Shown in pieces: positions 1 to 64,000 of a stretch of 64,000 nt of DNA. The stretch is from contig JBIPSI010000007.1 in the NCBI GenBank assembly GCA_044070495.1, forward strand, positions 32,001 through 96,000, given 5' to 3'. The stretch comes from Spirulina sp. (lineage in GTDB: Bacteria > Cyanobacteriota > Cyanobacteriia > Phormidesmidales > Phormidesmidaceae). How positions within the stretch are numbered: position 1 is the stretch's first letter; each line of letters opens with the position of its first letter. The position numbers were made by a program, and so were the translations under genes. Under the pieces are notes generated by a model. That model was given only the letters and a program-made list of their open reading frames with translations. It was not told where the DNA came from and searched no databases.

Positions 1-73
1 AGACGGTGATGATATGAGGGACAGATGAGTGATTGGAGAACGGCAAATTTGCTGAACTGAGCCTTGCTGCCAT
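1..73 (-). CDS. 5' end of a gene running off the left edge (MAARLSSANLPFSNHSSVPHIITV...), product unknown
   Basis: ATG at 73 preceded by AAGGA on the minus strand; frame stays open to position 1; divergent from the ORF at 280. Confidence 0.4.
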   Translation of the reverse strand, partial: MAARLSSANLPFSNHSSVPHIITV

Positions 74-279
74 GAGTCCTTTTTCCTCGCACTTAACCCA
101 CTTCAACCCTCCAGACAGCTTCGAGGAGTTAATGATAGAATGAGGGCCTCAGCCCTTTTCTAGGGTAGTCTAGTCCACGAAAGATAAAGGACTTCAGGGC
201 TTGACAGAAAAAGTGTCCGGATCATGGCCGCTTTAGGGGCTATGTTAAAGAATGGTAGACGCCTCTAGGGAATCGTGAC

Positions 280-1923
280 ATGGTTAAAGCATGGGTACAA
301 TCACTTCAGTCAACGATTGATGTGCCCAACGTGCAGGTCGTCATGGTGGAAGCGGAGCCGATTCAGGTTATCCTCCGCAGCCAAAACTCATCTGCTATCA
401 GCCAATCTCAACCCTGGGTAGCATGGCTGAAACGCCATTGGCCCGGAGATAGCCGTGAAGTCACCCTTGAAGCCTACTGTGGCAAAGTCTGTTTGTGGCG
501 CGAAGTCGTTACCGTGACGGCTAGCATGGACCAGTTGCTTGCAGGTCTCACTTCCGACCTAGATACAGACTTTCCTATCGGTCAACCAGCCACTAACGCA
601 GCCACCGTGACAAGTGGTATCAAGGCGTCCGATTATCAGCTTGCCTGGATTGGGCTAGCCGTTATTTTTTCCTTAAATACGTTATCACAGCGTTTAGGTG
701 AGGTTGTTTCCATTAGCAATTTCCTAGAAAATGTTGGCGTTGACAGCATTTTTTTGATCTGGTTTTTGGATGCTGTCCTTCTCATTTTAGCAACGTCCTT
801 TCAGTCTTTATTAGTAGATCGAATTTTTCGGCTAACTCTGACAAAAATTGTGGCTCTTGCGGTGGCTATCTTGTTTGCTCTGTGCTGGTTACTGATGGCC
901 GTGGGAGCCCCCAGCAGCTTGACATTTACCCTAATGTTTTTGATTGCCCAACAGCAAACGGTCTTTGTCCCCGTCATCCTCTGGACCTTAGCAAATGATG
1001 TGTTCGACGTTGCCACAGGGCGGCGACTCTTTCCTCGCCTAGCGGCGGTTGCCTTCATTGGTAGCCTAGTTGGCAGTGGCATTGCGGCCCTGATGCCCCA
1101 TATTCAAGGTGGACTCGGTGTTGAGACAATTCTCCTCAGCAATGTAGCTATTTATTTAGGCATTATTTTAATCTTACAGCTAGGATTTAAGCCTGAGTGG
1201 ATTCGTAAAACTACCACCACCACGCTCAAGGCCGCAGACGTTCTCCAAGAAGGATTTGGCTTTATTAAAGATGTGCCAGCGTTTAAGTTTCTTATCCTCT
1301 CACTGGTTCTCCTCTACGCTGGCGATGTTTTGATTGAGTACTATTTCTTTGCTGCGACTAATGCCGTCTTTCCCGACCTTGACCAATTTCAGACCTTTTT
1401 CGGCATCTTCTCACTTCTGCGGCAGGTGGCCTATCTAATCATTCAGGTGTGGGTCGTAGAGCGTCTTATCAATGCGTTGGGCCTTCAGTCGATCTGGCTG
1501 GTGGCACCGATTGCAATGGTGCTAGCGGGCACGAGTGCATTGGGGGTGGCGGGACTGGCGGGGGCTGTTTTAAGTGTTACCTTGCTCAAACTTCCCCTCT
1601 ACGGTGTTGACGAGACGGCCCGGAAAAATCTCCAGGGATTAATTCCGGAAGAGCGGCGGGGTCGGGTGAGTCTCTTTATGGATGGTTACGTAATCGCCCT
1701 TGGCTCAATGATTGGTGCCATGATGGGGGCAGGGGCTTTATACCTGGGCACACAATTTGCCTTTCCGAGCCAAACTGGCCTTCGGCTGCTGGTTGTAGGG
1801 CTTGGTTGCGTTGCCATCTATATGGCGTTGCAGGTTCGCCGCACCTATGAGGCTTCGATGCTGAACTGGCGTCTCAAACGTCGTCAGCGCGGACGTTCCT
1901 CTATTCTTGATCAATTTCAGTAG
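280..1923 (+). CDS. NTT (Npt1/Npt2, TLC)-like MFS-fold membrane transporter with a ~115-aa soluble N-terminal extension
   Basis: About 12 hydrophobic segments; 'LWTLANDVFDVATGRRLFP' and 'LQGLIPEERRGRVSLFMD' resemble NTT/TLC-family motifs. Confidence 0.65.
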   Translation: MVKAWVQSLQSTIDVPNVQVVMVEAEPIQVILRSQNSSAISQSQPWVAWLKRHWPGDSREVTLEAYCGKVCLWREVVTVTASMDQLLAGLTSDLDTDFPIGQPATNAATVTSGIKASDYQLAWIGLAVIFSLNTLSQRLGEVVSISNFLENVGVDSIFLIWFLDAVLLILATSFQSLLVDRIFRLTLTKIVALAVAILFALCWLLMAVGAPSSLTFTLMFLIAQQQTVFVPVILWTLANDVFDVATGRRLFPRLAAVAFIGSLVGSGIAALMPHIQGGLGVETILLSNVAIYLGIILILQLGFKPEWIRKTTTTTLKAADVLQEGFGFIKDVPAFKFLILSLVLLYAGDVLIEYYFFAATNAVFPDLDQFQTFFGIFSLLRQVAYLIIQVWVVERLINALGLQSIWLVAPIAMVLAGTSALGVAGLAGAVLSVTLLKLPLYGVDETARKNLQGLIPEERRGRVSLFMDGYVIALGSMIGAMMGAGALYLGTQFAFPSQTGLRLLVVGLGCVAIYMALQVRRTYEASMLNWRLKRRQRGRSSILDQFQ

Positions 1924-1955
1924 CCTGCCACCACTCTCTTAAGTAGCAATTCAAT

Positions 1956-3104
1956 ATGACTGTATCCGCCGAAATCCACTCAGATAAATTACGCAGAAAA
2001 CAGCGCTTCATTAGCTTACAGATTCGGTTGCTGGTTGGGTTCACCGTCATCTTCACAGGCGTGTTCTCAGCCGCCTACTACTGGTTCTATACCTTTACAA
2101 TTGAGAGCGCTGTTGCCAGCCTGCGAAGAGATTTGAATAACACGCTGGAGGGCGCTGCATCTGGCATTGACGGTGACGAGCTGCTAGATCTCTATAAAAC
2201 AGGGGAACCCAACGCCGAGGGCTTCTCGGATGATCCTCGCTATCTGAACCAACTTGCCTGGTTTGAGACGATTCAGCAGTTAGAACCTCGTGCCTGGCCC
2301 TACTCGTACACCATGGTCGGTCTAATGGGCCATGAAACGGCTCGAAAGCAGGTGCAGGAGGATGGCAAGGTGCGCGTTGAAACCTTTCAGCCCAGCGATG
2401 ATCGCCAGCTTGTCGGCTTAGTAGACCTGTGGGCCATTCGTGATCCGGCCAAATCCTACCTATTTCTCGACATGGGTGAAGCCAGTGACTATTCTGTGAT
2501 GGCCTGGAAGCAGGATCGGTTAGTAGAACGCCCCGACCTGTATACCGATGAATGGGGCGAGTGGTTTAGTTCCTATATCCCCATCCATAATTCAGATGGT
2601 GAAGTCGTAGCCCTTTTGGGTATCGATTTCGAGGCCAGCTACGTCAACCAACTGAAGCGATCCTTAGTGAATCAGATTATTATTTCGTTCAGTCTGGCCT
2701 ATGGCAGCCTATTTATTCTAGTTTATATAAGTGCTAGATTCTTTACACAACCGCTGAAGCGGTTGAGTTTTGCTGCCCAGAAGATTGCTAATGCAGATTA
2801 TGATGGCACTGAAGAACTAAAGCTTTTGAGCAATCGTAATCTACGTGATGAATTTACCGATCTCTCTGACACCTTCATTATGATGACTGCTAAAATTAGA
2901 GGCCGTGAAGAGGCCCTAAAAACAAGAGTTCAGAAGTTGCAAATAGAAATTGACGAAACCCGTAAACAACGTGAAGTCAATGAAATTGTTGAGTCTGATT
3001 TTTTTCAAGACTTACTACAAAAAGCCGAAAAAATCCGTCGCCGTTCTAGGGATTTTCGTGATGACTCGCCGAACTTAGACGACAATCTACCCAGTGAATC
3101 CTGA
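1956..3104 (+). CDS. Membrane sensor: TM - Cache-like extracytoplasmic domain - TM - HAMP - short C-terminal coiled coil; no catalytic output domain
   Basis: Two TM helices; 'YTDEWGEWFSSYIPI...VALLGIDF' Cache-like pocket; HAMP 'QPLKRLSFAAQKIA...DEFTDLSDTF'; tail 'LQIEIDETRKQREVNEIVESDFFQDL'. Confidence 0.75.
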   Translation: MTVSAEIHSDKLRRKQRFISLQIRLLVGFTVIFTGVFSAAYYWFYTFTIESAVASLRRDLNNTLEGAASGIDGDELLDLYKTGEPNAEGFSDDPRYLNQLAWFETIQQLEPRAWPYSYTMVGLMGHETARKQVQEDGKVRVETFQPSDDRQLVGLVDLWAIRDPAKSYLFLDMGEASDYSVMAWKQDRLVERPDLYTDEWGEWFSSYIPIHNSDGEVVALLGIDFEASYVNQLKRSLVNQIIISFSLAYGSLFILVYISARFFTQPLKRLSFAAQKIANADYDGTEELKLLSNRNLRDEFTDLSDTFIMMTAKIRGREEALKTRVQKLQIEIDETRKQREVNEIVESDFFQDLLQKAEKIRRRSRDFRDDSPNLDDNLPSES

Positions 3105-3134
3105 CACCTAGAAAAGCCGTCATAACGATGTTTT

Positions 3135-3404
3135 CTGCCTGCCTAACACAATACCGAAAAGCTTTGCTTTCCCGTAGTAGCGCATCTAGTCTAATGCATA
3201 GGGTGCATAACGCCAAGGCGAGGCTAGCGCCAACGCGAAGCAATGCACTACCCAAAGCCTTGAGAGAAACCAGACCCAATATTTTAGACCTGACGCACCA
3301 GTAGGTTGGCGCGATAGCAGCACCCAACCAGCCTGAAACCTATGGCGGGTATTGGGTTCCGCTCTGCTGTACGTAACCTACTTGAAGATATATCAGGCAA
3401 TCAG
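3135..3404 (-). mobile_element. Degenerate MITE (type A core) carrying a nested ~123-bp element at 3178-3300
   Basis: Matches the reverse complement of 43240-43387 at both ends; flanks cgatgtttt/cgacctttt (7/9 TSD match); nested piece has imperfect 17-bp TIRs (12/17). Confidence 0.65.
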
Positions 3405-3430
3405 CGACCTTTTAGTGAGGATATCCCGTT

Positions 3431-4711
3431 TTGACTGCTCTGGTCATCTGCAATACCTATGAATCCTACGGTTCTTTCCTTCGCGATCTCAAGGGTCCCG
3501 TAGACCATGTTCATAGCGTTGGGGATCGCTCACTTTTTTACCTTTCCTGCCCTAAGATTTTAGTGACGAGTATTAGACCGCCCCATATTGATTATATTCA
3601 GTCCCTAGGCTACACCATTCAGTGCTTGTCACCCCGTCAGCCCAGTCCATCTATCTGTCGCGATTTGATAGATGACCCTGAACTCCGTCAGGCCCTTTTA
3701 GCCGCGATGGAGCATACATCACAGGTGGAGGTGATTCCCTACTGCAATACCCCTGATTTTTTTCAGATGGTGGCCCACTATCAAGCTGAATACCCGCTGG
3801 AAATCACAACACCGGAATCACCATCGGCCCAACTAAGCTGGCTTCGTGACGCCTTGGACCGCAAATCTGTATTTTCAATGTTGGCACCTTCACTTTTGGA
3901 GGGCACGGATTGCAAGCTAACCCCCCGTGTCGTGGCTGACTCGCTAGCCCAAGCGGCGGCAGCGGTTGAATCCTTTCTGATTCAAACCCAGTCCTGTGTT
4001 GTGAAGCCAGATGCCGGCTACCTCAGCTTGGGATTGATGCGATTCGACCCTGAAACAGCATGGACAAGGGAGAAAATCGAGGCACACCTTGGCACCAATG
4101 CAGCCCTTGGCCGTCGAAAACTGTCCGTTGAATCATGGATTCCCAGCGGAACAGACTGCCAATCACCTTCCGTTGAAGTGTTTGTACCGCACGAGGGCAA
4201 TCCCTACATCACCTATATTTGCGACCAGGTTTTCTCGGATTCTAATCTGTTCTCTGGGATTAGCCTGCGGCCTGAATTTTACGAAACAGCCTGGGCACAG
4301 ACCCTCAGCACAGGAGCATTGGCCATCGCACGACGGCTTCAGAGCTTAGGCTACTGTGGCTACTTCGATCTCGATGCAGTGGTTGATCCGGATGGGCAGG
4401 TATATGTCGTGGAGATGAATCCCCGTCGCACCGGTGGCACCCATGTTCATGAAATGGCGGAATTTCTGATTGGGAAAGACTACCGCAATAAGGCTGTGCT
4501 TTTGAGTGGTTCACTAACCCTTAAACGTCATTGTACGTGGCCAGAATTAGAGATGACTCTGCGGGATAATGACTTGCTATATCCCCAAGGACCAGTCGTT
4601 CCAGTACAGACATCGTCGTTGCCTGGAGGAGTTTTAAGCTATGCGGTGATAGCGGCAGATTGGGGCACGGTGAAGTTTTGGCAGGGACGGCTGCTAGCGT
4701 TATTAACGTAG
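3431..4711 (+). CDS. ATP-grasp domain protein (putative amide/peptide ligase)
   Basis: 'CVVKPD', 'GYCGYFDLDAVVDPDGQVYVVEMNPRRTGGT' (ExNxR motif); TTG start behind GAGG. Confidence 0.8.
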   Translation: MTALVICNTYESYGSFLRDLKGPVDHVHSVGDRSLFYLSCPKILVTSIRPPHIDYIQSLGYTIQCLSPRQPSPSICRDLIDDPELRQALLAAMEHTSQVEVIPYCNTPDFFQMVAHYQAEYPLEITTPESPSAQLSWLRDALDRKSVFSMLAPSLLEGTDCKLTPRVVADSLAQAAAAVESFLIQTQSCVVKPDAGYLSLGLMRFDPETAWTREKIEAHLGTNAALGRRKLSVESWIPSGTDCQSPSVEVFVPHEGNPYITYICDQVFSDSNLFSGISLRPEFYETAWAQTLSTGALAIARRLQSLGYCGYFDLDAVVDPDGQVYVVEMNPRRTGGTHVHEMAEFLIGKDYRNKAVLLSGSLTLKRHCTWPELEMTLRDNDLLYPQGPVVPVQTSSLPGGVLSYAVIAADWGTVKFWQGRLLALLT

Positions 4712-4830
4712 TCATAGCTAACGGATGGGGCGGGCTCGACTGATCAGACTGCATCGTAGGTACTAACCGTCAGATAGAGCGTCCATTTTTGGATATCTCT
4801 GCCCTTCTGCATACGAGATTGGGTATAGGA

Positions 4831-5880
4831 CTAGTCTTCGTCGTAGCGATTCCGGATGATTTTTGACTTTTCAGCTATTCCCTTAAAGAAGTTATTATCG
4901 GCCATATCTTGTACTTCTTTCGCGTGTTTTTTCTCATCGATTTCAGTGTGCAAATCTGATGCCTGTTGCTTCAGCTTAAATTCACGCATTTTTATATGTT
5001 CGAGCATAGCCTTTAAGACCATAGCCAACTGGGTAATTTCATCTTCGATAAACGGCTGGGAGACCTCATTGAGGTCTTGACTATAGTTGCCATCCTCAAT
5101 GTCGTGGACAACTTTAGTAAGATTAATTGTGCAGCGGATGACACGATTAGCCAGAATGTAAATCAGGATAACTAGGATCGCATAACATCCTAAAAATGTG
5201 ATCAATACACGCTGGAAAATACCGCGCTTAATTTCGCCTAGGTACTCAGCAGTAAGATCGGCTCCAATGCCAAAACCCGGAACAATATTGCCCTGGCTAT
5301 CGCGAATAGGGGCATAGGCCGTGATCCATCCTCCCCACTGATCATAGAGGGGTACCTCAGGCCGATGGACAACAACCCCCTTCTCAAGGGTTTCAATCAT
5401 TTGCGGACTGGCGGCGTAGGGCTCTAGAAACTTAACAGACTTAGAAGGATCATAGTCCGACCAAAGATCTACTAAAAAGATGACTTCGTCATTGGTCAGC
5501 ACTGGTTCGCCCACCCGGCGCGTGTCTGGACGATTGCCACGCACGAAGGAATAGGGCCAAACGTCAGGATTGACATTGTGTACTTGCTGAAACCAATCCA
5601 TTTGCTGCCGATAGAGCAGGCTGTCGGAAAATCCTTCACGATTGGGTTGAGCCTCTCGGTAAAGGCGGATCATGTCCTCCCCAGAAACCCCAGCCGCCGC
5701 CGCAAGGAGAGCATCCTCTAGGTTTTTCCGCATTCGCTGAACCGCCACATCCACCGCAAAATTGTAGAGGAGATAAAAGAGGGTGCCAAAGGTCGCCGTG
5801 AAGAGGACAGTAAAAATGATTAACAGCTTAGCCCGAATACTAATAAACTTAACCGGCTTTTTCAAAGATTTTTGAATCAT
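4831..5880 (-). CDS. Membrane sensor (Cache-like + HAMP, no output domain); paralogue of 1956-3104
   Basis: Shares PNxEGFSD, WPYS, LVDLW..DPxKS..FL, YDxWGxW and the C-terminal EIDExK...EV..FF motif with the first copy. Confidence 0.75.
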   Translation of the reverse strand: MIQKSLKKPVKFISIRAKLLIIFTVLFTATFGTLFYLLYNFAVDVAVQRMRKNLEDALLAAAAGVSGEDMIRLYREAQPNREGFSDSLLYRQQMDWFQQVHNVNPDVWPYSFVRGNRPDTRRVGEPVLTNDEVIFLVDLWSDYDPSKSVKFLEPYAASPQMIETLEKGVVVHRPEVPLYDQWGGWITAYAPIRDSQGNIVPGFGIGADLTAEYLGEIKRGIFQRVLITFLGCYAILVILIYILANRVIRCTINLTKVVHDIEDGNYSQDLNEVSQPFIEDEITQLAMVLKAMLEHIKMREFKLKQQASDLHTEIDEKKHAKEVQDMADNNFFKGIAEKSKIIRNRYDED

Positions 5881-6433
5881 AGTCTTTCCCCATATCGAAA
5901 TCCCCGAAATCAGTATGATTGATCGTGAGGGCTAGAAGTTGCTGCTGTCTAAGACACTCTCTTTTCGCTTATGCCAAGCCAATCGCCCGACTAACATGCT
6001 GATATTAAAGGTTTGAACCACTTTCAGTTTTGACATCAGGGCAGTGATGGCTGCAACAAAGGCAACGATGCAATGGAGATTACTCCTTAATCAGTCTATT
6101 CGCGTTAGCCAGCCTGTCATGGTGAGCATAGCAATAATTAACGACTCTAAAATACTATCCTAGCCCAATCATATAGCCCTGAGCATCATTATCCAGAGAG
6201 AGGAAATCTCTAGCCACTATATCTAACGACGATGATTTCGGATAACTTTTGTGCGAAGGAATTTCCGAGCAGCAAAAGCCCGAGTAATAGGGTAAGGTTG
6301 GCTTCCGAAGAACGATGCACAGGAAGTTTCGGCATGGCAATCTAGCGGTAACGGCAGGGATGGAGACGACCGGGGGCTAGCTAATCAATACTGACATCGG
6401 CAAGGGATATCAGGGAAATCGGCCCAAAAGGGT

Positions 6434-7531
6434 CTAGTAATCATCAGGTTCTTGGTAAATGGCGGTACCTCCGGTGTAGGTTCGCAGAACGATCTGCTGG
6501 TCAGGGCCTTGGCCGAGGATGGTTGGTGGCGACACCACGACCTTGCCGCCGCCACCGGGGGCATCCACGACGTATTTGGGTACGGCATAGCCGCTGGTAT
6601 AGCCCTGTAGCTGGGAGATGATCTCCAGTCCCTTGGCAATGGAGGTACGAAAATGCCCTGCTCCGGCCACCAAGTCACACTGGTATAGATAGTAGGGGCG
6701 CACCCGGTTTTTGACGAGCCGGTGCAGGAGTTGGCGCTGTACCTCCACCGTGTCGTTAATGCCCGCCAGCAAAACACTTTGGTTGCCGAGGGGAATGCCA
6801 GCATCCGCTAGGCGTGCGAGGGCCAAGGACACCTCGTCCGTGATCTCACGGGGATGGTTGCTGTGGATGTTGATCCAAAGGGGATGGAACTGGCGCAACA
6901 GGTCACACAACTCAGGGGTGATGCGCTGGGGCAAGAATATCGGCACTCGACTGCCAATGCGAATAATCTCGATATGCTGGATGGCCCTCAATTCCTTGAG
7001 CAGGTGCCCTAGGGCCACATCGGAGAGCGTAAGGGGATCCCCGCCGCTGATCAGCACATCGCGAACTTCAGGGTGCTGCCTAAGGTAGTCGATTTGAGCT
7101 TCTAGGTTGTCTAATCCGGGAGTTTGGTGAAAATCCCCTACGATACGACTGCGAGTGCAGTAGCGGCAATAGCTGGCGCAGTGCGTCGTGACAATCATCA
7201 GCACCCGATCCGGATAGCGATGAACCAGTCCCGGCACCGGGCTTTGTTTTTCCTCGCACAGACTATCCACCATCAGTTCGTCCATCGGCTTTAGCTCTCG
7301 CCCCAAGGGGATCACCTGCCGCCGAATGGGACAATTCAGATCCGTCGGGTCAATCAGCTGGGCAAAGTAGGGGGTAATGTCCACCCGAAAATGACCTGGT
7401 GCACTCAGTCCTTCTCGTTCCTCAGGGCTGAGGTGGATCAAATCTTCTAATTCGTCCATTGAATTTAGACGGTGCTTGAGCTGCCAACGCCAGTCCTGCC
7501 AGTCCTTTGTGGGAACATCCGTCCATTTCAT
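6434..7531 (-). CDS. kamA: KamA-family radical SAM enzyme, lysine 2,3-aminomutase
   Basis: CxxxCxxC (CASYCRYC), 'HRYPDRVL', 'SGGDPL', 'YQCDL', 'VVDAPGGGGK' with the PLP lysine. Confidence 0.9.
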   Translation of the reverse strand: MKWTDVPTKDWQDWRWQLKHRLNSMDELEDLIHLSPEEREGLSAPGHFRVDITPYFAQLIDPTDLNCPIRRQVIPLGRELKPMDELMVDSLCEEKQSPVPGLVHRYPDRVLMIVTTHCASYCRYCTRSRIVGDFHQTPGLDNLEAQIDYLRQHPEVRDVLISGGDPLTLSDVALGHLLKELRAIQHIEIIRIGSRVPIFLPQRITPELCDLLRQFHPLWINIHSNHPREITDEVSLALARLADAGIPLGNQSVLLAGINDTVEVQRQLLHRLVKNRVRPYYLYQCDLVAGAGHFRTSIAKGLEIISQLQGYTSGYAVPKYVVDAPGGGGKVVVSPPTILGQGPDQQIVLRTYTGGTAIYQEPDDY

Positions 7532-7981
7532 AATGCTGTACTCTAATACATAATGGTGTCATTTCGGGCACCCTGCATAACTCAACCTATGCCTAGCATG
7601 CCCACTTCACCGCTAGTCTTCCACCTTAAAACAGAGGGGAAAACTGCATTGGGCAACAGCGACTAAGCTTCGATGTGCTAGGGACTTTAGGTAAGTTCAC
7701 TCGATTCCAGACTAATTTCGCATCAACTTTGGCCTAAATCATCGGTTTTCATTAAGATAAGCCGCTGTTTTGACCTTGCCATGGATCAAGCTGACAGGAT
7801 GAGGAAGACAGTGAACCCACCCCAGAGACCTTGCAGGCAAGGCGTTTAGGATTATTCTGACTTAGACATTCTGCTCCATCGGCTAACAGCTTATTCGTCA
7901 AGAAATCGCTACATATAATAGTTTTCTAACAGATGACGCGAATCTGACCAATGCTAACCCTGCGAACAATGGACTTAGCTC

Positions 7982-8128
7982 CTGACGACCTGGCACAGCG
8001 ACTAGGTAGGTTAGGTGCAGCGGAGCGAAACCCAACACTCGCCGAAGATTTGGGGCTTGCTGAGTTCTGCTATCGCGCCACCCAACCTGCGGATATAGAG
8101 GCTTTTCGACGTTATGTTCGGCAGCCAG
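7982..8128 (+). mobile_element. MITE, type A core (REP-like GTAGGTT...AACCT[A/G]C hairpins)
   Basis: Colinear and similar in length to 43240-43387; no clear TSD, so probably decayed. Confidence 0.7.
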
Positions 8129-8165
8129 GCCCTTGGTTTTACTTCATTTAACTGAAGTTTGCCAT

Positions 8166-8295
8166 CTGGTTGACTGACAAAACTTGCGAGAACCCAAATC
8201 CGCCAAAGGGTCAGGAGACCTGACCCCTACATTATCCAAATCCTGTAGGGGCGCGGTTTCCGCGTCCGGCGCAGGATCTTCTGTCAGTCAACCAG
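8166..8295 (+). mobile_element. 130-bp MITE, type B core
   Basis: Perfect 14-bp TIR CTGGTTGACTGACA; flanks gtttgccat/gcttgccat (8/9 TSD match); near-identical to 22987-23116. Confidence 0.9.
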
Positions 8296-8395
8296 GCTTG
8301 CCATAGAAACCTAGAATAATAAGCATAGAAAAAAATCATCTATCCTGATGCTTCGGATATTTTCGCCAAAAATTTTCATCATGAATCCAAAATGA

Positions 8396-8842
8396 TTATA
8401 CCGAAGCGACTTCAACCAGGGTTAGGTTAACAATACTACGTACTGGCGTACCATCCGGAAGAAACATGGTCAACTTATAGCTGAGAGATTGTACAAAGCA
8501 GCGTAGATACTCTTGACTGCCCCACGTAAATACATAAATTGGTGGTCGATCTTTGCCATCTAAAAATTCAACAGCCTGGCGAAATTTACTGATGTATTCC
8601 GTGTAAACATTGCCACCACTTTCGTAGGTATCAAAGACAATATTACTAATAGTTAATCGCCAAGGTTCTGGAGAGCCAAAGCTAATTTTTGGCAGTCCAG
8701 AGTCTGTCCGAGAACCAGGGGATGAATTGAGATTAACAGTGCGATCAAAGTTTAACTCCGTGGGGTTGAACATAAATTCAATCGTATCAATCGTGCTGTT
8801 TCCCTCTCGTGCAATTAGCTTAGCCTTAACTGGATTTGTCAT
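8396..8842 (-). CDS. CIS tube-initiator protein (CIS_tube / Afp7-like N-terminal domain), no LysM
   Basis: 'FMFNPTEL', 'RPPIYVFTWG', 'SLSYKLTMFLPDGTPVRSIVNLTLVE'. Confidence 0.85.
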   Translation of the reverse strand: MTNPVKAKLIAREGNSTIDTIEFMFNPTELNFDRTVNLNSSPGSRTDSGLPKISFGSPEPWRLTISNIVFDTYESGGNVYTEYISKFRQAVEFLDGKDRPPIYVFTWGSQEYLRCFVQSLSYKLTMFLPDGTPVRSIVNLTLVEVASV

Positions 8843-8852
8843 AGCCTTAGTA

Positions 8853-11800
8853 TCATTTCAAACGTTTGTCGTAAAGTCTTCCGTGGCGTTCTTTCTCAAT
8901 CATCAATCGTTGCCGCATCCTGTAATAAACTTCCTGGGCTAGTTGTTCCAAAGCCCAGGATTTGTCGGCATTATCTTTCGGTGCACGATTCTGATTTGCC
9001 TCAATGGTTGTGAACGGTGTATCCTCCTTAGCTTGAATCAGAAAACTGGGCTGAGACAAATCCGAATGAGCAGTATTTTGGGTTTGAATGGCAGGTGGAT
9101 TACGAAATTTGAGGACAGGCTTAGTACGGGAAATAGAGAGTCTTCGCTGAATTGACGTGGTTGATAATGGCGATGACGTCGTTAGGGGTATAGAAGATAC
9201 GGTTGGCGAGGTCTCTACGATTTCCTGGGATAATTTTGGCTCAGTTCTATCCCAAGTTGTTGGTTGCATTTTTGGAGAACCGTCCTGAACTTGAGATGCT
9301 ACTAAGTCTGCTAAATTTTGCCACTCTGACGGCAACACTGAGTCATTGTCATCCGCTAAACGTTGAATCATTGACGCATCCATCTGAGATGGTTGAGCCA
9401 TTTTAGATAAATCAGATTCAGATTGTTGCCTGAGCCATGACTGTTTTATAGATTCAGGATCTGTATCAGGTATTCGAGAAATTTTGTCTGTCTCAGGATG
9501 GTGGACAACGTCAGATAAATCCGCATGAGGCTGTATAGGTAGCGTTGCAATTGAAGATAACTGAATTCCAGCTATATCTAAATTATGTTGACTTTGTGCA
9601 GCATTAGTGACGACAAAAACGCCTTGATTTTGATCAGAGCTTTGGTCATATTTTAGCGGCAATTCTATCTCTATTTCTCGACGAATTGAAGTATCTTTTT
9701 CCAAGCCATTTTCAATTATTTGCTGATTAACTTCAGGCTTTCTTTGAAGCGATCTAGGTGGAGACTGAAAATCCATCAGAATGGGCAAGTTTTCATGGTC
9801 TTTAGAATTTTTTTGCAAGCCTATATCTTGTGAAGAAGCAAGGTTTTCTGGCCAAGTTGGTAATGGTTTAACGGTCCCATGGATGACTGTATGCTGATCC
9901 AAGTGCTTATTTATGTTTTGTTCTTGGGCAGCACTAGCACCTACAATCATTGGGTTTGTGGCGTTGATTGCTGACACATTACGTTCTAAGGAGTTGTCTA
10001 ATGCCAAGTCCTCCGACTTCAAGAGGCGGCTAGACGGTGACCCTAAAGCTGAATGTGTCGATTCAATGGTTGACGAAAAGCTGGAAATACCTTCACTCAA
10101 TCGCTGAATACTGTTGGCCGACGCATTTGCCGCAGAAAACAGATCCCCAGGGTTTAGTGCATTTACGGCAAATATTGATGTAGCACTGGATGGGATAGTG
10201 CGATCTCCAAAACGAGATATCGAAGTATCTTGAGTAGATGATTGTTCTTGATTAGAACTTTGGAGATTTTCATTTTCTGAAAATTCAGGATTCGTAGTTG
10301 ACAGACTTGTTAAATTATCAAAATGGCTAGCGTGTGTTCTCTGAATATTTTGGAAAGATACGTTCTGAAACTGTGGCAGCCTGTCAGCGGCAATAGAATC
10401 TACTAAAGGCGTTTTTTCTTCGGTTTCACCATCTGTTGAGAAAAAAGGATTGATCTCGTTAACTCGCTGAATTTGACTAGGAAGTACAGCTTTAGTCATC
10501 GAGATCACCATAGGATGGTGATTAACTACTTGAGCATTGACAGCGACAGTTCCTGCGTCAAAGCCTTGAACGTCAGGCGTTTGAATATTGTGGGGCTGAA
10601 CGCTCTCGAAATTGGATAGGGAGTCAGCAGAATATAGCCTAGTTGAAGATATTATATCTGGCTCAACAACATCCTTGTTTTCGCTATTTTTTTGAATGAT
10701 ATCTGGTAGCAAATCTTCGGAGTTAGGTCGGCCAGCAAGATAAGCTTGACTAGATTCTTGAACAGCTTCGGAGGAGTTATCCACAACCGTAGGCCATAAA
10801 TCAGACCTTGGGGTAGATGCCGCTGGTGAGGATATCGAACTGACTGGAGTGCTCGACTTTGTATCGCGTGATAGTTGAATAGTATTAGATGGCGTGTCGT
10901 TATATTTTGGCAGTATTTCAGGACTGAGAAAAGATGTAAGAGACGGAGATAAGTGGTCTAAAGAAAGGTTTGGATCAGGATCTCTGTGGAGTTGGATCCT
11001 CTCTAGAGAAAGAGCTTTATCACTGGAAGAGATTTGCTGACCTCGCTGAATAACAGTATGATTTTGTGAAAGTTTAGACGAGGATCCGAGATCTAGTGAG
11101 GTCAGTTCATTTTCTGATCCGATAACGCTAATTTGCTGATCAACAGGTAGCTTTATCGGGTCAGATATAATAGGTGAAAAAAAAGTAGAATATCTTTCAG
11201 GATACTTTTGAACTTTATCAAAGGTTTTTCCTTCAATACTCGACAGAAATTCAGGTGATAAATCCGCACTCAAAGTGTTAGATTTATTATCTCCAGGGTC
11301 AACATCATTTTCCTCGTTGGTCTTCTGAATCTGTTTTAGGAATGAGCCTTCAATACCAACTAAAGGTTCGGATTCTGATCCCTCAGATACTGAAATTGGT
11401 GCCGAAGATATAGAAGATAAATCTTCTGAGATGGTCGATTCCTCTCCATGGAATTTCTGAACTTTATTAAATAATGGTGATTCAGCGTTTAATGTAGGCT
11501 GACTATCTAAGGATGCGTCCTTAGATATCGTACCAGACAGGAAATCTACATGGTCTGAGGACGTATCGCCAGAATCTTTTTCGTCCTGAGATAATGTTTC
11601 TTGATGATCAGTGAAAGATTTAAATTCTGAAGATGGAGTTGCAGGGATAGATGAATTATCTATTGAGGAAAGGCCGCTTTCTCCATTAACTTTATTAATT
11701 GGATTAGGAGGTGAAATCTGAAGATTAGATACAGCCTTGGGAATGGAATGTGGTGTTGAAGATTCAGGATAGCCATCCAGAGGAGCCGTAGAGTCTTGCT

Positions 11801-14800
11801 CGACAGTTCTCTGTATTGGCTGATCGGATATGTTTCCAATATCTGTTTGAAGCTCAAATCCAAAGTCTAACTTTGAAGATGTGGATAGATTATTTATTAG
11901 GAAGTTAGTATTTTCTTCAAAAGCATTCTGAATTTGCCTGTCTGAACTTGCTTTAAGACGAGCAGGCTCTTGAAAGGTTGACGTTGTTAATTCAGCCTCA
12001 GATAGGGTATCTGCCGAAGAAGGTATATTGTCATCGGCTACTCTCTGAATTGGATAAGATACCTCCCCCTCAATATGATTTCGCAATTGAGGCTCTAGCG
12101 CTTTAGGTTCAGACACGGGAATATTATTGTTCGAGGAGATAATATCATCCTCGGCCATGCTCTGACTCTGACCCGAGGAGATATCTCTAAGATCTCTGGT
12201 TGGTTCAGCACCTAAATTGAGATCAGATACTAAATCAGATTTAGGTGCAAATTCTATATTTGTGAGAGAATGATCTGCTTGACTAGTTCTTTGAGTCTGT
12301 TCAGGGGATGTATTCTCAGGGATAATGACAGGTTTTGCATCTAAGTTTATGGTTGCAGACAAAGATTCTACGATTGTTGGGTTCGGGAAACTTTCTTCGT
12401 TAGACTCCTGAAGGTTATTGGGCGATGATAGTTCAATATCCGTTGGGGTTTCACGAGCTAAGTTGTCTGACTGATATGTAAGGTTTGTGTCCGTTGAGAA
12501 TGTTGAACTACTTTCGCTAGACTTCTGAATTTGCTCAGGTATTGATCCCTCAATAATAGGTTGTGTTTTAGTCGATAAGGTTTCTACCGTTGTCTCAGAT
12601 GCCACATTAGCTAAAAATTCGGGGTAGTTCCCCTCCATTATCGGAATAGACGGGGAGGATAGGTTTTCAGCAGCGCCTAAGGCCTGAGGTTCTAAGGCTG
12701 GGATTGTAGGTATAGGCCCTGAATCTCCTACGGATGCAGTGCTTTCCTCACGCATTGTTTGATTCTGATCGAATGACAGCGCATCAAGATTTATTGGAGG
12801 GTTATTAACAAAATTCTCTAGATTATGTGCAGAGGCTATATCTGTTGAGGATGTGGAAAGGCTTTCATTGGCTTTCTGAATCTGCTTAGGTGCTGCCTCC
12901 TCGATATCTACAGGCGTTTGAGTAAGAGGTGTTGTTGCAGAAGCAGAGACTATCTCCGTTTTTTCAACGGAGATTTCTTCACTGGCCCTTTGCAATTGAT
13001 CAGGCAATGCTTCTTTAATGTGTGGTTGTTCGCTAATAACTAGATTTGTCGTTTGGAACGCAGAATTTATATTTCCGGTAAACGTAGATCTTGCCTCATC
13101 AAATTTCTGAATCTGTTCAGGTATGAGTGTCTCGATGTCAGAATGAGTTTTGGACAATGAAGCTTCTGTAGTTAACTTAATTATGGCATTTGTCGAGGAT
13201 ATAGGATTATCCTCATTAACCTTTTGAATTGGGCTGGATGACACCTCTTCAGCAGCGGCTAGAGGTTGAGATTCTAAGGCCTTGATTTCAGGGATGGGTG
13301 CTGCATTCGTGGGTGGCATAGAGCTTGCTTCACGAATGGTCTGACTCTGCTCGAATGATGATACCTGATCAATATAGACTAGAGGTTCATCAACGAGATT
13401 CTCTGAATTATGTGTAAAGGCTAGATCTGTCGAGGATGTCAAACTATTTTCATCAGCTTTCTGAATCTGCGTAGGTACTACTTTCTCGATATCTAAGGGC
13501 ATTTTAGGCGGTAGATAGGCTGTCGTTGAAGTAGAGGCTGTATCTATTGAGGGTACAGACTCTATATCCCTTGCAGGCACAGAATTTTCCTCACCAGTCC
13601 TCTGCACCTGTCCAGGCAGTGTACTTTGGGCACGAGTCGAAATCTCCGTATCTAAGGATGCGTCTACCAAGGGAGATGCTGTATCGGTGGAGGCAATAGC
13701 ATCGACCTCGATCTCTTGTTGTGGTTGCCCTAGCAAAAAAGATTCAGTATTTTGAGACGTTGCGGTTTTAAGTAGTTGTATCGTAGGCGTGGATAAGGAC
13801 TCTGCTGACAATGTTGAGCCTTCTTCCCTATCTCTCTGGATCGACACAGCCGATGGATCTTCAATATCTATTGAAGATGTAGATGTTAAGACATCTGCTG
13901 CGGAAGAAGAGGTTTTCTCTGTGGAGATGCGAGTATTTCTTTCGCTATGATCCTGGGATTCTTGATAGGATAGTTGCTCTCTCTCAGAGACGTTTTCAGG
14001 ATCTGGCGATTTTTGCGTAGAGGATGATGGGCCGTCTGCAATCAATTCAGCACGACTCTCACTGGATCTTTGAATCTTTTGAGAGACTGAATCACTAGCT
14101 CTCAATGAAATTTCAGGAAATGCCGGATTCTGCGCAGAGAATGGTGTGCCCTCTGACAGCAAAAGACTACTTCTTTTAATAGAGCCTTGACTAAGGTCAG
14201 GAGCCAAGTTTTTAGGGGCCAAGTCTTCGCTCCTGATTAAAGCTTCATCGTTAACGGATTCTATATCCAAGTCTGATGCGTTGACGACAGAAGCCGTTGG
14301 GTTGCTTTCGCTAGCCCTTTGAATAGGCGTAATTTCTGCTAGCACTGTTTCAGGAAAATCGGTAGAGATTGGGGAATTTTCTATATGTTCTAGCCCCATC
14401 TCCGTGGGGAAAGCAGCACTGCTCTCAGTGACACCATGGGAATGTTGTGGGGCTGAAGGTTCTGATTGGATTAGATTAGGCTTAAATAGAATTTCTGATC
14501 GTTGTAAATCGGCATGGATAAATGGTTCAGCTTCTGTTGTTTCCGGTAATAAGTTTGTCACCTCGGCCATGCCACTATCCATCATTTGCTGGGGCTGAAG
14601 TGGCGCAGGCGGTGTAGAGAAATCGACGATGACAGGCAAATTTTCGTGACTTGGCGGAGTATGGGCTGGCATCCCCGGCGTGGGGCTAATTCTAGTTGTC
14701 GGTTGGGATGTGGAAGCCTCTGTTGGAGTAACATTCTTGGCCTGAATAGCCTGGGCAGATGTAACGGTATTTTCAGTAAAGAGATTACGAGAAATTTGAG

Positions 14801-16028
14801 GTTGATTCGCTGTTGATGTATGACTGCCTGAAACTGATGTATGTCTCTCTTCAGTATTTGGAGAAGATTCTAGATTTTGCCCTTCCTTCGGACTGTGGGA
14901 AATATTACCCTGGACATCTTCATTCACCTTGACGTTCGGTCGCTTTACTCCGAGGACGTTATTCTCCTGGTCGCTACTCTCTGGAGAAGAGAGTCTTTGA
15001 ACAGAGAAATTGTCAGGGTTCGATTTAAGAGTGCTCAAATCAGAAAATATGGGCTTAGATTCTACGACAATGGCTTGCTTGTCAACCGAATCCTGAGAGT
15101 CTAACATGGAATTAGGCAGGGATTTTCCTGACCGCAACTCCTGGGATAATACGCCGTTCTCGACAATATTAGCCTGACTGTCTAGCGCTGATTGGATCGC
15201 ATTGCTATCCGGAATAATAGCTTGTGAAAAAGTGCGATTATCTAGGTCAAAAGATGTATTTAAATTGGCAGAAGAAGGCCACGTGTTTTCTGGAATGACG
15301 CGATCTTCTGCACTATTTCTTTGGATTATGTTATTGTCGGAGGTGTTTATTGCTTTGGGCAGACTGCTACCTGATGTAGAACTTCCCAGGAAAGTACGTT
15401 CCTGAGAAATTTCCCCCTCGGGAAATATGGTTTTAGATGTTGTCTCCTCTAAATTAATGTTGAGGGAAAGCTTGTGATTTTGAATAATCTCATCGTCAGG
15501 ATTTATCGCAGCCTTAGGTTGGATAGGTGCCGACGCAGGAGCGTCTATCTCAGGGCGCTTTTGGATAACTAACGGTTCAGAGGTTAAGACAACTTTAGGG
15601 GCAAGGTTTTCTGTCCTAATATCCTCTGAAAAGATATTACTTGGGGGCGATAAATTCTTAGGATTTGAGGTAAAAATAGAGGGTTTATGTTCTGAAGTAC
15701 TATCCTCTGACAAGGATTGTGTTTGAATCGGATAAGGCTTAACGTTAGAGAGATGACTTTGAGGTGACGTGCTCGCCGTTGGGGAAAATCCTTGATGAAA
15801 AAGTGGATCTGAGACAGATGATGATGCAAATTCAGTATTCTCTGGAGAGAATTGTCTGTGAAGCTGAGCAGCCTCGCTAGGTGAAGTAACTTCTTCTTCA
15901 ATGGGGTCAATGTCGGGCAAGCCAGCGGGGAAAAAATAGGCTAGATTTAACACCCCCAAGGAATGTGCCCCTAGGGGCTGGTGGTGTCCTAGGGGTTGGT
16001 TTGCAGAGACCAGGAGAGAATCGACCAT
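8853..16028 (-). CDS. 2391-aa S/T/P/E-rich low-complexity CIS-associated protein with repeated [IVL]Q[RK] motifs (tape-measure/cargo-like)
   Basis: Long uninterrupted ORF in the tail operon; C-terminal 'LEQLAQEVYYRMRQRLMIEKERHG' helix typical of CIS-locus proteins. Confidence 0.7.
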   Translation of the reverse strand: MVDSLLVSANQPLGHHQPLGAHSLGVLNLAYFFPAGLPDIDPIEEEVTSPSEAAQLHRQFSPENTEFASSSVSDPLFHQGFSPTASTSPQSHLSNVKPYPIQTQSLSEDSTSEHKPSIFTSNPKNLSPPSNIFSEDIRTENLAPKVVLTSEPLVIQKRPEIDAPASAPIQPKAAINPDDEIIQNHKLSLNINLEETTSKTIFPEGEISQERTFLGSSTSGSSLPKAINTSDNNIIQRNSAEDRVIPENTWPSSANLNTSFDLDNRTFSQAIIPDSNAIQSALDSQANIVENGVLSQELRSGKSLPNSMLDSQDSVDKQAIVVESKPIFSDLSTLKSNPDNFSVQRLSSPESSDQENNVLGVKRPNVKVNEDVQGNISHSPKEGQNLESSPNTEERHTSVSGSHTSTANQPQISRNLFTENTVTSAQAIQAKNVTPTEASTSQPTTRISPTPGMPAHTPPSHENLPVIVDFSTPPAPLQPQQMMDSGMAEVTNLLPETTEAEPFIHADLQRSEILFKPNLIQSEPSAPQHSHGVTESSAAFPTEMGLEHIENSPISTDFPETVLAEITPIQRASESNPTASVVNASDLDIESVNDEALIRSEDLAPKNLAPDLSQGSIKRSSLLLSEGTPFSAQNPAFPEISLRASDSVSQKIQRSSESRAELIADGPSSSTQKSPDPENVSEREQLSYQESQDHSERNTRISTEKTSSSAADVLTSTSSIDIEDPSAVSIQRDREEGSTLSAESLSTPTIQLLKTATSQNTESFLLGQPQQEIEVDAIASTDTASPLVDASLDTEISTRAQSTLPGQVQRTGEENSVPARDIESVPSIDTASTSTTAYLPPKMPLDIEKVVPTQIQKADENSLTSSTDLAFTHNSENLVDEPLVYIDQVSSFEQSQTIREASSMPPTNAAPIPEIKALESQPLAAAEEVSSSPIQKVNEDNPISSTNAIIKLTTEASLSKTHSDIETLIPEQIQKFDEARSTFTGNINSAFQTTNLVISEQPHIKEALPDQLQRASEEISVEKTEIVSASATTPLTQTPVDIEEAAPKQIQKANESLSTSSTDIASAHNLENFVNNPPINLDALSFDQNQTMREESTASVGDSGPIPTIPALEPQALGAAENLSSPSIPIMEGNYPEFLANVASETTVETLSTKTQPIIEGSIPEQIQKSSESSSTFSTDTNLTYQSDNLARETPTDIELSSPNNLQESNEESFPNPTIVESLSATINLDAKPVIIPENTSPEQTQRTSQADHSLTNIEFAPKSDLVSDLNLGAEPTRDLRDISSGQSQSMAEDDIISSNNNIPVSEPKALEPQLRNHIEGEVSYPIQRVADDNIPSSADTLSEAELTTSTFQEPARLKASSDRQIQNAFEENTNFLINNLSTSSKLDFGFELQTDIGNISDQPIQRTVEQDSTAPLDGYPESSTPHSIPKAVSNLQISPPNPINKVNGESGLSSIDNSSIPATPSSEFKSFTDHQETLSQDEKDSGDTSSDHVDFLSGTISKDASLDSQPTLNAESPLFNKVQKFHGEESTISEDLSSISSAPISVSEGSESEPLVGIEGSFLKQIQKTNEENDVDPGDNKSNTLSADLSPEFLSSIEGKTFDKVQKYPERYSTFFSPIISDPIKLPVDQQISVIGSENELTSLDLGSSSKLSQNHTVIQRGQQISSSDKALSLERIQLHRDPDPNLSLDHLSPSLTSFLSPEILPKYNDTPSNTIQLSRDTKSSTPVSSISSPAASTPRSDLWPTVVDNSSEAVQESSQAYLAGRPNSEDLLPDIIQKNSENKDVVEPDIISSTRLYSADSLSNFESVQPHNIQTPDVQGFDAGTVAVNAQVVNHHPMVISMTKAVLPSQIQRVNEINPFFSTDGETEEKTPLVDSIAADRLPQFQNVSFQNIQRTHASHFDNLTSLSTTNPEFSENENLQSSNQEQSSTQDTSISRFGDRTIPSSATSIFAVNALNPGDLFSAANASANSIQRLSEGISSFSSTIESTHSALGSPSSRLLKSEDLALDNSLERNVSAINATNPMIVGASAAQEQNINKHLDQHTVIHGTVKPLPTWPENLASSQDIGLQKNSKDHENLPILMDFQSPPRSLQRKPEVNQQIIENGLEKDTSIRREIEIELPLKYDQSSDQNQGVFVVTNAAQSQHNLDIAGIQLSSIATLPIQPHADLSDVVHHPETDKISRIPDTDPESIKQSWLRQQSESDLSKMAQPSQMDASMIQRLADDNDSVLPSEWQNLADLVASQVQDGSPKMQPTTWDRTEPKLSQEIVETSPTVSSIPLTTSSPLSTTSIQRRLSISRTKPVLKFRNPPAIQTQNTAHSDLSQPSFLIQAKEDTPFTTIEANQNRAPKDNADKSWALEQLAQEVYYRMRQRLMIEKERHGRLYDKRLK

Positions 16029-16135
16029 GGGCGGGCGTGGGACGTCCTGTAGGGGCTGGAATAAGCGGTAACTAGGAAGTTAAAAAATGAAGAAACTGAT
16101 GAACTCATTAACCCTGGGATGCATTGAGAGATGGA

Positions 16136-16693
16136 TTAATGACTAGAGAAGTAACCTGAGGAATCGCGTCGTAGATCGGTGGATGCGCCGCCACTACTTC
16201 CTTTAAAGACAACTTTTAATCCCTCATAGGCAAGGGTAAGTTCTTCGAGGGCTACAGTAGAGGAATCAGCCTGAAGGGTAGGGGCTTTCCAGCTCGTAGG
16301 AATAGCTCCAATCAGAGTCCAACACTGCATTGTTTCCCCGGATTGATTGAACACTAAAATATTGATATTGCGACGATAACTAGAAGGCGCAGTACTTCCA
16401 GATTGTTGGGCGAGAAGAGGAGAAATCCAGTTCCAGAACACGGGATCATCGCTTAGGCCACGTCGTAGTGTAACATCCGAGAATTCTGCTGGCCCCAACA
16501 GAATTCGTTGTTGTTCGTTTACGCCTCCTTCCATTAACGTTTCTTTTTTAATTTGGACACCTAGGCCGCTACACTCACTAAAGGAGGCCGTAATCTGGCT
16601 CTCTATTTCGACATAAAAATGGTTGGCCGTGACATAGTTTAGGCCAAAGGTATCGGCTCCATTTTTTGTGTTTTGGGAAGTGGTAGAGGGCAT
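16136..16693 (-). CDS. T4 gp19-like tail tube protein
   Basis: 'ASFSECSGL', 'EGGVNE', 'DVTLRRG', 'GAIPTSWKAPTLQA...VALEELTLAYE'. Confidence 0.9.
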   Translation of the reverse strand: MPSTTSQNTKNGADTFGLNYVTANHFYVEIESQITASFSECSGLGVQIKKETLMEGGVNEQQRILLGPAEFSDVTLRRGLSDDPVFWNWISPLLAQQSGSTAPSSYRRNINILVFNQSGETMQCWTLIGAIPTSWKAPTLQADSSTVALEELTLAYEGLKVVFKGSSGGASTDLRRDSSGYFSSH

Positions 16694-16695
16694 GG

Positions 16696-16750
16696 CTATT
16701 GGTTATTAGTTATTGGTTATTGGTTGTTGGTGACTAGGGATTGGGACTGG
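16696..16750. repeat. STRR-type heptamer tandem repeats (TATTGGT-like)
   Basis: ctattggttattagttattggttattggttgttggt... Confidence 0.75.
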
Positions 16751-16776
16751 GTTAACAGGCGGGATGTTCATGCGGG

Positions 16777-17019
16777 TTAGCGAGATTGTTGACGGGAGAG
16801 GTCTTGTTTGAGGAGGGCATAGACCCGGTCGCAGAGGTGCTGGAGGGCAATGGGGTCATTGAGGAGTTCGGCGGCGATCTGACCGATGGCAGCGAGGTCT
16901 TTGTTCGTGAGGGTGTCGGAGGGGGAGATGGGGGAACCTATGGGGGCGGATCCCTGGGTTGGTTCAGGAACCGCTGGGAATTGACTGGTGAGGGCTGTGG
17001 GATCGTAATGGTTAGGCAT
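16777..17019 (-). CDS. Small CIS-associated protein (80 aa)
   Basis: Lies in the operon; C-terminal 'LQHLCDRVYALLKQDLSRQQSR' resembles the C-terminal helix of the 2391-aa protein. Confidence 0.7.
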   Translation of the reverse strand: MPNHYDPTALTSQFPAVPEPTQGSAPIGSPISPSDTLTNKDLAAIGQIAAELLNDPIALQHLCDRVYALLKQDLSRQQSR

Positions 17020-17077
17020 GGGGGTTGGGTCTCGCTGGGTTTTGGTGGGGGCGTACCGCTGTATTTTCGTGCGGGGA

Positions 17078-17221
17078 TCATTGGGTGAGGTCGTTAATTT
17101 GGTCGATCCAGCGGTTGCGGTCTCGGTGTTCTAGGCTCAAAATTTCCTCCAGCGTCCAGTGAACCTGCATGGATAAAAAGGCTACCTCCGCTTGCAGGTC
17201 GGCGGCGGGGTAGCTTACCAT
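17078..17221 (-). CDS. DUF6760-like 47-aa protein MVSYPAADLQAEVAFLSMQVHWTLEEILSLEHRDRNRWIDQINDLTQ (not in the ORF track)
   Basis: Translated by hand; 'EVAFL...HW..EEIL.LEH.DR.RW' motif; overlaps the end of the chaperone gene in the -1 frame. Confidence 0.85.
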   Translation of the reverse strand: MVSYPAADLQAEVAFLSMQVHWTLEEILSLEHRDRNRWIDQINDLTQ

Positions 17222-17592
17222 TCCCCCGCCAGGGCAAGTTCCAGATTAAAAGCGTGCTGGCATTGGGGGCATTGGGCAGGAATATGGGCCTCGCCAGACT
17301 GGTTGATGCGGTTGTAGAACTCGCGCAGGTAAGACAAATCTACGGTAAATAGTTCTTCGAGCACCGTGGGCGTCAGGGTGACAAGATCGCCGAGCCGGAT
17401 GATCACCTGGGAAAGCATGACTAAATCTCCATAGCCCGGTTGAGCCTGGGCTTGGCGGTTGCGCGACACGGTGAGTTCGTCGCGGGCGGTGGCAAGGCGC
17501 ATGATCCCTTCCCGACGCAATACGCCATCGGATCCCATGAGACCACGGGGGAGTTCAAAGGGGAATTCGGTGGGGGGGAGGGGGAAGGACAT
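17215..17592 (-). CDS. Phage tail assembly chaperone-like protein
   Basis: 'FELPRGL...REGIMRLATARDE', 'LEELFTVDLSYLREFYNRIN', C-terminal CPQC; ATG at 17592 preferred over TTG at 17598. Confidence 0.85.
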   Translation of the reverse strand: MSFPLPPTEFPFELPRGLMGSDGVLRREGIMRLATARDELTVSRNRQAQAQPGYGDLVMLSQVIIRLGDLVTLTPTVLEELFTVDLSYLREFYNRINQSGEAHIPAQCPQCQHAFNLELALAGEW

Positions 17593-17597
17593 TGGCA

Positions 17598-17625
17598 AGT
17601 CGGGAGTCGGGAGTCGGGAGTCGGA
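17598..17625. repeat. STRR heptamer (AGTCGGG) x about 4
   Basis: agtcgggagtcgggagtcgggagtcgga. Confidence 0.8.
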
Positions 17626-17801
17626 AGTTAAGAGTTGATACGTTGGAGTTGGAGTATGGGAATCGAGGTTAGAAGGCGTTTGAAAAGGGTTGCCTCAGGT
17701 ACGCTTGGTCGCTAGATCGGTGTAAAACCACGGTTTTTTGACGGTTGAGGCTGACCTTGTCGGTATAACTTGGGACAAGCTTCGGCTTTTCAAACGTCCT
17801 C

Positions 17802-18260
17802 TTAGGGGGTGAGGTCGTTGATGTGGCGGTAGAAACGCTGTAGGTAGTCGAGGTCGCAGGCGAACAGGTCTTCTATCACCAGGGGCGAGACTTCGGAGAG
17901 GGTGCCGAGGCGGGTGATGACTCGCGACAGAATGAGTACCGTGGCGTAGGCGGGATTGGCCCGCACCCTAGGATCGCGCATGGGCACAATTTCGTCCATG
18001 GCCTTGGCCAGGCGCATCACCCCCCGCCGATGCCAGTTTCCGGCACTGTCTAGGTAGCCCTTGGGCAGTTCAAAAACATACTCTAGCTGAACCGATCCAG
18101 GTGGTGGCGCAGCGGTCGCGTCCATGACCGGATGGCTCGCTGCCGGATTACCCGACCCCAAATCCCCAGATACCGCAGACCCCGACGCAACCGAGGGCTG
18201 GGCCGGGGCAGACTTGACCACGGGGGGCAAGTTCAGGTTGTTGCTCATTTGCATGGCCAT
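17802..18260 (-). CDS. Second tail assembly chaperone-like protein (paralogue, lacks CxxC)
   Basis: 'FELPKGYLDSAGNWHRRGVMRLAKAMDEI', 'IEDLFACDLDYLQRFYRHIN'. Confidence 0.85.
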   Translation of the reverse strand: MAMQMSNNLNLPPVVKSAPAQPSVASGSAVSGDLGSGNPAASHPVMDATAAPPPGSVQLEYVFELPKGYLDSAGNWHRRGVMRLAKAMDEIVPMRDPRVRANPAYATVLILSRVITRLGTLSEVSPLVIEDLFACDLDYLQRFYRHINDLTP

Positions 18261-18309
18261 CGGTCACCTAGCCTTGTGGGGTTTTGCTTTGTGGGGGGTG
18301 GATTGTGTT

Positions 18310-18807
18310 TTAGGTGGGTTTGACTTCGGAGCGTTTGAGGGATTCTACGACAATTTCCATTTCTTCGATGTTAAAGTCGCCACTCTTAACATCTAGATCT
18401 GAGATTTTGTAGCGCATGGGCCAGGCCCGTTCAAAGGTGAACCGAAATTGTTCTTCTCCCGCTTGGTTGTAGATGACTAGGGATCCATCTCGTCGTTGGT
18501 CGGCCCATTGACCAGATTGCACCTTATCCAGCCAGTTCCAAAGGGTCATGGAAGTCGTGAGTCCTCGCCGCAGAGTGACGTTCGTATAGGTGGAATTGCC
18601 CGGCAGTTTAGTACGAACAACTCTTCCCTTAGTGTCGCCATTTTTGCCCCAAAGTTGGGGCGTAACTTCGCTAATTTCGATCACATCTTGGGACGCCTGA
18701 AAGCCACTGCAATCCATAAAAATTCCATCCACGCTGTCGATGCTACCATCGAGCTTAATCTCTAGGTAGAACCGAGCACTGGTGAGAAGTTCTGGAAAGT
18801 TTGGCAT
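18310..18807 (-). CDS. T4 gp19-like tail tube protein
   Basis: 'FMDCSGF', 'KLPG', 'NVTLRRG', 'RRDGSLVIYNQAGEEQFRFTFERAWP'. Confidence 0.9.
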   Translation of the reverse strand: MPNFPELLTSARFYLEIKLDGSIDSVDGIFMDCSGFQASQDVIEISEVTPQLWGKNGDTKGRVVRTKLPGNSTYTNVTLRRGLTTSMTLWNWLDKVQSGQWADQRRDGSLVIYNQAGEEQFRFTFERAWPMRYKISDLDVKSGDFNIEEMEIVVESLKRSEVKPT

Positions 18808-18819
18808 AACTTAAGTTCC

Positions 18820-19302
18820 CTATACCTTACGAATGACTTGGGTAAAGTAGAGCTCAAGCGTATCTTCTGCTAGCTGACCAGCACTATCTACCGATAGAGA
18901 GCCGATTTGGGTTTTATTGCCAGGAAATAGGTCAATGAAATTGAACCGCATGGCTTCTTTCCCGTCTGGATCATAAATGACTAACGATCCATTTTTTCGA
19001 TTTTTAGTGGCTTCAGATCCGCCTCCAGAGAAGGCGTCAGGGTGACACTTGTCGTACCATTCGTACAACTTCTGCTGATCGGCCTCATTACCACCCACGT
19101 AGGTGAGCGTGATTCGTGAGTCGTACTCTACGCCGCCAATTGTGGATTGGGTTTGGGTTACAGCATCCTTAGAGGAGCCAATGGCAGCATCTCCTCCAGC
19201 CACCTTGAGGGTGATTGAAGGGCCAGTCACCTTTTTCACAAACAAACTCGTGACACTATCAATTTCAAAGTAGAACCGCGAACTGGTTAAGTATTGAACC
19301 AT
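18820..19302 (-). CDS. Divergent gp19-like tail tube protein
   Basis: 'SSRFYFEID', 'RKNGSLVIYDPDGKEAMRFNFIDLFP'. Confidence 0.8.
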   Translation of the reverse strand: MVQYLTSSRFYFEIDSVTSLFVKKVTGPSITLKVAGGDAAIGSSKDAVTQTQSTIGGVEYDSRITLTYVGGNEADQQKLYEWYDKCHPDAFSGGGSEATKNRKNGSLVIYDPDGKEAMRFNFIDLFPGNKTQIGSLSVDSAGQLAEDTLELYFTQVIRKV

Positions 19303-19428
19303 GATAGTTAATTCCCCAAATTATTTCTGGTATCTACACGCTGGTGCCTACGGAATTTCTAAGAACTAGATTGTAGGACAAACGGCATTGGTTGCAAAAA
19401 TGCTTGATGAGCCATGCCATCTACGCTG

Positions 19429-19926
19429 CTATTTCTTCCGGTTGAATTTTTCGCAGGTAATGGTATAGGTTTCCTCGATGTAACTGTCGGTGGTGACATC
19501 TAGATCGGCACATTTATATTTAGAAGGCCAAGCCGTGAGAAAATCCCATCGAGCAATTTCCTTGCCGTCGGTGTCGTAGGCGGTGATGCTGCCTTCCTTA
19601 ATGTTGTCGCGCCACTTGCTGTTGCCACCGTTGGAACCTGGCAGGCATTCCTGAAACCACTTGTACATCTTGACGCTGGTGCTGGATGCATCACCACTGG
19701 CAATGCAAACACAATCAAAGCTAAACAAGCCTTCATGGCCTGCGGCGTTTACCTGCCAAACGGTTTTGCCACCTTTGGTTGTGCCGATGGCCTGTTGGCC
19801 ACCCTGAATCTTGGGTTGGTAATTGGGAAGACTAACACTCTTGAAAATGGATTCTTCCCCTTCTACAATTCCCTTAATTTCCAAGTAAAAACTACTTGGG
19901 GCAATGGGTTTATTCAGTTCTGCCAT
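19429..19926 (-). CDS. Divergent gp19-like tail tube protein (first after the sheath)
   Basis: 'KEGSITAYDTDGKEIARWDFLTAWPSKY', 'IEETYTITCE'; strong AGGAGG upstream. Confidence 0.85.
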   Translation of the reverse strand: MAELNKPIAPSSFYLEIKGIVEGEESIFKSVSLPNYQPKIQGGQQAIGTTKGGKTVWQVNAAGHEGLFSFDCVCIASGDASSTSVKMYKWFQECLPGSNGGNSKWRDNIKEGSITAYDTDGKEIARWDFLTAWPSKYKCADLDVTTDSYIEETYTITCEKFNRKK

Positions 19927-19980
19927 AACAACATGTCCTCCTGAGAATCATACAAAATGGGGTATCCTCTCCCTGAGATC

Positions 19981-20088
19981 TCATACTAAATCTGGCTTTT
20001 TTACCCCTGGTATCAGCGGGCGAGGAAACCTCGCCCCTACGATTTATCAGACTGGGAATCGGGGTTTTCTGATACGGATTTGGTATCA
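19981..20088. mobile_element. Small MITE/REP-like element (type C) between sheath and tube
   Basis: Imperfect TIR tcatactaaatctg / cggatttggtatca; internal hairpin gggcgaggaaacctcgcccctac; related sequence at 54736-54805. Confidence 0.65.
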
Positions 20089-20118
20089 AAACAGATTCAG
20101 GAAGAGGAATGCGGAGCT

Positions 20119-21828
20119 TTACTGGTTCGGTGCCCACTGGCTGATGCGGAAGATGACAAATTCCGCCGGACGGACGGGACAAACGCCGACTTCCACGTAG
20201 AGGCGGCCTAGCATCATGGTTTCGTGGGTGTTGAGTTCGCCGTCGCATTTCACGTAGAAGGCTTCGGCGGGGGAAGCGCCAAATAGGGCACCTTCGCGCC
20301 AGAGCCGTTCTAGGAAGTTGCTGACGGTGCGGCTCACCCTAGCCCAGAGGTCTTGGTCGTTGGGTTCAAACACTACCCACTGGGTGCCGATTTCGATGGA
20401 TTTTTCGATGTAGCTGAGCAAGCGCCGCACGCTGATGTAGCGCCACTGCACGTTGTCGGGTTCCACTAGGGTGCGGGCACCCCAAACTTTTAGGCCGCGT
20501 TGGTAGTTGGCAAAGTTGCGGATGCAGTTGATGCCCATGGGGTTGAGCAATTCCTGCTCGCGCATGTTGGTTTCGTAGGAGAGGCCGATGACGCCGCGTG
20601 GGGTTTCGTTGGCGGGGGCCTTAAAGACGCCACGGGATTCGTCGGTGCGGCACCAAATGCCCATCATGTGGCCGCAGGGGGGCACCATAATCGGGCGTCC
20701 GGCGTTGCGGGGGTTGGCCACTTTAATCCAGGGATAGTACAGCGCCCCAAACATGGATCGGCGGTTGAACAGGCTGAGCCACTGGGCCACATCCTGGGGT
20801 TTTTGCTGCTCTGGGGCCACCGGATCCATGCTCTTACCGGGTTTGACCGGGGGCGCATCTAGCACGGCCATGCGGTAGGCGGGGCCGGGGAAGGAGTTTT
20901 CGCACATGCTGAGCATGGATTCCATCACCCCATGCACCTGATCCATATCCATCAGGCCGTTTTGGTAGACCCGCATCAGGTCGGGGAAGGCCACCATGGC
21001 GGCTTCGTCCACCTCAAACATGCCCTGCATCCCGGTGCGGTCGTCCCGTTGGCCCTGGATGTCGCGGGAGAGGCGGCCTTCGGGGGAAATGTAGGGGGGC
21101 GGTGCCACTTCATAGATCCCATTGGCAGGGCGGCGGGAGAGAGCTTGCCCAGACACCGAAATATCCGTCAGGGTGACGTACTCCGAGTCGGCCAGGGCGG
21201 TGACGACGTAATCGGCCACCTCGGCTTCCGGCTCTGGGTTCATGGTCAGGTTGGGATAGCGCTCCAGTTCTTCGCCGTTTTGGGTAACGATGACGGTGAA
21301 AAACTCCCCGGTGTTGAGGGGCGGTTCGGCGTCTTCATCGGCGTCTTCGCCCAGGGGTTTGGGTTCGCCATCGGTAATCACCACCCGCACTCGGCTACCA
21401 CCGGAGGGGGGCAGGGCGGGGGTATCGCTGGCCTCGGCGGCTTGCAGGTTAAACCGCAGGGCGGGCTTGCCGCTGGAGGTCATCAGCTTGTGACCTGTAT
21501 CCTCTGGGGGGGGCACCGGGGAACCGGGCAGGCGGGTGCCAATGCTCGTGACCCAACAGCGACCGCCGCCATTCATAAACCAGCCGTTCACCGCAAAGGG
21601 GAGGTAGGCGTCAAAATCCGTAAAGCCATCGGAACCGGGTTTGGCAAAGGCTTCCAAATACTGGTTCCAGTTGGTCACCAGCATGGGTTTGAAGAGTTCG
21701 GCATCGCCCCGCACATCTTCGGTAAAGCCGATAAAGCCGCCCACGCTGAGGCTAACCCCATCAATGGGGCGACTACCGCGATCCACCTCTTCGACGTATA
21801 CACCGGGAGCAAAATAATCTAGGGCCAT
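20119..21828 (-). CDS. Contractile tail sheath protein
   Basis: 'FAPGVYVEEVDRGSRPI', 'ALYYPWIKV', 'RGVFKAPANE', 'VWGARTL', 'WRYISVRR', 'WVVFEPND', 'PVRPAEFVIFRISQ'. Confidence 0.97.
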   Translation of the reverse strand: MALDYFAPGVYVEEVDRGSRPIDGVSLSVGGFIGFTEDVRGDAELFKPMLVTNWNQYLEAFAKPGSDGFTDFDAYLPFAVNGWFMNGGGRCWVTSIGTRLPGSPVPPPEDTGHKLMTSSGKPALRFNLQAAEASDTPALPPSGGSRVRVVITDGEPKPLGEDADEDAEPPLNTGEFFTVIVTQNGEELERYPNLTMNPEPEAEVADYVVTALADSEYVTLTDISVSGQALSRRPANGIYEVAPPPYISPEGRLSRDIQGQRDDRTGMQGMFEVDEAAMVAFPDLMRVYQNGLMDMDQVHGVMESMLSMCENSFPGPAYRMAVLDAPPVKPGKSMDPVAPEQQKPQDVAQWLSLFNRRSMFGALYYPWIKVANPRNAGRPIMVPPCGHMMGIWCRTDESRGVFKAPANETPRGVIGLSYETNMREQELLNPMGINCIRNFANYQRGLKVWGARTLVEPDNVQWRYISVRRLLSYIEKSIEIGTQWVVFEPNDQDLWARVSRTVSNFLERLWREGALFGASPAEAFYVKCDGELNTHETMMLGRLYVEVGVCPVRPAEFVIFRISQWAPNQ

Positions 21829-21913
21829 GGGCCGCCATCCTTTTCTAAGCTAGGGGTTAAGTCTTGGCACGATGGGTCTCGAATCCAACGGGGAAGGCCC
21901 CGATACGCTAGGC

Positions 21914-22474
21914 TCAAGGCGGCGCATGGGGGAGCGGCAACTCATTCACCCCCATCCGATCCCCGAAGGGAATTTCAAAGGGAGCGGTCACCGAGATTTG
22001 CAGGGCTGGACGCAGGGGGATACCCAGGGTGATCCAGAAGGCGGGTTGGGTGACCAGGGTAATCGGCGTGACCCGCAGGGGCAGGGCTGGATATCGCCGC
22101 AGCGATGGCGACAGAAATCGATGGGGAATGTGGGGCGATTGCAGCAGCAGGCTGAGGCTTTCCGACAACAAGGCTTGCTCCCCGAGGGCGGTGTGGTCGC
22201 AGGCCATCAAGGCAAACACCACGTTGAACCAAATCGGCTGCGATCCGACCCCCAACGCTGGGTCGTGGTTCAGACTGGCCCCAGCGCTGGACGGGACATA
22301 GGGCTGCGGATAAGGACTTTGGGCCGACTGAATTTCGTAGTGGTACAGGTGCAGACAGGGCTTGCTCGAATCGGCGACTTGCCCCGGATAGCCAAAGTCA
22401 ATCTGCTCGGTGCCCGTAAGGGTGGGGCCGGATGCCAGTAGGTTCGCTACCGCCTGGGCAATCGCAGAGATCAT
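21914..22474 (-). CDS. Pvc16/DUF4255-like cap or terminator protein (short)
   Basis: 'PCLHLYHYEI', 'EQALLSESLSLL', 'FWITLGIPLRPALQISVTAP'; first gene of the tail operon. Confidence 0.75.
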   Translation of the reverse strand: MISAIAQAVANLLASGPTLTGTEQIDFGYPGQVADSSKPCLHLYHYEIQSAQSPYPQPYVPSSAGASLNHDPALGVGSQPIWFNVVFALMACDHTALGEQALLSESLSLLLQSPHIPHRFLSPSLRRYPALPLRVTPITLVTQPAFWITLGIPLRPALQISVTAPFEIPFGDRMGVNELPLPHAPP

Positions 22475-22986
22475 AGACCTGACCGAATAGGTTCGCAGAT
22501 TTAGCTTAGGCCCGCTCCGCCGTCTCCACGATTAGACTTAGGTCGAAACTTTGATCCCTACTGTGATCCCCACGGTGGGCAAAATCCCTAGGGCTGCATG
22601 GTGTTCTCCCTGAGATTGGCCCTGCCCCAGGGTGGAGGTATAGGGCACCCTGGGTGGGAAACGTTGCTTTAGTCAGATCGGGCGAATCCCTTGAGTGGAG
22701 GTGAAAGCTGGGAGAGATCCTAAATTTTGTTGAAAAAATACAGCCAATTTGCCGAAGAAACGAGACACTAGCTTTAGTGATTGCCTCATTTTTGCTTTCA
22801 ACGTTCGTCTTAAACGTCTTGTCACGAATCTTTTTGAAAGATTTCCTGAGAGAAAAACCTGAAAATCTATCACTGGCTCAATGGTGTCTGCCCTGAAGCC
22901 CGACTTTCCTTTCCTTAGGAGGTAAGCGACCTGCTCGACCGCTATTCCAGATTGTTTTTCTAGGTTCAGTGGCTCAACGTTCAGTG

Positions 22987-23116
22987 CTGGTTGCCTGACA
23001 AAACTTGCTAGAACCCATATCCGCCAAAGGGTCAGGAGACCTGACCCTTACATGAACCCGATGCCGTAGGGACGCGGAAACCGCGTCCGGCGCAGGATCT
23101 TTTGTCAGTCAACCAG
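22987..23116 (+). mobile_element. 130-bp MITE, type B core, with perfect 9-bp TSD
   Basis: TIR CTGGTTG(C/A)CTGACA; cgttcagtg duplicated at 22978-22986 and 23117-23125. Confidence 0.92.
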
Positions 23117-23547
23117 CGTTCAGTGACTCGAAAACTCGCACCTTGATCTTACCTTTCTAGGCGCTTTATTAAACCCTCTTTTAGGGTTAGAGCCAGGGTT
23201 TGAGGGATCCGTCTAGCCTGCTTCAGCTCGTTAACAAGGGATTATTTACGATCTTTATGGACAGCGAATATGCTGTTTAGCATAGGCCTGACGGGCTATT
23301 CATTATCTGGATTAAAGAGTCGTTTTTTAATCCCAGAATGGCTGAGTCAGAATTTTAGCTTTGGCCTCAAAAACTTAATCTTTTATTCAGATATGGCTTT
23401 GCGATACCTTCGCTAGGGCCTATGGGTAGACGTTGTTTTTCCCTAATATGGTCAAGGTCGGTCTTTTTTAAGGTGGATTTAGCTTCATCGAGCCAGCATG
23501 AATTCTTAATTTAAGTTTGCCCTTTAGTCCTTTTGGAAATTGAACCT

Positions 23548-24753
23548 ATGCTGACGTCAGTGGCTCCACCTTTGTCCCAGGTCGTTCACCGAGAGGATCT
23601 GAATCGGTGGAAGGTGGGCTGGGAAGCCTGTGGTTCGGTGTGTCAGTTGCAAGTCCTGCGGCTAGTGCAGCAGGGCTTGGCGGCGGCAGGGTGGATTATC
23701 TATGACGGGGGTGAGGGCCAATCGGGGTCGCCTAGGGGGCGGGTGGTGGCGGCGGCGGGGGCAACGGCGGCGGTGCCCCATGCACTGTCCTTAACCTCAG
23801 AAACCGCCTTGCAGCGTTTCGCCCACCAAGCTAGGGAGGTGCAGCCGGGGGTGGGGGGCTTCTACCATCGCCTGTCTAGCCCCCAGGGAGGGTGGGTCTA
23901 CGGGCTACGGTTTCCGCTGTCTTCGGGTAGCAGCGAGGCCTATCTACTGCTGTGGCGTCCTGGGGAGGCTGGCCTAGAGAATCACAATGGCTCCATGGTT
24001 GATGCTTCTCCCCTGGAACGGGAGGGGCTAGACCTGGCATTGGAGGTCGCGGCTTTACAGACGGCGATCCGCCTAGATCAAGACCATCGACGGCAACGGC
24101 AACGGGTGGATCGCTATCAAAATATTCTGCGTTGTCTGGAGCATCAACTGCGCCATCCCCTGGCTATGATTCACCTCTATGCGGCGAATCTGCAAAACAG
24201 CTTGACCCAGGATCGGGATCGTCAGCAGGCCCAAACCATCCGCGAGGCCGTCGGGCATCTCAATGACCATCTGACGGATCTGATTGCCGGGTGTCAGCGA
24301 TCCCAGATGCAGGCGGAGGTCTGTTCCATCCCCGACCTGTGGGCAGAGGCGTGGCAGGGTTTGCGTCTTGTGGCCCAAGAGAAAGCGGTCAACTTAGTGC
24401 TGGCGGATCGCCCCCTCACCCTTTGGGGAGATCAATCTCAACTGGTGCAAGCCTTTACCAATCTGCTCCACAATGCCCTCTGCTTTAGCCCACCCCAGGG
24501 CCAAATTTCCGCCCAGTGGCAGGTCTATCACCAGGAGGTCGTGATCACCCTCGCCGATCAGGGGCCGGGGCTTTCCCCCACGGATCTTCAGCATCTCTTT
24601 CGGCCCTACTATTCCAACCGCCCCCAGGGCAGCGGCATTGGCCTCACCGTAGCCCGCCAAATTGTGCAGCAGCACGGCGGCAAACTCTGGGCCGAGAACC
24701 TACCCCAGGGCGGCGCACAGTTTTCGATGGTGTTGCCCTTGGCCCCCTCCTAG
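23548..24753 (+). CDS. Soluble sensor histidine kinase (HisKA + HATPase_c)
   Basis: H-box 'EHQLRHPL', N-box 'NLLHNA', G1 'DQGPG', F 'LFRPYYS', G2 'GSGIGL'. Confidence 0.9.
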   Translation: MLTSVAPPLSQVVHREDLNRWKVGWEACGSVCQLQVLRLVQQGLAAAGWIIYDGGEGQSGSPRGRVVAAAGATAAVPHALSLTSETALQRFAHQAREVQPGVGGFYHRLSSPQGGWVYGLRFPLSSGSSEAYLLLWRPGEAGLENHNGSMVDASPLEREGLDLALEVAALQTAIRLDQDHRRQRQRVDRYQNILRCLEHQLRHPLAMIHLYAANLQNSLTQDRDRQQAQTIREAVGHLNDHLTDLIAGCQRSQMQAEVCSIPDLWAEAWQGLRLVAQEKAVNLVLADRPLTLWGDQSQLVQAFTNLLHNALCFSPPQGQISAQWQVYHQEVVITLADQGPGLSPTDLQHLFRPYYSNRPQGSGIGLTVARQIVQQHGGKLWAENLPQGGAQFSMVLPLAPS

Positions 24754-24832
24754 GTGGGCTTGTCTCCCCCAGGGGAAAGGGGACGTGGGACGGTGACCGT
24801 TGGGGCCTTCGGTTGGATGATTAGGCTCGGTA

Positions 24833-24879
24833 CAGGTTTGGGTAACAGGTTTGGGTGACGGGTTTGGGTGACGGGTTTT
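24833..24879. repeat. 13-bp tandem repeat C(A/G)GGTTTGGGT(A/G)A x about 3.5
   Basis: Seen directly between the kinase and regulator genes. Confidence 0.8.
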
Positions 24880-24918
24880 TGGATGATTGGGTCGTTTGGT
24901 CGTTGCTTCCGATGGTTT

Positions 24919-25590
24919 ATGGATACCCCCATTTCGCTGCTGTTGGTGGATGATTCCCAGCCCTTCCGCCAGGGCATTCGCACGCTGCTGGAGTTCTACA
25001 ACACCAGCACATCGCCGCCGCTGACGGTGGTGGGGGAGGCGGTAACCGAGGCCCAAGCCCTCAAACTCGCCCAAACCCAACGCCCCAACCTAATGCTGCT
25101 GGATATGGAACTGGCCCAAGGCGATGGTTTAGCCGTGCTGAGCCATTTGCGAGAGATGACCCACCCACCCAAGGTATTGGTGTTGTCGGTGCATCGGGAG
25201 GACGAATGGGTGTTTCGGGCCATGCAGGCCGGAGCCCAGGGCTATGTTTGCAAAGACCGAGTCGCCGACCAACTAGTGGACGCCATCGCCACGGTGCTGC
25301 GGGATGAGGTCTATCTATCGCCGCAACTTGCCGCGAGCTTTTTTCGATTGTTTCGGTTCTATGGCGGCCAAACCCGCCCCTGCAACCACACCGTCCACCT
25401 CACAGATCGCGAACAGGAAGTCCTGCACTGGCTGGTGCAGGGAGCTTCTAACGATGCCATTGCCCGCCATCTCCATGTCACGGTGGCCACGGTGAAGGCC
25501 CACCTCACCGGCATTTTTGAAAAACTCAACGTCACCAGCCGCACCCAAGCCATCGTCAAAGCCCTCAAACTCGGACTAGTCTCCGCATGA
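24919..25590 (+). CDS. NarL/LuxR-family response regulator
   Basis: REC 'LLVDD', 'MLLDM'; HTH 'LTDREQEVL...SNDAIARHL...TVKAHLTGIFEKLNVTSRTQA'; ATG at 24919 preferred. Confidence 0.95.
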   Translation: MDTPISLLLVDDSQPFRQGIRTLLEFYNTSTSPPLTVVGEAVTEAQALKLAQTQRPNLMLLDMELAQGDGLAVLSHLREMTHPPKVLVLSVHREDEWVFRAMQAGAQGYVCKDRVADQLVDAIATVLRDEVYLSPQLAASFFRLFRFYGGQTRPCNHTVHLTDREQEVLHWLVQGASNDAIARHLHVTVATVKAHLTGIFEKLNVTSRTQAIVKALKLGLVSA

Positions 25591-26861
25591 GCAACCATCT
25601 CGCCATCGCCACCGTCACCGCCGTGCTCCAGCGCACCCTCCAGGCCAACGTGCAGCGCCATGTGGAATCGGTGCGGATTTCCACCGTGGCCCCCCACCGC
25701 ATCGGCCAGGGCACCCCCGAAACCGGCATCAACCTGTTTCTGTACTACGTCAGCCGCAACAACGCCCTGAAAAACCCCGATGCCCTAGCCCAACGCGCCC
25801 GCAACAAACGCACCCCCTGGCGGCAGGCCGCCCTCGAACTCCACTACATGCTCAGCTTCTACGGCAACGAGGCCGAACTCGAACCCCAGCGGTTGATGGG
25901 CAGCGTGGTGCGCACCTTCAACGACCGCACCCTCCTCCCCGCCGAGCTCATCCAAGACACCCTCAACGACTCCACCTTTAGCTACCTCGATCAGTCCGAC
26001 CTCGGCCAGCAAGTCCAGGAAATCCAAATCACCCCAGAGGACTTGACCCTGGAGGACTTGTCGAAGGTGTGGTCGGTCTTTTTTCAAACCCCCTACGCCC
26101 TCTCCATTGCCTATAAAGTCATGGCCGTGGTGATCGATGGCGAAGACCCCGCCGAACGAGCCCTGCGGGTGCGGGAACGGCCCATCCAGGGCATTGCCCC
26201 CTTCCCCAGTCGGCCCCAGGTGAACCGCATCCTGGCCCAGGAGGGGCCAAACCACCCCATTCTGCCTACCACCTGCCTCCAGATTCAGGGCCATCACCTG
26301 AAGGGAACCCAAACCCAAGTGCGCCTAGGCGGTCAGGACATCGTCCCCCAAGACCTCACAGACGATCAGCTTCACCTGCCCCTTACCACCGTACCCACCC
26401 TACGAGCGGGCATCCAAAGTTTGCAGGTCGTCCACCGCCAAACCCACTCCCTGAGCCGCTTAGACGACCATGCCCCCACCCTGCGGATTAGCTCCAATCC
26501 GGCCCCCTTCACCCTCAGCCCGGTGCTGCAATCCGTCCAGGTCAGCGAGGTGACCGACCACGATGGCGACACCTGCGCCGCCCGCCTCACCCTCACCGTT
26601 ACCCCCACCGTGGGGGCCAGCCAAGGGGTGATGCTCTCCCTCTACGAATGGTCTACCCAGCAGCCCGCCAGCTACCTGATCGAAGTGCCCCCCCGCAGCG
26701 AAGACAGCGACCAAATCACCGTCGCCGTCCAAGGCATCCAAACGGGCACCTACCTGGTGCGCCTCATCGTAGACGGAGCCGAAAGCCCCCTCGACATCGA
26801 CGAAGACCCCACCAGCCCCACCTACCAGTGGTACGCCCAACCTCGGGTGCAAATTACCTAG
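25587..26861 (+). CDS. Pvc16/DUF4255 protein with C-terminal Ig/IPT-like domains
   Basis: 'MSNHLAIATVTAVL', 'INLFLYYV', 'ALELHYMLSFYG', 'LEDLSKVWSVF..PYALSIAYKV'; ATGA overlap with the regulator. Confidence 0.9.
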   Translation: MSNHLAIATVTAVLQRTLQANVQRHVESVRISTVAPHRIGQGTPETGINLFLYYVSRNNALKNPDALAQRARNKRTPWRQAALELHYMLSFYGNEAELEPQRLMGSVVRTFNDRTLLPAELIQDTLNDSTFSYLDQSDLGQQVQEIQITPEDLTLEDLSKVWSVFFQTPYALSIAYKVMAVVIDGEDPAERALRVRERPIQGIAPFPSRPQVNRILAQEGPNHPILPTTCLQIQGHHLKGTQTQVRLGGQDIVPQDLTDDQLHLPLTTVPTLRAGIQSLQVVHRQTHSLSRLDDHAPTLRISSNPAPFTLSPVLQSVQVSEVTDHDGDTCAARLTLTVTPTVGASQGVMLSLYEWSTQQPASYLIEVPPRSEDSDQITVAVQGIQTGTYLVRLIVDGAESPLDIDEDPTSPTYQWYAQPRVQIT

Positions 26862-27010
26862 ACATGAACAGTAGTTCGTAGGCTGGCCCCATCATCGTCA
26901 GTCATTGGGGTGGCTTCACCGGAGTCTAATCTTTCAAGAATTAAAGCTTTGAGGTGGTCTTTGTGGGCTTTGTCTTGTTGAATGAGGGCTTGGATGTAAT
27001 CGTCGGCACT
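26858..27010 (-). pseudogene. ParD-type antitoxin remnant (C-terminal part)
   Basis: 'SADDYIQALIQQDKAHKDHLKALILERLDSGEATPMTDDD' resembles ParD/CC2985-type antitoxin tails; the N-terminal beta strand is missing. Confidence 0.55.
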
Positions 27011-27080
27011 GTGACCGTAATGATAATGTTCATTTAAGTGAAGAGTACAATTAATAAATAATGATCTTTCCAAGAAAGAC

Positions 27081-27869
27081 CTAATTTGCTGTAGCTGTAT
27101 TGCAAACAGCTCTTGCAAATCCAGGATCGCGATTATTCCATACAGGTTCCTGTACAGGCTGCATTTCCCCGATTCCATCGCCCAACATTAGTTCTGCACT
27201 TCGATAATTTTGACAGTCATAAATAACTAAAGCCTCATATTCGGTAGAGACAGTAACAACTTTCAGATAAGACTGTTCCCATTGAATAGAGTTGGCATCA
27301 ATAGCCGCCTCAAAGCCTTCAACTCCTACATATCTAGGCTCTGAGTCTGGCTCTGCGATTTGTGTTGCCTCCACGAATGCTATAGGAATATCAGGTTGAA
27401 ATCCTCTGAATTCTGGAGCGCTAGGTTTGATAAAGTCGAATATAACCAAAAGAATTGCTGGCAGACCAACAATGATCCCAGCAATAGCAACGATGGCTTC
27501 CGTTGATCTTAAAAGCTCTCGCCAACCTCCTATTTGCTTTTCATGCTGAGCCGGAGGGGTATTGTATCTCAATGTAGGTTGAGGTGGCGGTGGTGGTGGC
27601 GTATATGGGGAGTTCTGGTTGCTATGCGTTCTGTGACCTTGAGCTTCGTCTAGCCAATGCCAAATCTCATAAATAGCTCCTCGACCAGTGGGGCCTTCAG
27701 CCCAATTAAGCAACTGCGTTACCCGATCCATTTGAGGCGTTGCGTCGCCAGCAATCAGACCATCGGGGGGGGCGAGGTGAATCAAGAGCGCATTAAACTG
27801 TGGACTAGGTAAACGACAAAGAAGTTGGTATAACTGAGTGCGGCTTCTAAAAGGATAACTAGAACTCAT
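27081..27869 (-). CDS. Single-TM protein: EAD/death-like N-domain, Pro linker, TM, adhesin-E-like C-domain
   Basis: 'LLCRLPSPQFNALL...DRVTQLLNWAEGPTG'; TM 'AIVAIAGIIVGLPAILLVIF'; 'IDANSI...YDC...ARAVC'; ATG at 27869 preferred. Confidence 0.6.
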   Translation of the reverse strand: MSSSYPFRSRTQLYQLLCRLPSPQFNALLIHLAPPDGLIAGDATPQMDRVTQLLNWAEGPTGRGAIYEIWHWLDEAQGHRTHSNQNSPYTPPPPPPQPTLRYNTPPAQHEKQIGGWRELLRSTEAIVAIAGIIVGLPAILLVIFDFIKPSAPEFRGFQPDIPIAFVEATQIAEPDSEPRYVGVEGFEAAIDANSIQWEQSYLKVVTVSTEYEALVIYDCQNYRSAELMLGDGIGEMQPVQEPVWNNRDPGFARAVCNTATAN

Positions 27870-28084
27870 ATCAGACGCAGTGGGGGATAGGGGCTGACCT
27901 ACTGCTATAGTAGCCGTAGCATCCTGGGAATTGCCATACCCCAAACGCCAGTTGTGAGAATTTTGCTAGAGTTGGCTAAAAAACGGTTCCTGGGCAAAAG
28001 GATAGTCTTGCCCAAATCTGGACTTGGGAGCGACAGGAATGGCATTTTCAGCTAGAGCAGAGGTAGGATAAAAATATCAAGTTA

Positions 28085-28426
28085 CTAAGCCGTGGCCATG
28101 AGCTTTTTCATCCATTCCTCGCGCCCATAGATGCCCGCTAGTAAATCAGAGACTTTGAAGGCTTGGCCCAACTCATCCCATAGGATGTATTGGCCGCCGC
28201 CATACACCTCCACCTTTGCCAGTTGTTCATCCGTCACCTCGTCCAGTGGCAACCAAGCTTCGGTATCACTTTGCACCATTTCCAATAGCCGAACAGGCCA
28301 AGCATGGCGGGAACCATCCCGCAGCGTTACTATCACTTCGCGGGTGATGGCATCGTAAATCACACTTTTTGCCAGCTTAAATTCTTCGCTAGACATAATA
28401 TTTCCGGGCTTCGGTTTTGACTCCAA
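28085..28426 (-). CDS. DUF2442-family protein (antitoxin-like); true start may be 28396
   Basis: 'VTDEQLAKVEVYGGGQYILWDELG...SDLLAGIYGREEWM'. Confidence 0.75.
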   Translation of the reverse strand: MESKPKPGNIMSSEEFKLAKSVIYDAITREVIVTLRDGSRHAWPVRLLEMVQSDTEAWLPLDEVTDEQLAKVEVYGGGQYILWDELGQAFKVSDLLAGIYGREEWMKKLMATA

Positions 28427-28479
28427 TTCAGAGTGCAGGACGGGGAAGCTACACTGAACATAACGGATCCTCGTAGCTT

Positions 28480-28752
28480 GTGATGGTCATGGCGCTATAT
28501 CTGCCCCCAGAGCTAAGACAATTTGCCGACCGCCAGATCGCCAGCGGCAAATATGCCTCCCTAGACGACATTCTCCTGGCCGGACTCCAAGCTCTAGCTG
28601 AGCGGGAACAGGTTTATCAAGGACGTTTTGAAGAGCTGCGCCAAGACGTTTTAGTCGGTGCTACTGAGGACGAAAGAGGTCATCTGTTGGATGCGGCAAC
28701 TGAAATTGAGGCTATTCGGCAACGTCTGCGAGAACGCCACACCGAACCATAA
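28480..28752 (+). CDS. ParD-type ribbon-helix-helix antitoxin
   Basis: 'LPPELRQFADRQIASGKYASLDDILLAGLQAL...FEELRQDV'. Confidence 0.8.
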   Translation: MMVMALYLPPELRQFADRQIASGKYASLDDILLAGLQALAEREQVYQGRFEELRQDVLVGATEDERGHLLDAATEIEAIRQRLRERHTEP

Positions 28753-28832
28753 CCCGTCCCTGCCGAATTACCCCTCGTGCCAGCCAGGATATTGAGGCGA
28801 TTTTCCGTCATCCCCCTACAAAAACAGTTTGA
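28749..28832 (+). pseudogene. ParE toxin N-terminal remnant
   Basis: ITRPCRITPRASQDIEAIF...stop; ATAA where an ATGA overlap would be expected. Confidence 0.6.
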
Positions 28833-28841
28833 GATTAACTA

Positions 28842-29843
28842 TTACTCGCACATTATTGACACATCTAATGACATCACCGAAGGCGTTTGGTTTTGAAGTT
28901 CAACCTTATATACAAGGTATTGTGGCTGACCTTGCCTGACCTTATTCAAGACTCCTTGAATGGACTGACCTTCAGGTAAAAAACGGCTAGGATATAGCTC
29001 AACGGGATATCCATCTGGATCATATAAAACTATTGAGGTAGAGCCTTGAATCGATGTAAAAATAATTTTCTGTCCTTCAAGACATCTAATTCTAATCCAA
29101 CCTCTCCCAGGGACTCCCTCATGAGACTGAGGAGAGATATTCCCAGTTAGTCTTTCTCCGTATCTTTTTCCGTCGCTGTTGTCAAGAAAAGTTACATAGT
29201 GAGGGTTGGTTTCGGTTGTCGCACTGTAATCTACACCTACAGCATCCAGGGACTTTGCTTTACTGACAGTGACCTCATCAATAGCTGCCTCAGAGCCTTC
29301 AACTCTTACATAGCTCGGCTCTGAGGCTGGCTCCGCGATTTGTTCCGCGATTTGTGTTGCCTCCTGCAATGCTATAGGAATATGAGGTTGAAACCCTCCT
29401 AATTCTGGAGGGCTAGGTTTGATAAAGTCGAATATGATCAAAAGAATTGCTGGCAGACCAACAATGATCCCAGCAATAGCAACGATGGCTTCCGTTGACC
29501 TTAAAAGCTCTCGCCAACCTCCTCTTTGCTCTTTAGGCTGAGCCGGAGGGGCATCATTTCTCGAGAGAGGCCGGAGTGGTGGCGGTAGCGGAGGTGGAGA
29601 ATTATCCAGATGTGAGCACCACTGCTGACTTAAACGACTGTACTCATCTACTACTACATTTAATCCAGGCCCTGCTGAACTCTTAGCCCATCCAAGTAGT
29701 CTAGTAACCTTGTCGCCGTTGCTTGCCGACAAACCAGCTCGGTTCATGGTTGGCATATTGAGGGCATCAATTAACAAGTCAAGATTCTCAGAAGGTAGCT
29801 CGCACAGGGTTCGATATAGCGAACGATACAACTCGGAATTCAT
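28842..29843 (-). CDS. Paralogue of 27081-27869 with a different C-terminal domain
   Basis: Near-identical linker-TM block at DNA level; related N-domain 'LCELPSENLDLLIDAL...DKVTRLLGWAKS'; ATG at 29843 preferred. Confidence 0.65.
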   Translation of the reverse strand: MNSELYRSLYRTLCELPSENLDLLIDALNMPTMNRAGLSASNGDKVTRLLGWAKSSAGPGLNVVVDEYSRLSQQWCSHLDNSPPPLPPPLRPLSRNDAPPAQPKEQRGGWRELLRSTEAIVAIAGIIVGLPAILLIIFDFIKPSPPELGGFQPHIPIALQEATQIAEQIAEPASEPSYVRVEGSEAAIDEVTVSKAKSLDAVGVDYSATTETNPHYVTFLDNSDGKRYGERLTGNISPQSHEGVPGRGWIRIRCLEGQKIIFTSIQGSTSIVLYDPDGYPVELYPSRFLPEGQSIQGVLNKVRQGQPQYLVYKVELQNQTPSVMSLDVSIMCE

Positions 29844-30051
29844 ATCAGACGCAGCAATGGGGGCTAAGGACTGGCTTACCGCTATAGTAGCGGTAGCATC
29901 CTGGAAATTGCTATATCTCCACGCCAATTGTGCCAGTTGTAAGGATTTTACTAGAGGTGGCTAAAAACCCCGGTTTCTGGGCCAGAATGCCAGTTTTTGG
30001 GGCAAGGTGGCAGGGTAAAACCAGGGTTTTGAAATGACGCTTTTGTGGTGG

Positions 30052-31464
<1,413 letters not shown>

Positions 31465-31518
31465 GATGATGGGTTGTTAGGGGATGGGGGTATTTGTGAT
31501 TTGTGATTGGTTATTTGT

Positions 31519-31793
31519 TGTTGGTTATTGGTTGTTCGGGGGATAGGTTACGGGTTAGATGCCTGAAATTCTTCAACTTTGGCGTATAAGCTGGCCACGG
31601 ATTCCTGATCAAAAAGTTCATTCTTGAGTTTCAAATAGTCTCCCTTCCCAAGATTGCACGCGGCCCAAAACCGAGCGACAGCAGATGGTTCCATGCTAGA
31701 CAGCAAAACCTGAAATCCTTCCTGTAGAACTTGTTGCTCACTCTTAACTTGGATCATCACTACTCACCAATCACCAACAACCAATAACCAACA
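31519..31793. repeat. Inverted STRR arms (18-bp perfect IR) flanking a small inserted gene
   Basis: tgttggttattggttgtt (31519-31536) and aacaaccaataaccaaca (31776-31793). Confidence 0.8.
31548..31760 (-). CDS. Small hypothetical protein (antitoxin-like) between pntA and pntB
   Basis: 70-aa AT-richer ORF with 'ARFWAACNLGKGDYLK'. Confidence 0.65.
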   Translation of the reverse strand: MMIQVKSEQQVLQEGFQVLLSSMEPSAVARFWAACNLGKGDYLKLKNELFDQESVASLYAKVEEFQASNP

Positions 31794-31798
31794 CCCAT

Positions 31799-33415
31799 CT
31801 ACTTATGAAACATATTCAGCATTCGCTGGGAGACCATGAAGCCGCCTGCGATGTTGACGGTGCCGAGGAAGAGGGCGATGGCTCCCAGGATCGTCATCGG
31901 GGAGGTGATGTCGTTGGAGATTTGCAACATGCCGCCGATGATGATGATGCCGCTGATGGCGTTGGTGACGCTCATCAGGGGCGTGTGCAGGGCGGGGGTG
32001 ACGTCCCAAATCACCTTCCAGCCGAGGAAGCTGGCTAGGATGAAGACCGTTAGGTGGGTGAGGAAGGCTTGGGGTGCCCAGAGACCGATGGCGACGCAGG
32101 CGAGGGCAATCAGCACGGGCCAAATCAGTTGGGCGATGAGGGATTTTTTGACGGGGGCGTCGTCCTTTGAGGTCGCCGTTGCGGTGGATTCAGCAGGGCT
32201 AGGAGTCGCCGGGGCTTCGGGTTTGGGGGCAGGCCAAATCACTTGCCCCTGGTGGATAACGGTGGTGGCGCGGATCACCTCGTCCTCTAGGTTGAGGTCG
32301 TAGGCTTTGGCACCGCCGAGGTCGCTGAGCAGGTGGTAGAGGTTGTTGCCGTAGAGTTGGCTGGCCTGGGCGGCCATGCGGCTGGGCAGGTCAGTCAGAC
32401 CAATGATGGTAACGCCGTGGTGGGTGGAGATTTCTCCCGGCTGGGTGACTTCGCAGTTGCCGCCCTGTTCTGCGGCCATATCTACGATGATCGACCCCGG
32501 TTTCATGCTTTCCACCATGGCTTGGGTGATCAGCAGGGGCGCTTTTTTGCCGGGGATCAGCGCCGTGGTAATGATAATGTCTACTTCCTTGGCCTGCTGG
32601 GCAAACAGGGCCATTTCGGCGGCGATGAAGGCTTGGCTCATCACCTTGGCGTAGCCGCCTTCCCCGGTGCCATCCTCTTGGAAGTGCAGTTCCAAAAATT
32701 CGGCCCCCATGCTCTGCACCTGTTCTTTGACGGCAGGACGAGTATCAAAGGCTTTGACCACCGCTCCTAGACCCCGTGCGGTGCCGATGGCGGCAAGTCC
32801 AGCCACCCCTGCACCAATGATTAACACCCTGGCCGGAGGGGTTTTACCCGCCGCCGTAATTTGCCCCGTAAAGCAGCGGCCAAACTGGTTCGCCGCCTCC
32901 ACCACGGCCCGGTATCCGGCGATGTTCGCCATGGAACTGAGGGCATCCAGCTTTTGGGCACGGGTAATGCGGGGAACAGAATCCATCGCCAGCACGGTGC
33001 CGCCCTGGTGGGCCAGTTTCTCCATCAGTTCGGGGTTCTGGGCGGGCCAGATGAAGCTAATTAGGGTGCCTTCGGGACGCAGCAGCTCGGCTTCGTGGCA
33101 GTTCAATTCGGGATGCCACTGGGGCGCACGCACTTTCAGCACAATATCCGCCGTTTGCCACAGGCTACGGGCATCGGGCAGAATCTTGCAGCCCACCGCT
33201 TCATAGGCCTGATCGCTAAAGCTAGCCGCCGCCCCCGCCTGGGATTCCACCCACACCTCAAAGCCCAGCTTTTGCAGCTTTTTGGCCGTATCTGGAGTGG
33301 CGGAAACGCGCTGTTCTCCGGCAAAAATTTCCTTCGGAATGCCCACGCTTAGCCCCGTGGGTTTAGTTGCAACAGCATCCGCCGTAGATTGTTCAATCGG
33401 GGTGGCAATAGTCAT
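31799..33415 (-). CDS. pntA: NAD(P) transhydrogenase alpha subunit
   Basis: 'GIPKE...RVSATP', 'RAQKLDALSSMANIAGY', 'GAGVAGLAA', 'LHTPLMSVTNAISG'. Confidence 0.98.
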   Translation of the reverse strand: MTIATPIEQSTADAVATKPTGLSVGIPKEIFAGEQRVSATPDTAKKLQKLGFEVWVESQAGAAASFSDQAYEAVGCKILPDARSLWQTADIVLKVRAPQWHPELNCHEAELLRPEGTLISFIWPAQNPELMEKLAHQGGTVLAMDSVPRITRAQKLDALSSMANIAGYRAVVEAANQFGRCFTGQITAAGKTPPARVLIIGAGVAGLAAIGTARGLGAVVKAFDTRPAVKEQVQSMGAEFLELHFQEDGTGEGGYAKVMSQAFIAAEMALFAQQAKEVDIIITTALIPGKKAPLLITQAMVESMKPGSIIVDMAAEQGGNCEVTQPGEISTHHGVTIIGLTDLPSRMAAQASQLYGNNLYHLLSDLGGAKAYDLNLEDEVIRATTVIHQGQVIWPAPKPEAPATPSPAESTATATSKDDAPVKKSLIAQLIWPVLIALACVAIGLWAPQAFLTHLTVFILASFLGWKVIWDVTPALHTPLMSVTNAISGIIIIGGMLQISNDITSPMTILGAIALFLGTVNIAGGFMVSQRMLNMFHK

Positions 33416-33878
33416 AGGTGTTTATCCTTGATGGTGACTCCTGAAGGGCAAATATCACGCGGCGGCGATGGGGCGAAACGATTAAACAGAACTCAACGGA
33501 GACAGAGGCAAAACGAATATCAATCCTAGCTAGGGTCTCAAAGAAAATGGATGGCAATGCTTAAGAGAATCCGTATTTCAAGGATCAATGACTGCAAATC
33601 GTTTGCCATCTAGGGCATCTAGGCTAGAAACCTATAAATCTTACAATTTCCTTAAAAACGGATGCTTCTCCCAGGCAACATCCACGATTAAACCGAGAAA
33701 AATGTCTTCTCTGAATACTTCGCCAGTGCAATCAAGATCTCCCATTTAAGACAATCTTGACGATTCACAAAACGCAATCAAAATCCAAAGCTTTACTATC
33801 TGGATAGTAAAGGGAAGTTGGAGCCATGAGAAGGAAACTTCAAGAATGTTTTATTTGTCCGCAAATAATTACAGACCT

Positions 33879-33991
33879 CTGATGGGCAGCCACGAAGGTT
33901 GAGGGTCAGGAGACCTGCCCCCTACAGAATCTCAATGCGGTAGGGGCGCGGTTGCCGTGCCCGTTGCAAAATTCTTGCGTTAGGCCGTCAG
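33879..33991. mobile_element. Degenerate MITE with type B REP-like core
   Basis: agggtcaggagacctgcccc...tac and gtaggggcgcgg core; CTGA...TCAG ends; no TSD visible. Confidence 0.55.
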
Positions 33992-34065
33992 CCACGCCGA
34001 TCTGTTGACGGGATGCTAGTAGGTCTAAATTGGCTGGGGGCTAGTTTCGAGGCGATGGGCCAAGC

Positions 34066-34710
34066 TTAGACCGCTAGGGCCGTCTGTTCCCGAATTTGGG
34101 CGATCAGATCCCCTAGACCGTAGGGATTCACTCGATAGCTGAGGGGATGGGCGATGAGGCGGGCGGTGCTGTAGTAGAGCACCTCAAGTTCCGTGAGGTT
34201 GTTCTCTCGCAGGGTTTTGCCCGTAGACACCAAGTCCACAATGGCCTCGGACATCCCCGTGATGGGGCCAAGCTCCACTGAACCGGAGAGGGGCACAATA
34301 TCGACAGGTAGGTCAAGACTCTGAAAATAGTCCTGGGCGCAGTGGACAAACTTAGAGGCAATGCGGCTGTGGGCTGGAATATCTAGGGCCGACCGATAGG
34401 GGCTATCCGCCTTCACCGCCACCGAGAGCCGACAGCCGCCAAAGCCCAGATCCGCCAAATTGGCCACGGTGGGCTGTTTTTCCCGCAGCACGTCGTAGCC
34501 CACAATGCCCAACTGCGCCTGCCCATACTCCACATACACGGGCACATCCTGCGCCCGCACCAGCAGCGCTCTGGCTCGTCCGGTGGGGTCGAGGATTTGC
34601 AGTTGGCGGTTGGCCTTGTCTTGGAACAGGCTGAAATCTAGACCCACTCGCTGAAACAGTTGAATGCTGTCGCCGAGGAGGGCACCCTTGGGCAAGGCAA
34701 TGGTAAGCAT
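34066..34710 (-). CDS. hisG: ATP phosphoribosyltransferase, short (HisZ-dependent) form
   Basis: 'MLTIALPKG', '[13 protein letters not shown]', 'GSVELGP', '[14 protein letters not shown]'; 214 aa. Confidence 0.97.
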
Positions 34711-34861
34711 AGGTCGGGTAGTCGATGGCCTTTGCTATCTTACCCCCCATTCCAGGGGCTATCCCTCATCCCGCTTGTATCTTGGCTTACCAAACCCTAT
34801 CCGACCGAGGCAACACCCGCTAGGATGGAACCGGATAGATGGGGTGTAACCGTTGAGAATC

Positions 34862-35314
34862 ATGGGTTCTGGAAGTAAGACCTACGGCATTATTGGTTGG
34901 CGCGAGTGGGTGGCGCTGCCCAATCTAGGGGTGCCTGCCATCAAGGCTAAGGTGGATACTGGGGCGCGATCCTCGGCGCTTCACGCCTTTGACCTAGAAC
35001 ATTTTGACCGCAACGGCGCAACCATGGTGCGGTTCCAGGCCCACCCCATTCAGCGGGATGATCAGTACATTATCTCGGTAGAGGCGGTGCTGCTGGAGGA
35101 GCGGTGGGTGCGTAACTCTGGTGGCCAAGAGGAACTGCGTCCGGTGATTGAAACCACCGTGCAGGTGGGAGAGCACATTTGGCCCATGGAACTGACCCTC
35201 ACCAACCGCGACGTGATGGGGTTTCGCCTCTTGCTGGGGCGACAGGCGGTGCGGCAGCGATACCTGGTGGATCCAGGGCACTCCTACCTACAACCCCTAC
35301 CAACGTCATCCTGA
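34862..35314 (+). CDS. RimK-associated retropepsin-like protease (RimB-like)
   Basis: 'IGWREWV.LP', '[13 protein letters not shown]', '[15 protein letters not shown]'. Confidence 0.9.
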
Positions 35315-35390
35315 CAGTCAAGCGATTCAAGATCGGTCTTGGTTTATCCGTTTTTACCTTGTCTGCCCGTTAACGATCCTTAGGCCCGCT

Positions 35391-36305
35391 ATGAAGATTG
35401 TGATTTTATCTAGGGACGCCTCCCTCTATTCCACTCGGCGGCTGAAGGAGGCTGGCGAAGCGCGGGGCCATGACATGCAGGTGATTGACCACATGCGCTG
35501 CTACATGAACATCACCTCCCACAAACCCACGGTGCTCTACCAAGGCCAGCCCCTAGAAGGTGTGGATGCGGTAATCCCCCGCATTGGGGCGTCGAATACG
35601 TTCTACGGCACGGCGGTGGTGCGCCAGTTTGAGGTGATGGGGGTGTTTACCGCCAATACCTCCATGGCGATCTCGCGCTCGCGGGATAAGCTGCGATCTT
35701 TGCAAATTATGGCCCGCCGAGGCATTGGCCTACCCGTAACGGGCTTTGCCCATTCCACCAAAGACATCGATGGTTTAGTGGACATTGTGGGCGGTGCGCC
35801 CTTGGTCATCAAGCTGCTAGAAGGCACCCAAGGCATCGGGGTCGTCCTGGCCGAAACTCAGCAGGCGGCTAAGTCCGTAATTGAAGCCTTCCGGGGTCTC
35901 GATGCCAACATTCTGGTGCAGGAGTTTATCAAAGAAGCCGGGGGCATGGATATCCGCTGCTTTGTGATTGGCGATAAAGTCGTCGCCGCTATGAAACGCC
36001 AGGGCGCACCGGGGGAGTTTCGCTCCAACCTGCACCGGGGCGGTTCCGCCAGCCGGGTGCGCCTCACCCCAGAGGAACGCAGCACCGCCATTCGAGCCGC
36101 CAAAGCCATGGGCCTGCGCGTAGCCGGGGTGGATCTGTTGCGATCCAACCATGGCCCCGTGGTAATGGAGGTGAACTCCTCCCCTGGCTTAGAGGGCATC
36201 GAAAAGGCCACCGACATTGATGTAGGCGGCAAAATCATCGACTTTATCGTGAAACAAACCACCCCCAAAAACGCCAAACGAACTACCAATCGCACCAACT
36301 ATTGA
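35391..36305 (+). CDS. rimK: Ribosomal protein S6--L-glutamate ligase
   Basis: 'LYSTRRL', '[11 protein letters not shown]', 'FRSNLHRGG', '[12 protein letters not shown]'. Confidence 0.97.
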
Positions 36306-36439
36306 TCCCAAAGAGGATCTGGCTAACTCGTTTTGTCCGTCAACCCGATCAAACCGTCCAACCGTTTTTTGTGTGAAGCCTACTTCATACATACCCGTTT
36401 AACCTTGATATTTTCTTTATCAATTACTCGTCGGAAATT

Positions 36440-36653
36440 TAAGTATAAATACTGAGATTCTGGCTGACCTGATGTAGTTTCAATGAAATGGACTCCAATT
36501 TTCTGAGTTCATCCTAGCTGGCTATTCCGTAGGAGTACCCGCTAGATAAGACAATATTGAAAGATATGGATTCAGAAAGAAGAACGCATTGATAACAGGG
36601 CCGTTTATCTCCGCTACTTCACGGATTAAAAGGCTTGTCAGTGGTTTTACGGC
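36440..36653. promoter_or_regulatory. Four copies of a 16-bp quasi-palindrome TCMGT-N6-ACKGA (candidate transcription-factor sites)
   Basis: 36440 taagtataaatactga; 36526 tccgtaggagtacccg; 36610 tccgctacttcacgga; 36638 tcagtggttttacggc. Confidence 0.4.
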
Positions 36654-36908
36654 CTTGAGACTCTACCACCTAAAGTCTATTTCAGACTATTTTTTATAGG
36701 GGTTTCACCCCTCTTAAGAGATTTTCAACCCTTCGCTAAGGTAAAGACATCGAAACATAGAACTGGGTGAATGTTCAGATCTTTGTGGTCAGTCTCGCTT
36801 TCCGTAAATAGGATGGCACGGGGCTAGGTTGATCTGTGTCTACCCTAGGCTTTGGCCAGGGCAGGCGGTTGGGGATGTAGCCCGGTTAGTCTCAGTAGGG
36901 TGCTCAAA

Positions 36909-39818
36909 ATGTCACGGGATGCACTAATTGTTGGTATTAACACTTATCAACACCTGCCCAGCCTGCGGGCCCCCGCCAACGATGCCGAGTCTGTTGCTCG
37001 TTGCCTTGAAAGCTTTGGAGAATGTCGAGTGCTGCGGATGCCGGAGGCCATTCGCCACAAAAAGCCCACGATTAGCCCCCAGGCGGCGGTGACCACCAAA
37101 ATGCTGGAGGAGGCGCTGATTCGCCTGTTTAAGCCGACGGGTAAAAATATTCCCCAGACCGCCCTTTTTTACTATTCTGGCCACGGCCTCCAGCGCAACG
37201 CCGGGATTCAAGAGGGCTATTTAGCCACCAGCGAGGCCAACCCCGCCGCAGGGCAATACGGGCTGTCGATGTATTGGCTGCGGCGGTTGCTGCAGGAAAG
37301 CCCTGTCCGTCAGCGAATTATTATCCTAGACTGCTGCAACAGCGGTGAGTTTCTCAATGTGCTAGAGGCTGATCCAGGGGCGCGGTCGGGCACGGATCGC
37401 CTCTTTATGGCCGCCTCGCGGGAATACGAGGAGGCCTACGAATCCCTAGAAGGGCATCACAGTGTGTTTACCCAGGCCCTGCTATCGGGGCTGAACCCCT
37501 ACAAGGTTAAGGGCGGCGTGGTTAATGGCCATTCCCTCACCCATACCATCAACCGCCAGCTTAAAGGGGAGCTTCAACAACCCCTGTTTGAAAGCTCTGG
37601 CGGCGAGATCGTCCTCACCCGCTTGTCTGGTACGACTCCTGTGATTCAGGCCTCTAAGGTCACGACCCTGGATCGTCTCAAGCACCTCAGCTATGGCTTT
37701 TGTCCCTTCCAGGGGCAGGCTCCCTTTGAGTCCTCCCACGCCAGCCTATTTTTTGGTCGCGAAGGGATCACCTCAGCCCTGCTAGATCGGGTGCAGCAGG
37801 ATCGGTTTTGTGCCCTAGTGGGGCCATCGGGATGTGGCAAAACCTCTATTTTGCAGGCGGGGCTAATGCACAGCCTGCAACGGCAGCGTCCGGCTGAGCA
37901 GGCTGCCCTGTGGGATGTGCGGTATCTGGCCCCTGGCCCTAGTCCCCTCAAGGCTTTGGCGGAGGTCTTTGTCGATCCAGGGGTAAAAGGGATTCAGCGG
38001 GCGGAGCAAATGCGCCAAGCCGAATCTTTTTTGCACCGGGGCGGCGAGGGGATGATCCAATTGGTGCAGGCCATTGCCCAACCCGACGACACCCAACCCC
38101 ATCGATCCCCGCAGGTGGTGCTGATTGTTGACCAGTTTGAGGATCTGCTGCGCCTCCCTGCCCATCCCGGTCTAGACGGAGATCAACGGGCCGTATTGGA
38201 TTGTCTGATGGCCGTCATCCAGCAGCCCCATTTACCCATTCATGTGGTGATTGGGCTACGGGCTAACCACCTGCGAGATCTCCAGCGCTTCCCGGAGGTC
38301 TACGCCCTGGTGGCCGAGCATGGCCTAACGGTGCCCGCCCTGACCTACGACCAGGTGAAATCCACCATCGTTGGCCCCCTAGAAAAGGTGGGGCTACGCT
38401 ATGACGCCAACCTGATTTATACCTTGCTGTTGGATGTGGTCGGAGCAGCGGGGGATTTGGCCCTGCTGCAGACGGCCCTCAAGGCGGTGTGGCAGCACCG
38501 AGAAATGGATCTTAAGGGCCAGGAGCCCCCACGATTAACCCTAGAGGCCTATGCCGAAATGGGCGGTATTCGCCACCTGCTGAGCCAGCGGGCGAGCCAG
38601 TTTTACCAGCAACTATCTCGCACCGATCAGCCCATTGCCGAGCGAATTTTGATGGGGCTGTGTGAACCGGGGGAAGGATCTACCCTCACCCGCCGCCAGG
38701 TACAGCTTTCGGAACTAGTGACCGCTGCCATGGAGGAGGGGCCAGTCTTAGCGGTGCTTGACCAGATGATGAAGGCTGGTTTAGTGGTGGCCCAAACTAA
38801 CCTTAGTCGCCCTGAATTGCCAGGGGAGGTTTCGGCGGCGGCCCTGGTTCCGGCTAGCGGCCTCACGGCGGACGTTTTGCCCGTGTCGGCGGAGCCTCGA
38901 CCCCTAGCGCAGGTGTTGGCGCGTCACCACCACGGAAATCTGTGCCATTGCCCCGATCTGGTGCCTCACTTTGACGTGGCCCACGAATCGCTCATCCGCA
39001 CCTGGCTGCCGATGCAGGCCTGGTTCCAGAATAGTCAGCCCCGCCTGAAGGCCCAGCGCGCCATCGAAGCGGCAGCCCAGGAGTGGTATCGCCAGCAATG
39101 CCCCAACCATCCTGAATATTTTCTGACCAAAACCCGCCTCCAGGAAGCCAAAGCACTGCACATGGAGTACCCAGGTTGCCTCTCACTCCAGGCCACGGGT
39201 TATCTCCAGGCTTGCCAAAACTACGCCCGTCGCTGTGCCCGCAAGCGCTACTTGATGAAGCTGCTCATCCCCATCAGTATGGGAACGGGGATGCTGGCAG
39301 CCTACGGCCACAACGTGATGACCGACTCCGCATCGGCCTGGAAAAAAACGCCTCCTAATCCGCCCACGGTGGCCACGGGGCCGGTGTTTCGTTCCGTAGA
39401 GGCTGAACCTAACGTAGCCGCCTCCGCGCCGACCGAGACCCCAGCCATGCCTAGCCCGCCGCCCCAGGTGGGGATGGTGCGGACGAACCTAATCGAAACC
39501 CTATTAAAGCGGGTGACGATCTCCCCCCCCAAGGTCACGACATCCCTTACCTCCCTGAGCCCGGAACTGCCTAGCCTCCTCCAACGCGCTTCTCAACGCA
39601 CCTTGCCCTGGGAAGCCAAGGCTAGATCCCTGCGACTTCCCCCCCCTTCCCTAGGGCTATCCAGCCCAAACACCAGTGCCCCCATGCCCACCGCCGCATC
39701 CCCAGAAAAGGTGGCCGAATGGGTTTCTCCCACCGATCCCAAGGTTATGGTGCAGGTCTGGTGTCTCCGGTCTGATGCCGAACCCGTTTGTTTCACCCTG
39801 CAGCAGCCCCTCCCCTGA
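36909..39818 (+). CDS. Caspase-like (peptidase C14) + nSTAND1-type NTPase, putative TM and Pro-rich tail
   Basis: 'YYSGHG' and 'LDCC' dyad; 'CPFQG', Walker A GPSGCGKT, Walker B VDQFED, 'DVAHESLIRTW'; ATG at 36909 preferred. Confidence 0.88.
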   Translation: MSRDALIVGINTYQHLPSLRAPANDAESVARCLESFGECRVLRMPEAIRHKKPTISPQAAVTTKMLEEALIRLFKPTGKNIPQTALFYYSGHGLQRNAGIQEGYLATSEANPAAGQYGLSMYWLRRLLQESPVRQRIIILDCCNSGEFLNVLEADPGARSGTDRLFMAASREYEEAYESLEGHHSVFTQALLSGLNPYKVKGGVVNGHSLTHTINRQLKGELQQPLFESSGGEIVLTRLSGTTPVIQASKVTTLDRLKHLSYGFCPFQGQAPFESSHASLFFGREGITSALLDRVQQDRFCALVGPSGCGKTSILQAGLMHSLQRQRPAEQAALWDVRYLAPGPSPLKALAEVFVDPGVKGIQRAEQMRQAESFLHRGGEGMIQLVQAIAQPDDTQPHRSPQVVLIVDQFEDLLRLPAHPGLDGDQRAVLDCLMAVIQQPHLPIHVVIGLRANHLRDLQRFPEVYALVAEHGLTVPALTYDQVKSTIVGPLEKVGLRYDANLIYTLLLDVVGAAGDLALLQTALKAVWQHREMDLKGQEPPRLTLEAYAEMGGIRHLLSQRASQFYQQLSRTDQPIAERILMGLCEPGEGSTLTRRQVQLSELVTAAMEEGPVLAVLDQMMKAGLVVAQTNLSRPELPGEVSAAALVPASGLTADVLPVSAEPRPLAQVLARHHHGNLCHCPDLVPHFDVAHESLIRTWLPMQAWFQNSQPRLKAQRAIEAAAQEWYRQQCPNHPEYFLTKTRLQEAKALHMEYPGCLSLQATGYLQACQNYARRCARKRYLMKLLIPISMGTGMLAAYGHNVMTDSASAWKKTPPNPPTVATGPVFRSVEAEPNVAASAPTETPAMPSPPPQVGMVRTNLIETLLKRVTISPPKVTTSLTSLSPELPSLLQRASQRTLPWEAKARSLRLPPPSLGLSSPNTSAPMPTAASPEKVAEWVSPTDPKVMVQVWCLRSDAEPVCFTLQQPLP

Positions 39819-40027
39819 TTTGATCTTGGTGAACTCCGTTGATTTGGGTCGCGTGCGTCACTAGCCTGGCCTAGGCTAGGCGGGTGTCTTTACCAAGGAT
39901 TGAAAGCCTCGTAAATTTACTGAGTTAATTTTCCTGATGCATCCTGGCAGCGCCCAAGCCATTCATACTTGAGTAAGACATTTTCGGCAGTTGCGTCCGG
40001 CTGTAGCCGCGTTGTTTTTGGAGAACC

Positions 40028-41710
40028 ATGATGGTAGGAACTGTGCTTTACGATCCCCTCATCCATGCTAATCCTCTCGCATCGGGCTTTTTCGCCTATG
40101 GGCAGTTGCCCACCGCCCCGATTTTTCTCCAGAACTTCCCCCCCAGCAGCGTTGGGGATATCACAGATGTCTATGAGGTGTTGCCCCTGCCCCAGGTCAG
40201 TTCCTCCACGGGCACCAGGCTGAATACCAATGGCACGCTGATCAACATTTCCCCAGGCTACGAGCCGCTCACCTACTACGCCTCTAACGGCACCATCAAG
40301 ATCCCTACCGGGCGCACCCTCACCCTAACGCCCTTCCAAGGCTATGCCGGTTTTGCCAACCATACGATTGACTTGGATTTTGCCAATCTCGATCTGTTTA
40401 CCTTCGATCCCAATTCAGCGGAGCTCACCCCCGTCAATGGGGCCTTCCCTGTTTTAGATCCAGGCCAAGGCTTTGCGGTGGAGTTTGATCTGGCCATTGC
40501 CCTAGAACAAAGCAACGCCAATCGGGCTGGCTTCAGCGTTACCGTCATCAGTAACGATCTCAGTAAGGGGCTAGAGATCGGCTTTAAGGAAGCGGGTCTC
40601 AACAGCGATTATATTTTTGCCCAAAACGCCAACCTCAATGCTGCCAGCGAGGGGGAACGGAGCGTCTTACCGTTAGAAATTCAGGTGGCCCAGCGCTATC
40701 GACTGGCCATGCAGGGCAGTAGCTACACCCTCTCGGTGAATGGCACCACTCTGCTCACAGGCACCCTGCGAGATTATAGCTTCGACCCCACCCTCAGCAG
40801 TCCGCCCTTTCCTGAGGCCGTTAACCCCTACGAAACCCCTAATTTTCTTTTCTTTGGCGACAATACCGACCAGGGCTACGCCGACTTTACCCTAGGGCGG
40901 GTTGCCCTGGTCTCCCTGCCCCCTTCCCTGGCCCGCCGATCAGACTTTAGCGGCAATGGATCCGCTGATATCCTATGGCGCAACCAGGCCGGAGGACAGA
41001 CGCTGCTGTGGCAAATGGAGGGCACCACCCTCAAGGATGGGGCATTTTTTGGCCCGCCTGTCCCCGCCGAGTGGGCGATCAAAGCCGTTGGGGATCTGAA
41101 TGGGGACGGTCGGCCCGACATCGTGTGGCAGCATCAGCAGACCTCCGCCGTGGCGGCTTGGCAGATGGATGGCACAACGCTGACCACAGGGGATCTGCTG
41201 CCGCCGGTTGACCCCCTTTGGCAACTCACCGCCGCCAGCGACTTTAACCAGGATGGCAAGGATGACCTGCTGTGGCGGCACCAAACCACCGGGAACCTAG
41301 TGGTCTGGTATATGGACGGTCTGACTCAAACGGGAGGAGACCTGCTCACGGCTCCCGCCGTGGCCGATGCCGCCTGGGAAATAGGTGCCGTGGGCGACTT
41401 TAGCAACGATGGCAATCCAGATATTCTCTGGCACAACCGCACCACCGGCGCGATTGGTTTTTGGTCAATGACGGGCATCACCTTCAATGGGGTTACCTCT
41501 GTGACCCAGGGGGGCAGTCCCTTGACCACCGTTGATCCGGCGTGGCAGGCCATTGGTACCGCCGACTTCAACCAGGATGGTCAGCTTGATGTGCTGTGGC
41601 GGCATCGTCAGAACGGCGGCACGGTGCTATGGCTGATGGATAATTTCTCGATTATCAGCGGTGTCGGGCTGCCCACAGTGGATCCAGCGGGCTGGACAGC
41701 ATCGGTATAG
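40028..41710 (+). CDS. Extracellular protein: beta-rich N-domain plus FG-GAP/VCBS-like repeats
   Basis: Five D(F/L)xxxGxxD(I/L/V)(L/V)W repeats; N-domain with 'NRAGFSV', 'PNFLFFGDNT'. Confidence 0.8.
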   Translation: MMVGTVLYDPLIHANPLASGFFAYGQLPTAPIFLQNFPPSSVGDITDVYEVLPLPQVSSSTGTRLNTNGTLINISPGYEPLTYYASNGTIKIPTGRTLTLTPFQGYAGFANHTIDLDFANLDLFTFDPNSAELTPVNGAFPVLDPGQGFAVEFDLAIALEQSNANRAGFSVTVISNDLSKGLEIGFKEAGLNSDYIFAQNANLNAASEGERSVLPLEIQVAQRYRLAMQGSSYTLSVNGTTLLTGTLRDYSFDPTLSSPPFPEAVNPYETPNFLFFGDNTDQGYADFTLGRVALVSLPPSLARRSDFSGNGSADILWRNQAGGQTLLWQMEGTTLKDGAFFGPPVPAEWAIKAVGDLNGDGRPDIVWQHQQTSAVAAWQMDGTTLTTGDLLPPVDPLWQLTAASDFNQDGKDDLLWRHQTTGNLVVWYMDGLTQTGGDLLTAPAVADAAWEIGAVGDFSNDGNPDILWHNRTTGAIGFWSMTGITFNGVTSVTQGGSPLTTVDPAWQAIGTADFNQDGQLDVLWRHRQNGGTVLWLMDNFSIISGVGLPTVDPAGWTASV

Positions 41711-41887
41711 ATAATCGTTGTGGCGTCTAGTCGCTCTCGTGCCTGGGTTGGCCTGAGGTTGGGTTCTCCCTTGGACACCCTTGCCGATTGTCTGGTTTAC
41801 GTGGACTCCTAGGCTAGGGTATTAGCGCTATCCTAGGCAGGAGAGCGCACCGGTGCTGGATGCTAGCAGGAGTCGGAGGAGCCAACC

Positions 41888-41995
41888 ATGGTCAAGATTG
41901 TCAGCCGTCAGTCCTTGGGGGTGCAGCCCGTCTACGACATTGGCGTGGCGGCGGATCACAACTTTCTCCTAGCCGATGGCCGGGTGGCCTCGAAC
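41888..41995 (+). other. C-terminal fragment of the naturally split DnaE intein
   Basis: MVKIVSRQSLGVQPVYDIGVAADHNFLLADGRVASN/CFN. Confidence 0.97.
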
Positions 41996-43243
41996 TGCTT
42001 TAACAAATCCCACTCTACGGCCTACGGGTTTGTGACCTTCCAAACGGCGTATCTGAAGGCCAACTATCCCGTGGAGTACATGGCGGCGCTGCTGACCTCC
42101 AACAGCGGCGACCAAGACAAGGTGCAGATGCACATCGCCAACTGCATCGCCATGGGCATTGAGGTGCTGCCGCCCGATATCAACCGCTCCCTGGTGGATT
42201 TTACCCCCGAAGGGCAAAATATTCTCTTTGGCCTCTCAGCGGTGCGCAATGTTGGGTTGGGGGCGATTGAGTGCCTGATTAAAGAGCGGGATAAGGACGG
42301 CCCCTTCAAGTCCTTAGCGGAACTGTGCGACCGCATTGACCTCCATGCTGTTAACCGTCGGGCCTTGGAATCGCTGATTTTGGCGGGGGCGCTGGACACC
42401 ATCAACCCCAATCGCCAACAGCTCATGCAGCACTTGGCGCTAATGATTGACTGGGCGCAGGGACGGGCCAAGGATCGTGAAATTGGCCAGGGCAACCTGT
42501 TCGATATGATGCTGGGCGGCGGCGAGACCTCGGCGGCTCCAGTCCCCGGTGGCTATGAGGGAGCCCCTGAGGCTCCGAAGGTGGATGATTTTGACGACCA
42601 AGAAAAGCTGCGCCAGGAGAAGGAAATCCTCGGCTTTTACATTTCCAACCATCCCCTCAAATCGGTGCAGCGTCCGGCCCGCATCCTCGCCCCCATCAAC
42701 CTGGCAGAACTGGGGGAACAGCCCGACAATGTCACCCTCAGCGCCATTGTGCTACTGTCCTCCGTAAAGCCTGTGATCACCAAAAAAGGGGATCGCATGG
42801 CTATTGTGCAGATTGAAGACCTAACCGGACAGTCTGAGGCGGTGGTCTTTCCCAAGTCCTTTGAGCGCATTGGCCAACACATCGTGGCCGACAAGCGCCT
42901 GATGCTGTGGGGCAAGGTAGACCGCCGGGACGACCGGGTGCAGTTCATCATCGACGATGCCGAACCCATCGAAGAGGTGCGCATGGTGATGGTTGAGCTG
43001 GATCCAAAGCTGGCGGGCGACATTGAACAGCAGCACCGCCTCCGCAACGTCATCCGCAACCACCAGGGCGAAGATCCTAAGTATGCCCGTGTGCCCGTCA
43101 TTGCGGTGATTGGTACTAGCCACCAGCGGCAGTTTGTTCGCCTAGGGGCACAGTTCCGAGTTAACGATCCCGAAGCCGCTGTCAATGCCTTGGTACAGGC
43201 CAACTTCAACGCCAAAGCCACGCCCCTGGTGGCTTCGGCCTGA
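41888..43243 (+). CDS. dnaE: DNA polymerase III alpha subunit, C-terminal half, with split intein (DnaE-c)
   Basis: 36-aa IntC ending 'HNFLLADGRVASN' followed by extein 'CFNKSHS'; 'LPPDINRS'; OB-fold 'GDRMA..IEDLTG'. Confidence 0.98.
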   Translation: MVKIVSRQSLGVQPVYDIGVAADHNFLLADGRVASNCFNKSHSTAYGFVTFQTAYLKANYPVEYMAALLTSNSGDQDKVQMHIANCIAMGIEVLPPDINRSLVDFTPEGQNILFGLSAVRNVGLGAIECLIKERDKDGPFKSLAELCDRIDLHAVNRRALESLILAGALDTINPNRQQLMQHLALMIDWAQGRAKDREIGQGNLFDMMLGGGETSAAPVPGGYEGAPEAPKVDDFDDQEKLRQEKEILGFYISNHPLKSVQRPARILAPINLAELGEQPDNVTLSAIVLLSSVKPVITKKGDRMAIVQIEDLTGQSEAVVFPKSFERIGQHIVADKRLMLWGKVDRRDDRVQFIIDDAEPIEEVRMVMVELDPKLAGDIEQQHRLRNVIRNHQGEDPKYARVPVIAVIGTSHQRQFVRLGAQFRVNDPEAAVNALVQANFNAKATPLVASA

Positions 43244-43387
43244 TGGCCTGCCCCATCTCCAAAGTAGGTTGGGTGCAGCGAAGCGGAACCCAACACTTTC
43301 CGAGGATATCGGGCTTGTTGGGTTCTGCTATCGCGCCACCCAACCTACGAGAGATAAAGGCTTTTCGGCGATGTGTCAGTCAGCCAG
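43240..43387 (+). mobile_element. 148-bp MITE (type A) inserted in the last codon of dnaE-c
   Basis: Perfect TSD ggcttcggc at 43231-43239 and 43388-43396; right end tgtcagtcagccag. Confidence 0.88.
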
Positions 43388-43453
43388 GGCTTCGGCCTAG
43401 TGGCGTTCCAGACCATTTACCGCTACGGATGATCAGCGCGATTCAACCATGGC

Positions 43454-45610
43454 CTAGCCTTTGACGATGGCTCCAAAGTTGGCCAGGACTAAGGCGTGGT
43501 TCCGTAATAAACCCAGCAAATTTAGACGGTTTTGGCGGATGGCGGGGTTTTCGTCCATCACCAGTACGCTGTCGGGGCCATCGAAGAAACCGCTGACCAC
43601 GGGGGCCGCCTGCTGAAGGCCAGCGAGCAACTGCTGGTAGTCGCGGCTGGCCTGGGCGGCTTGGGTTTGGGGCAAGAGGGTTTCTAGGGTATCTAAAAAC
43701 GCTTGCTCGGCGGGGGATTGGAACTGTTTAGCATCCACCAATCCGGTGGGATCGAGGACGGTGGTGGCCAGATCGCCCTGGGCGGCAAGGCGGGTGGCAC
43801 GAGTCACCGTTTCATAAATGGTGGCGAGGCGGCCATCCTGGCGGATTTCCTGGAGGAACAGCGCCCGGTTCTTGGCATCGAGCAAATCCACCAAGGCGCG
43901 GTCGGCGTAGGTGGGATTGTCTTCTCCGAGGGTGGCGTTTACTAGGTCGTAGTCAATGCCGAGTTCATCCTGGAGCAGAGTTTGCACCCGTTGCAGGAAA
44001 AAGTCGCGCAGTTGACCCAGCAGCGGTTCGGCTTCGGTAATGGGGACATCTGGATTGGCGACGGCATCGGCCACCACCGCCTGAAGCAGGGCCAGCAGAT
44101 TGAGAGGAAGCCCCGCCGCCCAGATGATATTCACCACGGCGTTGGCGGCGCGGCGCAGGGCAAAGGGGTCTGAAGACCCGCTGGGCTTTTCGCCGAGGCT
44201 GAAGATGCTGACCAGGGTATCTAGTCGATCCGCCAAACCCACCCCTTGGCCCACCAGGGTTTGGGGCAGTTGATCGTGGGCACCACGGGGTAGGTAGTGC
44301 TCAAAGATAGCGGTGGCGACGGCATTGGGTTCGCCGCTGTGGCTAGCGTAGGTTTGGCCCATCACCCCCTGGAGTTCGGGGAATTCTCCCACCATTTGGG
44401 AAACCAAATCCGCCTTGCACAGGTGGGCGGCCCGCTGGAGGTGCTGGCGGGTAGCGGTCTCTAGCCCAAGCTGGTCGGCAATGCGGGCGGCGATGGCTTC
44501 GATGCGCTGCACCTTGGCGGCCATGGAACCCAGCCGTTCCTCAAAGGTGACGGTTTCCAGCTTGGTGACGAAGTCTTCTAGGGGAACAGCCCGGTCGGCA
44601 TCGAAGAAAAACTTACCGTCCGACAGGCGGGCACGGATCACCCTGGCGTTGCCCTCGGCGATGATGGCGGCTTTGGCTGGATCGCCGTTGGAAATGGTGA
44701 TGAAGTAGGGCATCAACTCGGCGGACTGGGCCGACTTTCGCACCGGGAAATAGCGCTGGTGGCTCTCCATTTCCATGGTGGCGACCTCCGGCGGCAGTTC
44801 CAAAAATTCCGCGTCAAACTGGCCGACGACAGCGGTGGGCCACTCTACCAAGTTGGTGACTTCATCGAGGAGCGATTCCGAAATCACGGGCACTCCGCCT
44901 AGTTCCTTGGCCGCTTTTTCCACCTGCTTTTGAATCAGCAAACGGCGGGCGGCGGGGTCAATTTCCACAAAGGCGTGGCGCAGGGTTTCCACATAGTCTT
45001 GGGCCTGCTTCAGGGAGATAGCGTCTGGAGCCAAGACACGATGGCCCTGGGAATGACGACCGCTTTGGCAGGTAATCGACCCATTTTCGAGGGTGAGGGG
45101 CAGCACCTCAGCATCCAACAGTGTCACCAGCCAGCGAATGGGCCGAGGAAAGCGCAGGTCGCCATCACCCCAGCGCATGAACCGCTTGCCCTCCAGGTTC
45201 AAAATCCAGCCAGGGATCAGTTCCGTCAGCACCTCGGCGGCGGGGCGTCCGGCGATGGCCTGGGTGACAAACACAAAGGCTCCCTTATCGGTCTCGCGCA
45301 CTTCAAGCGCATCGAGTTCGACCCCACGGGAACGGGCAAAGCCTTCAGCGGCCTTGGTGGGCTGGCCATCTTTAAATGCCGCCTGGGCCGGGGGGCCTTT
45401 CACTTCCTCCGTGCGGTCAGGCTGGCGATCTGGTAAGCCTTCTAACACCATGGCCAACCGCCGAGGCGTGCCGTAAAACCGCACCAGTTCTGGGGCGAGG
45501 GCCTGTTCTTCCAGATCCGCCACCACCCGCTGTTGCCACTGAGCCAGGGCATCGCTTACAAAACTGGCGGGCAATTCTTCGGTGCCCACTTCCAGCAAAA
45601 ATGTCGCCAT
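43454..45610 (-). CDS. glyS: Glycine--tRNA ligase beta subunit
   Basis: '[11 protein letters not shown]', 'TPRRLA', 'MRWG', '[10 protein letters not shown]', '[10 protein letters not shown]'. Confidence 0.98.
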
Positions 45611-45829
45611 AGGATAATCGAGAGAATAAACCGAAAATAAACCGTAGATCGCCGTGCTGCTGGGTTGGCTAGGGGATGGAGGACGCCCTCAACCGTACTT
45701 TTGCAGCGTTATCAGTCTACCAAGAACCGTTGGCGCTTTTGCTCGATACCCAGACTGGCCCTAGCTACCCCATGGCCTGGTAGGATCAGCCTATTTCGTT
45801 GAACTGTACACCCGTTTAAGCGCACACCA

Positions 45830-46099
45830 ATGGCCAAATATGTACTGTGGGGCCGCTATTGCGAGAACGCCCTAGAAAAGCGCACCCCCTACCGCGAAGC
45901 CCATTTGCAGGGGCTTCAGGCCCAAAAAGATCAGGGCATTTTGCAAGCCCTCGGCCCCACCACCGACAATACCAAGGTGTTTGGCATCTACGAAGCCGAG
46001 GACGAAGCCACCGTCCGCGCCCTGATCGAGTCTGACCCCTACTGGCAAAACGGCATTTGGACAGAGTACGAAATCCACCCCTGGAACCAGGTCTTTTAG
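45830..46099 (+). CDS. YciI-family protein
   Basis: 'KRTPYREAHL', 'SDPYWQNGIW'. Confidence 0.85.
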   Translation: MAKYVLWGRYCENALEKRTPYREAHLQGLQAQKDQGILQALGPTTDNTKVFGIYEAEDEATVRALIESDPYWQNGIWTEYEIHPWNQVF

Positions 46100-46290
46100 C
46101 CTCGATTCGGGTTAGACCAAGCATCGGGGAAATCGGAAACTTCACCGAGACCTGCACACCTCCTGCCAATCCTCTTCAGAGGATTTCGGCTTTAAGCCAA
46201 GGACTTCAGCCTTGGCTTAAAGCCAGCCTAAGCGCTTGCCCCACCCTCGCCACTCTGCAACCTTCTCTGTTCCCTAACGACTTTTCCCCT

Positions 46291-46956
46291 GTGTCCTACG
46301 CCAACCCCATTGATGATGTGTCCGATGCCCGCCGCCATGCTCCGGCTACCCAGCGCAACCGAGAGCCAATTTTGGCGGTGCTAGAGCGGGTATTGCCGCC
46401 GACGGGAACCGTGCTGGAGATTTCCAGCGGTACCGGGGAACATGCGGTGTTTTTTGCCCCTCGGTTGGCCCCGCGCCAGTGGCTTCCTTCGGATCCTGAT
46501 GCCCTATCCCGCCAGAGTATCTTGGCTTGGCAAAGGGCGACCCCCGCCGACAACCTGCACCCGCCCCTGGCCCTAGATGCAAGTACGACTCCCTGGCCTG
46601 TAGACGATTCCCAAGCGAGCCTGGGGGTGAATTTGACCGATCATCCCATCACCGCCATCGTGAATATCAATATGATTCACATTGCCCCCTGGGAGGCTTG
46701 CTTGGGGCTGATGGCTGGGGCTGGGCGACTGTTGCCCCAGGGTGGCATTCTCTATCTCTATGGCCCGTATAAGCAGGGTGGCCAACATACTGCTCCTAGC
46801 AATGCGGCCTTTGATCAAAGCCTTCAGGCCCAAAATCCGGCCTGGGGTGTGCGGGATTTAGAAACAGTGGTGGCGGTGGCCGAATCGGTTGGACTGAGCT
46901 TCCTTGAAACCGTCGCCATGCCTGCCAATAACCTCTCGGTGGTGTTTTGGGCCTAG
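46291..46956 (+). CDS. DUF938 SAM-dependent methyltransferase-like protein (start approximate)
   Basis: 'APATQRNREPI', 'VLEISSGTGEH', 'NMIHIAPW', 'MPANNL'. Confidence 0.88.
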   Translation: MSYANPIDDVSDARRHAPATQRNREPILAVLERVLPPTGTVLEISSGTGEHAVFFAPRLAPRQWLPSDPDALSRQSILAWQRATPADNLHPPLALDASTTPWPVDDSQASLGVNLTDHPITAIVNINMIHIAPWEACLGLMAGAGRLLPQGGILYLYGPYKQGGQHTAPSNAAFDQSLQAQNPAWGVRDLETVVAVAESVGLSFLETVAMPANNLSVVFWA

Positions 46957-47061
46957 CGTCCTATCGACCTTGGCGCGGGAACATTGTGATTAACGGAGGC
47001 TAAGCTTAAAGTCCCTAGGCTTCTGGGAGTCTGGTCGTTCAGGATACACGGGTGAGCCGCG

Positions 47062-47745
47062 ATGAATGTGCTGCTGGTGGAGGATGAAGCCAAAATTGCC
47101 AGCTTTGTGGTGCAAGGGCTGCGAGAGCAGGGCTTTGTGGTGGATCACTGCGCCAATGGCAACGAGGGCTACGATTGGGCCACAGAGCGGGAGTATGATG
47201 TGCTGCTGCTGGATATTATGGTGCCCGGTAAGGATGGGCTGGCGATTTTGAAGGATCTGCGCCAGGGGGGGCAAACGGTGCCGATTATCCTCCTCACCGC
47301 CCGCAATGCCCTGGATGATCGGCTGACTGGGCTGAACCTAGGGGCCGATGATTACCTGGCCAAACCCTTCTACGTGGAGGAACTGGTGGCCCGCATCCAT
47401 GCCGTGGTGCGCCGTACCCAGGGAGAACGGCAGAATATCCTGGCCCAGGGGCCGCTGCGGCTGGATCGCATTACCCGCACGGTAACCAGTGGGGATCGCC
47501 AGGTAGACCTAACCGGCAAGGAATTCAACCTGCTGGAATACCTGATGCGGTCGCCCGGACGGGTCTTCACTCGCACCCAAATTTTGGAGCATGTCTGGGG
47601 CTACGACTTCAACCCCAGTACCAACGTGGTGGATGTAGCCATCCAACGTCTCCGCAAAAAGCTAGATCCCGTTGAAGCGGCCCACTGGATCGAAAGCGTG
47701 CGCGGCGTGGGCTATCGGTTTCGCCCTCCGGAGGCCAACCCATGA
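47062..47745 (+). CDS. OmpR-family response regulator (CusR/CopR-like)
   Basis: 'LLVEDE', 'GADDYLAKPF', 'TNVVDVAIQRLRKK', 'VRGVGY'. Confidence 0.95.
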   Translation: MNVLLVEDEAKIASFVVQGLREQGFVVDHCANGNEGYDWATEREYDVLLLDIMVPGKDGLAILKDLRQGGQTVPIILLTARNALDDRLTGLNLGADDYLAKPFYVEELVARIHAVVRRTQGERQNILAQGPLRLDRITRTVTSGDRQVDLTGKEFNLLEYLMRSPGRVFTRTQILEHVWGYDFNPSTNVVDVAIQRLRKKLDPVEAAHWIESVRGVGYRFRPPEANP

Positions 47746-49238
47746 CGCGGCCTTCCCTGCGCTGGCGGCTGGCCCTGCTGTCTTCAGCCCTGGCGGGGGG
47801 CGTGCTGCTGGGGTTTGCCCTGCTGTCGGGCTGGCTCATCTACCAGGCCAAGCTCGACCGATTGGATGCCCAGTTGATCAGCGGTTTGCAACCCCTGGGG
47901 CGGCCCCGCAACGGCGACCCCCTCGCCAATCCTGAAATGGCCCTTGCCCAAACCCTCGGTTTGGCCGAACCGGAGGCCGTCGCCCTGGTGATTTTCGACC
48001 GCAACCACAGCCTGCGCTACCAATCCCCCTGGTGGCCTGAGAATCTGGCCCTGCCAAACTCCCTCCGTCCCGACATCCACCCTAGCCCAGCTAGCCCCAG
48101 CCTCGATGCGCCGCGTCCCTCGCTGCCCGCCCCCCCCGCTACCCAACCCCGGCGCGGCATGGATCGGGCGATGCCCCTGGAGGTCGTCACCCTTGGCCCC
48201 ATCACCGCACGGGGTTCTGGCCAGCGCTGGCGAGTGGTGGGGCGTTCTGGGCCGCTGGGTCGGGTGGTGATTGCCGTCAGCCTTCAGGCCATTCACCAAG
48301 AAATGGGTGCCCTGGGGCGGATTTACGGATTGACCATCCCCGGTGCCCTAGCCCTCGTCGCCGTGGGATCTTGGGCCTTGGCAGGGCGGGCCTTGCAACC
48401 AGTGCAAACCCTCAGCCAAGCCATTGCCCAGGTGACGGCCCAGGGTTTACATCAGCGCATTGTGAATGCCGAGGTCGATCAGGAATTTGAGCCGCTGATC
48501 ACGGCCTTCAACGCCATGCTAGAACGGCTGGAACGCAGCTTTCACCAGGCCACCCGCTTCAGTGGCGACGCCGCCCACGAACTCAAAACCCCCCTTGCCA
48601 TCCTCCAGGGCGAACTCGAACAAGCCCTGCAACAGGCCGAGGCCGGATCCCCCATCCAGCAAACCCTGGGGCGATTATTGGATGAGGTCAGCCGCCTGGG
48701 GGGCATTGTGCGCAAGCTGCTGCTGCTGTCCCTCGCTGATGCCGGACAGATGACCCTGCACCAAGCCCCCGTGAACCTGAGCCAATTGGTAGCCGACCAA
48801 CTGGAAGACCTAGCCCTACTGGCCCCCGATCTCACCGTTACCGCCGAGTTGCCCCCCAACCTCTGGGTCAATGGAGACAGTGACCTGCTGATTCAGGTGA
48901 TCCAAAACCTACTGGGCAACGCCATCAAATACAACCTGCCCCAGGGCTGGATTCGGGTGGTGGGTGAGGTGCACCAAGGCCAGAGCCAAATCACGATCAC
49001 CAATGCGGCCCAACCCCTTTCCGCCCAGGATCGGCAACACCTGTTTGATCGGTTTTACCGAGGCGATCCGGCCCGTAGCCGCACCACCGATGGCCTCGGT
49101 CTGGGCCTCAGTTTGGCCCGCGAAATTGCCCGCGCCCACGGCGGCGACCTCACCCTAGCCACTCCCCATCCCTCACCCCAGGAACCCTCTGCCGTCGGGT
49201 TGCGGCTGTGTCTGCCCTACGCCCAAGCGCAGACCTAG
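47742..49238 (+). CDS. Membrane HAMP histidine kinase (CusS-like)
   Basis: Two TM helices; 'AAHELKTPL', 'NAIKY', 'FDRFYRGD', 'GLGLGLSLA'; ATGA overlap. Confidence 0.95.
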   Translation: MTRPSLRWRLALLSSALAGGVLLGFALLSGWLIYQAKLDRLDAQLISGLQPLGRPRNGDPLANPEMALAQTLGLAEPEAVALVIFDRNHSLRYQSPWWPENLALPNSLRPDIHPSPASPSLDAPRPSLPAPPATQPRRGMDRAMPLEVVTLGPITARGSGQRWRVVGRSGPLGRVVIAVSLQAIHQEMGALGRIYGLTIPGALALVAVGSWALAGRALQPVQTLSQAIAQVTAQGLHQRIVNAEVDQEFEPLITAFNAMLERLERSFHQATRFSGDAAHELKTPLAILQGELEQALQQAEAGSPIQQTLGRLLDEVSRLGGIVRKLLLLSLADAGQMTLHQAPVNLSQLVADQLEDLALLAPDLTVTAELPPNLWVNGDSDLLIQVIQNLLGNAIKYNLPQGWIRVVGEVHQGQSQITITNAAQPLSAQDRQHLFDRFYRGDPARSRTTDGLGLGLSLAREIARAHGGDLTLATPHPSPQEPSAVGLRLCLPYAQAQT

Positions 49239-49261
49239 CCGCCACCGATAGAACCACGGGA

Positions 49262-50437
49262 TTAAGTTAGATCTAGGGGCAAATTCATGAAGGGTGTGTC
49301 GTCCTTGGCTTCGGCTTCTTTGGCGATGGCGTTGCGGTAGACATCGATTAAGTGGTTGGGGGCAATATCCCCATGGTGGGACAGAAACGACCACGGTTCA
49401 CCCGCATGGACAAAGTTGACAATCAGCAAGTTGCTGAGGGGCGTCATCGGCACCATATCCGCCAGATTTACCACCCGATAGTGGTTGGGCAGAAGCTTGC
49501 TGTGGGCTTCCACAAAGGCGAGATCACCGACGCGGGGGGTGCCGTAGGTGTAGATATGCAGGTTGGGCTGAAAATCGGGATAGTGCAGCGCCACATCCAT
49601 CGCCGCCAGGTTGGCCAGGGCACCGCCCAGGCTGTGGCCCGAAATCACCAGGGGTTTGGTGGGATCTAGGGTTTGCACCGCCGCCCTCACGGCCTCGGCC
49701 AGTTGGTTGAAGTACAGGGAAGAAAACCCCAAATGCACCTGGCCCAGCGCCTCCTCGGTTTGCGGATGCTTGTAGCTGGTTTGCAGGGTAAGCAAATCCC
49801 CCAGCACTTCGAGGGTGCGCTGGGTGCCCCGAAACATCAGCAGATTAAACACTTCGGAGGTGAGCAGAAACCCGTAGTACACCGGAACGGCCTGACGAAT
49901 TTGCACCACCTGCTCTACCTGCTGCTCGATGGCATCCGTGGTGCGCTCCAGCCGCCGTTGCAGACTGGGGATATCCTCGGTTTCTGACATCAGTTCCGCC
50001 AGGGGCACCTCAAAGCGAATGCGCTCCTGGGCCTGCTCTAGGGCGGTAAAGGAGGCCACCTGTTGAAACGCCTCCAGGCCCGCTTCGGGGTAAAAGGGCA
50101 GACGATCAATGCGGCCATCGTAGTCGGCCTGATACTTGCCCTGGAAATATTGCAGGGTGGACAGCCTAGCCGCCGCGATGATCTGCTTCGACCAATCGCG
50201 ATTGTAGGGAACCGTGGGCAATTGTTGTTGCGCCTGGGTTTGCCCCGTGGCCAGGTTTTGGATGGTTTCTAAGCTGGCCTGGTAGGCTTGCTGCACCAGG
50301 GCTTGGGGGTCGTACAACGCCTCTAGGGCAACCTGTTCGGCCTCAGCGGCACGTAGTTTTCGGGTATTGCGCCCCACAATGGCCGCTACAGAAGCCCCCA
50401 ATCCGCCCCAAAGGGCCTGCCGTCGCTTAAGTTTCAT
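49262..50437 (-). CDS. Class 3 lipase with probable Tat signal
   Basis: 'KRRQAL' twin-arginine; 'FRGT', 'VHLGF', 'GHSLGG', 'YGTPRVG'. Confidence 0.9.
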   Translation of the reverse strand: MKLKRRQALWGGLGASVAAIVGRNTRKLRAAEAEQVALEALYDPQALVQQAYQASLETIQNLATGQTQAQQQLPTVPYNRDWSKQIIAAARLSTLQYFQGKYQADYDGRIDRLPFYPEAGLEAFQQVASFTALEQAQERIRFEVPLAELMSETEDIPSLQRRLERTTDAIEQQVEQVVQIRQAVPVYYGFLLTSEVFNLLMFRGTQRTLEVLGDLLTLQTSYKHPQTEEALGQVHLGFSSLYFNQLAEAVRAAVQTLDPTKPLVISGHSLGGALANLAAMDVALHYPDFQPNLHIYTYGTPRVGDLAFVEAHSKLLPNHYRVVNLADMVPMTPLSNLLIVNFVHAGEPWSFLSHHGDIAPNHLIDVYRNAIAKEAEAKDDTPFMNLPLDLT

Positions 50438-50897
50438 GGGGGTTGTCCTCCTCCGGGACGGGCGCGATTGAGGTCGCTGGACTGGCTGGACTGGCTGGAC
50501 TGGCTGAACTGGTTGGGGAAAGGGCGCTGAGGTAGCAGTGGTTCACCGCCTGCCCCACCCCCCAAAAAAGGGCAAAAAATGCCAGCCCTGGGGCCAACCC
50601 CGCCAACCACGGCACCCGCACCCCCAGGACAATGCCAACAAACCCCGACGCAACGCCCAGCAGCACCGCTCCGGTAAGGCCCGCCAGCAAGCTGAGTTTG
50701 GCGACCACATCTGGAGTGTAGCCCTGCCATAGGCGTAAAATGCCCCGCACCATCAGGCCCAGCAGCACGGGCAGCGCAATAATCTTGAAAAAAATGCTGT
50801 AGGGGATGGGCAGCAGCGCCACCACAGCCGCCCCCAGGGCATAGTCCACCATTAGCCCTCTGGCCCGGTGGTTGAGACTGGCAGGCGAATGGGTCAC
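50427..50897 (-). CDS. Small membrane protein (DUF697-like), overlapping the lipase start
   Basis: Hydrophobic; 'ALLPIP'; SPA tandem repeat near the C-terminus. Confidence 0.6.
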   Translation of the reverse strand: MTHSPASLNHRARGLMVDYALGAAVVALLPIPYSIFFKIIALPVLLGLMVRGILRLWQGYTPDVVAKLSLLAGLTGAVLLGVASGFVGIVLGVRVPWLAGLAPGLAFFALFWGVGQAVNHCYLSALSPTSSASPASPASPATSIAPVPEEDNPHET

Positions 50898-50903
50898 CGT
50901 GGG

Positions 50904-51353
50904 TTAATCCTCCAGGGGCAAGGACGACGCATCGGCCAAGATCAACGCCAGGGCTTGGTCAACGATCAGTTGCGGGTTGACCCATTGCCCCAGTTCCGCC
51001 GCCCCATAGCGACCCTCAAAGGCTTCTAGGGCCGCCTGCCGCAGGGCCGAACTGTAGGCATCTTCCAGGGTTTCACGCAGTTCCCCCAGGGAGAGGTAGG
51101 TGCCGCCAGCCTTGCGCCGCTGGTTGGTGCGCTGAATTTGCTTGACCGCGTTGAAGATCGAGACCTCCCAGGAACGGGTAGATCGCTGCTCTGCGGCCTG
51201 TTGCATTAAATGCATCAGCAAGATGACACCGAAACTAAAGATCCGGTTGAGCTTGTCATCCTTCCCCATTTCGGCCATTTCCTCCACCAAAAGCAGGGCC
51301 TCGGTGACACGGTTGGCCCGCAGGAGATCCTGAAGTTCTAGCAGTTCTTCCAT
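50904..51353 (-). CDS. DUF29-family protein
   Basis: 'EEMAEMGKDDK', 'LLMHL', 'TRSWEVSI'. Confidence 0.8.
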   Translation of the reverse strand: MEELLELQDLLRANRVTEALLLVEEMAEMGKDDKLNRIFSFGVILLMHLMQQAAEQRSTRSWEVSIFNAVKQIQRTNQRRKAGGTYLSLGELRETLEDAYSSALRQAALEAFEGRYGAAELGQWVNPQLIVDQALALILADASSLPLED

Positions 51354-51724
51354 GACAGGACACCACAGCGGCAGGGTAGTTCTATGCTATATCGAGACGA
51401 CGACTCTGGCCGAACCCCCAGTCTATCCGTAGGGCACTGCCCACCATTCACCTGTAATCGCAGCCAGCCAGCCCTAAGTTTTTCCGCAGCTTCAGAAATG
51501 ACTTTGGCATTCAACAACGTAAAAATACGGTCTAACGCTAGAATGCCTGTCAATTCTGCTTCCTCATCAGGATTAAGGCCAGATATTCTCTGTTTTTCGT
51601 TTAAGCTTTCTAGCCTTTCTTGCAAGGGCTCACTAAATTTAAACAGATATAACCCTCTAACCATCTTCATTTGAATGTCTGCATCAATGAAGGCTGAAGG
51701 CTGAATCATAAGCTGTGCATTCAT
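51338..51724 (-). CDS. Small antitoxin-like hypothetical protein; C-terminus after ISEA probably a read-through extension
   Basis: 'FKFSEPLQERLESL...LNPDEEAEL...RIFTLLNAK'; the extension crosses a REP-like gtagggcactgcccac. Confidence 0.55.
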   Translation of the reverse strand: MNAQLMIQPSAFIDADIQMKMVRGLYLFKFSEPLQERLESLNEKQRISGLNPDEEAELTGILALDRIFTLLNAKVISEAAEKLRAGWLRLQVNGGQCPTDRLGVRPESSSRYSIELPCRCGVLSWKNC

Positions 51725-51768
51725 GGATTCAATCTCCTAGCAATGTACTAATCAAAAATAATCTAAGA

Positions 51769-52101
51769 CTATATGTAACGCTTCATATCCTCAAGTGGCT
51801 CATCGAAATCATCAGACATCGTGATTTTTCCAGCTAGGCTACCGTAGCCATATTTTTTCTCAAGAACTTCTCTCTGTTCAACGCTCATAGATTCTATGGG
51901 GCGATCAAAATGTGCTGGCAGAGGCAACCTGAAAGTTCCTTCAATAAAGACTGGTGGATTATCTTCAGAATCATGCTCTGTTTCCTCTAGATTTTGCTTA
52001 CGGTACTGATGGGCCAAAAACTCCGTATAAATAAATACAGCCTCTTTGACAGAATCGGGTAGGTTCTCAATATTTTTCAAAATTGCTGATTCTATGGTCA
52101 T
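51769..52101 (-). CDS. DUF2281-family (VapB-like) antitoxin
   Basis: 'IENLPDSVKEAV..YTEFL', 'GYGSLAGKITMSDDFDEPLED'. Confidence 0.8.
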   Translation of the reverse strand: MTIESAILKNIENLPDSVKEAVFIYTEFLAHQYRKQNLEETEHDSEDNPPVFIEGTFRLPLPAHFDRPIESMSVEQREVLEKKYGYGSLAGKITMSDDFDEPLEDMKRYI

Positions 52102-52147
52102 CTTTACTTCTCCTCTCGTTTTCATGATGAATGCTATGGATCTTTAC

Positions 52148-52396
52148 TCAAGAAGCTTTTAATTGAGGTTGATAAGCCAACACATCCACAGAAATAGATT
52201 TAATCGGTTGTACGTCACTATGTAGCATGAGTCGAATGTGTTCGGTCGTTTCTCGGCTAAAGCTTTCTTCTCCACAATGAGAACAAACCGTTGCGGGAAT
52301 ACCCTCAACCAAGTAAAACTTGCCATCAATCTGAAAAATCTCAGTGACCAAATCTTCGTGAAATTTCTCTGAGCCACAAACATGACACTTAACCAT
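52148..52396 (-). CDS. YgiT/MqsA-type zinc-finger protein
   Basis: CHVC...VEGIPATVCSHCGE; TAATG coupling to the upstream gene. Confidence 0.88.
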   Translation of the reverse strand: MVKCHVCGSEKFHEDLVTEIFQIDGKFYLVEGIPATVCSHCGEESFSRETTEHIRLMLHSDVQPIKSISVDVLAYQPQLKAS

Positions 52397-52707
52397 TACT
52401 TCCTCCTGATTTTGCAATCAATCCATTCATTTTCGTCAGGCTCATACAGCGTAATTATCTTCGTTAACTCCGATTCTATCGTTGAAACCTGGATGTGTAG
52501 GGCGCGACTATCCTTCGTAAAGCCTAGTAACAGAGAACTGGGCGAATACTTATCCTCTGGATAGTTCTCAATCACAATGATATTTTCACCCGCTTCTCGA
52601 ATTTCTTGTTCACTAATATTTCGTTCAACAGCTCGCTTAAGAGCATGACGAGTAAATTCAAAATATCCCGCTTTCAACTGCCGCTGAATTTCAGAGAGAG
52701 GTTTCAT
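52396..52707 (-). CDS. DUF4258 (RelE/MqsR-like) putative toxin
   Basis: 'FTRHALKRAVERNIS', 'IENYPEDKYSPSSLLLG', 'IITLYEPD..EW'. Confidence 0.88.
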   Translation of the reverse strand: MKPLSEIQRQLKAGYFEFTRHALKRAVERNISEQEIREAGENIIVIENYPEDKYSPSSLLLGFTKDSRALHIQVSTIESELTKIITLYEPDENEWIDCKIRRK

Positions 52708-52734
52708 TTCGTTTTTCCTTACTCTCTCGGGTTC

Positions 52735-52816
52735 GGACTAAAAACATCACCGCAATGCCAGCCTGTATGCCAAACGCATTATTCTTGGTGCCAGAAGTTT
52801 TAGGATGGTTGCTCAC
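52735..52816 (-). pseudogene. Short fragment resembling a type ISP / N6-adenine restriction-modification enzyme
   Basis: 'SNHPKTSGTKNNAFGIQAGIAVMFLVR' resembles the recalled 'NVFGIQTGVAI.FLV' segment. Confidence 0.4.
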
Positions 52817-53505
52817 GGCAGATTGCGTTGATTGAGTGTCCAGTCGTAGGGCAGGTAGCGAACCTCGGCGGTTGCGGGCACTTGGGGGTTGTATTGGGCG
52901 ATGTAGGCGGCGATGGAGGGGGCCGCTGCCAGAAAGTCTTTCTCGTACCACTGGAAGATTTTGCTGCAATAGAGAATCTTCTGGTCGCTATCGTAGCGGA
53001 CTTTTTCGGGGTTGTTGAGGAAGCGCTGGGCGTCGGTATCGAGCTGGGCTTCCACAATTCCGGGCAAGTAGGCTTCGTTGCGTAGGATGGGGCACCCTAG
53101 GGAGGCGCAGACCAGGGCAAAGTGAATGCGCGGATCGCCAAAGGTGGCCCGCAGTTTGCGGTGTTCGATGTGGTTGAGGCTGAGGGGTTGGCCGTTGAGC
53201 CGATAGACGGGGCGGCTGAGAAACGTCAACAGCCCCAGCCAGTTGGGGATGCCCAGAAGTTTGGGCCGAATGGAGGCGATGGGGTAGCGCAGCAGCACCT
53301 CCTGCACCATCAGCGCGTTGTAGAGATTGAGCCAAAAGGCGAGGTGTTCCTCTGGGGTGAGATCGGCCACGACGACGGTGCGCAGTTCTTCCAGCCAGTC
53401 CGTCAGTAGGGCCATGGATTCCTGTCGCCAGCGGCTATAGTCTACCAAGCCCTGGTCGTCAACGTAGGCTTGGAGGAGAAAGTCCCAGGAGGCAAAGGTC
53501 AGCAT
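52813..53505 (-). CDS. DUF547-family protein
   Basis: 'LAFWLNLYNA', 'DPRIHFALVCASLGCP', 'SKIFQWY..DF', 'YDWTLN'. Confidence 0.92.
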   Translation of the reverse strand: MLTFASWDFLLQAYVDDQGLVDYSRWRQESMALLTDWLEELRTVVVADLTPEEHLAFWLNLYNALMVQEVLLRYPIASIRPKLLGIPNWLGLLTFLSRPVYRLNGQPLSLNHIEHRKLRATFGDPRIHFALVCASLGCPILRNEAYLPGIVEAQLDTDAQRFLNNPEKVRYDSDQKILYCSKIFQWYEKDFLAAAPSIAAYIAQYNPQVPATAEVRYLPYDWTLNQRNLP

Positions 53506-53596
53506 AGGGCAGGCTCAGGGCAGGAAGGGGAAAGACCTAGGGCGACCTGGGCCATCGGGGTAGACGGGCAGGCCTCAGGGCGGCGTTGTCGAGGGG

Positions 53597-54625
53597 TTAC
53601 GCATCGGCCAGGATGGGCTGGGCGGAAGGGGTCTCGTGGGCCTTGAACAGGGCGGCCAACTGTCGGCGCATGACGATCCCCGGCTGATCCGAGGGCATGT
53701 GCTGCTCGGTGACCACATCCACGGGGGTATCGTAGTCGGTGGATTCCAGTACGATCTTGTCTTCGTTGACCACCTGGCGATCAAAGGCAATGATGGCCTC
53801 GGCGCTGGCCTCGGCTTCGGTGTCGTTGCGCACACAGAACTGTACCACCTGGGAGGTGCCATCATTGATGGGGGTGGCCGCCGTAAAGATTAGGTGCATG
53901 AGGCCGTTGGGATAGGTGATCTTGAGGGTACGGCTAAAGGGCACATACCAGGTCGATTCCACCTCGCGCAGGGTGAGGCGGTCGGGGATGTTGAGGATTT
54001 GCTGCTGGAGGGGCGGGTTGACCACGGGCACCGTCGCGTAGGCCTTGAGGCCGAGTTCTAGCGGCACCAGTTCTGACCTAACGGGCTTGGGTTGTTCCGT
54101 CACGCCAAAGGATTCGGCATGGACAATGCTGAAGTGGGCGTTGTCGAAGGAGTTTTCCATCACCCGCAGGCCGCTACAGTGCCAGGGTTCGCAGAATTGG
54201 GGAATCATGCGGTTCTGGGGGTCGTCTGCTTCAGGAATTTCCGGCAGGGGCAGCAGCGGATCGTGAGACAGGCAAACCCACACATAGCCGTAGCGTGCTT
54301 GGCACGGAAAGGCGTCTACCCGATAGGATTTTGGAATCGTCGATCCGGCCTCTAGCTGGGGCACGCGGATACAAGCGCCTTCACGATTGTAGGCCCAGCC
54401 GTGGTAGGGGCAGCGCACACCGCCGTTTTCCACCACGCCCATCGACAGCTTGGCGGAACGATGGCAGCAGCGATCCCGCAGGGCAGCGGGTTGTCCGGTT
54501 TCCGTGATCCACAGCACGAGGGATTGCCCCAGCAGCGTAAAGGACTGGGGGCCAGCGGCCAGATCGGCCAGCGGCAGAACCGGATACCAAAACCGTTGTA
54601 GGACAGGATGTTGGGTCGCTAGCAT
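53597..54625 (-). CDS. Rieske non-heme iron oxygenase alpha subunit (VanA-like)
   Basis: Rieske CCHR...CPYHGW; mononuclear iron motif 'ENSFDNAHFSIVH'. Confidence 0.92.
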   Translation of the reverse strand: MLATQHPVLQRFWYPVLPLADLAAGPQSFTLLGQSLVLWITETGQPAALRDRCCHRSAKLSMGVVENGGVRCPYHGWAYNREGACIRVPQLEAGSTIPKSYRVDAFPCQARYGYVWVCLSHDPLLPLPEIPEADDPQNRMIPQFCEPWHCSGLRVMENSFDNAHFSIVHAESFGVTEQPKPVRSELVPLELGLKAYATVPVVNPPLQQQILNIPDRLTLREVESTWYVPFSRTLKITYPNGLMHLIFTAATPINDGTSQVVQFCVRNDTEAEASAEAIIAFDRQVVNEDKIVLESTDYDTPVDVVTEQHMPSDQPGIVMRRQLAALFKAHETPSAQPILADA

Positions 54626-54735
54626 TGACGTCTCTCCAAAAAATGGCCCCGGTGCTTGCCTAGTCTTGTGGCTGGTCTAGCCTGATATCGCCATACTTTA
54701 GGGATAACTGTACCCTAGGGTTATCGTGGCCTCAA

Positions 54736-54805
54736 GGGGACGAGGAAACCTCGCCCCTACGGTTTGCCAGGAGGAGAATCAGGGTTTCTACGGCGGATTG
54801 GTATC
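54736..54805. repeat. Type C REP/MITE-related sequence
   Basis: cgaggaaacctcgcccctacg...ggatt(t)ggtatc shared with 20016-20087. Confidence 0.6.
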
Positions 54806-54854
54806 CGTTCCCGCCGATCTGCGATCCGGCCCGATCCTAAGGCCGCCGCCCGAC

Positions 54855-54951
54855 CCCCGATTGTCCATGAATGCTGTGCCGAATTTGTCCAATGGGTCTA
54901 CCCCGATTGTCCATGAATGCTGTGCCTAATTCGTCGAATGGGTCTACCCCG
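54855..54951 (+). repeat. 46-bp tandem duplication spanning the ABC ATPase start codon
   Basis: ccccgattgtccatgaatgctgtgcc...aatgggtcta at 54855 and 54901. Confidence 0.9.
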
Positions 54952-55662
54952 GTGCCGGTGATTCGGATGGAGGGGATTTCGCGGGTCTACGGCAGCGGCG
55001 AGGCAGTGGTACGGGCCTGCGACCAGGTGAATTTGGCGATTTATCCCGGCGAATATTGCGCCATTATGGGGCAATCGGGTTCTGGCAAATCTACCCTGAT
55101 GAACCTGATTGGCTGTTTAGATCGGCCCACCAGCGGGCGCTACTGGCTCGACGGGCTGGATGTCTCTAAGCTGGGCAAAACGCGGCTTACCCGGATTCGC
55201 AACCGCAAAATTGGCTTTATTTTTCAGCGCTACGAACTGCTGCCCAGCCTCACCGCCCTAGAAAATGTGGTGCTGCCCATGATGTATGCCGGGATGGGAC
55301 GCACCCAGCGGCGTAAACGGGCCATCCAAGCCCTCACCTATATGGGTTTGGCGAATCGCATGGATAAACGCCCCAGCCAGCTTTCTGGGGGGCAACAGCA
55401 GCGGGTGGCCATTGCCAGAGCGATTGTCAACCAGCCCGCCCTGCTGCTGGCCGATGAACCCACCGGGGCCTTGGATTCGGCCTCGGCGGCGGAGGTGCTG
55501 GCCATTTTTGCCCAGCTTCACCAGCGGGGCATCACCATTGTCAACATCACCCATTCCCACGAAGTCGCTCGCCACAGCCAGCGCATCATCACCATGGGCG
55601 ATGGCCGGGTGACGGCGGATCACCTCCACCCCAGCGACCTGCAATCGTTGACGCCCCTGTAA
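54913..55662 (+). CDS. ABC transporter ATP-binding protein (LolD/MacB/DevA-like)
   Basis: [33 protein letters not shown]; in-frame ATG at 54913. Confidence 0.95.
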
Positions 55663-55665
55663 AAG

Positions 55666-55748
55666 AAGTCCCCGATCTCCCTAGGGGGAGCGGGGCTAAA
55701 GGAGGAGGGCCATGGCTAGACGGATGTGGTGAACATCCGCCTATAGCG
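55666..55748. terminator. Two hairpins between convergent genes
   Basis: ccccg(a)tctccc-tag-ggggagcgggg and cggatgt-ggtga-acatccg. Confidence 0.5.
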
Positions 55749-55756
55749 TTTACGAC

Positions 55757-58700
55757 CTACACGTACACCTGCCAACCGGCGGGGGGATCGGGATAGTCGA
55801 TGGTGCTGGCGACGGTGGTGCCGTTCATGGCCCAGGCGAAGGTATCCCCGGTGGTGGGGTTACGCCAGAGCAGATCGGTTTGGTTGTCGCCATTGAGGTC
55901 GGTGGCCCCCCGCAGTTCGTAGGCCGGATCCAGCGCGGGCAGCAGCACACCGTTGGCGATGGTGCCGTTTGGCCCCATTTCCCACACCACCACTGCCGGG
56001 GCAAACTGGTGCTGCCAGACAAAGTCCTCGATGCCATCCCCCGTAAAGTCGGCGGTGGCCACAAGGTCGTAGGCCGGATCCACTGCTGTCAGGTTTGTGT
56101 CGCTGGAGAAGGTGGTACCGTTCATCAACCAGACTAGGTTTTGGCCCGTGGTGGGATTGCGCCACACGATATCGTCAAAGCCATTCTGGTTGATGTCGGT
56201 GAGGGCCGCCATCTCAAAGCTGGGATCCAAGGAGGGCAGCACCACGCCATCCACCAGTTCTCCCGCTTGGAGCGTCCAGATCACGTTAGCCCCCGTGACA
56301 TTGCGCCACAGCACATCCTGGCTGCCATCGTTGTTGAAATCGGTGAAGCCGACAATGCTCCAGGTAGGATCCACCACGGGCAGAAGGATTCCCCCTTGCA
56401 CCGTGGCCCCATCCATCAGCCAGATGCCCATGTCACCGGAGGCGGAGTTCCGCCAGAAGACATCGTTGCGGCCATCGTTGTTGAAGTCTGCCACCGACTG
56501 GATGCTAAAGGCGCTATCTAGGGGGCGCACGGGCAGGCCGTTGGTGAGGTTGCCGGAGGCATCCAAGGTCCAGATCACGTTATCCACGCCGGGTTCAAAC
56601 CGCCAGAAAACATCGGGCAACCCATTCCCCGTAAAGTCCGTAATCGGATAGAGAATCGTGGCGGTTTCGGTGCCGCCGCTAAAGGACTGCCCCTGGTTGT
56701 CAATGGCGGTAACGGTAATGGTGTAGGTACCAAAGGCTTTGTACACCTTGGTGACATCCCCCGGCTGGGTGGCGGTGCTGGTGGTGCCATCGCCCCAATC
56801 CACCTGGAAGGCGACGTATTGGTCATCACCGGGGTCTACGGGGGTACCAATGGTGAGGGTGTAGGGGCTGTTGGCCTTGACGGGGCCAGACCCCGACAGG
56901 GCGATGGTGGGCGGCACGTCGTTGACCGTCACGGTGGTGGTGCCCTGGGCCGTGGCCTGGCCATCGTTGACGGTGACGGTAATCACAAACACCCCATCAT
57001 CGGCGTAGGTGCGGTTAACGGCGGGCAAGCTAAAGTTGCCGCCCCCGTTGTTGACGATTTGGCTGGTGGGGATGGTGGTGGTGGTGCCATTGCCCCAGTT
57101 GACGGTGACCGTGTGGACGGTGGAATCCACATCCACGAAGGTGCCGTTGAGGATGACCGCGCTGCCCTCGTTGATAGTGGTGGTGCTGAGGGTGAGCACC
57201 ACGCTCTCCGGTGCATCGTTGACCCGGGTAAAGGTAACGTTGGCCGGAACTGCTGGCAGGGTGACGGTGCCGTCGGTGAGGGTGAGGGTAAAGCTAGGGG
57301 CTGCCTCATTGCCATCGTGGACAAAGAAGATCAACCCGTCCAGCACATCCTGCTGGCTAAAGGTGGTGATCCCCGGTGCATCGGGTACGCCATCGAGATT
57401 CGTATCGCGGCTAAACTGCCCGCCCGCTAGGCCACCCACCGTATACCGCAACTGGGCCGGGGTGTTGTCGGGATCCACCACCGATAGGTTGGTCGCCGAT
57501 AGCTTCAGGGTGCCCCCCTCGGTCACGGGGAAGGCATTGATCGACAACACCGGCGGATCGTTGGTTGGGGTAAAGATCACGTTGCCTGGGGCTACCGTGG
57601 TGCCTCCACTGCCATCGGCTAGGGAGAGGGTGAAGGCGGCGGGGGTTTCGCTGCCGTTGTGGCGGAAGAAAATCAGCCGATTATCCACATCCAGTTGGCT
57701 AAAGGAGGTGACGTTCGACCCGGTGCCGACATTAAAGAAGACCCCGCCCTGCAACCCAGACACCGTGTAGACCAGTTGGCTGCGATTGGTGGTTTCCTCG
57801 TCGGTGGCATCCAAGTTGGCCGTAGAGAGTTCCAGGTTGCGCCCTTCGGTGATGGGGAAGTTGTTCACCGTGATCTGAGGCAGATCGTTGACGGGGGTAA
57901 AGTTGACCGTAGCGACGCGGGTGGCGGGCCGAGACCCCAGCGGATCGTTGTCGTTGACGGTGAGGGTGTAGGCCGGAGTGAGACCATCATCGCTGGCGGT
58001 GAAGGACACCTGCCCCAGCACCAGTTGGGTGCGGGTAAAGGTATCGCCCGCCGCCAATACGGTGCCATCTACGGTAAAGAAGCCGTTTTGCACCGTATCC
58101 ACCGTGAAGGTCAGCAAGCTCAGGGGCGTATCAATGTCGCTCACCGTGATATCGCTGGTGGACAGCACCACGGTTTGGCCCTCGGCAATGGTGAGCACAT
58201 TGCGGCTAAACACCGGCGCATCGTTCACGCGGTTGTAGGTAATTACCGCTGGCACCTGGCCGGAGGTGCCGCCATTGGGATCCGTGACCTCCAGGGTAAA
58301 GGCGGGCGTGGTTTCAGACCCATCGTGGCGGAAGACAATCTCGTTGCCCGCATTGATCTGGGCCTGGGTGAAGGTAAACACCTCGTCGCCATCGGGGATG
58401 GTGAAGAATCCGCCCCCGGTCACGTTCCGCACCCGGTAGATCAGCCGTGTGGGGTCGGTGGTTTCTTCGTCGGTGGCCCGCAGGTTGGCATCGCTCAGCA
58501 CCAGGGGTTGGCCTTCGGTAATGGTGAACTGGTTCACCGCTAGTACGGGGGCATCGTTGAGGGCGGTAAAGGTTACCGTGGCGGCGACGGTGGTCGCGTC
58601 TCCGTCGGGATCGGTGGCCACGAGATCGAAGGTGGGTGGCGCATTGTTGCCATCATCCACAAAGGTGAGCCGACCGAGGGAGAGATCCACGGCATTAAAG

Positions 58701-61700
58701 GTCGTGGCGGGGGTTAGGGCCGCACCGTTGAAGAAGAAACTGCCGCCCACCACGTTGGTTACGGAGTAGACAATCTGGTCGTCGGGGTGGTCGGGGTCGG
58801 TGGCGTTGATGTTGCTCAAATCCAGGGTCACCGTAGCCCCCTCCGTTACCGTTAGGTTGCTGGCCTGGAAGGTGGGAGGATCGTTGAGGTTCGTGAAGTT
58901 GATGGTGCTAGCACGGGTCACCGTAGCCCCATCCCCATCGGTCACCACCAGGGTATAGGTGGGAGCCTGCTCGCTGCCGCTGTGGACAAACTGCACCCGA
59001 CCATTGGCCACATCATCTTGGCTGAAGCTAGTGATCGCCGTACCGGGGGTAGCTACCCGCTCAAACCGACCATTAGTCACGCTTTGCACCTGGTAGGTCA
59101 GGTCGGCATCCCCCGATTCCTCGTCCTCAGTCAGCAGGTTAGCGATGCCTAGCACAACGGTTTGGCCCTCGTTGAGGGTGAGGGTGTTGACCGAGAACAC
59201 CGGATCATCGTTGACCGGCTCAAAGGTAATGGTGGCGGATCGTTCCGCAAACCCGGTCTCGCTGTCGGTGACGCGCAGGGTATAGGCGGGGGCGGTTTCC
59301 GTGCCATCGTGGACAAACTGGATGGCTGCGGCCTCCACCTGGGCCTGGGTAAAGCTGGTGATAGCGGTTTGGGTGGGGTCGCTGGCGAGGACAAACTTGC
59401 CGCCGGTGACGGTGCCCACGATGCTGTAGGTCAGATCCGCCACGCCGTCTTCCTCATCGCTAGATAGGAGGTTGGCGGTCGTGAGGGTAACGGTGGTGCC
59501 TTCGGTGATGGTAAGGGCGTTCACCGAGAATACCGGATTATCGTTGACGCGGTTAAAGGTAATGGTGGCGTCACTGGGGTCGCTGAGGGCACCTTCGCTA
59601 TCCTGCGCCCGCAGGGTGTAGGTGGGCGGGGTTTCCCCACTGGCCGGATCGTGAACAAACCGCACTTCGCCACTATTCAACTGCACCTGGGTAAAGGTGG
59701 TGATAGCGGTGCCTGGGGCGGTAGTGAGTTCAAAGCGACCATTGGTAACGGCATCCACCACATAGACGAGATCCAGAACGGCGGTTTCCTCATCGCTGGC
59801 CGTGAGGTTGGTGCCAAGGGCATTCAGCACCACCGATCCTTCTTCGGCGATGGTCAGCGTATTGGTGCCAATGGTGGGCCGATCATTCACCCGACTAAAG
59901 TCGATAGTGGCGTTGCTGGGGGCCGTTGTCAGCGGTGCCCCCGACACCGAGCCACCATCCGTCAGGGTGAGGGTATAGGTGGGCGGGGTTTCCGTACCAT
60001 TATGGACAAACTGAATCGCGCCAGCGTTGACCTCCGCCTGGGTAAAGCTGGTAATGGCCGTCCCTGGGGTAGCGACCCGCTCAAACTGTCCTGCGGTCAC
60101 GCCCGTGACCGTATAGGTAACCTGGGCGGGGCTAGATTCTTCGTCGCTGTACTGAAGGTTGGCGCTGCCCAGCACCACCGTTTGCCCCTCGGTGATGGTC
60201 AGGGTATTGCGGGTAATCGCCGGAGGATCGTTGACATCGGTGAAGGTGACGGTGGGGGTGCCCGTTCCCGTCAGATCCTGGGGATCCTTCACGGTCACGG
60301 TGTAGTTGGGCACCACGCTGGTACCGTTTTGCACAAAGCGCACCTGGTTCGCCGTCACCTGGGCCTGGGTAAAGCTGAACACGGCGGTTCCCGGCGTGCT
60401 GGTGAGCTCAAACTGGCCCCCCACCACGCTAGACACCTCAAAGCGGAGTTCCCCAGCCGGGGTTTCTGGATCGCTGGCCCGCAGCACGCCACCAGTGGTG
60501 CCGCCTGTGACGCCATCGCCAAAGATTACCGTGCCGCCCTCGGCAATGGTGAGGGTATTGGCGACGATGGTGGGGGCATCGTTAATCGGCGTGAAGTTCA
60601 CGGTGCCCACCTGGGTGGTGGTGCGCGGAGTGGTGGGGTCGTCGTCGGTGACGGTGATGGTGTAGGTGGGTGGGGTTTCTTCGTCGGCGGGGGGCTGGGT
60701 AAACTGAATATCTCCCAGAATGATGTCCCCTAGGGTAAAGCTCAAGATCGCCGTCCCCGGAGCACTCACCCGCTCGAAGCGCCCCCCGGTCACCGCCGTA
60801 ATATCGAAGCGCAGGTTGGTATCCAGGCTTTCCACATCGGTAGCATTGATGTTAGCGGTGGAAAGCACCAGGGTGCCGCCTTCGGTAAGGTCAAAGCTGT
60901 TGGCCGTAAAGGTCGGCGCATCGTTGACGTTGGTGAAGGTAACGTTGCCGTTGCTGGTCACCACGCCGCCCGTGCTATCGCTAACGCTGAGGGTGTAGCT
61001 GGGGGTTTCTTCGGTGCCGTTGTGGACAAAGCGAATGGTCTGGTCGTCTAGTTGCTGCTGGGTGAAACTGGTGATGGCTACCCCGGCATTGGAGACATCC
61101 TCAAACTGCCCTGCCGTTACGGCGGTGACGGTGTAGACAATCTGGGTTTTGTCGAGGGTTTCCTCGTCGGTGGTCACCAGATCGGGATTGAGGGGATCGG
61201 CATTGAACAGGAACGCCCCCTCTTCTTCGATGATCAGCCGATTGCGCTGCACCACGGGCAGATCGTTCACCGAGGTAAAGGTCACCTCGGCGTTCCTAAA
61301 GGTGTTGCCGCCGTCGCTGTCGAGTACCTGAATGGCGTAGGTTGGGCGGGTTTCGGTGCCATTGTGCACAAACCGCACCCGTTGGTTAATGATGTCCTCG
61401 CGGGTGAAGCGGCTGGTCTTCACAAACACGCCGCTGCCGTCCTTAAGCTGGAACTCGCCCCCGGCAAAGGTATCGTTTTCCACAAACACGCTGGCCGCAA
61501 TCTGCCCCACCACAAAGGTGAGGGTGTTGTCGTTGTCTTCAACGTCGCTGGCGTTGATGTCGGTGGTGGTAATCAGCCGGGTTTGGCCCTCGGTGATGGT
61601 GAGGCGATTGTTAATCAGGTTCGGCGCATCGTTGAGGTTGGTAAAGACAATATTGGCCTCGCTTTCCACCTCGTTCACCCCATCGCTGACGGTGAGGGTG

Positions 61701-64000: not shown

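Follow-up and report, generated by a model that had tools for sequence, protein, structure and literature searches.

The cluster described here lies in the window, a 64,000-nt stretch of Spirulina sp. DNA whose positions serve as coordinates below; the genome carrying it is denoted G000. Open reading frames of 547, 382, 426, 349 and 365 aa are present where the initial annotation had placed them, and purifying selection acts on all five genes (dN/dS 0.04–0.13). The cluster is genuine and conserved. It had been described as a single self-contained five-gene unit in which two sensors detect one product. Instead, two related modules, both of the transporter-plus-sensor type and each with its own sensor, meet tail to tail in this region: module A has the gene order T547–S382–AG426 and module B the order KamA–psiT'–S349, the latter having lost its own transporter in this genome. 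KamA and AG426 are convergent and not co-transcribed. The constant core of these modules, hitherto undescribed, pairs an NTT-like MFS transporter (T) with an sCache–HAMP membrane sensor (S) encoded immediately after it. The cargo attached to the T–S core is variable: a PGM1/BesA-like ATP-grasp enzyme, a KamA-family 2,3-aminomutase, or both, often with a MinD/ParA-like ATPase added.

Genes of the two modules

The first gene of module A, T547 (280..1923, forward strand), encodes a 12-TM-type MFS transporter of 547 aa with an N-terminal extension of ~120 aa that is absent from its 445-aa relatives. T547 itself matches no Pfam model, not even at a threshold of E ≤ 10. Relatives at 35–39% identity carry precomputed PF03219/PF07690 matches, a homologue from another locus matches TLC at 5e-8, and TLC/MFS clusters make up 28 of the 30 Atlas feature matches for T547. 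The earlier label "NTT-like transporter" can therefore be kept only as a distant likeness. T547 shares this likeness in sequence and features with the TLC/NTT nucleotide transporters (PF03219) but differs from them in being always paired with an S sensor and in lacking a significant Pfam match of its own. Judged from this context, an amino-acid derivative is a likelier substrate for it than a nucleotide. The orthologue in a second genome (G071) is 71% identical (dN/dS 0.13).

The transporter of module B (T') survives as a pseudogene, psiT' (5935..6341, reverse strand), recovered by tblastn with the intact T' of two congeners (G103 and G078). About 44 N-terminal codons remain at ~6225–6341 (T' residues 1/6–37/44; 59–62% identity, E 8e-5 and 3e-4) and ~85–95 C-terminal codons at ~5935–6196 (T' residues 370/377–454; 37–40% identity, E 1.5e-11 and 3.4e-11), and ~315 internal codons have been deleted. 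This remnant did not figure among the features first listed. Loss of T' is partial in G000 and complete in G071, and both genomes have kept the T–S–AG–KamA block, which fits T547 having replaced T' in its job.

The sensors are S382 (1956..3104, forward strand), second gene of module A, and S349 (4831..5880, reverse strand; 349 aa), last gene of module B. The initial annotation took them to be paralogous, and they are 33% identical across 355 columns (E 6e-68). S382 consists of a transmembrane segment, an extracytoplasmic sCache/PAS-like domain, a second transmembrane segment, a HAMP domain and a long helix ending in the conserved motif IEID...V..I...DFF..L. Its HAMP domain scores 19.9 bits, under the cut-off of 25, and that of the orthologue in G189 scores 42 bits. 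The AF2 model of S382 (pLDDT 80.9) matches a WalK model (1.2e-9) and an sCache chemoreceptor (7.8e-6) in Foldseek. S349 is the orthologue of the S' sensor in the KamA–T'–S' operons of four congeners (61–73% identity; dN/dS 0.06 against G066).

Both sensors had been called output-less. The conserved C-terminal helix, gene linkage and a complex model speak otherwise, and the S sensors are predicted to have an output through a MinD-like ATPase. The C-terminal motif occurs in exactly four proteins of the genome, two of them encoded in operons with MinD-like paralogues; a third MinD-like gene is orthologous, at 82% identity, to the gene next to S' in congeners, and 10 of 31 S-positive metagenome loci carry such a gene. 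The modelled complex between the S C-terminal helix and the MinD-like ATPase scores 0.78, against 0.01 for the best of three controls; of 157 solved complexes 116 attain this mark, and of 215 mismatched pairs 2 do. Contact agreement between runs is at least 83%, and the partner pLDDT is at least 75. The predicted interface comprises S382 residues 324–357, the most conserved columns of the sensor family. The prediction was made from custom alignments and may echo solved MinD–MinE or ParA–partner-peptide complexes, so that it shows likeness and not binding. As in those complexes, the prediction places a partner helix on the surface of a MinD/ParA-superfamily ATPase; here, however, the helix is the C-terminus of an sCache–HAMP membrane sensor, and no MinC/MinE or ParB gene is seen beside the MinD-like gene. 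The ATPase of this genome (contig C9:77809-78564; P-loop RGGTGKS) is nearest to archaeal-type MinD (89.5 bits; PDB MinD 1hyq, 7.8e-16) and falls below every curated cut-off. ParA-like proteins are known to position chemoreceptor arrays.

AG426 (3431..4711, forward strand; 426 aa), the third gene of module A, encodes an amide-forming ATP-grasp ligase that belongs structurally to the PGM1/BesA clade. It exceeds the PF13535 cut-off (33.4 bits against 27), and its sequence matches in the PDB are 8ynd (2e-9), PGM1 (3.8e-6) and BesA (0.0025). With the AF2 model (pLDDT 95.6), Foldseek returns 8ynd (E 2.7e-26, TM 0.79), PGM1 (1e-23) and BesA (2e-20), and the next tier, PurK and biotin carboxylases, follows at 1e-15. 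The earlier reading of the ATP-grasp gene as an amide former is thus borne out at the level of fold. In structure, AG426 comes closest to the pheganomycin peptide ligase PGM1 (3wvq/3wvr), to BesA (8yi6) and to the Streptomyces "ATP-grasp peptide ligase" 8ynd (TM 0.75–0.81, E 1e-20 to 1e-26), and relatives of AG426 also match the pre-ATP-grasp domain. Identity to the three is nevertheless just 17–20%, the BesA equivalog score is 28 bits against a cut-off of 750, and the genomic partners of AG426 are different, namely KamA-family, T, S and MinD-like genes. Ligases of this group link non-proteinogenic amino acids through amide bonds. No precursor-peptide gene was found for AG426. In a quick tree, AG426 and its G071 counterpart share a long branch (1.52) apart from the other AG proteins.

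KamA365 (6434..7531, reverse strand; 365 aa), first gene of module B and the sole KamA-family gene of the genome, encodes a C-terminally short lysine 2,3-aminomutase (LAM). It aligns over residues 4–365 with the solved Clostridium L-lysine 2,3-aminomutase 2a5h (438 bits) and shares its radical-SAM CxxxCxxC motif and the PLP lysine of GGGGK. The Asp residues of YQCDL and VVDAPGGGGK, proposed earlier as marks of the lysine type, align with D293 and D330 of 2a5h (chain positions counted by hand on the alignment). KamA365 is 66–70% identical to canonical LAMs of 420–530 aa from cyanobacteria and Chloroflexota. Its score on TIGR03820 (496.3 bits) is just below the cut-off of 525.4 because only positions 4–364 of the 417 in the model are matched, the last ~50 being absent. 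On the arginine 2,3-aminomutase (AAM) model TIGR04468, the type of BlsG of blasticidin S biosynthesis, KamA365 scores 393 bits, whereas the enzymes of sister clusters in G189, G027, G026 and G028 score 662–669 bits (cut-off 600) and have YHCDN / IVTTKLG--K in place of the two motifs; no nucleoside-antibiotic genes were seen. Unlike KamA/AblA elsewhere, KamA365 is accompanied by a transporter–sensor pair and an ATP-grasp enzyme. The usual partners, already noted as missing from the window, are absent from the 97%-complete genome, in which the best AblB score is 24 bits (cut-off 205), the best EpmA score 251 (cut-off 287; a LysRS-sized frame), and neither BKACE/Kce nor an NRPS condensation domain was found.

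Conservation, composition and surroundings

The initial annotation had staked its reading on a gene-neighbourhood comparison, and the families do co-occur in other genomes, so the reading survives on this point. Among metagenome loci, all 21 that contain T and S have T upstream and in the same orientation, and in 30 of the 31 that contain S and AG, S immediately precedes AG on one strand; the T, S and AG genes frequently abut or overlap. In the order, S is present in 18 of 173 genomes and a KamA-family gene also in 18. Fourteen genomes, from four genera, have both, and KamA occurs in only 4 of 155 S-negative genomes.

The AG family adjoins KamA-family enzymes, of Lys or Arg type, in at least five separate contexts that involve separate AG clades and taxa. 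In G000 and G071, AG stands beside a Lys-type KamA, and in G189 a single operon reads T–S–AG–AAM–MinD-like. An aminomutase also lies beside AG in G027 and G026 (both AAM), in L081 (a partial, AAM-like match) and in L058 (33% identical to KamA365, type unassigned); in G027, L058 and L081 an EamA gene is next to the pair. Seven high-GC contigs carry AG with a full-length LAM, and a plasmid of Thioflavicoccus mobilis (described below) carries it with a short Lys-type KamA. In related clusters the place of the lysine enzyme is taken by an AblA_like_2 enzyme or an arginine 2,3-aminomutase.

At 49.9% GC against 56.7% for the genome, the cluster falls at the 3.9th percentile of 2430 genomic segments of 7.25 kb. 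The low GC first ascribed to the cluster as a whole holds for four of the five genes: GC3 is 0.50–0.52 in T547, S382, AG426 and S349 (0.679 ± 0.085 in 1378 long ORFs), whereas that of KamA, 0.656, is typical of the genome. The MITE-like repeats reported to bound the right side are there (7980–8130, ~85 genome copies, and 8166–8297, ~80 copies, by blastn), and two more, previously unnoticed, lie inside the cluster, in the S382–AG426 spacer (~3190–3270, ~22 copies, and ~3297–3410, ~70 copies, by blastn coverage). The repeat at ~3297–3410 belongs to the same family as that at 7980–8130, in opposite orientation. At other loci the S–AG gap is 51–157 nt, or the genes overlap. Insertions break up module A in both genomes: MITEs in G000 and, in G071, an IS within the S gene. 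To the left, a same-strand S13 D-Ala-D-Ala carboxypeptidase gene, preceded by an ECF sigma/anti-sigma pair, takes the place of the divergent gene that had been expected.

A proposed beta-lysine-derived product and its alternatives

The reading preferred here, to which we give a probability of about 0.5, is that the cell makes a cationic amide from beta-lysine, transports it across the membrane and senses it. KamA would convert L-lysine to beta-lysine, as its identity to LAMs and the conserved substrate-binding Asp suggest. AG426 would then use ATP to form an amide between beta-lysine and either a common amino acid, a short peptide or a further beta-lysine, and T547 may move this cationic product through the membrane, with export the likeliest direction. 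The ligand of the sCache domains of S382 and S349 would be extracytoplasmic, in the simplest case the product or beta-lysine, and the signal is predicted, from the complex model and gene linkage, to pass via HAMP to the conserved C-terminal helix docking on the MinD-like ATPase rather than to a kinase. Product, direction of transport and sensed ligand are all inferred. The long branch of AG426 and the interruptions of module A speak against this reading, as do the loci, discussed next, that lack AG or an aminomutase.

A possible, though clearly less probable, explanation is that two unrelated modules were juxtaposed by rearrangement. KamA would then belong only to module B (KamA–T'–S'–SET / MinD-like), which makes and deals with beta-lysine in free or methylated form and is in decay here, and AG426 only to module A, ligating something else. 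KamA–T'–S' is intact in four congeners (G066, G091, G103 and G078), as KamA–T'–S'–SET, in whose genomes the AG426 query found no ATP-grasp of its family at E ≤ 1e-10. Beta-lysine can therefore be handled without AG, and the earlier claim that it is ligated does not hold as an obligatory step of the KamA module. No aminomutase was found in the available T–S–AG flanks of the 31 S-positive metagenome loci, 11 of which extend 3 kb or more beyond AG on its downstream side, nor in the 8 kb downstream of a 76%-identical AG fragment (L019); the commonest T–S–AG form may act on another substrate or have its aminomutase elsewhere, as in G007. The pseudogene T', the host-like GC3 of KamA and the convergent orientation point the same way. 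Against a chance juxtaposition, G000 and G071 have kept the same block despite 18–30% protein divergence and no flanking genes in common, AG adjoins KamA-family genes repeatedly, once within a single operon, and KamA remains under purifying selection (dN/dS 0.08) after the loss of T'.

The cluster is unlikely to be a compatible-solute system, in which amide-neutralised beta-lysine builds up under salt stress, T serves as an uptake or recapture carrier and S as an osmo- or solute sensor. Methanogens neutralise beta-lysine in this way as N-epsilon-acetyl-beta-lysine, the known route to beta-lysine osmolytes starts with LAM, and the TIGR03820 model bears the name AblA. A possible GNAT-like gene between T and S in some T–S–AG loci is a lead only (Acetyltransf_1 on 11–17% of members of the nearest Atlas clusters; PDB match to thialysine N-epsilon-acetyltransferase, E 0.028). 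However, AblB is absent, a dedicated sCache sensor and MinD-like ATPase rarely accompany osmolyte genes, and in sister clusters beta-arginine-forming enzymes occur together with EamA exporters and a gene of the agmatinase family, a set more reminiscent of secreted secondary metabolism.

Uptake and assimilation is less probable still: T would import a basic amino acid, beta-amino acid or nucleotide-like compound sensed outside by S and processed inside by KamA and AG. T is nearest to importer/antiporter-type TLC carriers, the sensing domain of S faces outward and LAM is reversible in lysine fermentation; but no gene for the later steps of lysine fermentation was found (no BKACE; the PF09043 search had no positive control), an ATP-consuming ligase is unusual for catabolism, and EamA exporters replace T in sister clusters. 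Least likely of all is a positioned membrane machine of T–S and the MinD-like ATPase whose enzymes add cationic beta-amino acids to the envelope or an exopolymer: MinD/ParA-family ATPases commonly position membrane complexes, the MinD-like protein weakly matches BcsQ and polysaccharide tyrosine autokinases (NCBIfam), glycosyltransferase, dTDP-sugar and Ddl-like genes occur near several loci and the S13 carboxypeptidase gene lies upstream here, but neighbours differ between loci and the module has no conserved lipid-carrier or polymerase gene beside it.

For comparison, plasmid pTHIMO01 of Thioflavicoccus mobilis carries an AG homologue (30–32% identity) followed directly by a short Lys-type KamA (48%). 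That cluster differs in having no T, S or MinD-like gene within the 13.6 kb examined and in adding SbnA, an ornithine cyclodeaminase-like gene, a Dab transaminase and a Ddl-like ligase; AG–KamA there adjoins Dap- and Dab-forming enzymes.

The lysine 2,3-aminomutase and its usual partners

KamA365, the short lysine 2,3-aminomutase (LAM) of the cluster, is read from the minus strand at 6434–7531. The solved Clostridium LAM (PDB 2a5h) aligns with its residues 4–365 at 438 bits, and the radical-SAM motif CxxxCxxC (CASYCRYC) and the PLP-lysine motif GGGGK are matched by the corresponding motifs of 2a5h in the alignment. The aspartates of YQCDL and VVDAPGGGGK, which the initial annotation took as marks of a Lys-type enzyme, do fall on chain positions 293 and 330 of 2a5h in the printed alignment. 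D293 and D330 of the Clostridium enzyme grip the epsilon-amino group of the lysine side chain; at the second of these sites, Arg-type relatives deviate from KamA365. Among NCBIfam models, KamA365 scores 496.3 bits with AblA-type LAM (TIGR03820), below the cut-off of 525.4, then 412.7 with glutamate 2,3-aminomutase (cut-off 650), 393.2 with arginine 2,3-aminomutase (AAM; cut-off 600) and 262.3 with EpmB, also below its cut-off (369.3). The TIGR03820 match spans model positions 4–364 of 417, with positions 365–417 missing from KamA365, and the subfamily model TIGR00238 is passed (348 bits, cut-off 199.2). Many annotated LAMs of 420–530 aa from cyanobacteria and Chloroflexota share 66–70% identity with KamA365. 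Because of the 2a5h motifs, the ranking of models, the partial model span and the high identity to LAMs, KamA365 is classed from its sequence as a C-terminally short, otherwise canonical LAM.

The usual KamA partners had been reported missing from the window, and genome searches extend this to the whole 97%-complete genome, in which KamA365 is the sole KamA-family gene. AblB (TIGR03827) scores no more than 24.2 bits (cut-off 205.1), in a search whose control exceeded the cut-off in 2 of 14 genomes. For EpmA (TIGR00462), the top score of 251.2 (cut-off 286.9) belongs to a 532-aa frame of LysRS size. Neither BKACE/Kce (control positive in Deinococcus) nor an NRPS condensation domain (control positive in E. 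coli and B. subtilis) was found in the genome. KamA365 thus differs from the AblA/AblB pathway to N-epsilon-acetyl-beta-lysine, which features AblB, and from EpmA/EpmB-dependent beta-lysylation of EF-P, which requires an EpmA partner and an EpmB score, neither cut-off being reached here. Another genus of the same cyanobacterial family (G051, locus L120, 3657–10950) encodes a full-length LAM (540 bits, above cut-off) directly after a 1982-aa NRPS (C-A-T-TE), which is a different, classical use of beta-lysine.

Two transporter–sensor modules

The clustering of five genes is borne out by the table-11 ORF listing: besides KamA365, it contains the NTT-like transporter T547 (280–1923, plus strand), the sensor S382 (1956–3104, plus), the ATP-grasp ligase AG426 (3431–4711, plus) and the second sensor S349 (4831–5880, minus). 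That they form one self-contained cluster is contradicted by congeneric genomes and by a gene remnant. KamA-family genes occur in 18 of the 173 genomes of the order (E ≤ 1e-60), seven of them within the genus of the window, where the enzyme is a short LAM of 72–100% identity. The LAM heads an operon KamA-T'-S' in four congeners (G066, G091, G103 and G078; in G091, the contig starts at the T' end and a different contig carries S'). T' encodes an NTT-like carrier of 447–458 aa that is 30–33% identical to T547, and S' a sensor 61–73% identical to S349. In the window, the 553-bp gap between KamA365 and S349 retains both ends of T' on the minus strand, here called psiT'. The N-terminal end (~6225–6341) matches T' residues 1/6–37/44 at 59–62% identity, the C-terminal end (~5935–6168) matches residues 370/377–454 (E 1.5e-11 and 3.4e-11), and about 315 codons are deleted between them. 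Since KamA-T'-S' is intact in congeners and the gap holds the ends of T', S349 and KamA365 represent a decayed module B, and T547-S382-AG426 a separate module A. A 61-aa ORF at 6155–6340, considered as a precursor peptide for the ligase, was rejected, as it is the 5' remnant of psiT'.

After S', three congeners (G066, G103 and G078; loci L116, L118 and L119) carry a SET-domain gene, followed in G103 and G078 by a MinD/ParA-like gene. The SET-domain gene has no tblastn match in the window's own genome at 1e-4; it is small, of the lysine-methyltransferase type, and its product could methylate beta-lysine or a protein. Directly upstream of KamA365, the minus strand at 8396–16028 holds a gene for a contractile-injection-system tube protein (PF19266, 69.5 bits) as well as an ORF of 2391 aa, with very low GC of 0.38–0.45 and GC3 of 0.34–0.36. 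G078 has a tube gene and a giant ORF of this kind upstream of its KamA as well, and the two KamA sites are orthologous for this reason. A second giant ORF in the window (at least 2747 aa; 55757–64000, minus strand) runs past its end.

The ATP-grasp gene is found in 5 of the 173 genomes and, within the genus, only in the window's genome (G000) and G071. The latter retains T-S-AG with a convergent KamA 59 bp away, T' and S' being wholly gone, and the two genomes have no flanking genes in common. A DDE transposase (IS) interrupts the G071 S gene at its 3' end (L008, 8606–9793, minus); the gene thereby loses its final ~45 codons, which recur ~1.3 kb downstream at 9899–9976.

AG426 matches PF13535 at 33.4 bits (cut-off 27), which makes it an ATP-grasp protein. 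Its AlphaFold model (pLDDT 95.6) is closest in Foldseek to a Streptomyces 'ATP-grasp peptide ligase' (8ynd; E 2.7e-26, TM 0.79), with PGM1 (1e-23) and BesA (2e-20) next; TM values of the nearest structures range from 0.75 to 0.81, and PurK and biotin carboxylases trail at 1e-15, behind a clear gap. By its predicted structure, AG426 is an ATP-grasp fold of the PGM1/BesA amide-ligase type, with amide formation as its predicted activity. Orthology to BesA is not indicated, AG426 scoring 28.1 bits against the NF042917 equivalog cut-off of 750. For T547, the designation as an NTT-like transporter holds for its relatives rather than for the protein itself: it is 35–39% identical to proteins of ~445 aa, some with TLC/MFS_1, and TLC/MFS clusters make up 28 of 30 matches in an Atlas feature search, but T547 matches no Pfam family even at E ≤ 10 and does not reach the gathering score of PF03219. 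The TLC/NTT label is therefore carried only by relatives and feature-space neighbours.

A whole-library HMMER search gave 519 representatives related to AG426 at E ≤ 1e-3 and 74 at 1e-30. Eighty metagenome loci with an AG alignment were examined, including the near-duplicates L035/L036, L038/L042 and L026/L027. An S homologue is present in 31 of the 80, in 30 cases directly upstream of AG on the same strand, and T occurs in 21 of these 31, always upstream of S on the same strand. One additional gene separates T and S in 11 of the 21. In L038, it encodes a Ddl-like ligase; in L031, L032, L035 and L054, among others, it encodes a protein of 237–242 aa with no Pfam match. The 237-aa L031 protein has no NCBIfam match, its nearest Atlas clusters (commonest in Chloroflexota) carry GNAT on 11–17% of members, and it resembles a thialysine N-epsilon-acetyltransferase in the PDB weakly (E 0.028), so that a GNAT identity is a lead only.

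The cluster has a GC content of 49.9% against 56.7% for the genome, in the 3.9th percentile of 7.25-kb windows. The claim that its genes are lower in GC than core genes holds for T547, S382, AG426 and S349 (GC3 0.50–0.52) but not for KamA365 (0.656), which is near the value of long ORFs genome-wide (0.679 ± 0.085). In two congeners, the T', S', SET and MinD-like genes are also lower in GC than their flanks. MITE-like repeats do lie to the right of KamA365, at 7980–8130 (~85 copies) and 8166–8297 (~80 copies), and related repeats at ~3190–3270 and ~3297–3410 stand inside the S382-AG426 spacer as well. Against orthologues, dN/dS is 0.04–0.13 for all five genes, with dS saturated. KamA365 points to no one transfer donor: cyanobacterial and Chloroflexota LAMs are about equally close to it (67–72% identity). 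A hint of a Chloroflexota origin for the T-S-AG clade comes from the Atlas taxa of a single neighbouring gene. The cyanobacterial HIP1 palindrome has zero copies in the 64-kb window, although its nearest named relatives mark the genome as that of a Leptolyngbya-like cyanobacterium, and since the window itself is without HIP1, HIP1 counts are no guide to the taxonomy of the metagenome loci.

Sensors and a MinD-like ATPase

S382 and S349 are paralogues (33% identity, E 6e-68). The AF2 model of S382 (pLDDT 80.9) consists of a transmembrane helix, a mixed alpha/beta domain, a second transmembrane helix, HAMP and a long helix, and in Foldseek it resembles WalK as well as sCache and dCache sensor domains. 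The HAMP score is 19.9 bits, under the cut-off of 25, and reaches 42 bits in the orthologue from G189, a genome of another cyanobacterial family. As modelled, S382 thus has an extracytoplasmic Cache/PAS-like domain between two transmembrane helices, followed by HAMP. This input layout is that of Cache-HAMP histidine kinases and chemoreceptors, but no HisKA/HATPase kinase or MCP output domain was found in S382 or S349; the S homologue of one other genome (G027) is fused to HisKA-HATPase-REC. The description of the two proteins as output-less therefore stands as regards these domains and fails as regards their C-terminus, a conserved helix that is genetically linked to, and predicted to bind, a MinD/ParA-superfamily (MinD-like) ATPase.

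The C-terminus is the most conserved stretch of the S family (QRE..LK.QV.EL.IEIDE.KR.KQV.EIVD.DFFQDL..KA..MR.R; alignment A4). In a pattern search of the genome, this motif is confined to four proteins: S382, S349 and two sensors on other contigs (C12:11834–14846 and C16:99401–101722; loci L125 and L124), one HAMP-type and one PAS-type, which end in IEID...V..I...DYF. Alongside these four, the genome encodes three MinD-like ATPases of this kind. The C12 and C16 sensors each share an operon with a paralogue 50–52% identical to the cluster-linked MinD-like protein, and the third gene, outside the window at C9:77809–78564, is orthologous (82% identity) to the MinD-like gene adjoining S' in G103. 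Among the metagenome loci, a MinD-like gene accompanies 10 of the 31 with S, typically directly after AG, and 4 of the 49 without a visible S, three of these four having less than 10 nt upstream of AG. The C9 protein scores below curated MinD/ParA cut-offs (best, the archaeal-type MinD subfamily, 89.5 against 201.75), and the MinD structure 1hyq matches the G103 orthologue at 7.8e-16. The deviant Walker A motif of MinD/ParA carries a signature lysine; arginine stands in its place in the MinD-like proteins, whose P-loop reads RGGTGKS in 10 of 10 sequences (alignment A5).

A complex of the C9 MinD-like protein with S382 residues 296–368 was predicted with a score of 0.78, the best of three controls reaching 0.01; of 157 solved complexes, 116 attain that mark, as do 2 of 215 mismatched pairs. 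Across runs, at least 83% of contacts agree and partner pLDDT is at least 75, and the predicted contacts fall on S382 residues 324–357, that is, on the conserved C-terminal motif. The prediction, which was built on our own alignments and with a model that may recall solved complexes of the MinD-MinE type, supports binding of the S382 C-terminal helix to the MinD-like ATPase.

Linkage of ligase and aminomutase, and proposed function

The initial annotation's observation is confirmed, and its interpretation, a module in which a ligated beta-lysine product is transported and sensed, is supported in part. Our preferred reading, to which we give a probability of about one half, is that the cluster is a composite of two transporter–sensor modules handling a cationic compound derived from beta-lysine; product, transport direction and sensed ligand are what we infer. 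KamA365 would make beta-lysine, AG426 would amidate it, T547 would move the product in place of the lost T', and the sCache-HAMP sensors would signal to the MinD-like ATPase. The main rival, that modules A and B are functionally independent neighbours and that AG426 does not use beta-lysine, appears rather unlikely to us.

Several separate arrangements join ligase and aminomutase. AG lies beside a Lys-type KamA in G000 and G071, and G189 has a single operon T-S-AG-AAM-MinD-like. AG also adjoins a KamA-family gene in G027, G026, L058 and L081; G027 and G026 have the Arg-type, L081 an AAM-like enzyme and L058 an untyped one with only 33% identity to KamA365. An EamA gene stands beside the pair in G027, L058 and L081, together with an agmatinase-family gene in G027. 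The arginine 2,3-aminomutase model (cut-off 600) gives 662 bits for the G189 enzyme and 669 for that of G027, and both read YHCDN and IVTTKLG--K against YQCDL and VVDAPGGGGK in KamA365. Seven high-GC contigs (L071, L073, L074, L075, L077, L080 and L090) combine AG with a LAM of 51–55% identity, which is full length (442–456 aa) in the six with a complete gene and scores 563 bits against a cut-off of 525 in L080. On the conjugative plasmid pTHIMO01 of Thioflavicoccus mobilis, AG accompanies a short KamA with both Asp residues kept, and the neighbours are SbnA, an ornithine-cyclodeaminase-like gene, a Dab transaminase and a Ddl-like ligase. Aminomutase-linked AGs occupy at least four separate places on a quick AG tree, which has SH-aLRT support only and leaves out 16 of 86 loci (AG frame <380 aa). 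S and KamA-family genes are each found in 18 of the 173 genomes and occur together in 14, from four genera, and a KamA-family gene is present in only 4 of the 155 genomes that lack S; as the genomes are kin, these figures are descriptive. The aminomutase of genera g5 and g15 is a third subtype, AblA_like_2 (493–503 bits, cut-off 396), which adjoins a MinD-like gene and lies 1.5–10 kb from T-S in G013, G017 and G157 and far off in G007.

Against such a tie stand the four congeners that have KamA-T'-S' without AG, the absence of an aminomutase from the available flanks of all 31 S-positive AG loci, among them 11 in which 3 kb or more of sequence follows AG, and L019, where an AG fragment 76% identical to AG426 is followed by 8 kb without KamA. 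We retain the composite of two modules as the preferred reading.

A wider proposal is tentative and, taken whole, rather unlikely. T, S and the MinD-like ATPase may form a new membrane signalling and transport unit, in which a kinase-less sCache-HAMP receptor, hard-wired to an NTT-like carrier, would control the ATPase through a MinE/ParB-like C-terminal helix. The compounds that it would serve are cationic beta-amino acids, namely beta-lysine and beta-arginine, and the amides or oligomers that ATP-grasp enzymes form from them; made, released and sensed by the unit, these would be a new class of secreted signals or allelochemicals common to cyanobacteria and probably Chloroflexota.

If our reading of the cluster holds, beta-lysine would have a fourth fate in bacteria, in addition to its use as an osmolyte, in EF-P modification, and in fermentation or as an NRPS building block; amides of beta-lysine and beta-arginine would be natural products made without NRPS; and a class of 'output-less' HAMP sensors would be explained by a direct link to a MinD-like ATPase. 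Each enzyme family is known, and their assembly is new to the literature as far as found: among titles and abstract openings of the open literature, none was found in which a KamA-family aminomutase and an ATP-grasp ligase are combined like this. The module is compact, and a named strain, Leptolyngbya sp. BL0902, has a form of it, being listed as the source of an ATP-grasp protein 70% identical to AG426.

Two further neighbourhoods were observed. In G157 and G017 (L145/L146), the genes after AblA_like_2 and MinD-like encode a cyclic-nucleotide-binding 'bacteriocin-type transport-associated' protein and an NHLP bacteriocin export set (HlyD and two ABC subunits); S and T come next, on the opposite strand. 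On plasmid pAtA74a_b of Agrobacterium tumefaciens (L152), an AG homologue annotated as hypothetical lies between a diaminopimelate decarboxylase gene and creatininase-family and MATE efflux genes, with an AHL synthase/LuxR pair nearby; this is another lysine-linked small cluster.

Follow-up and report, generated by a model that had tools for sequence, protein, structure and literature searches.

Genes and Gene Order at the Locus

The window, a 64,000-nucleotide stretch of DNA from Spirulina sp., carries a run of contractile injection system (CIS) genes that is read along the minus strand. It begins with a Pvc16_N (DUF4255) cap/terminator-like gene (21914..22474), a sheath gene (20119..21828; Phage_sheath_1 and Phage_sheath_1C) and three gp19-type tube genes (18310-18807, 18820-19302, and 19429-19926), all assigned by domain matches; a second, longer Pvc16_N (DUF4255) gene, assigned in the same way, lies on the plus strand at 25587-26861. 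Next on the minus strand are two tail assembly chaperone homologues, a (152 aa, 17802..18260; PHROG 508, E 1.8e-3) and b (127 aa, 17215..17598; PHROG 508 “tail assembly chaperone,” E 1.5e-5), which are paralogues sharing 44% identity; orthologues of b are present in related loci. A 47-aa DUF6760 ORF follows (17078..17221, minus strand; PF20546, E 2.9e-8), whose ATG lies in the −1 frame of the second chaperone gene and overlaps the final codons ahead of that gene's stop. After an 80-aa ORF, P0070 (16777..17019, minus strand), and a Cis5-like tube adaptor gene (16136..16693, minus strand; Phage_T4_gp19, with NCBIfam CIS5_fam below cut-off) there is a gap of 107 nt, and then begins the gene that is the subject of this study, an ORF of 2391 codons (8853..16028, minus strand). 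A Cis7-like tube initiator gene (8396..8842, minus strand; CIS_tube PF19266) starts 10 nt past its stop.

The giant gene is the largest ORF of this injection system. It had been placed, in an earlier note made from the sequence alone, between the chaperones and the tube initiator and in the tape-measure position, and both statements hold, with the addition that the DUF6760 ORF, the 80-aa ORF and the Cis5-like gene also lie in that interval. In all 10 related genome loci, a gp19/Cis5-like gene is followed by a member of the giant gene's family, a CIS_tube/Cis7-like gene and a VgrG-like spike gene, and homologues of P0070 are found upstream of Cis5 in seven of the 10. One metagenome orthologue locus has the same ORF sizes and order, ending after a 148-aa Cis7-like ORF; the comparison was made by sequence at the giant protein's C-terminus and a downstream radical SAM gene, and by ORF size for the rest. 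The genome has three CIS loci: C7, C14 (spike, DUF4280, AAA+, DUF4157), and C30 (gp25, Baseplate_J, P2_I). A Cis15-like AAA+ gene adjoins the spike gene in this genome, and no other long ruler candidate was seen in the three loci. In AFP-type clusters, cis14 is located elsewhere.

The Giant Gene and Its Predicted Product

The reading frame is open over all 2391 codons, as noted earlier; the coding strand is the minus strand, and the plus-strand frame is full of stops. A chance ORF or antisense artefact is ruled out by the 2391 open codons, the orthologues with conserved ends and the operon context. As had also been claimed, the gene is AT-richer than the sheath gene (GC 42.7 vs. 60.9%, GC3 34 vs. 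75%), and low GC extends to its Cis5-like and Cis7-like neighbors on either side as well as to the three tube genes.

The gene encodes a protein of 260 kDa with a net charge of −175, a candidate tape measure or lumen protein. Its composition (15% S, 8% P, and 7.5% T) places it on the unfolded side of the charge-hydropathy line, and scanning 19-residue Kyte-Doolittle windows (mean ≥ 1.6) revealed no hydrophobic segment. In a single-sequence AlphaFold2 model of residues 840-1240, which as such is weak evidence, pLDDT was below 50 in 303 of 401 residues and helix was drawn only for residues ~946-1057, where 10-residue block means ranged from 41 to 84 and peaked at 83-84 around residues ~970-989. 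The protein is predicted to be mostly unstructured and non-helical. The disorder proposed in the earlier note is in line with composition, charge-hydropathy and low pLDDT, as a prediction and not an observation, and the proposed non-helical character is borne out, again by prediction, for most of the chain. A secreted adhesin or S-layer protein was considered as well and is ruled out by the absent signal/hydrophobic segment and the fixed CIS context.

Searches with the whole protein returned no family in Pfam, NCBIfam or PHROGs. Its C-terminal piece and the small family members gave chance-level matches only (Pfam/NCBIfam at E ≤ 10, PHROGs at E ≤ 1), and the PDB yielded no relevant chain when searched by sequence with profiles A2 and A3 of the C-terminus, a Nostocales-type member, and the small-ORF profile A6. 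The ESM Atlas clusters nearest to the C-terminal 192 residues consist of unnamed hypothetical proteins without annotation, mostly from Cyanobacteriota. A search of sequencing runs listed no RNA run, and the best DNA runs matched 0.39 of the words.

A Periodic Array of [IVL]Q[RK] Motifs

Residues 496-2000 (10029..14543, minus strand) form a repeat array of ~24-27 recognizable 39-residue units, each centered on the tripeptide [IVL]Q[RK] followed by S/E-rich residues, with larger gaps corresponding to whole multiples of the unit. About 30 such motifs had been counted by eye, recurring every 35-45 residues; the exact count for the protein is 28, against 2.14 ± 1.45 by shuffling (the maximum of 5000 shuffles was 9), clearly above compositional expectation. 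The period also falls inside the range first given. Between residues 500 and 2000, 17 of 20 spacings deviate by no more than 5 from a multiple of 39.3, the best motif period is 40.0 residues (vector strength 0.71; reached by none of 2000 random placements when periods of 20-90 were scanned), and lags 39, 117, and 78 are the peaks of the residue autocorrelation. A longer unit consensus, approximately I-E-x3-P-x-Q-[IVL]-Q-[RK]-x-S-E-x2-S, was derived from 86 instances in four orthologues.

The motif is under selection. Three orthologues retain 18, 8, and 17 of the 28 motifs at aligned positions, respectively, and identity in motif columns is 0.78, 0.56, and 0.63, compared with 0.57, 0.27, and 0.25 in the other columns of the repeat region. 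Across the family, an excess of motifs above all 300 shuffles was found in 31 of the 39 family members of at least 300 aa, and the remaining eight have no excess. A lag of 38-39 tops or nearly tops the autocorrelation in family members L066, P0006, L054, L053, and L050, even though the repeats of L053 and L050 differ in sequence (38-residue PEIQLKQ units and 16+23-residue units, respectively).

The array is bracketed by an internal duplicate (residues 456-469 and 2079-2092), already spotted in the earlier note, with columns that are invariant in all four orthologues. Boundary motif 1 (residues 456-480, 14589..14663, minus strand; HENLPVIVDFSTPP...) lies directly upstream of the array and has the invariant columns L464, P465, D469, F470, S471, T472, and P474, while boundary motif 2 (residues 2079-2097, 9738..9794, minus strand; HENLPILMDFQSPP...LQRK) lies downstream of it.

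Conserved Ends Define a Cyanobacterial Family

Conservation among orthologues is concentrated at the two ends, with identities of 0.53 over residues 1-100 and 0.69 over the last 91, compared with 0.17-0.43 in the middle. The conserved N-terminus comprises 45 residues (15894..16028, minus strand) with the pattern PLGHHxPLG ... FFPxGLP, made up of invariant columns in alignment A1 and visible also at the N-termini of distant family members. At the other end lies a module of ~175 residues (2216-2391; 8856..9383, minus strand) in which IQR, a LPSEWQNLADLV helix, IQRRLSIS, and LIQAKEDTPFTTIE are followed in this order by a terminal helix; mean column identity is 70% in alignment A2. The terminal helix, which is amphipathic and 39 residues long (residues 2350-2388; 8865..8981, minus strand), reached a block-mean pLDDT of up to 96 in an AlphaFold2 prediction from 27 sequences, and we propose it as a hub/spike anchor. 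The small ORF family encoded upstream of Cis5, to which P0070 belongs, has a homologous helix at its C-terminus (hhalign 95.6%, E 1.3e-8), and P0070 is possibly a plug-like partner of the giant protein.

A profile of the C-terminal module finds 67 representative proteins, and in 61 of them the matched stretch ends no more than six residues from the C-terminus; it lies further inside in five (P0049, P0053, P0064, P0068, and P0069). By sequence comparison, the giant protein is the founder of a new cyanobacterial family (67 representative clusters, present in 31 of the 401 genomes sampled) whose middle differs in length by more than 10-fold. The open frame carrying the module spans 108 to 2410 aa across the family, and the listed proteins span 53 to 2671 aa. 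The giant protein itself combines the features that define the family, namely the module at the extreme C-terminus, a PLG...FFPxGFP N-terminus and a low-complexity middle.

The Motif Is Shared With DUF4157 Proteins, the Likely Cargo

The genome was searched for DUF4157 peptidase-type genes, as the earlier note had suggested, and five were found, all away from the giant gene. The note had stated that QR motifs accompany such proteins, and they do: the N-terminal regions of these five hold 16 [IVL]Q[RK] motifs vs. 1.35 expected, and 19 DUF4157 N-terminal regions from five other cyanobacteria hold 76 vs. 6.9 expected. In 24 of 24 proteins the motif lies on the N-side of the DUF4157 domain, and some have it again close behind the HExxH segment. 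The giant protein and these N-terminal regions, which are of the Cgo1/Cgo2 type (DUF4157, eCIS_core), are alike in being acidic and, by prediction, disordered and in repeating [IVL]Q[RK] followed by acidic residues; they differ in that the cargo repeat is ~17 residues long (QRE-acidic-ELQMKP) against a unit of 39, and in that the giant protein has no DUF4157 domain. A model of the 39-residue repeat, run against all 8994 ORFs of the genome, scored the giant gene alone and missed the DUF4157 proteins (next best full-sequence E of 5.1), so the link is a short shared motif and not homology. A co-evolving motif pair, at least in its simple form, is rejected since DUF4157 N-terminal regions remain motif-rich even where the family member has a single [IVL]Q[RK] (L050, L052, and L053).

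Because the motif is enriched in all 24 DUF4157 N-terminal regions examined, a role of [IVL]Q[RK] in lumen addressing or docking is more likely than one as a cleavage site in a polyprotein. Loading of DUF4157 cargo into AlgoCIS is reported to depend on the cargo's disordered N-terminal region (preprint 10.64898/2026.05.27.728243), and since it is this region of the cargo that bears the element here, the element is probably, by analogy, a lumen-addressing signal common to ruler and cargo.

Comparison With Tape Measures and Plugs

Like the tape measures T4 gp29, pyocin PA0625 and Afp14/Pvc14/Alg14 (Cis14), the giant gene is the largest of its module and encodes conserved ends around a variable middle, and like PA0625, which precedes PA0626, it comes after chaperone homologues and directly before the tube initiator. 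In AlgoCIS, the length of Alg14 is reported to set both particle length and cargo capacity (preprint 10.64898/2026.05.27.728243). The giant protein is ~4-5 times longer than Alg14, taken as ~510 residues by dividing the AlgoCIS length by a published 0.229 nm per residue. Unlike tape measures, it has no detectable sequence relationship to a described TMP family in Pfam, NCBIfam, PHROGs or the PDB, is strongly acidic and built of 38-39-residue units around a short motif, and appears mostly non-helical, its composition and the single-sequence AlphaFold2 model (weak evidence) giving no sign of a long, mainly alpha-helical or coiled-coil center.

The small plug protein Cis6/Afp6/Pvc6/Alg6, as described for Alg6 and Pvc6, runs from an N-terminal strand through a loop to a C-terminal helix, sits as a trimer in the spike cavity and is essential for assembly. 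The giant gene resembles it in lying between cis5 and cis7 and in the layout of its product's C-terminus, where a conserved strand-like segment is joined by a loop to a confidently predicted helix. It differs in encoding 2391 residues rather than ~50-60 (50 aa for Anabaena Cis6), and in that a separate small paralogue with the giant's helix lies upstream of Cis5; solved plug chains gave no match to profiles A3 and A6 (PDB, E ≤ 10).

A Proposed Disordered Ruler and Its Alternatives

We consider it probable, though well short of secure, that the giant gene is the tape-measure equivalent, Cis14-like by role and not by sequence, of a cyanobacterial CIS split over three loci. We infer that the protein is present in the particles, is anchored and works there as a ruler, and that its motif has a binding partner in assembly or in the tube. 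The last ~65 residues (the conserved strand-like segment, loop, and 39-residue helix) would anchor the chain in the spike/tube-initiator hub, in parallel with the small Cis6 plug and with phage tape measures, the far end would be marked by the 45 conserved residues of the N-terminus, and the acidic, largely unstructured middle would thread the tube lumen. Each 38-39-residue unit of that middle places one basic [IVL]Q[RK] element on a negative chain, and the units may serve as periodic contacts for the two chaperones during assembly, for a negatively charged tube lumen (such as is reported for AlgoCIS, AFP, PVC, and the Anabaena CIS), or for both; they would also make the protein's length change in fixed steps of 38-39 residues. 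The DUF4157 cargo carries the same element in its N-terminal region. At the eCIS slope of 0.2156 nm per residue (preprint 10.64898/2026.05.27.728243), one unit would correspond to ~8.5 nm, or about two 4.1-nm tube layers, and the whole protein to ~515 nm. Modeling the two chaperone homologues in complex with repeat residues 1000-1076 (score 0.00, mark 0.32) gave evidence neither way.

Several observations weigh against a ruler. Neither by sequence nor by profile does the protein resemble any tape-measure family or solved chain, and it is mostly predicted coil, unlike eCIS tape measures, whose center is reported to be mainly alpha-helical (preprint 10.64898/2026.05.27.728243). Particles of 515 nm would be several times the length of those of the Anabaena, AlgoCIS, and haloarchaeal systems, for which 119 nm, 90 nm (tube), and 220 nm (contracted sheaths) are reported, and a length range of more than 10-fold within the family is a lot for a strict ruler. 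In the Anabaena CIS, Cis6 (50 aa) and Cis14 are separate proteins according to a supplementary table, so the fused layout proposed here is not general. Finally, the family's motif and that of the DUF4157 proteins do not co-vary, eight of the 39 family members lack a motif excess, and the DUF4157 proteins escape the repeat model.

That length range sits more easily with a lumen cargo or effector derived from a tape measure, one that is held at the hub until firing expels it and does not determine particle length, and in which the repeats would be loading or unfolding signals for an AAA+ ATPase threading a very long chain into the tube. The closest parallel is Tme of Streptomyces davawensis (2247 aa), described as ~70% disordered, as co-purifying with spike and tube initiator, and as encoded by the cluster's largest ORF, which directly precedes the baseplate genes (PMC11126660); the giant gene is similarly placed, its motif is common to the N-terminal regions of DUF4157 cargo, and a Cis15-like AAA+ gene is available beside the spike. 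Tme, however, is reported to carry DUF4157 at its N-terminus and a nuclease at its C-terminus, along with predicted transmembrane helices and homology to tape measures; none of these was found in the giant protein, so that DUF4157, transmembrane segment and enzymatic domain are all missing from it. With the chaperone homologues, the conserved ends and the conserved unit length suiting a ruler better, and with no other ruler candidate in the three CIS loci, we judge the cargo reading unlikely, though less so than the other rivals.

The earlier note had raised a polyprotein yielding many peptides, in which [IVL]Q[RK] would be cleaved by DUF4157 HExxH peptidases. These enzymes would trim themselves in their N-terminal regions and cut up the giant protein into ~39-residue acidic peptides, either inside the lumen or following injection. 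DUF4157 does bear a metallopeptidase motif (PMC8213781), [IVL]Q[RK] flanks the domain on its N-side in all 24 proteins and in some also follows HExxH, and cleavage of CIS parts is documented (the Alg7/Cis7 linker). The idea nevertheless fits poorly because conservation is centered on the motif and the ~10 residues around it while the stretches between drift, the opposite of what a precursor of many peptides would show; in addition, family members with a single motif coexist with motif-rich DUF4157 proteins, Cgo1 toxicity is reported to be independent of the DUF4157 motif and DUF4157 to be dispensable for cargo loading, and the portions of the CIS literature consulted contain no report of DUF4157 peptidase activity. 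We regard it as quite improbable. Still less probable, in our view, is an over-extended Cis6 plug in which only the last ~65 residues function and the rest is a tolerated, functionless, fast-evolving low-complexity tail born of replication slippage. The gene does occupy the exact cis6 slot of the AFP-type order, its terminal layout resembles published plugs, and the near-identical repeats of L053 and L050 attest to recent slippage; but the N-terminal 45 residues, the boundary motifs and the repeat motifs are conserved where orthologues otherwise share only 25-30%, the unit length recurs with different sequences, and the solved Cis6, Alg6, and Pvc6 chains show no sequence match.

Implications for Particle Length and Cargo Loading

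How CIS measure their length and load their cargo is described as still poorly understood (preprint 10.64898/2026.05.27.728243, PROCIS). The members of the family form a naturally occurring series of putative rulers that spans a few hundred to ~2,700 residues, with a countable unit and a three-residue motif also present in cargo loading regions, which makes two questions directly testable: whether an unstructured chain can measure length, and whether ruler and cargo enter the tube by one signal. Both bear on the engineering of particle length and payload. The family is absent from Pfam, NCBIfam, and PHROGs, and its genes are therefore currently unnamed in cyanobacterial genomes.

A stronger version of the preferred ruler reading would combine a disordered, quantized ruler, in which one unit equals two tube layers and one docking point, with a lumen address portable between ruler and cargo; as a whole we rate this combination as rather unlikely. 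Were it true, the number of units would set both the particle length and the number of cargo/tube contacts, cyanobacteria would adjust the length and payload of their injectors by gaining or losing units through slippage, and, by the published slope, the injectors of this lineage would be about half a micrometre long.

The Giant Gene and Its Periodic Motif

Window 8853..16028 holds a single minus-strand open reading frame, 2391 codons long, and plus-strand translation of the same interval meets many stops. The encoded protein, hereafter the giant, has a mass of 260 kDa, is rich in Ser (15%), Pro (8%), and Thr (7.5%), contains no Cys, carries a net charge of −175 with no hydrophobic segment found, and had no family match in Pfam, NCBIfam, or PHROGs. 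The source genome (5.3 Mb, 56.7% GC) is that of a cyanobacterium, with 12 phycobilisome-family matches.

An earlier note had described about 30 recurrences of [IVL]Q[RK] in this protein, spaced by about 35–45 residues in its middle part. That recurrence is genuine and greatly exceeds chance: we counted 28, against 2.14 ± 1.45 in shuffled sequences (5000 shuffles, maximum 9), far above compositional expectation and by far the strongest enrichment among the 8994 genome ORFs of at least 100 aa. Of the 20 motif spacings in the stretch from residue 500 to 2000, 17 lay no more than 5 residues away from a multiple of 39.3. The claimed periodicity was likewise borne out, with a best period of 40.0 residues, matched in strength by none of 2000 random placements, and peaks in the residue autocorrelation at lags 39, 117, and 78. 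Around the motif core lies a longer unit, in which I, E, P, and Q are favored before and S, E, and S after (86 instances, four orthologues). A model of this unit detected 27 copies in the window protein, a count that is circular for the seed units because the model was trained on the window's own units, and 27, 14, and 23 in three orthologues. The distant internal duplicate noted earlier (HENLP...DF..PP) has one copy on each side of the repeat array (residues 496–2000), conserved in all four orthologues.

When the four orthologues were aligned (the other three being 57, 35, and 30% identical to the window protein), 18, 8, and 17 of its 28 motifs proved to be retained in place. Motif columns had identities of 0.78, 0.56, and 0.63, vs. 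0.57, 0.27, and 0.25 for the remaining repeat-region columns, a sign of selection on the motif. The best-conserved parts are the ends, with identities of 0.53 (residues 1–100) and 0.69 (last 91).

Predicted Structure and Terminal Helix

The giant is predicted to be disordered, with one possibly helical stretch, and as a prediction this is well supported. Its composition places it on the unfolded side of the charge-hydropathy boundary, whereas the helical tape measure of a prophage-like tail in the same genome lies on the folded side, and a single-sequence model of residues 840–1240 had a mean pLDDT of 45, with 303 of 401 residues below 50. The earlier description of the protein as disordered thus stood for most of this region, with the exception of a possible helix at ∼946–1057, the only one in the model (10-residue block means 41–84, peaking at 83–84 near 970–989). 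AlphaFold2 modeling of the last 192 residues (27-sequence alignment) gave coil and two helices: a short one, LPSEWQNLADLV, with block-mean pLDDT of 67–68, and a terminal helix of 39 residues with block means up to 96.

The terminal helix is homologous to the C-terminal helix of the 80-aa ORF in the same operon (hhalign 95.6%, E 1.3e-8, 35 columns), and small ORFs with a homologous end helix lie upstream of Cis5 in 7 of 10 related loci. Spike plugs of contractile injection systems (CIS), namely Alg6, Pvc6, and Anabaena Cis6 (50 aa), are reported to form strand-loop-helix trimers inside the spike cavity, to be needed for assembly, and to be encoded between cis5 and cis7. The giant gene has this cis5–cis7 position and its product a similar predicted end layout. 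Solved plug chains were unmatched by profiles of either the giant's C-terminus or the small ORFs, so we limit the label "plug-like" for the predicted end of the giant to position and layout.

Family and Gene Context

Apart from the giant, a word-indexed search across 5.8 billion proteins returned just three relatives, all close to it in length. Searched against 1.84 billion representatives, a profile built from the 175 C-terminal residues matched 67 proteins at E ≤ 0.001, with lengths of 53–2671 aa (some of the short ones are fragments); the matched stretch ended at most 6 residues from the C-terminus in 61 of these and further in for P0049, P0053, P0064, P0068, and P0069. Within the phylum, the module occurred in 31 of 401 sampled genomes (22 of 156 genera), in open frames of 108–2410 aa. 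Distant members share an N-terminal PLG...FFPxGFP pattern. Of the 39 members with a length of 300 aa or more, 31 held more motifs than any of 300 shuffles, the eight without such excess being P0009, P0011, P0029, P0049, P0052, P0057, P0058, and P0064; among genome-derived members, L050, L052, L053, and L057 have one [IVL]Q[RK] only. In six of the 18 members analyzed, a lag of 38–39 residues was the strongest or second strongest. Three of the six, the window protein, its metagenome orthologue L066, and P0006, are closely related and not independent, and some of the six have a repeat sequence unlike that of the window protein. L050 has units of 16+23 residues, L054 has 39-residue units with LQRR, and L053 (8122–11172, genome G144) repeats a 38-residue unit with PEIQLKQ ∼21 times in nearly identical form, which points to very recent amplification of the unit. 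Family and motif appear undescribed in the libraries and literature covered, and a limited search of parts of the eCIS literature yielded no mention of either.

In operon order, all on the minus strand, the window carries a Pvc16_N cap-like gene, a sheath gene, three gp19 tube genes, two ORFs matching PHROG 508 ("tail assembly chaperone," E 1.5e-5 and 1.8e-3), a 47-aa DUF6760 ORF (17078–17221), the 80-aa ORF, a Cis5-like tube gene, the giant gene, and a CIS_tube (Cis7-like) gene starting 10 nt past it. All 10 related genome loci keep the order gp19/Cis5-like, family member, CIS_tube, VgrG-like spike, upholding the assignment of the giant gene to the tape-measure position; several also have PAAR or DUF4280, and in three the family member is broken into two frames. 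The L066 locus matches the window in ORF sizes and order, with sequences compared for the giant's C-terminus and a downstream radical SAM gene only. In the source genome, the CIS is spread over three contigs: C7, which carries the window; C14 (1133–9187), with spike, DUF4280, Cache/HAMP sensor, AAA+ ATPase, and DUF4157 genes; and C30 (47943–51805), with gp25, Baseplate_J, and P2_I homologues. Across C7, C14, and C30, no long protein besides the giant was seen that might serve as a ruler. The prophage-like tail, with its helical 1125-aa tape measure and an RHS-repeat protein, is on C40, separate from the CIS.

Shared Motif With DUF4157 Proteins

DUF4157 (now eCIS_core in Pfam) is reported to mark eCIS cargo (PMC8213781, PMC11297309), and the association of QR motifs with such proteins, also proposed earlier, was confirmed. 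The genome encodes five, each with repeats of hydrophobic-Q-R, an acidic run, and ELQMKP on the N-side of the domain. Their N-terminal regions hold 16 motifs vs. 1.35 expected (each P ≤ 0.026), and 19 of 19 such regions from five other cyanobacterial genomes were in excess (76 vs. 6.9). All 19 (within L067–L086) have tandem QRE, acidic run, and ELQMKP directly before the domain; this looks like a general trait of cyanobacterial DUF4157 N-terminal regions, and no mention of it was found in the portions of the eCIS literature covered. Simple co-variation with the family's motif is ruled out, since the DUF4157 excess persists beside motif-poor members. The 39-residue repeat model did not detect DUF4157 proteins, and by sequence the link with the giant is a common short motif, not homology. 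By eye only, the giant's C-terminal IQR(R/K)LSIS resembles IQPKLTIG, conserved in all five DUF4157 N-terminal regions. Loading of AlgoCIS cargo reportedly requires a disordered N-terminal region, with DUF4157 itself dispensable (10.64898/2026.05.27.728243), and a Streptomyces DUF4157 protein is reported to co-elute with an Afp5 homologue and the N-terminus of a tape-measure-like effector (10.1101/2025.11.06.686954).

A Candidate Tape Measure

We lean toward the giant being the tape-measure equivalent of this CIS, a ruler role that is well argued from anatomy and context and unproven. The terminal helix would anchor the chain at the hub, the conserved N-terminus would cap it, and the acidic chain would thread the tube lumen, contacting its partners via one basic motif per unit; the lumen is reported to be negative in AlgoCIS, AFP, PVC, and the Anabaena system. 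Alg14 is described as a ruler at ∼0.22 nm per residue (10.64898/2026.05.27.728243), and the AlgoCIS tube as 22 layers in 90.2 nm, hence 4.1 nm per layer. At 0.2156–0.229 nm per residue, a 39.5-residue unit would span 8.5–9.0 nm, about two layers, and the whole giant 515–548 nm, both being arithmetic on published numbers and not measurements.

Against the ruler stand this very large implied particle length, the mostly non-helical predicted structure, the more than ten-fold length range within the family, the members that lack the motif, and the absence of detectable homology to any tape measure in Pfam, NCBIfam, and PHROGs. A cargo resembling Tme, the Streptomyces davawensis tape-measure-related effector, that measures no length is unlikely. 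The proposal of a substrate or polyprotein cleaved by DUF4157 peptidases is improbable: the stretches between motifs drift among the four orthologues, a pattern at odds with a precursor that yields many bioactive peptides and one that counts against that part of the earlier note. Least probable of all, we think, is a plug with a functionless tail.

Other Features of the Locus

The operon (window 8396–22474) is a GC mosaic. GC content is 58–62% (GC3 65–75%) in the cap, sheath, and two chaperone genes as well as the 80-aa ORF, and 42–49% (GC3 34–54%) in the Cis5-like, Cis7-like, giant, and three tube genes; the genome mean is 56.7%. The giant gene is indeed AT-richer than the sheath gene, as first remarked. 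L066 is likewise mosaic (chaperone region 57%, remainder 38–46%), which makes the mosaic older than their split.

The ATG of the DUF6760 ORF overlaps the last codons before the second chaperone gene's stop, in that gene's −1 frame, an arrangement reminiscent of the frameshifted G/GT chaperone pair of phages; inspection by eye revealed no canonical slippery heptamer there. After the Cis7-like gene, both the window (6434–7531, minus strand) and L066 (11321–12469) carry a KamA-family radical SAM gene (84% identity), lysine 2,3-aminomutase-like and slightly below the equivalog cut-off, where other relatives carry a spike gene; the linkage may reflect plain shared ancestry or a functional link. The 860-bp gap between the two genes (7532–8395) contains an inverted repeat (∼16-nt arms, ∼8170–8295) and other palindromic stretches, and could be a small mobile element marking where the operon broke from its spike genes. 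Divergent from and adjoining the cap gene (23533–26861, plus strand) are genes encoding a histidine kinase and a response regulator of the LuxR/GerE type, along with a further Pvc16_N protein that is longer than the first; both kinases and GerE regulators have been reported adjoining eCIS operons (PMC8213781). A further minus-strand ORF of at least 2724 aa and ∼60% GC (55757–64000) extends past the window edge.
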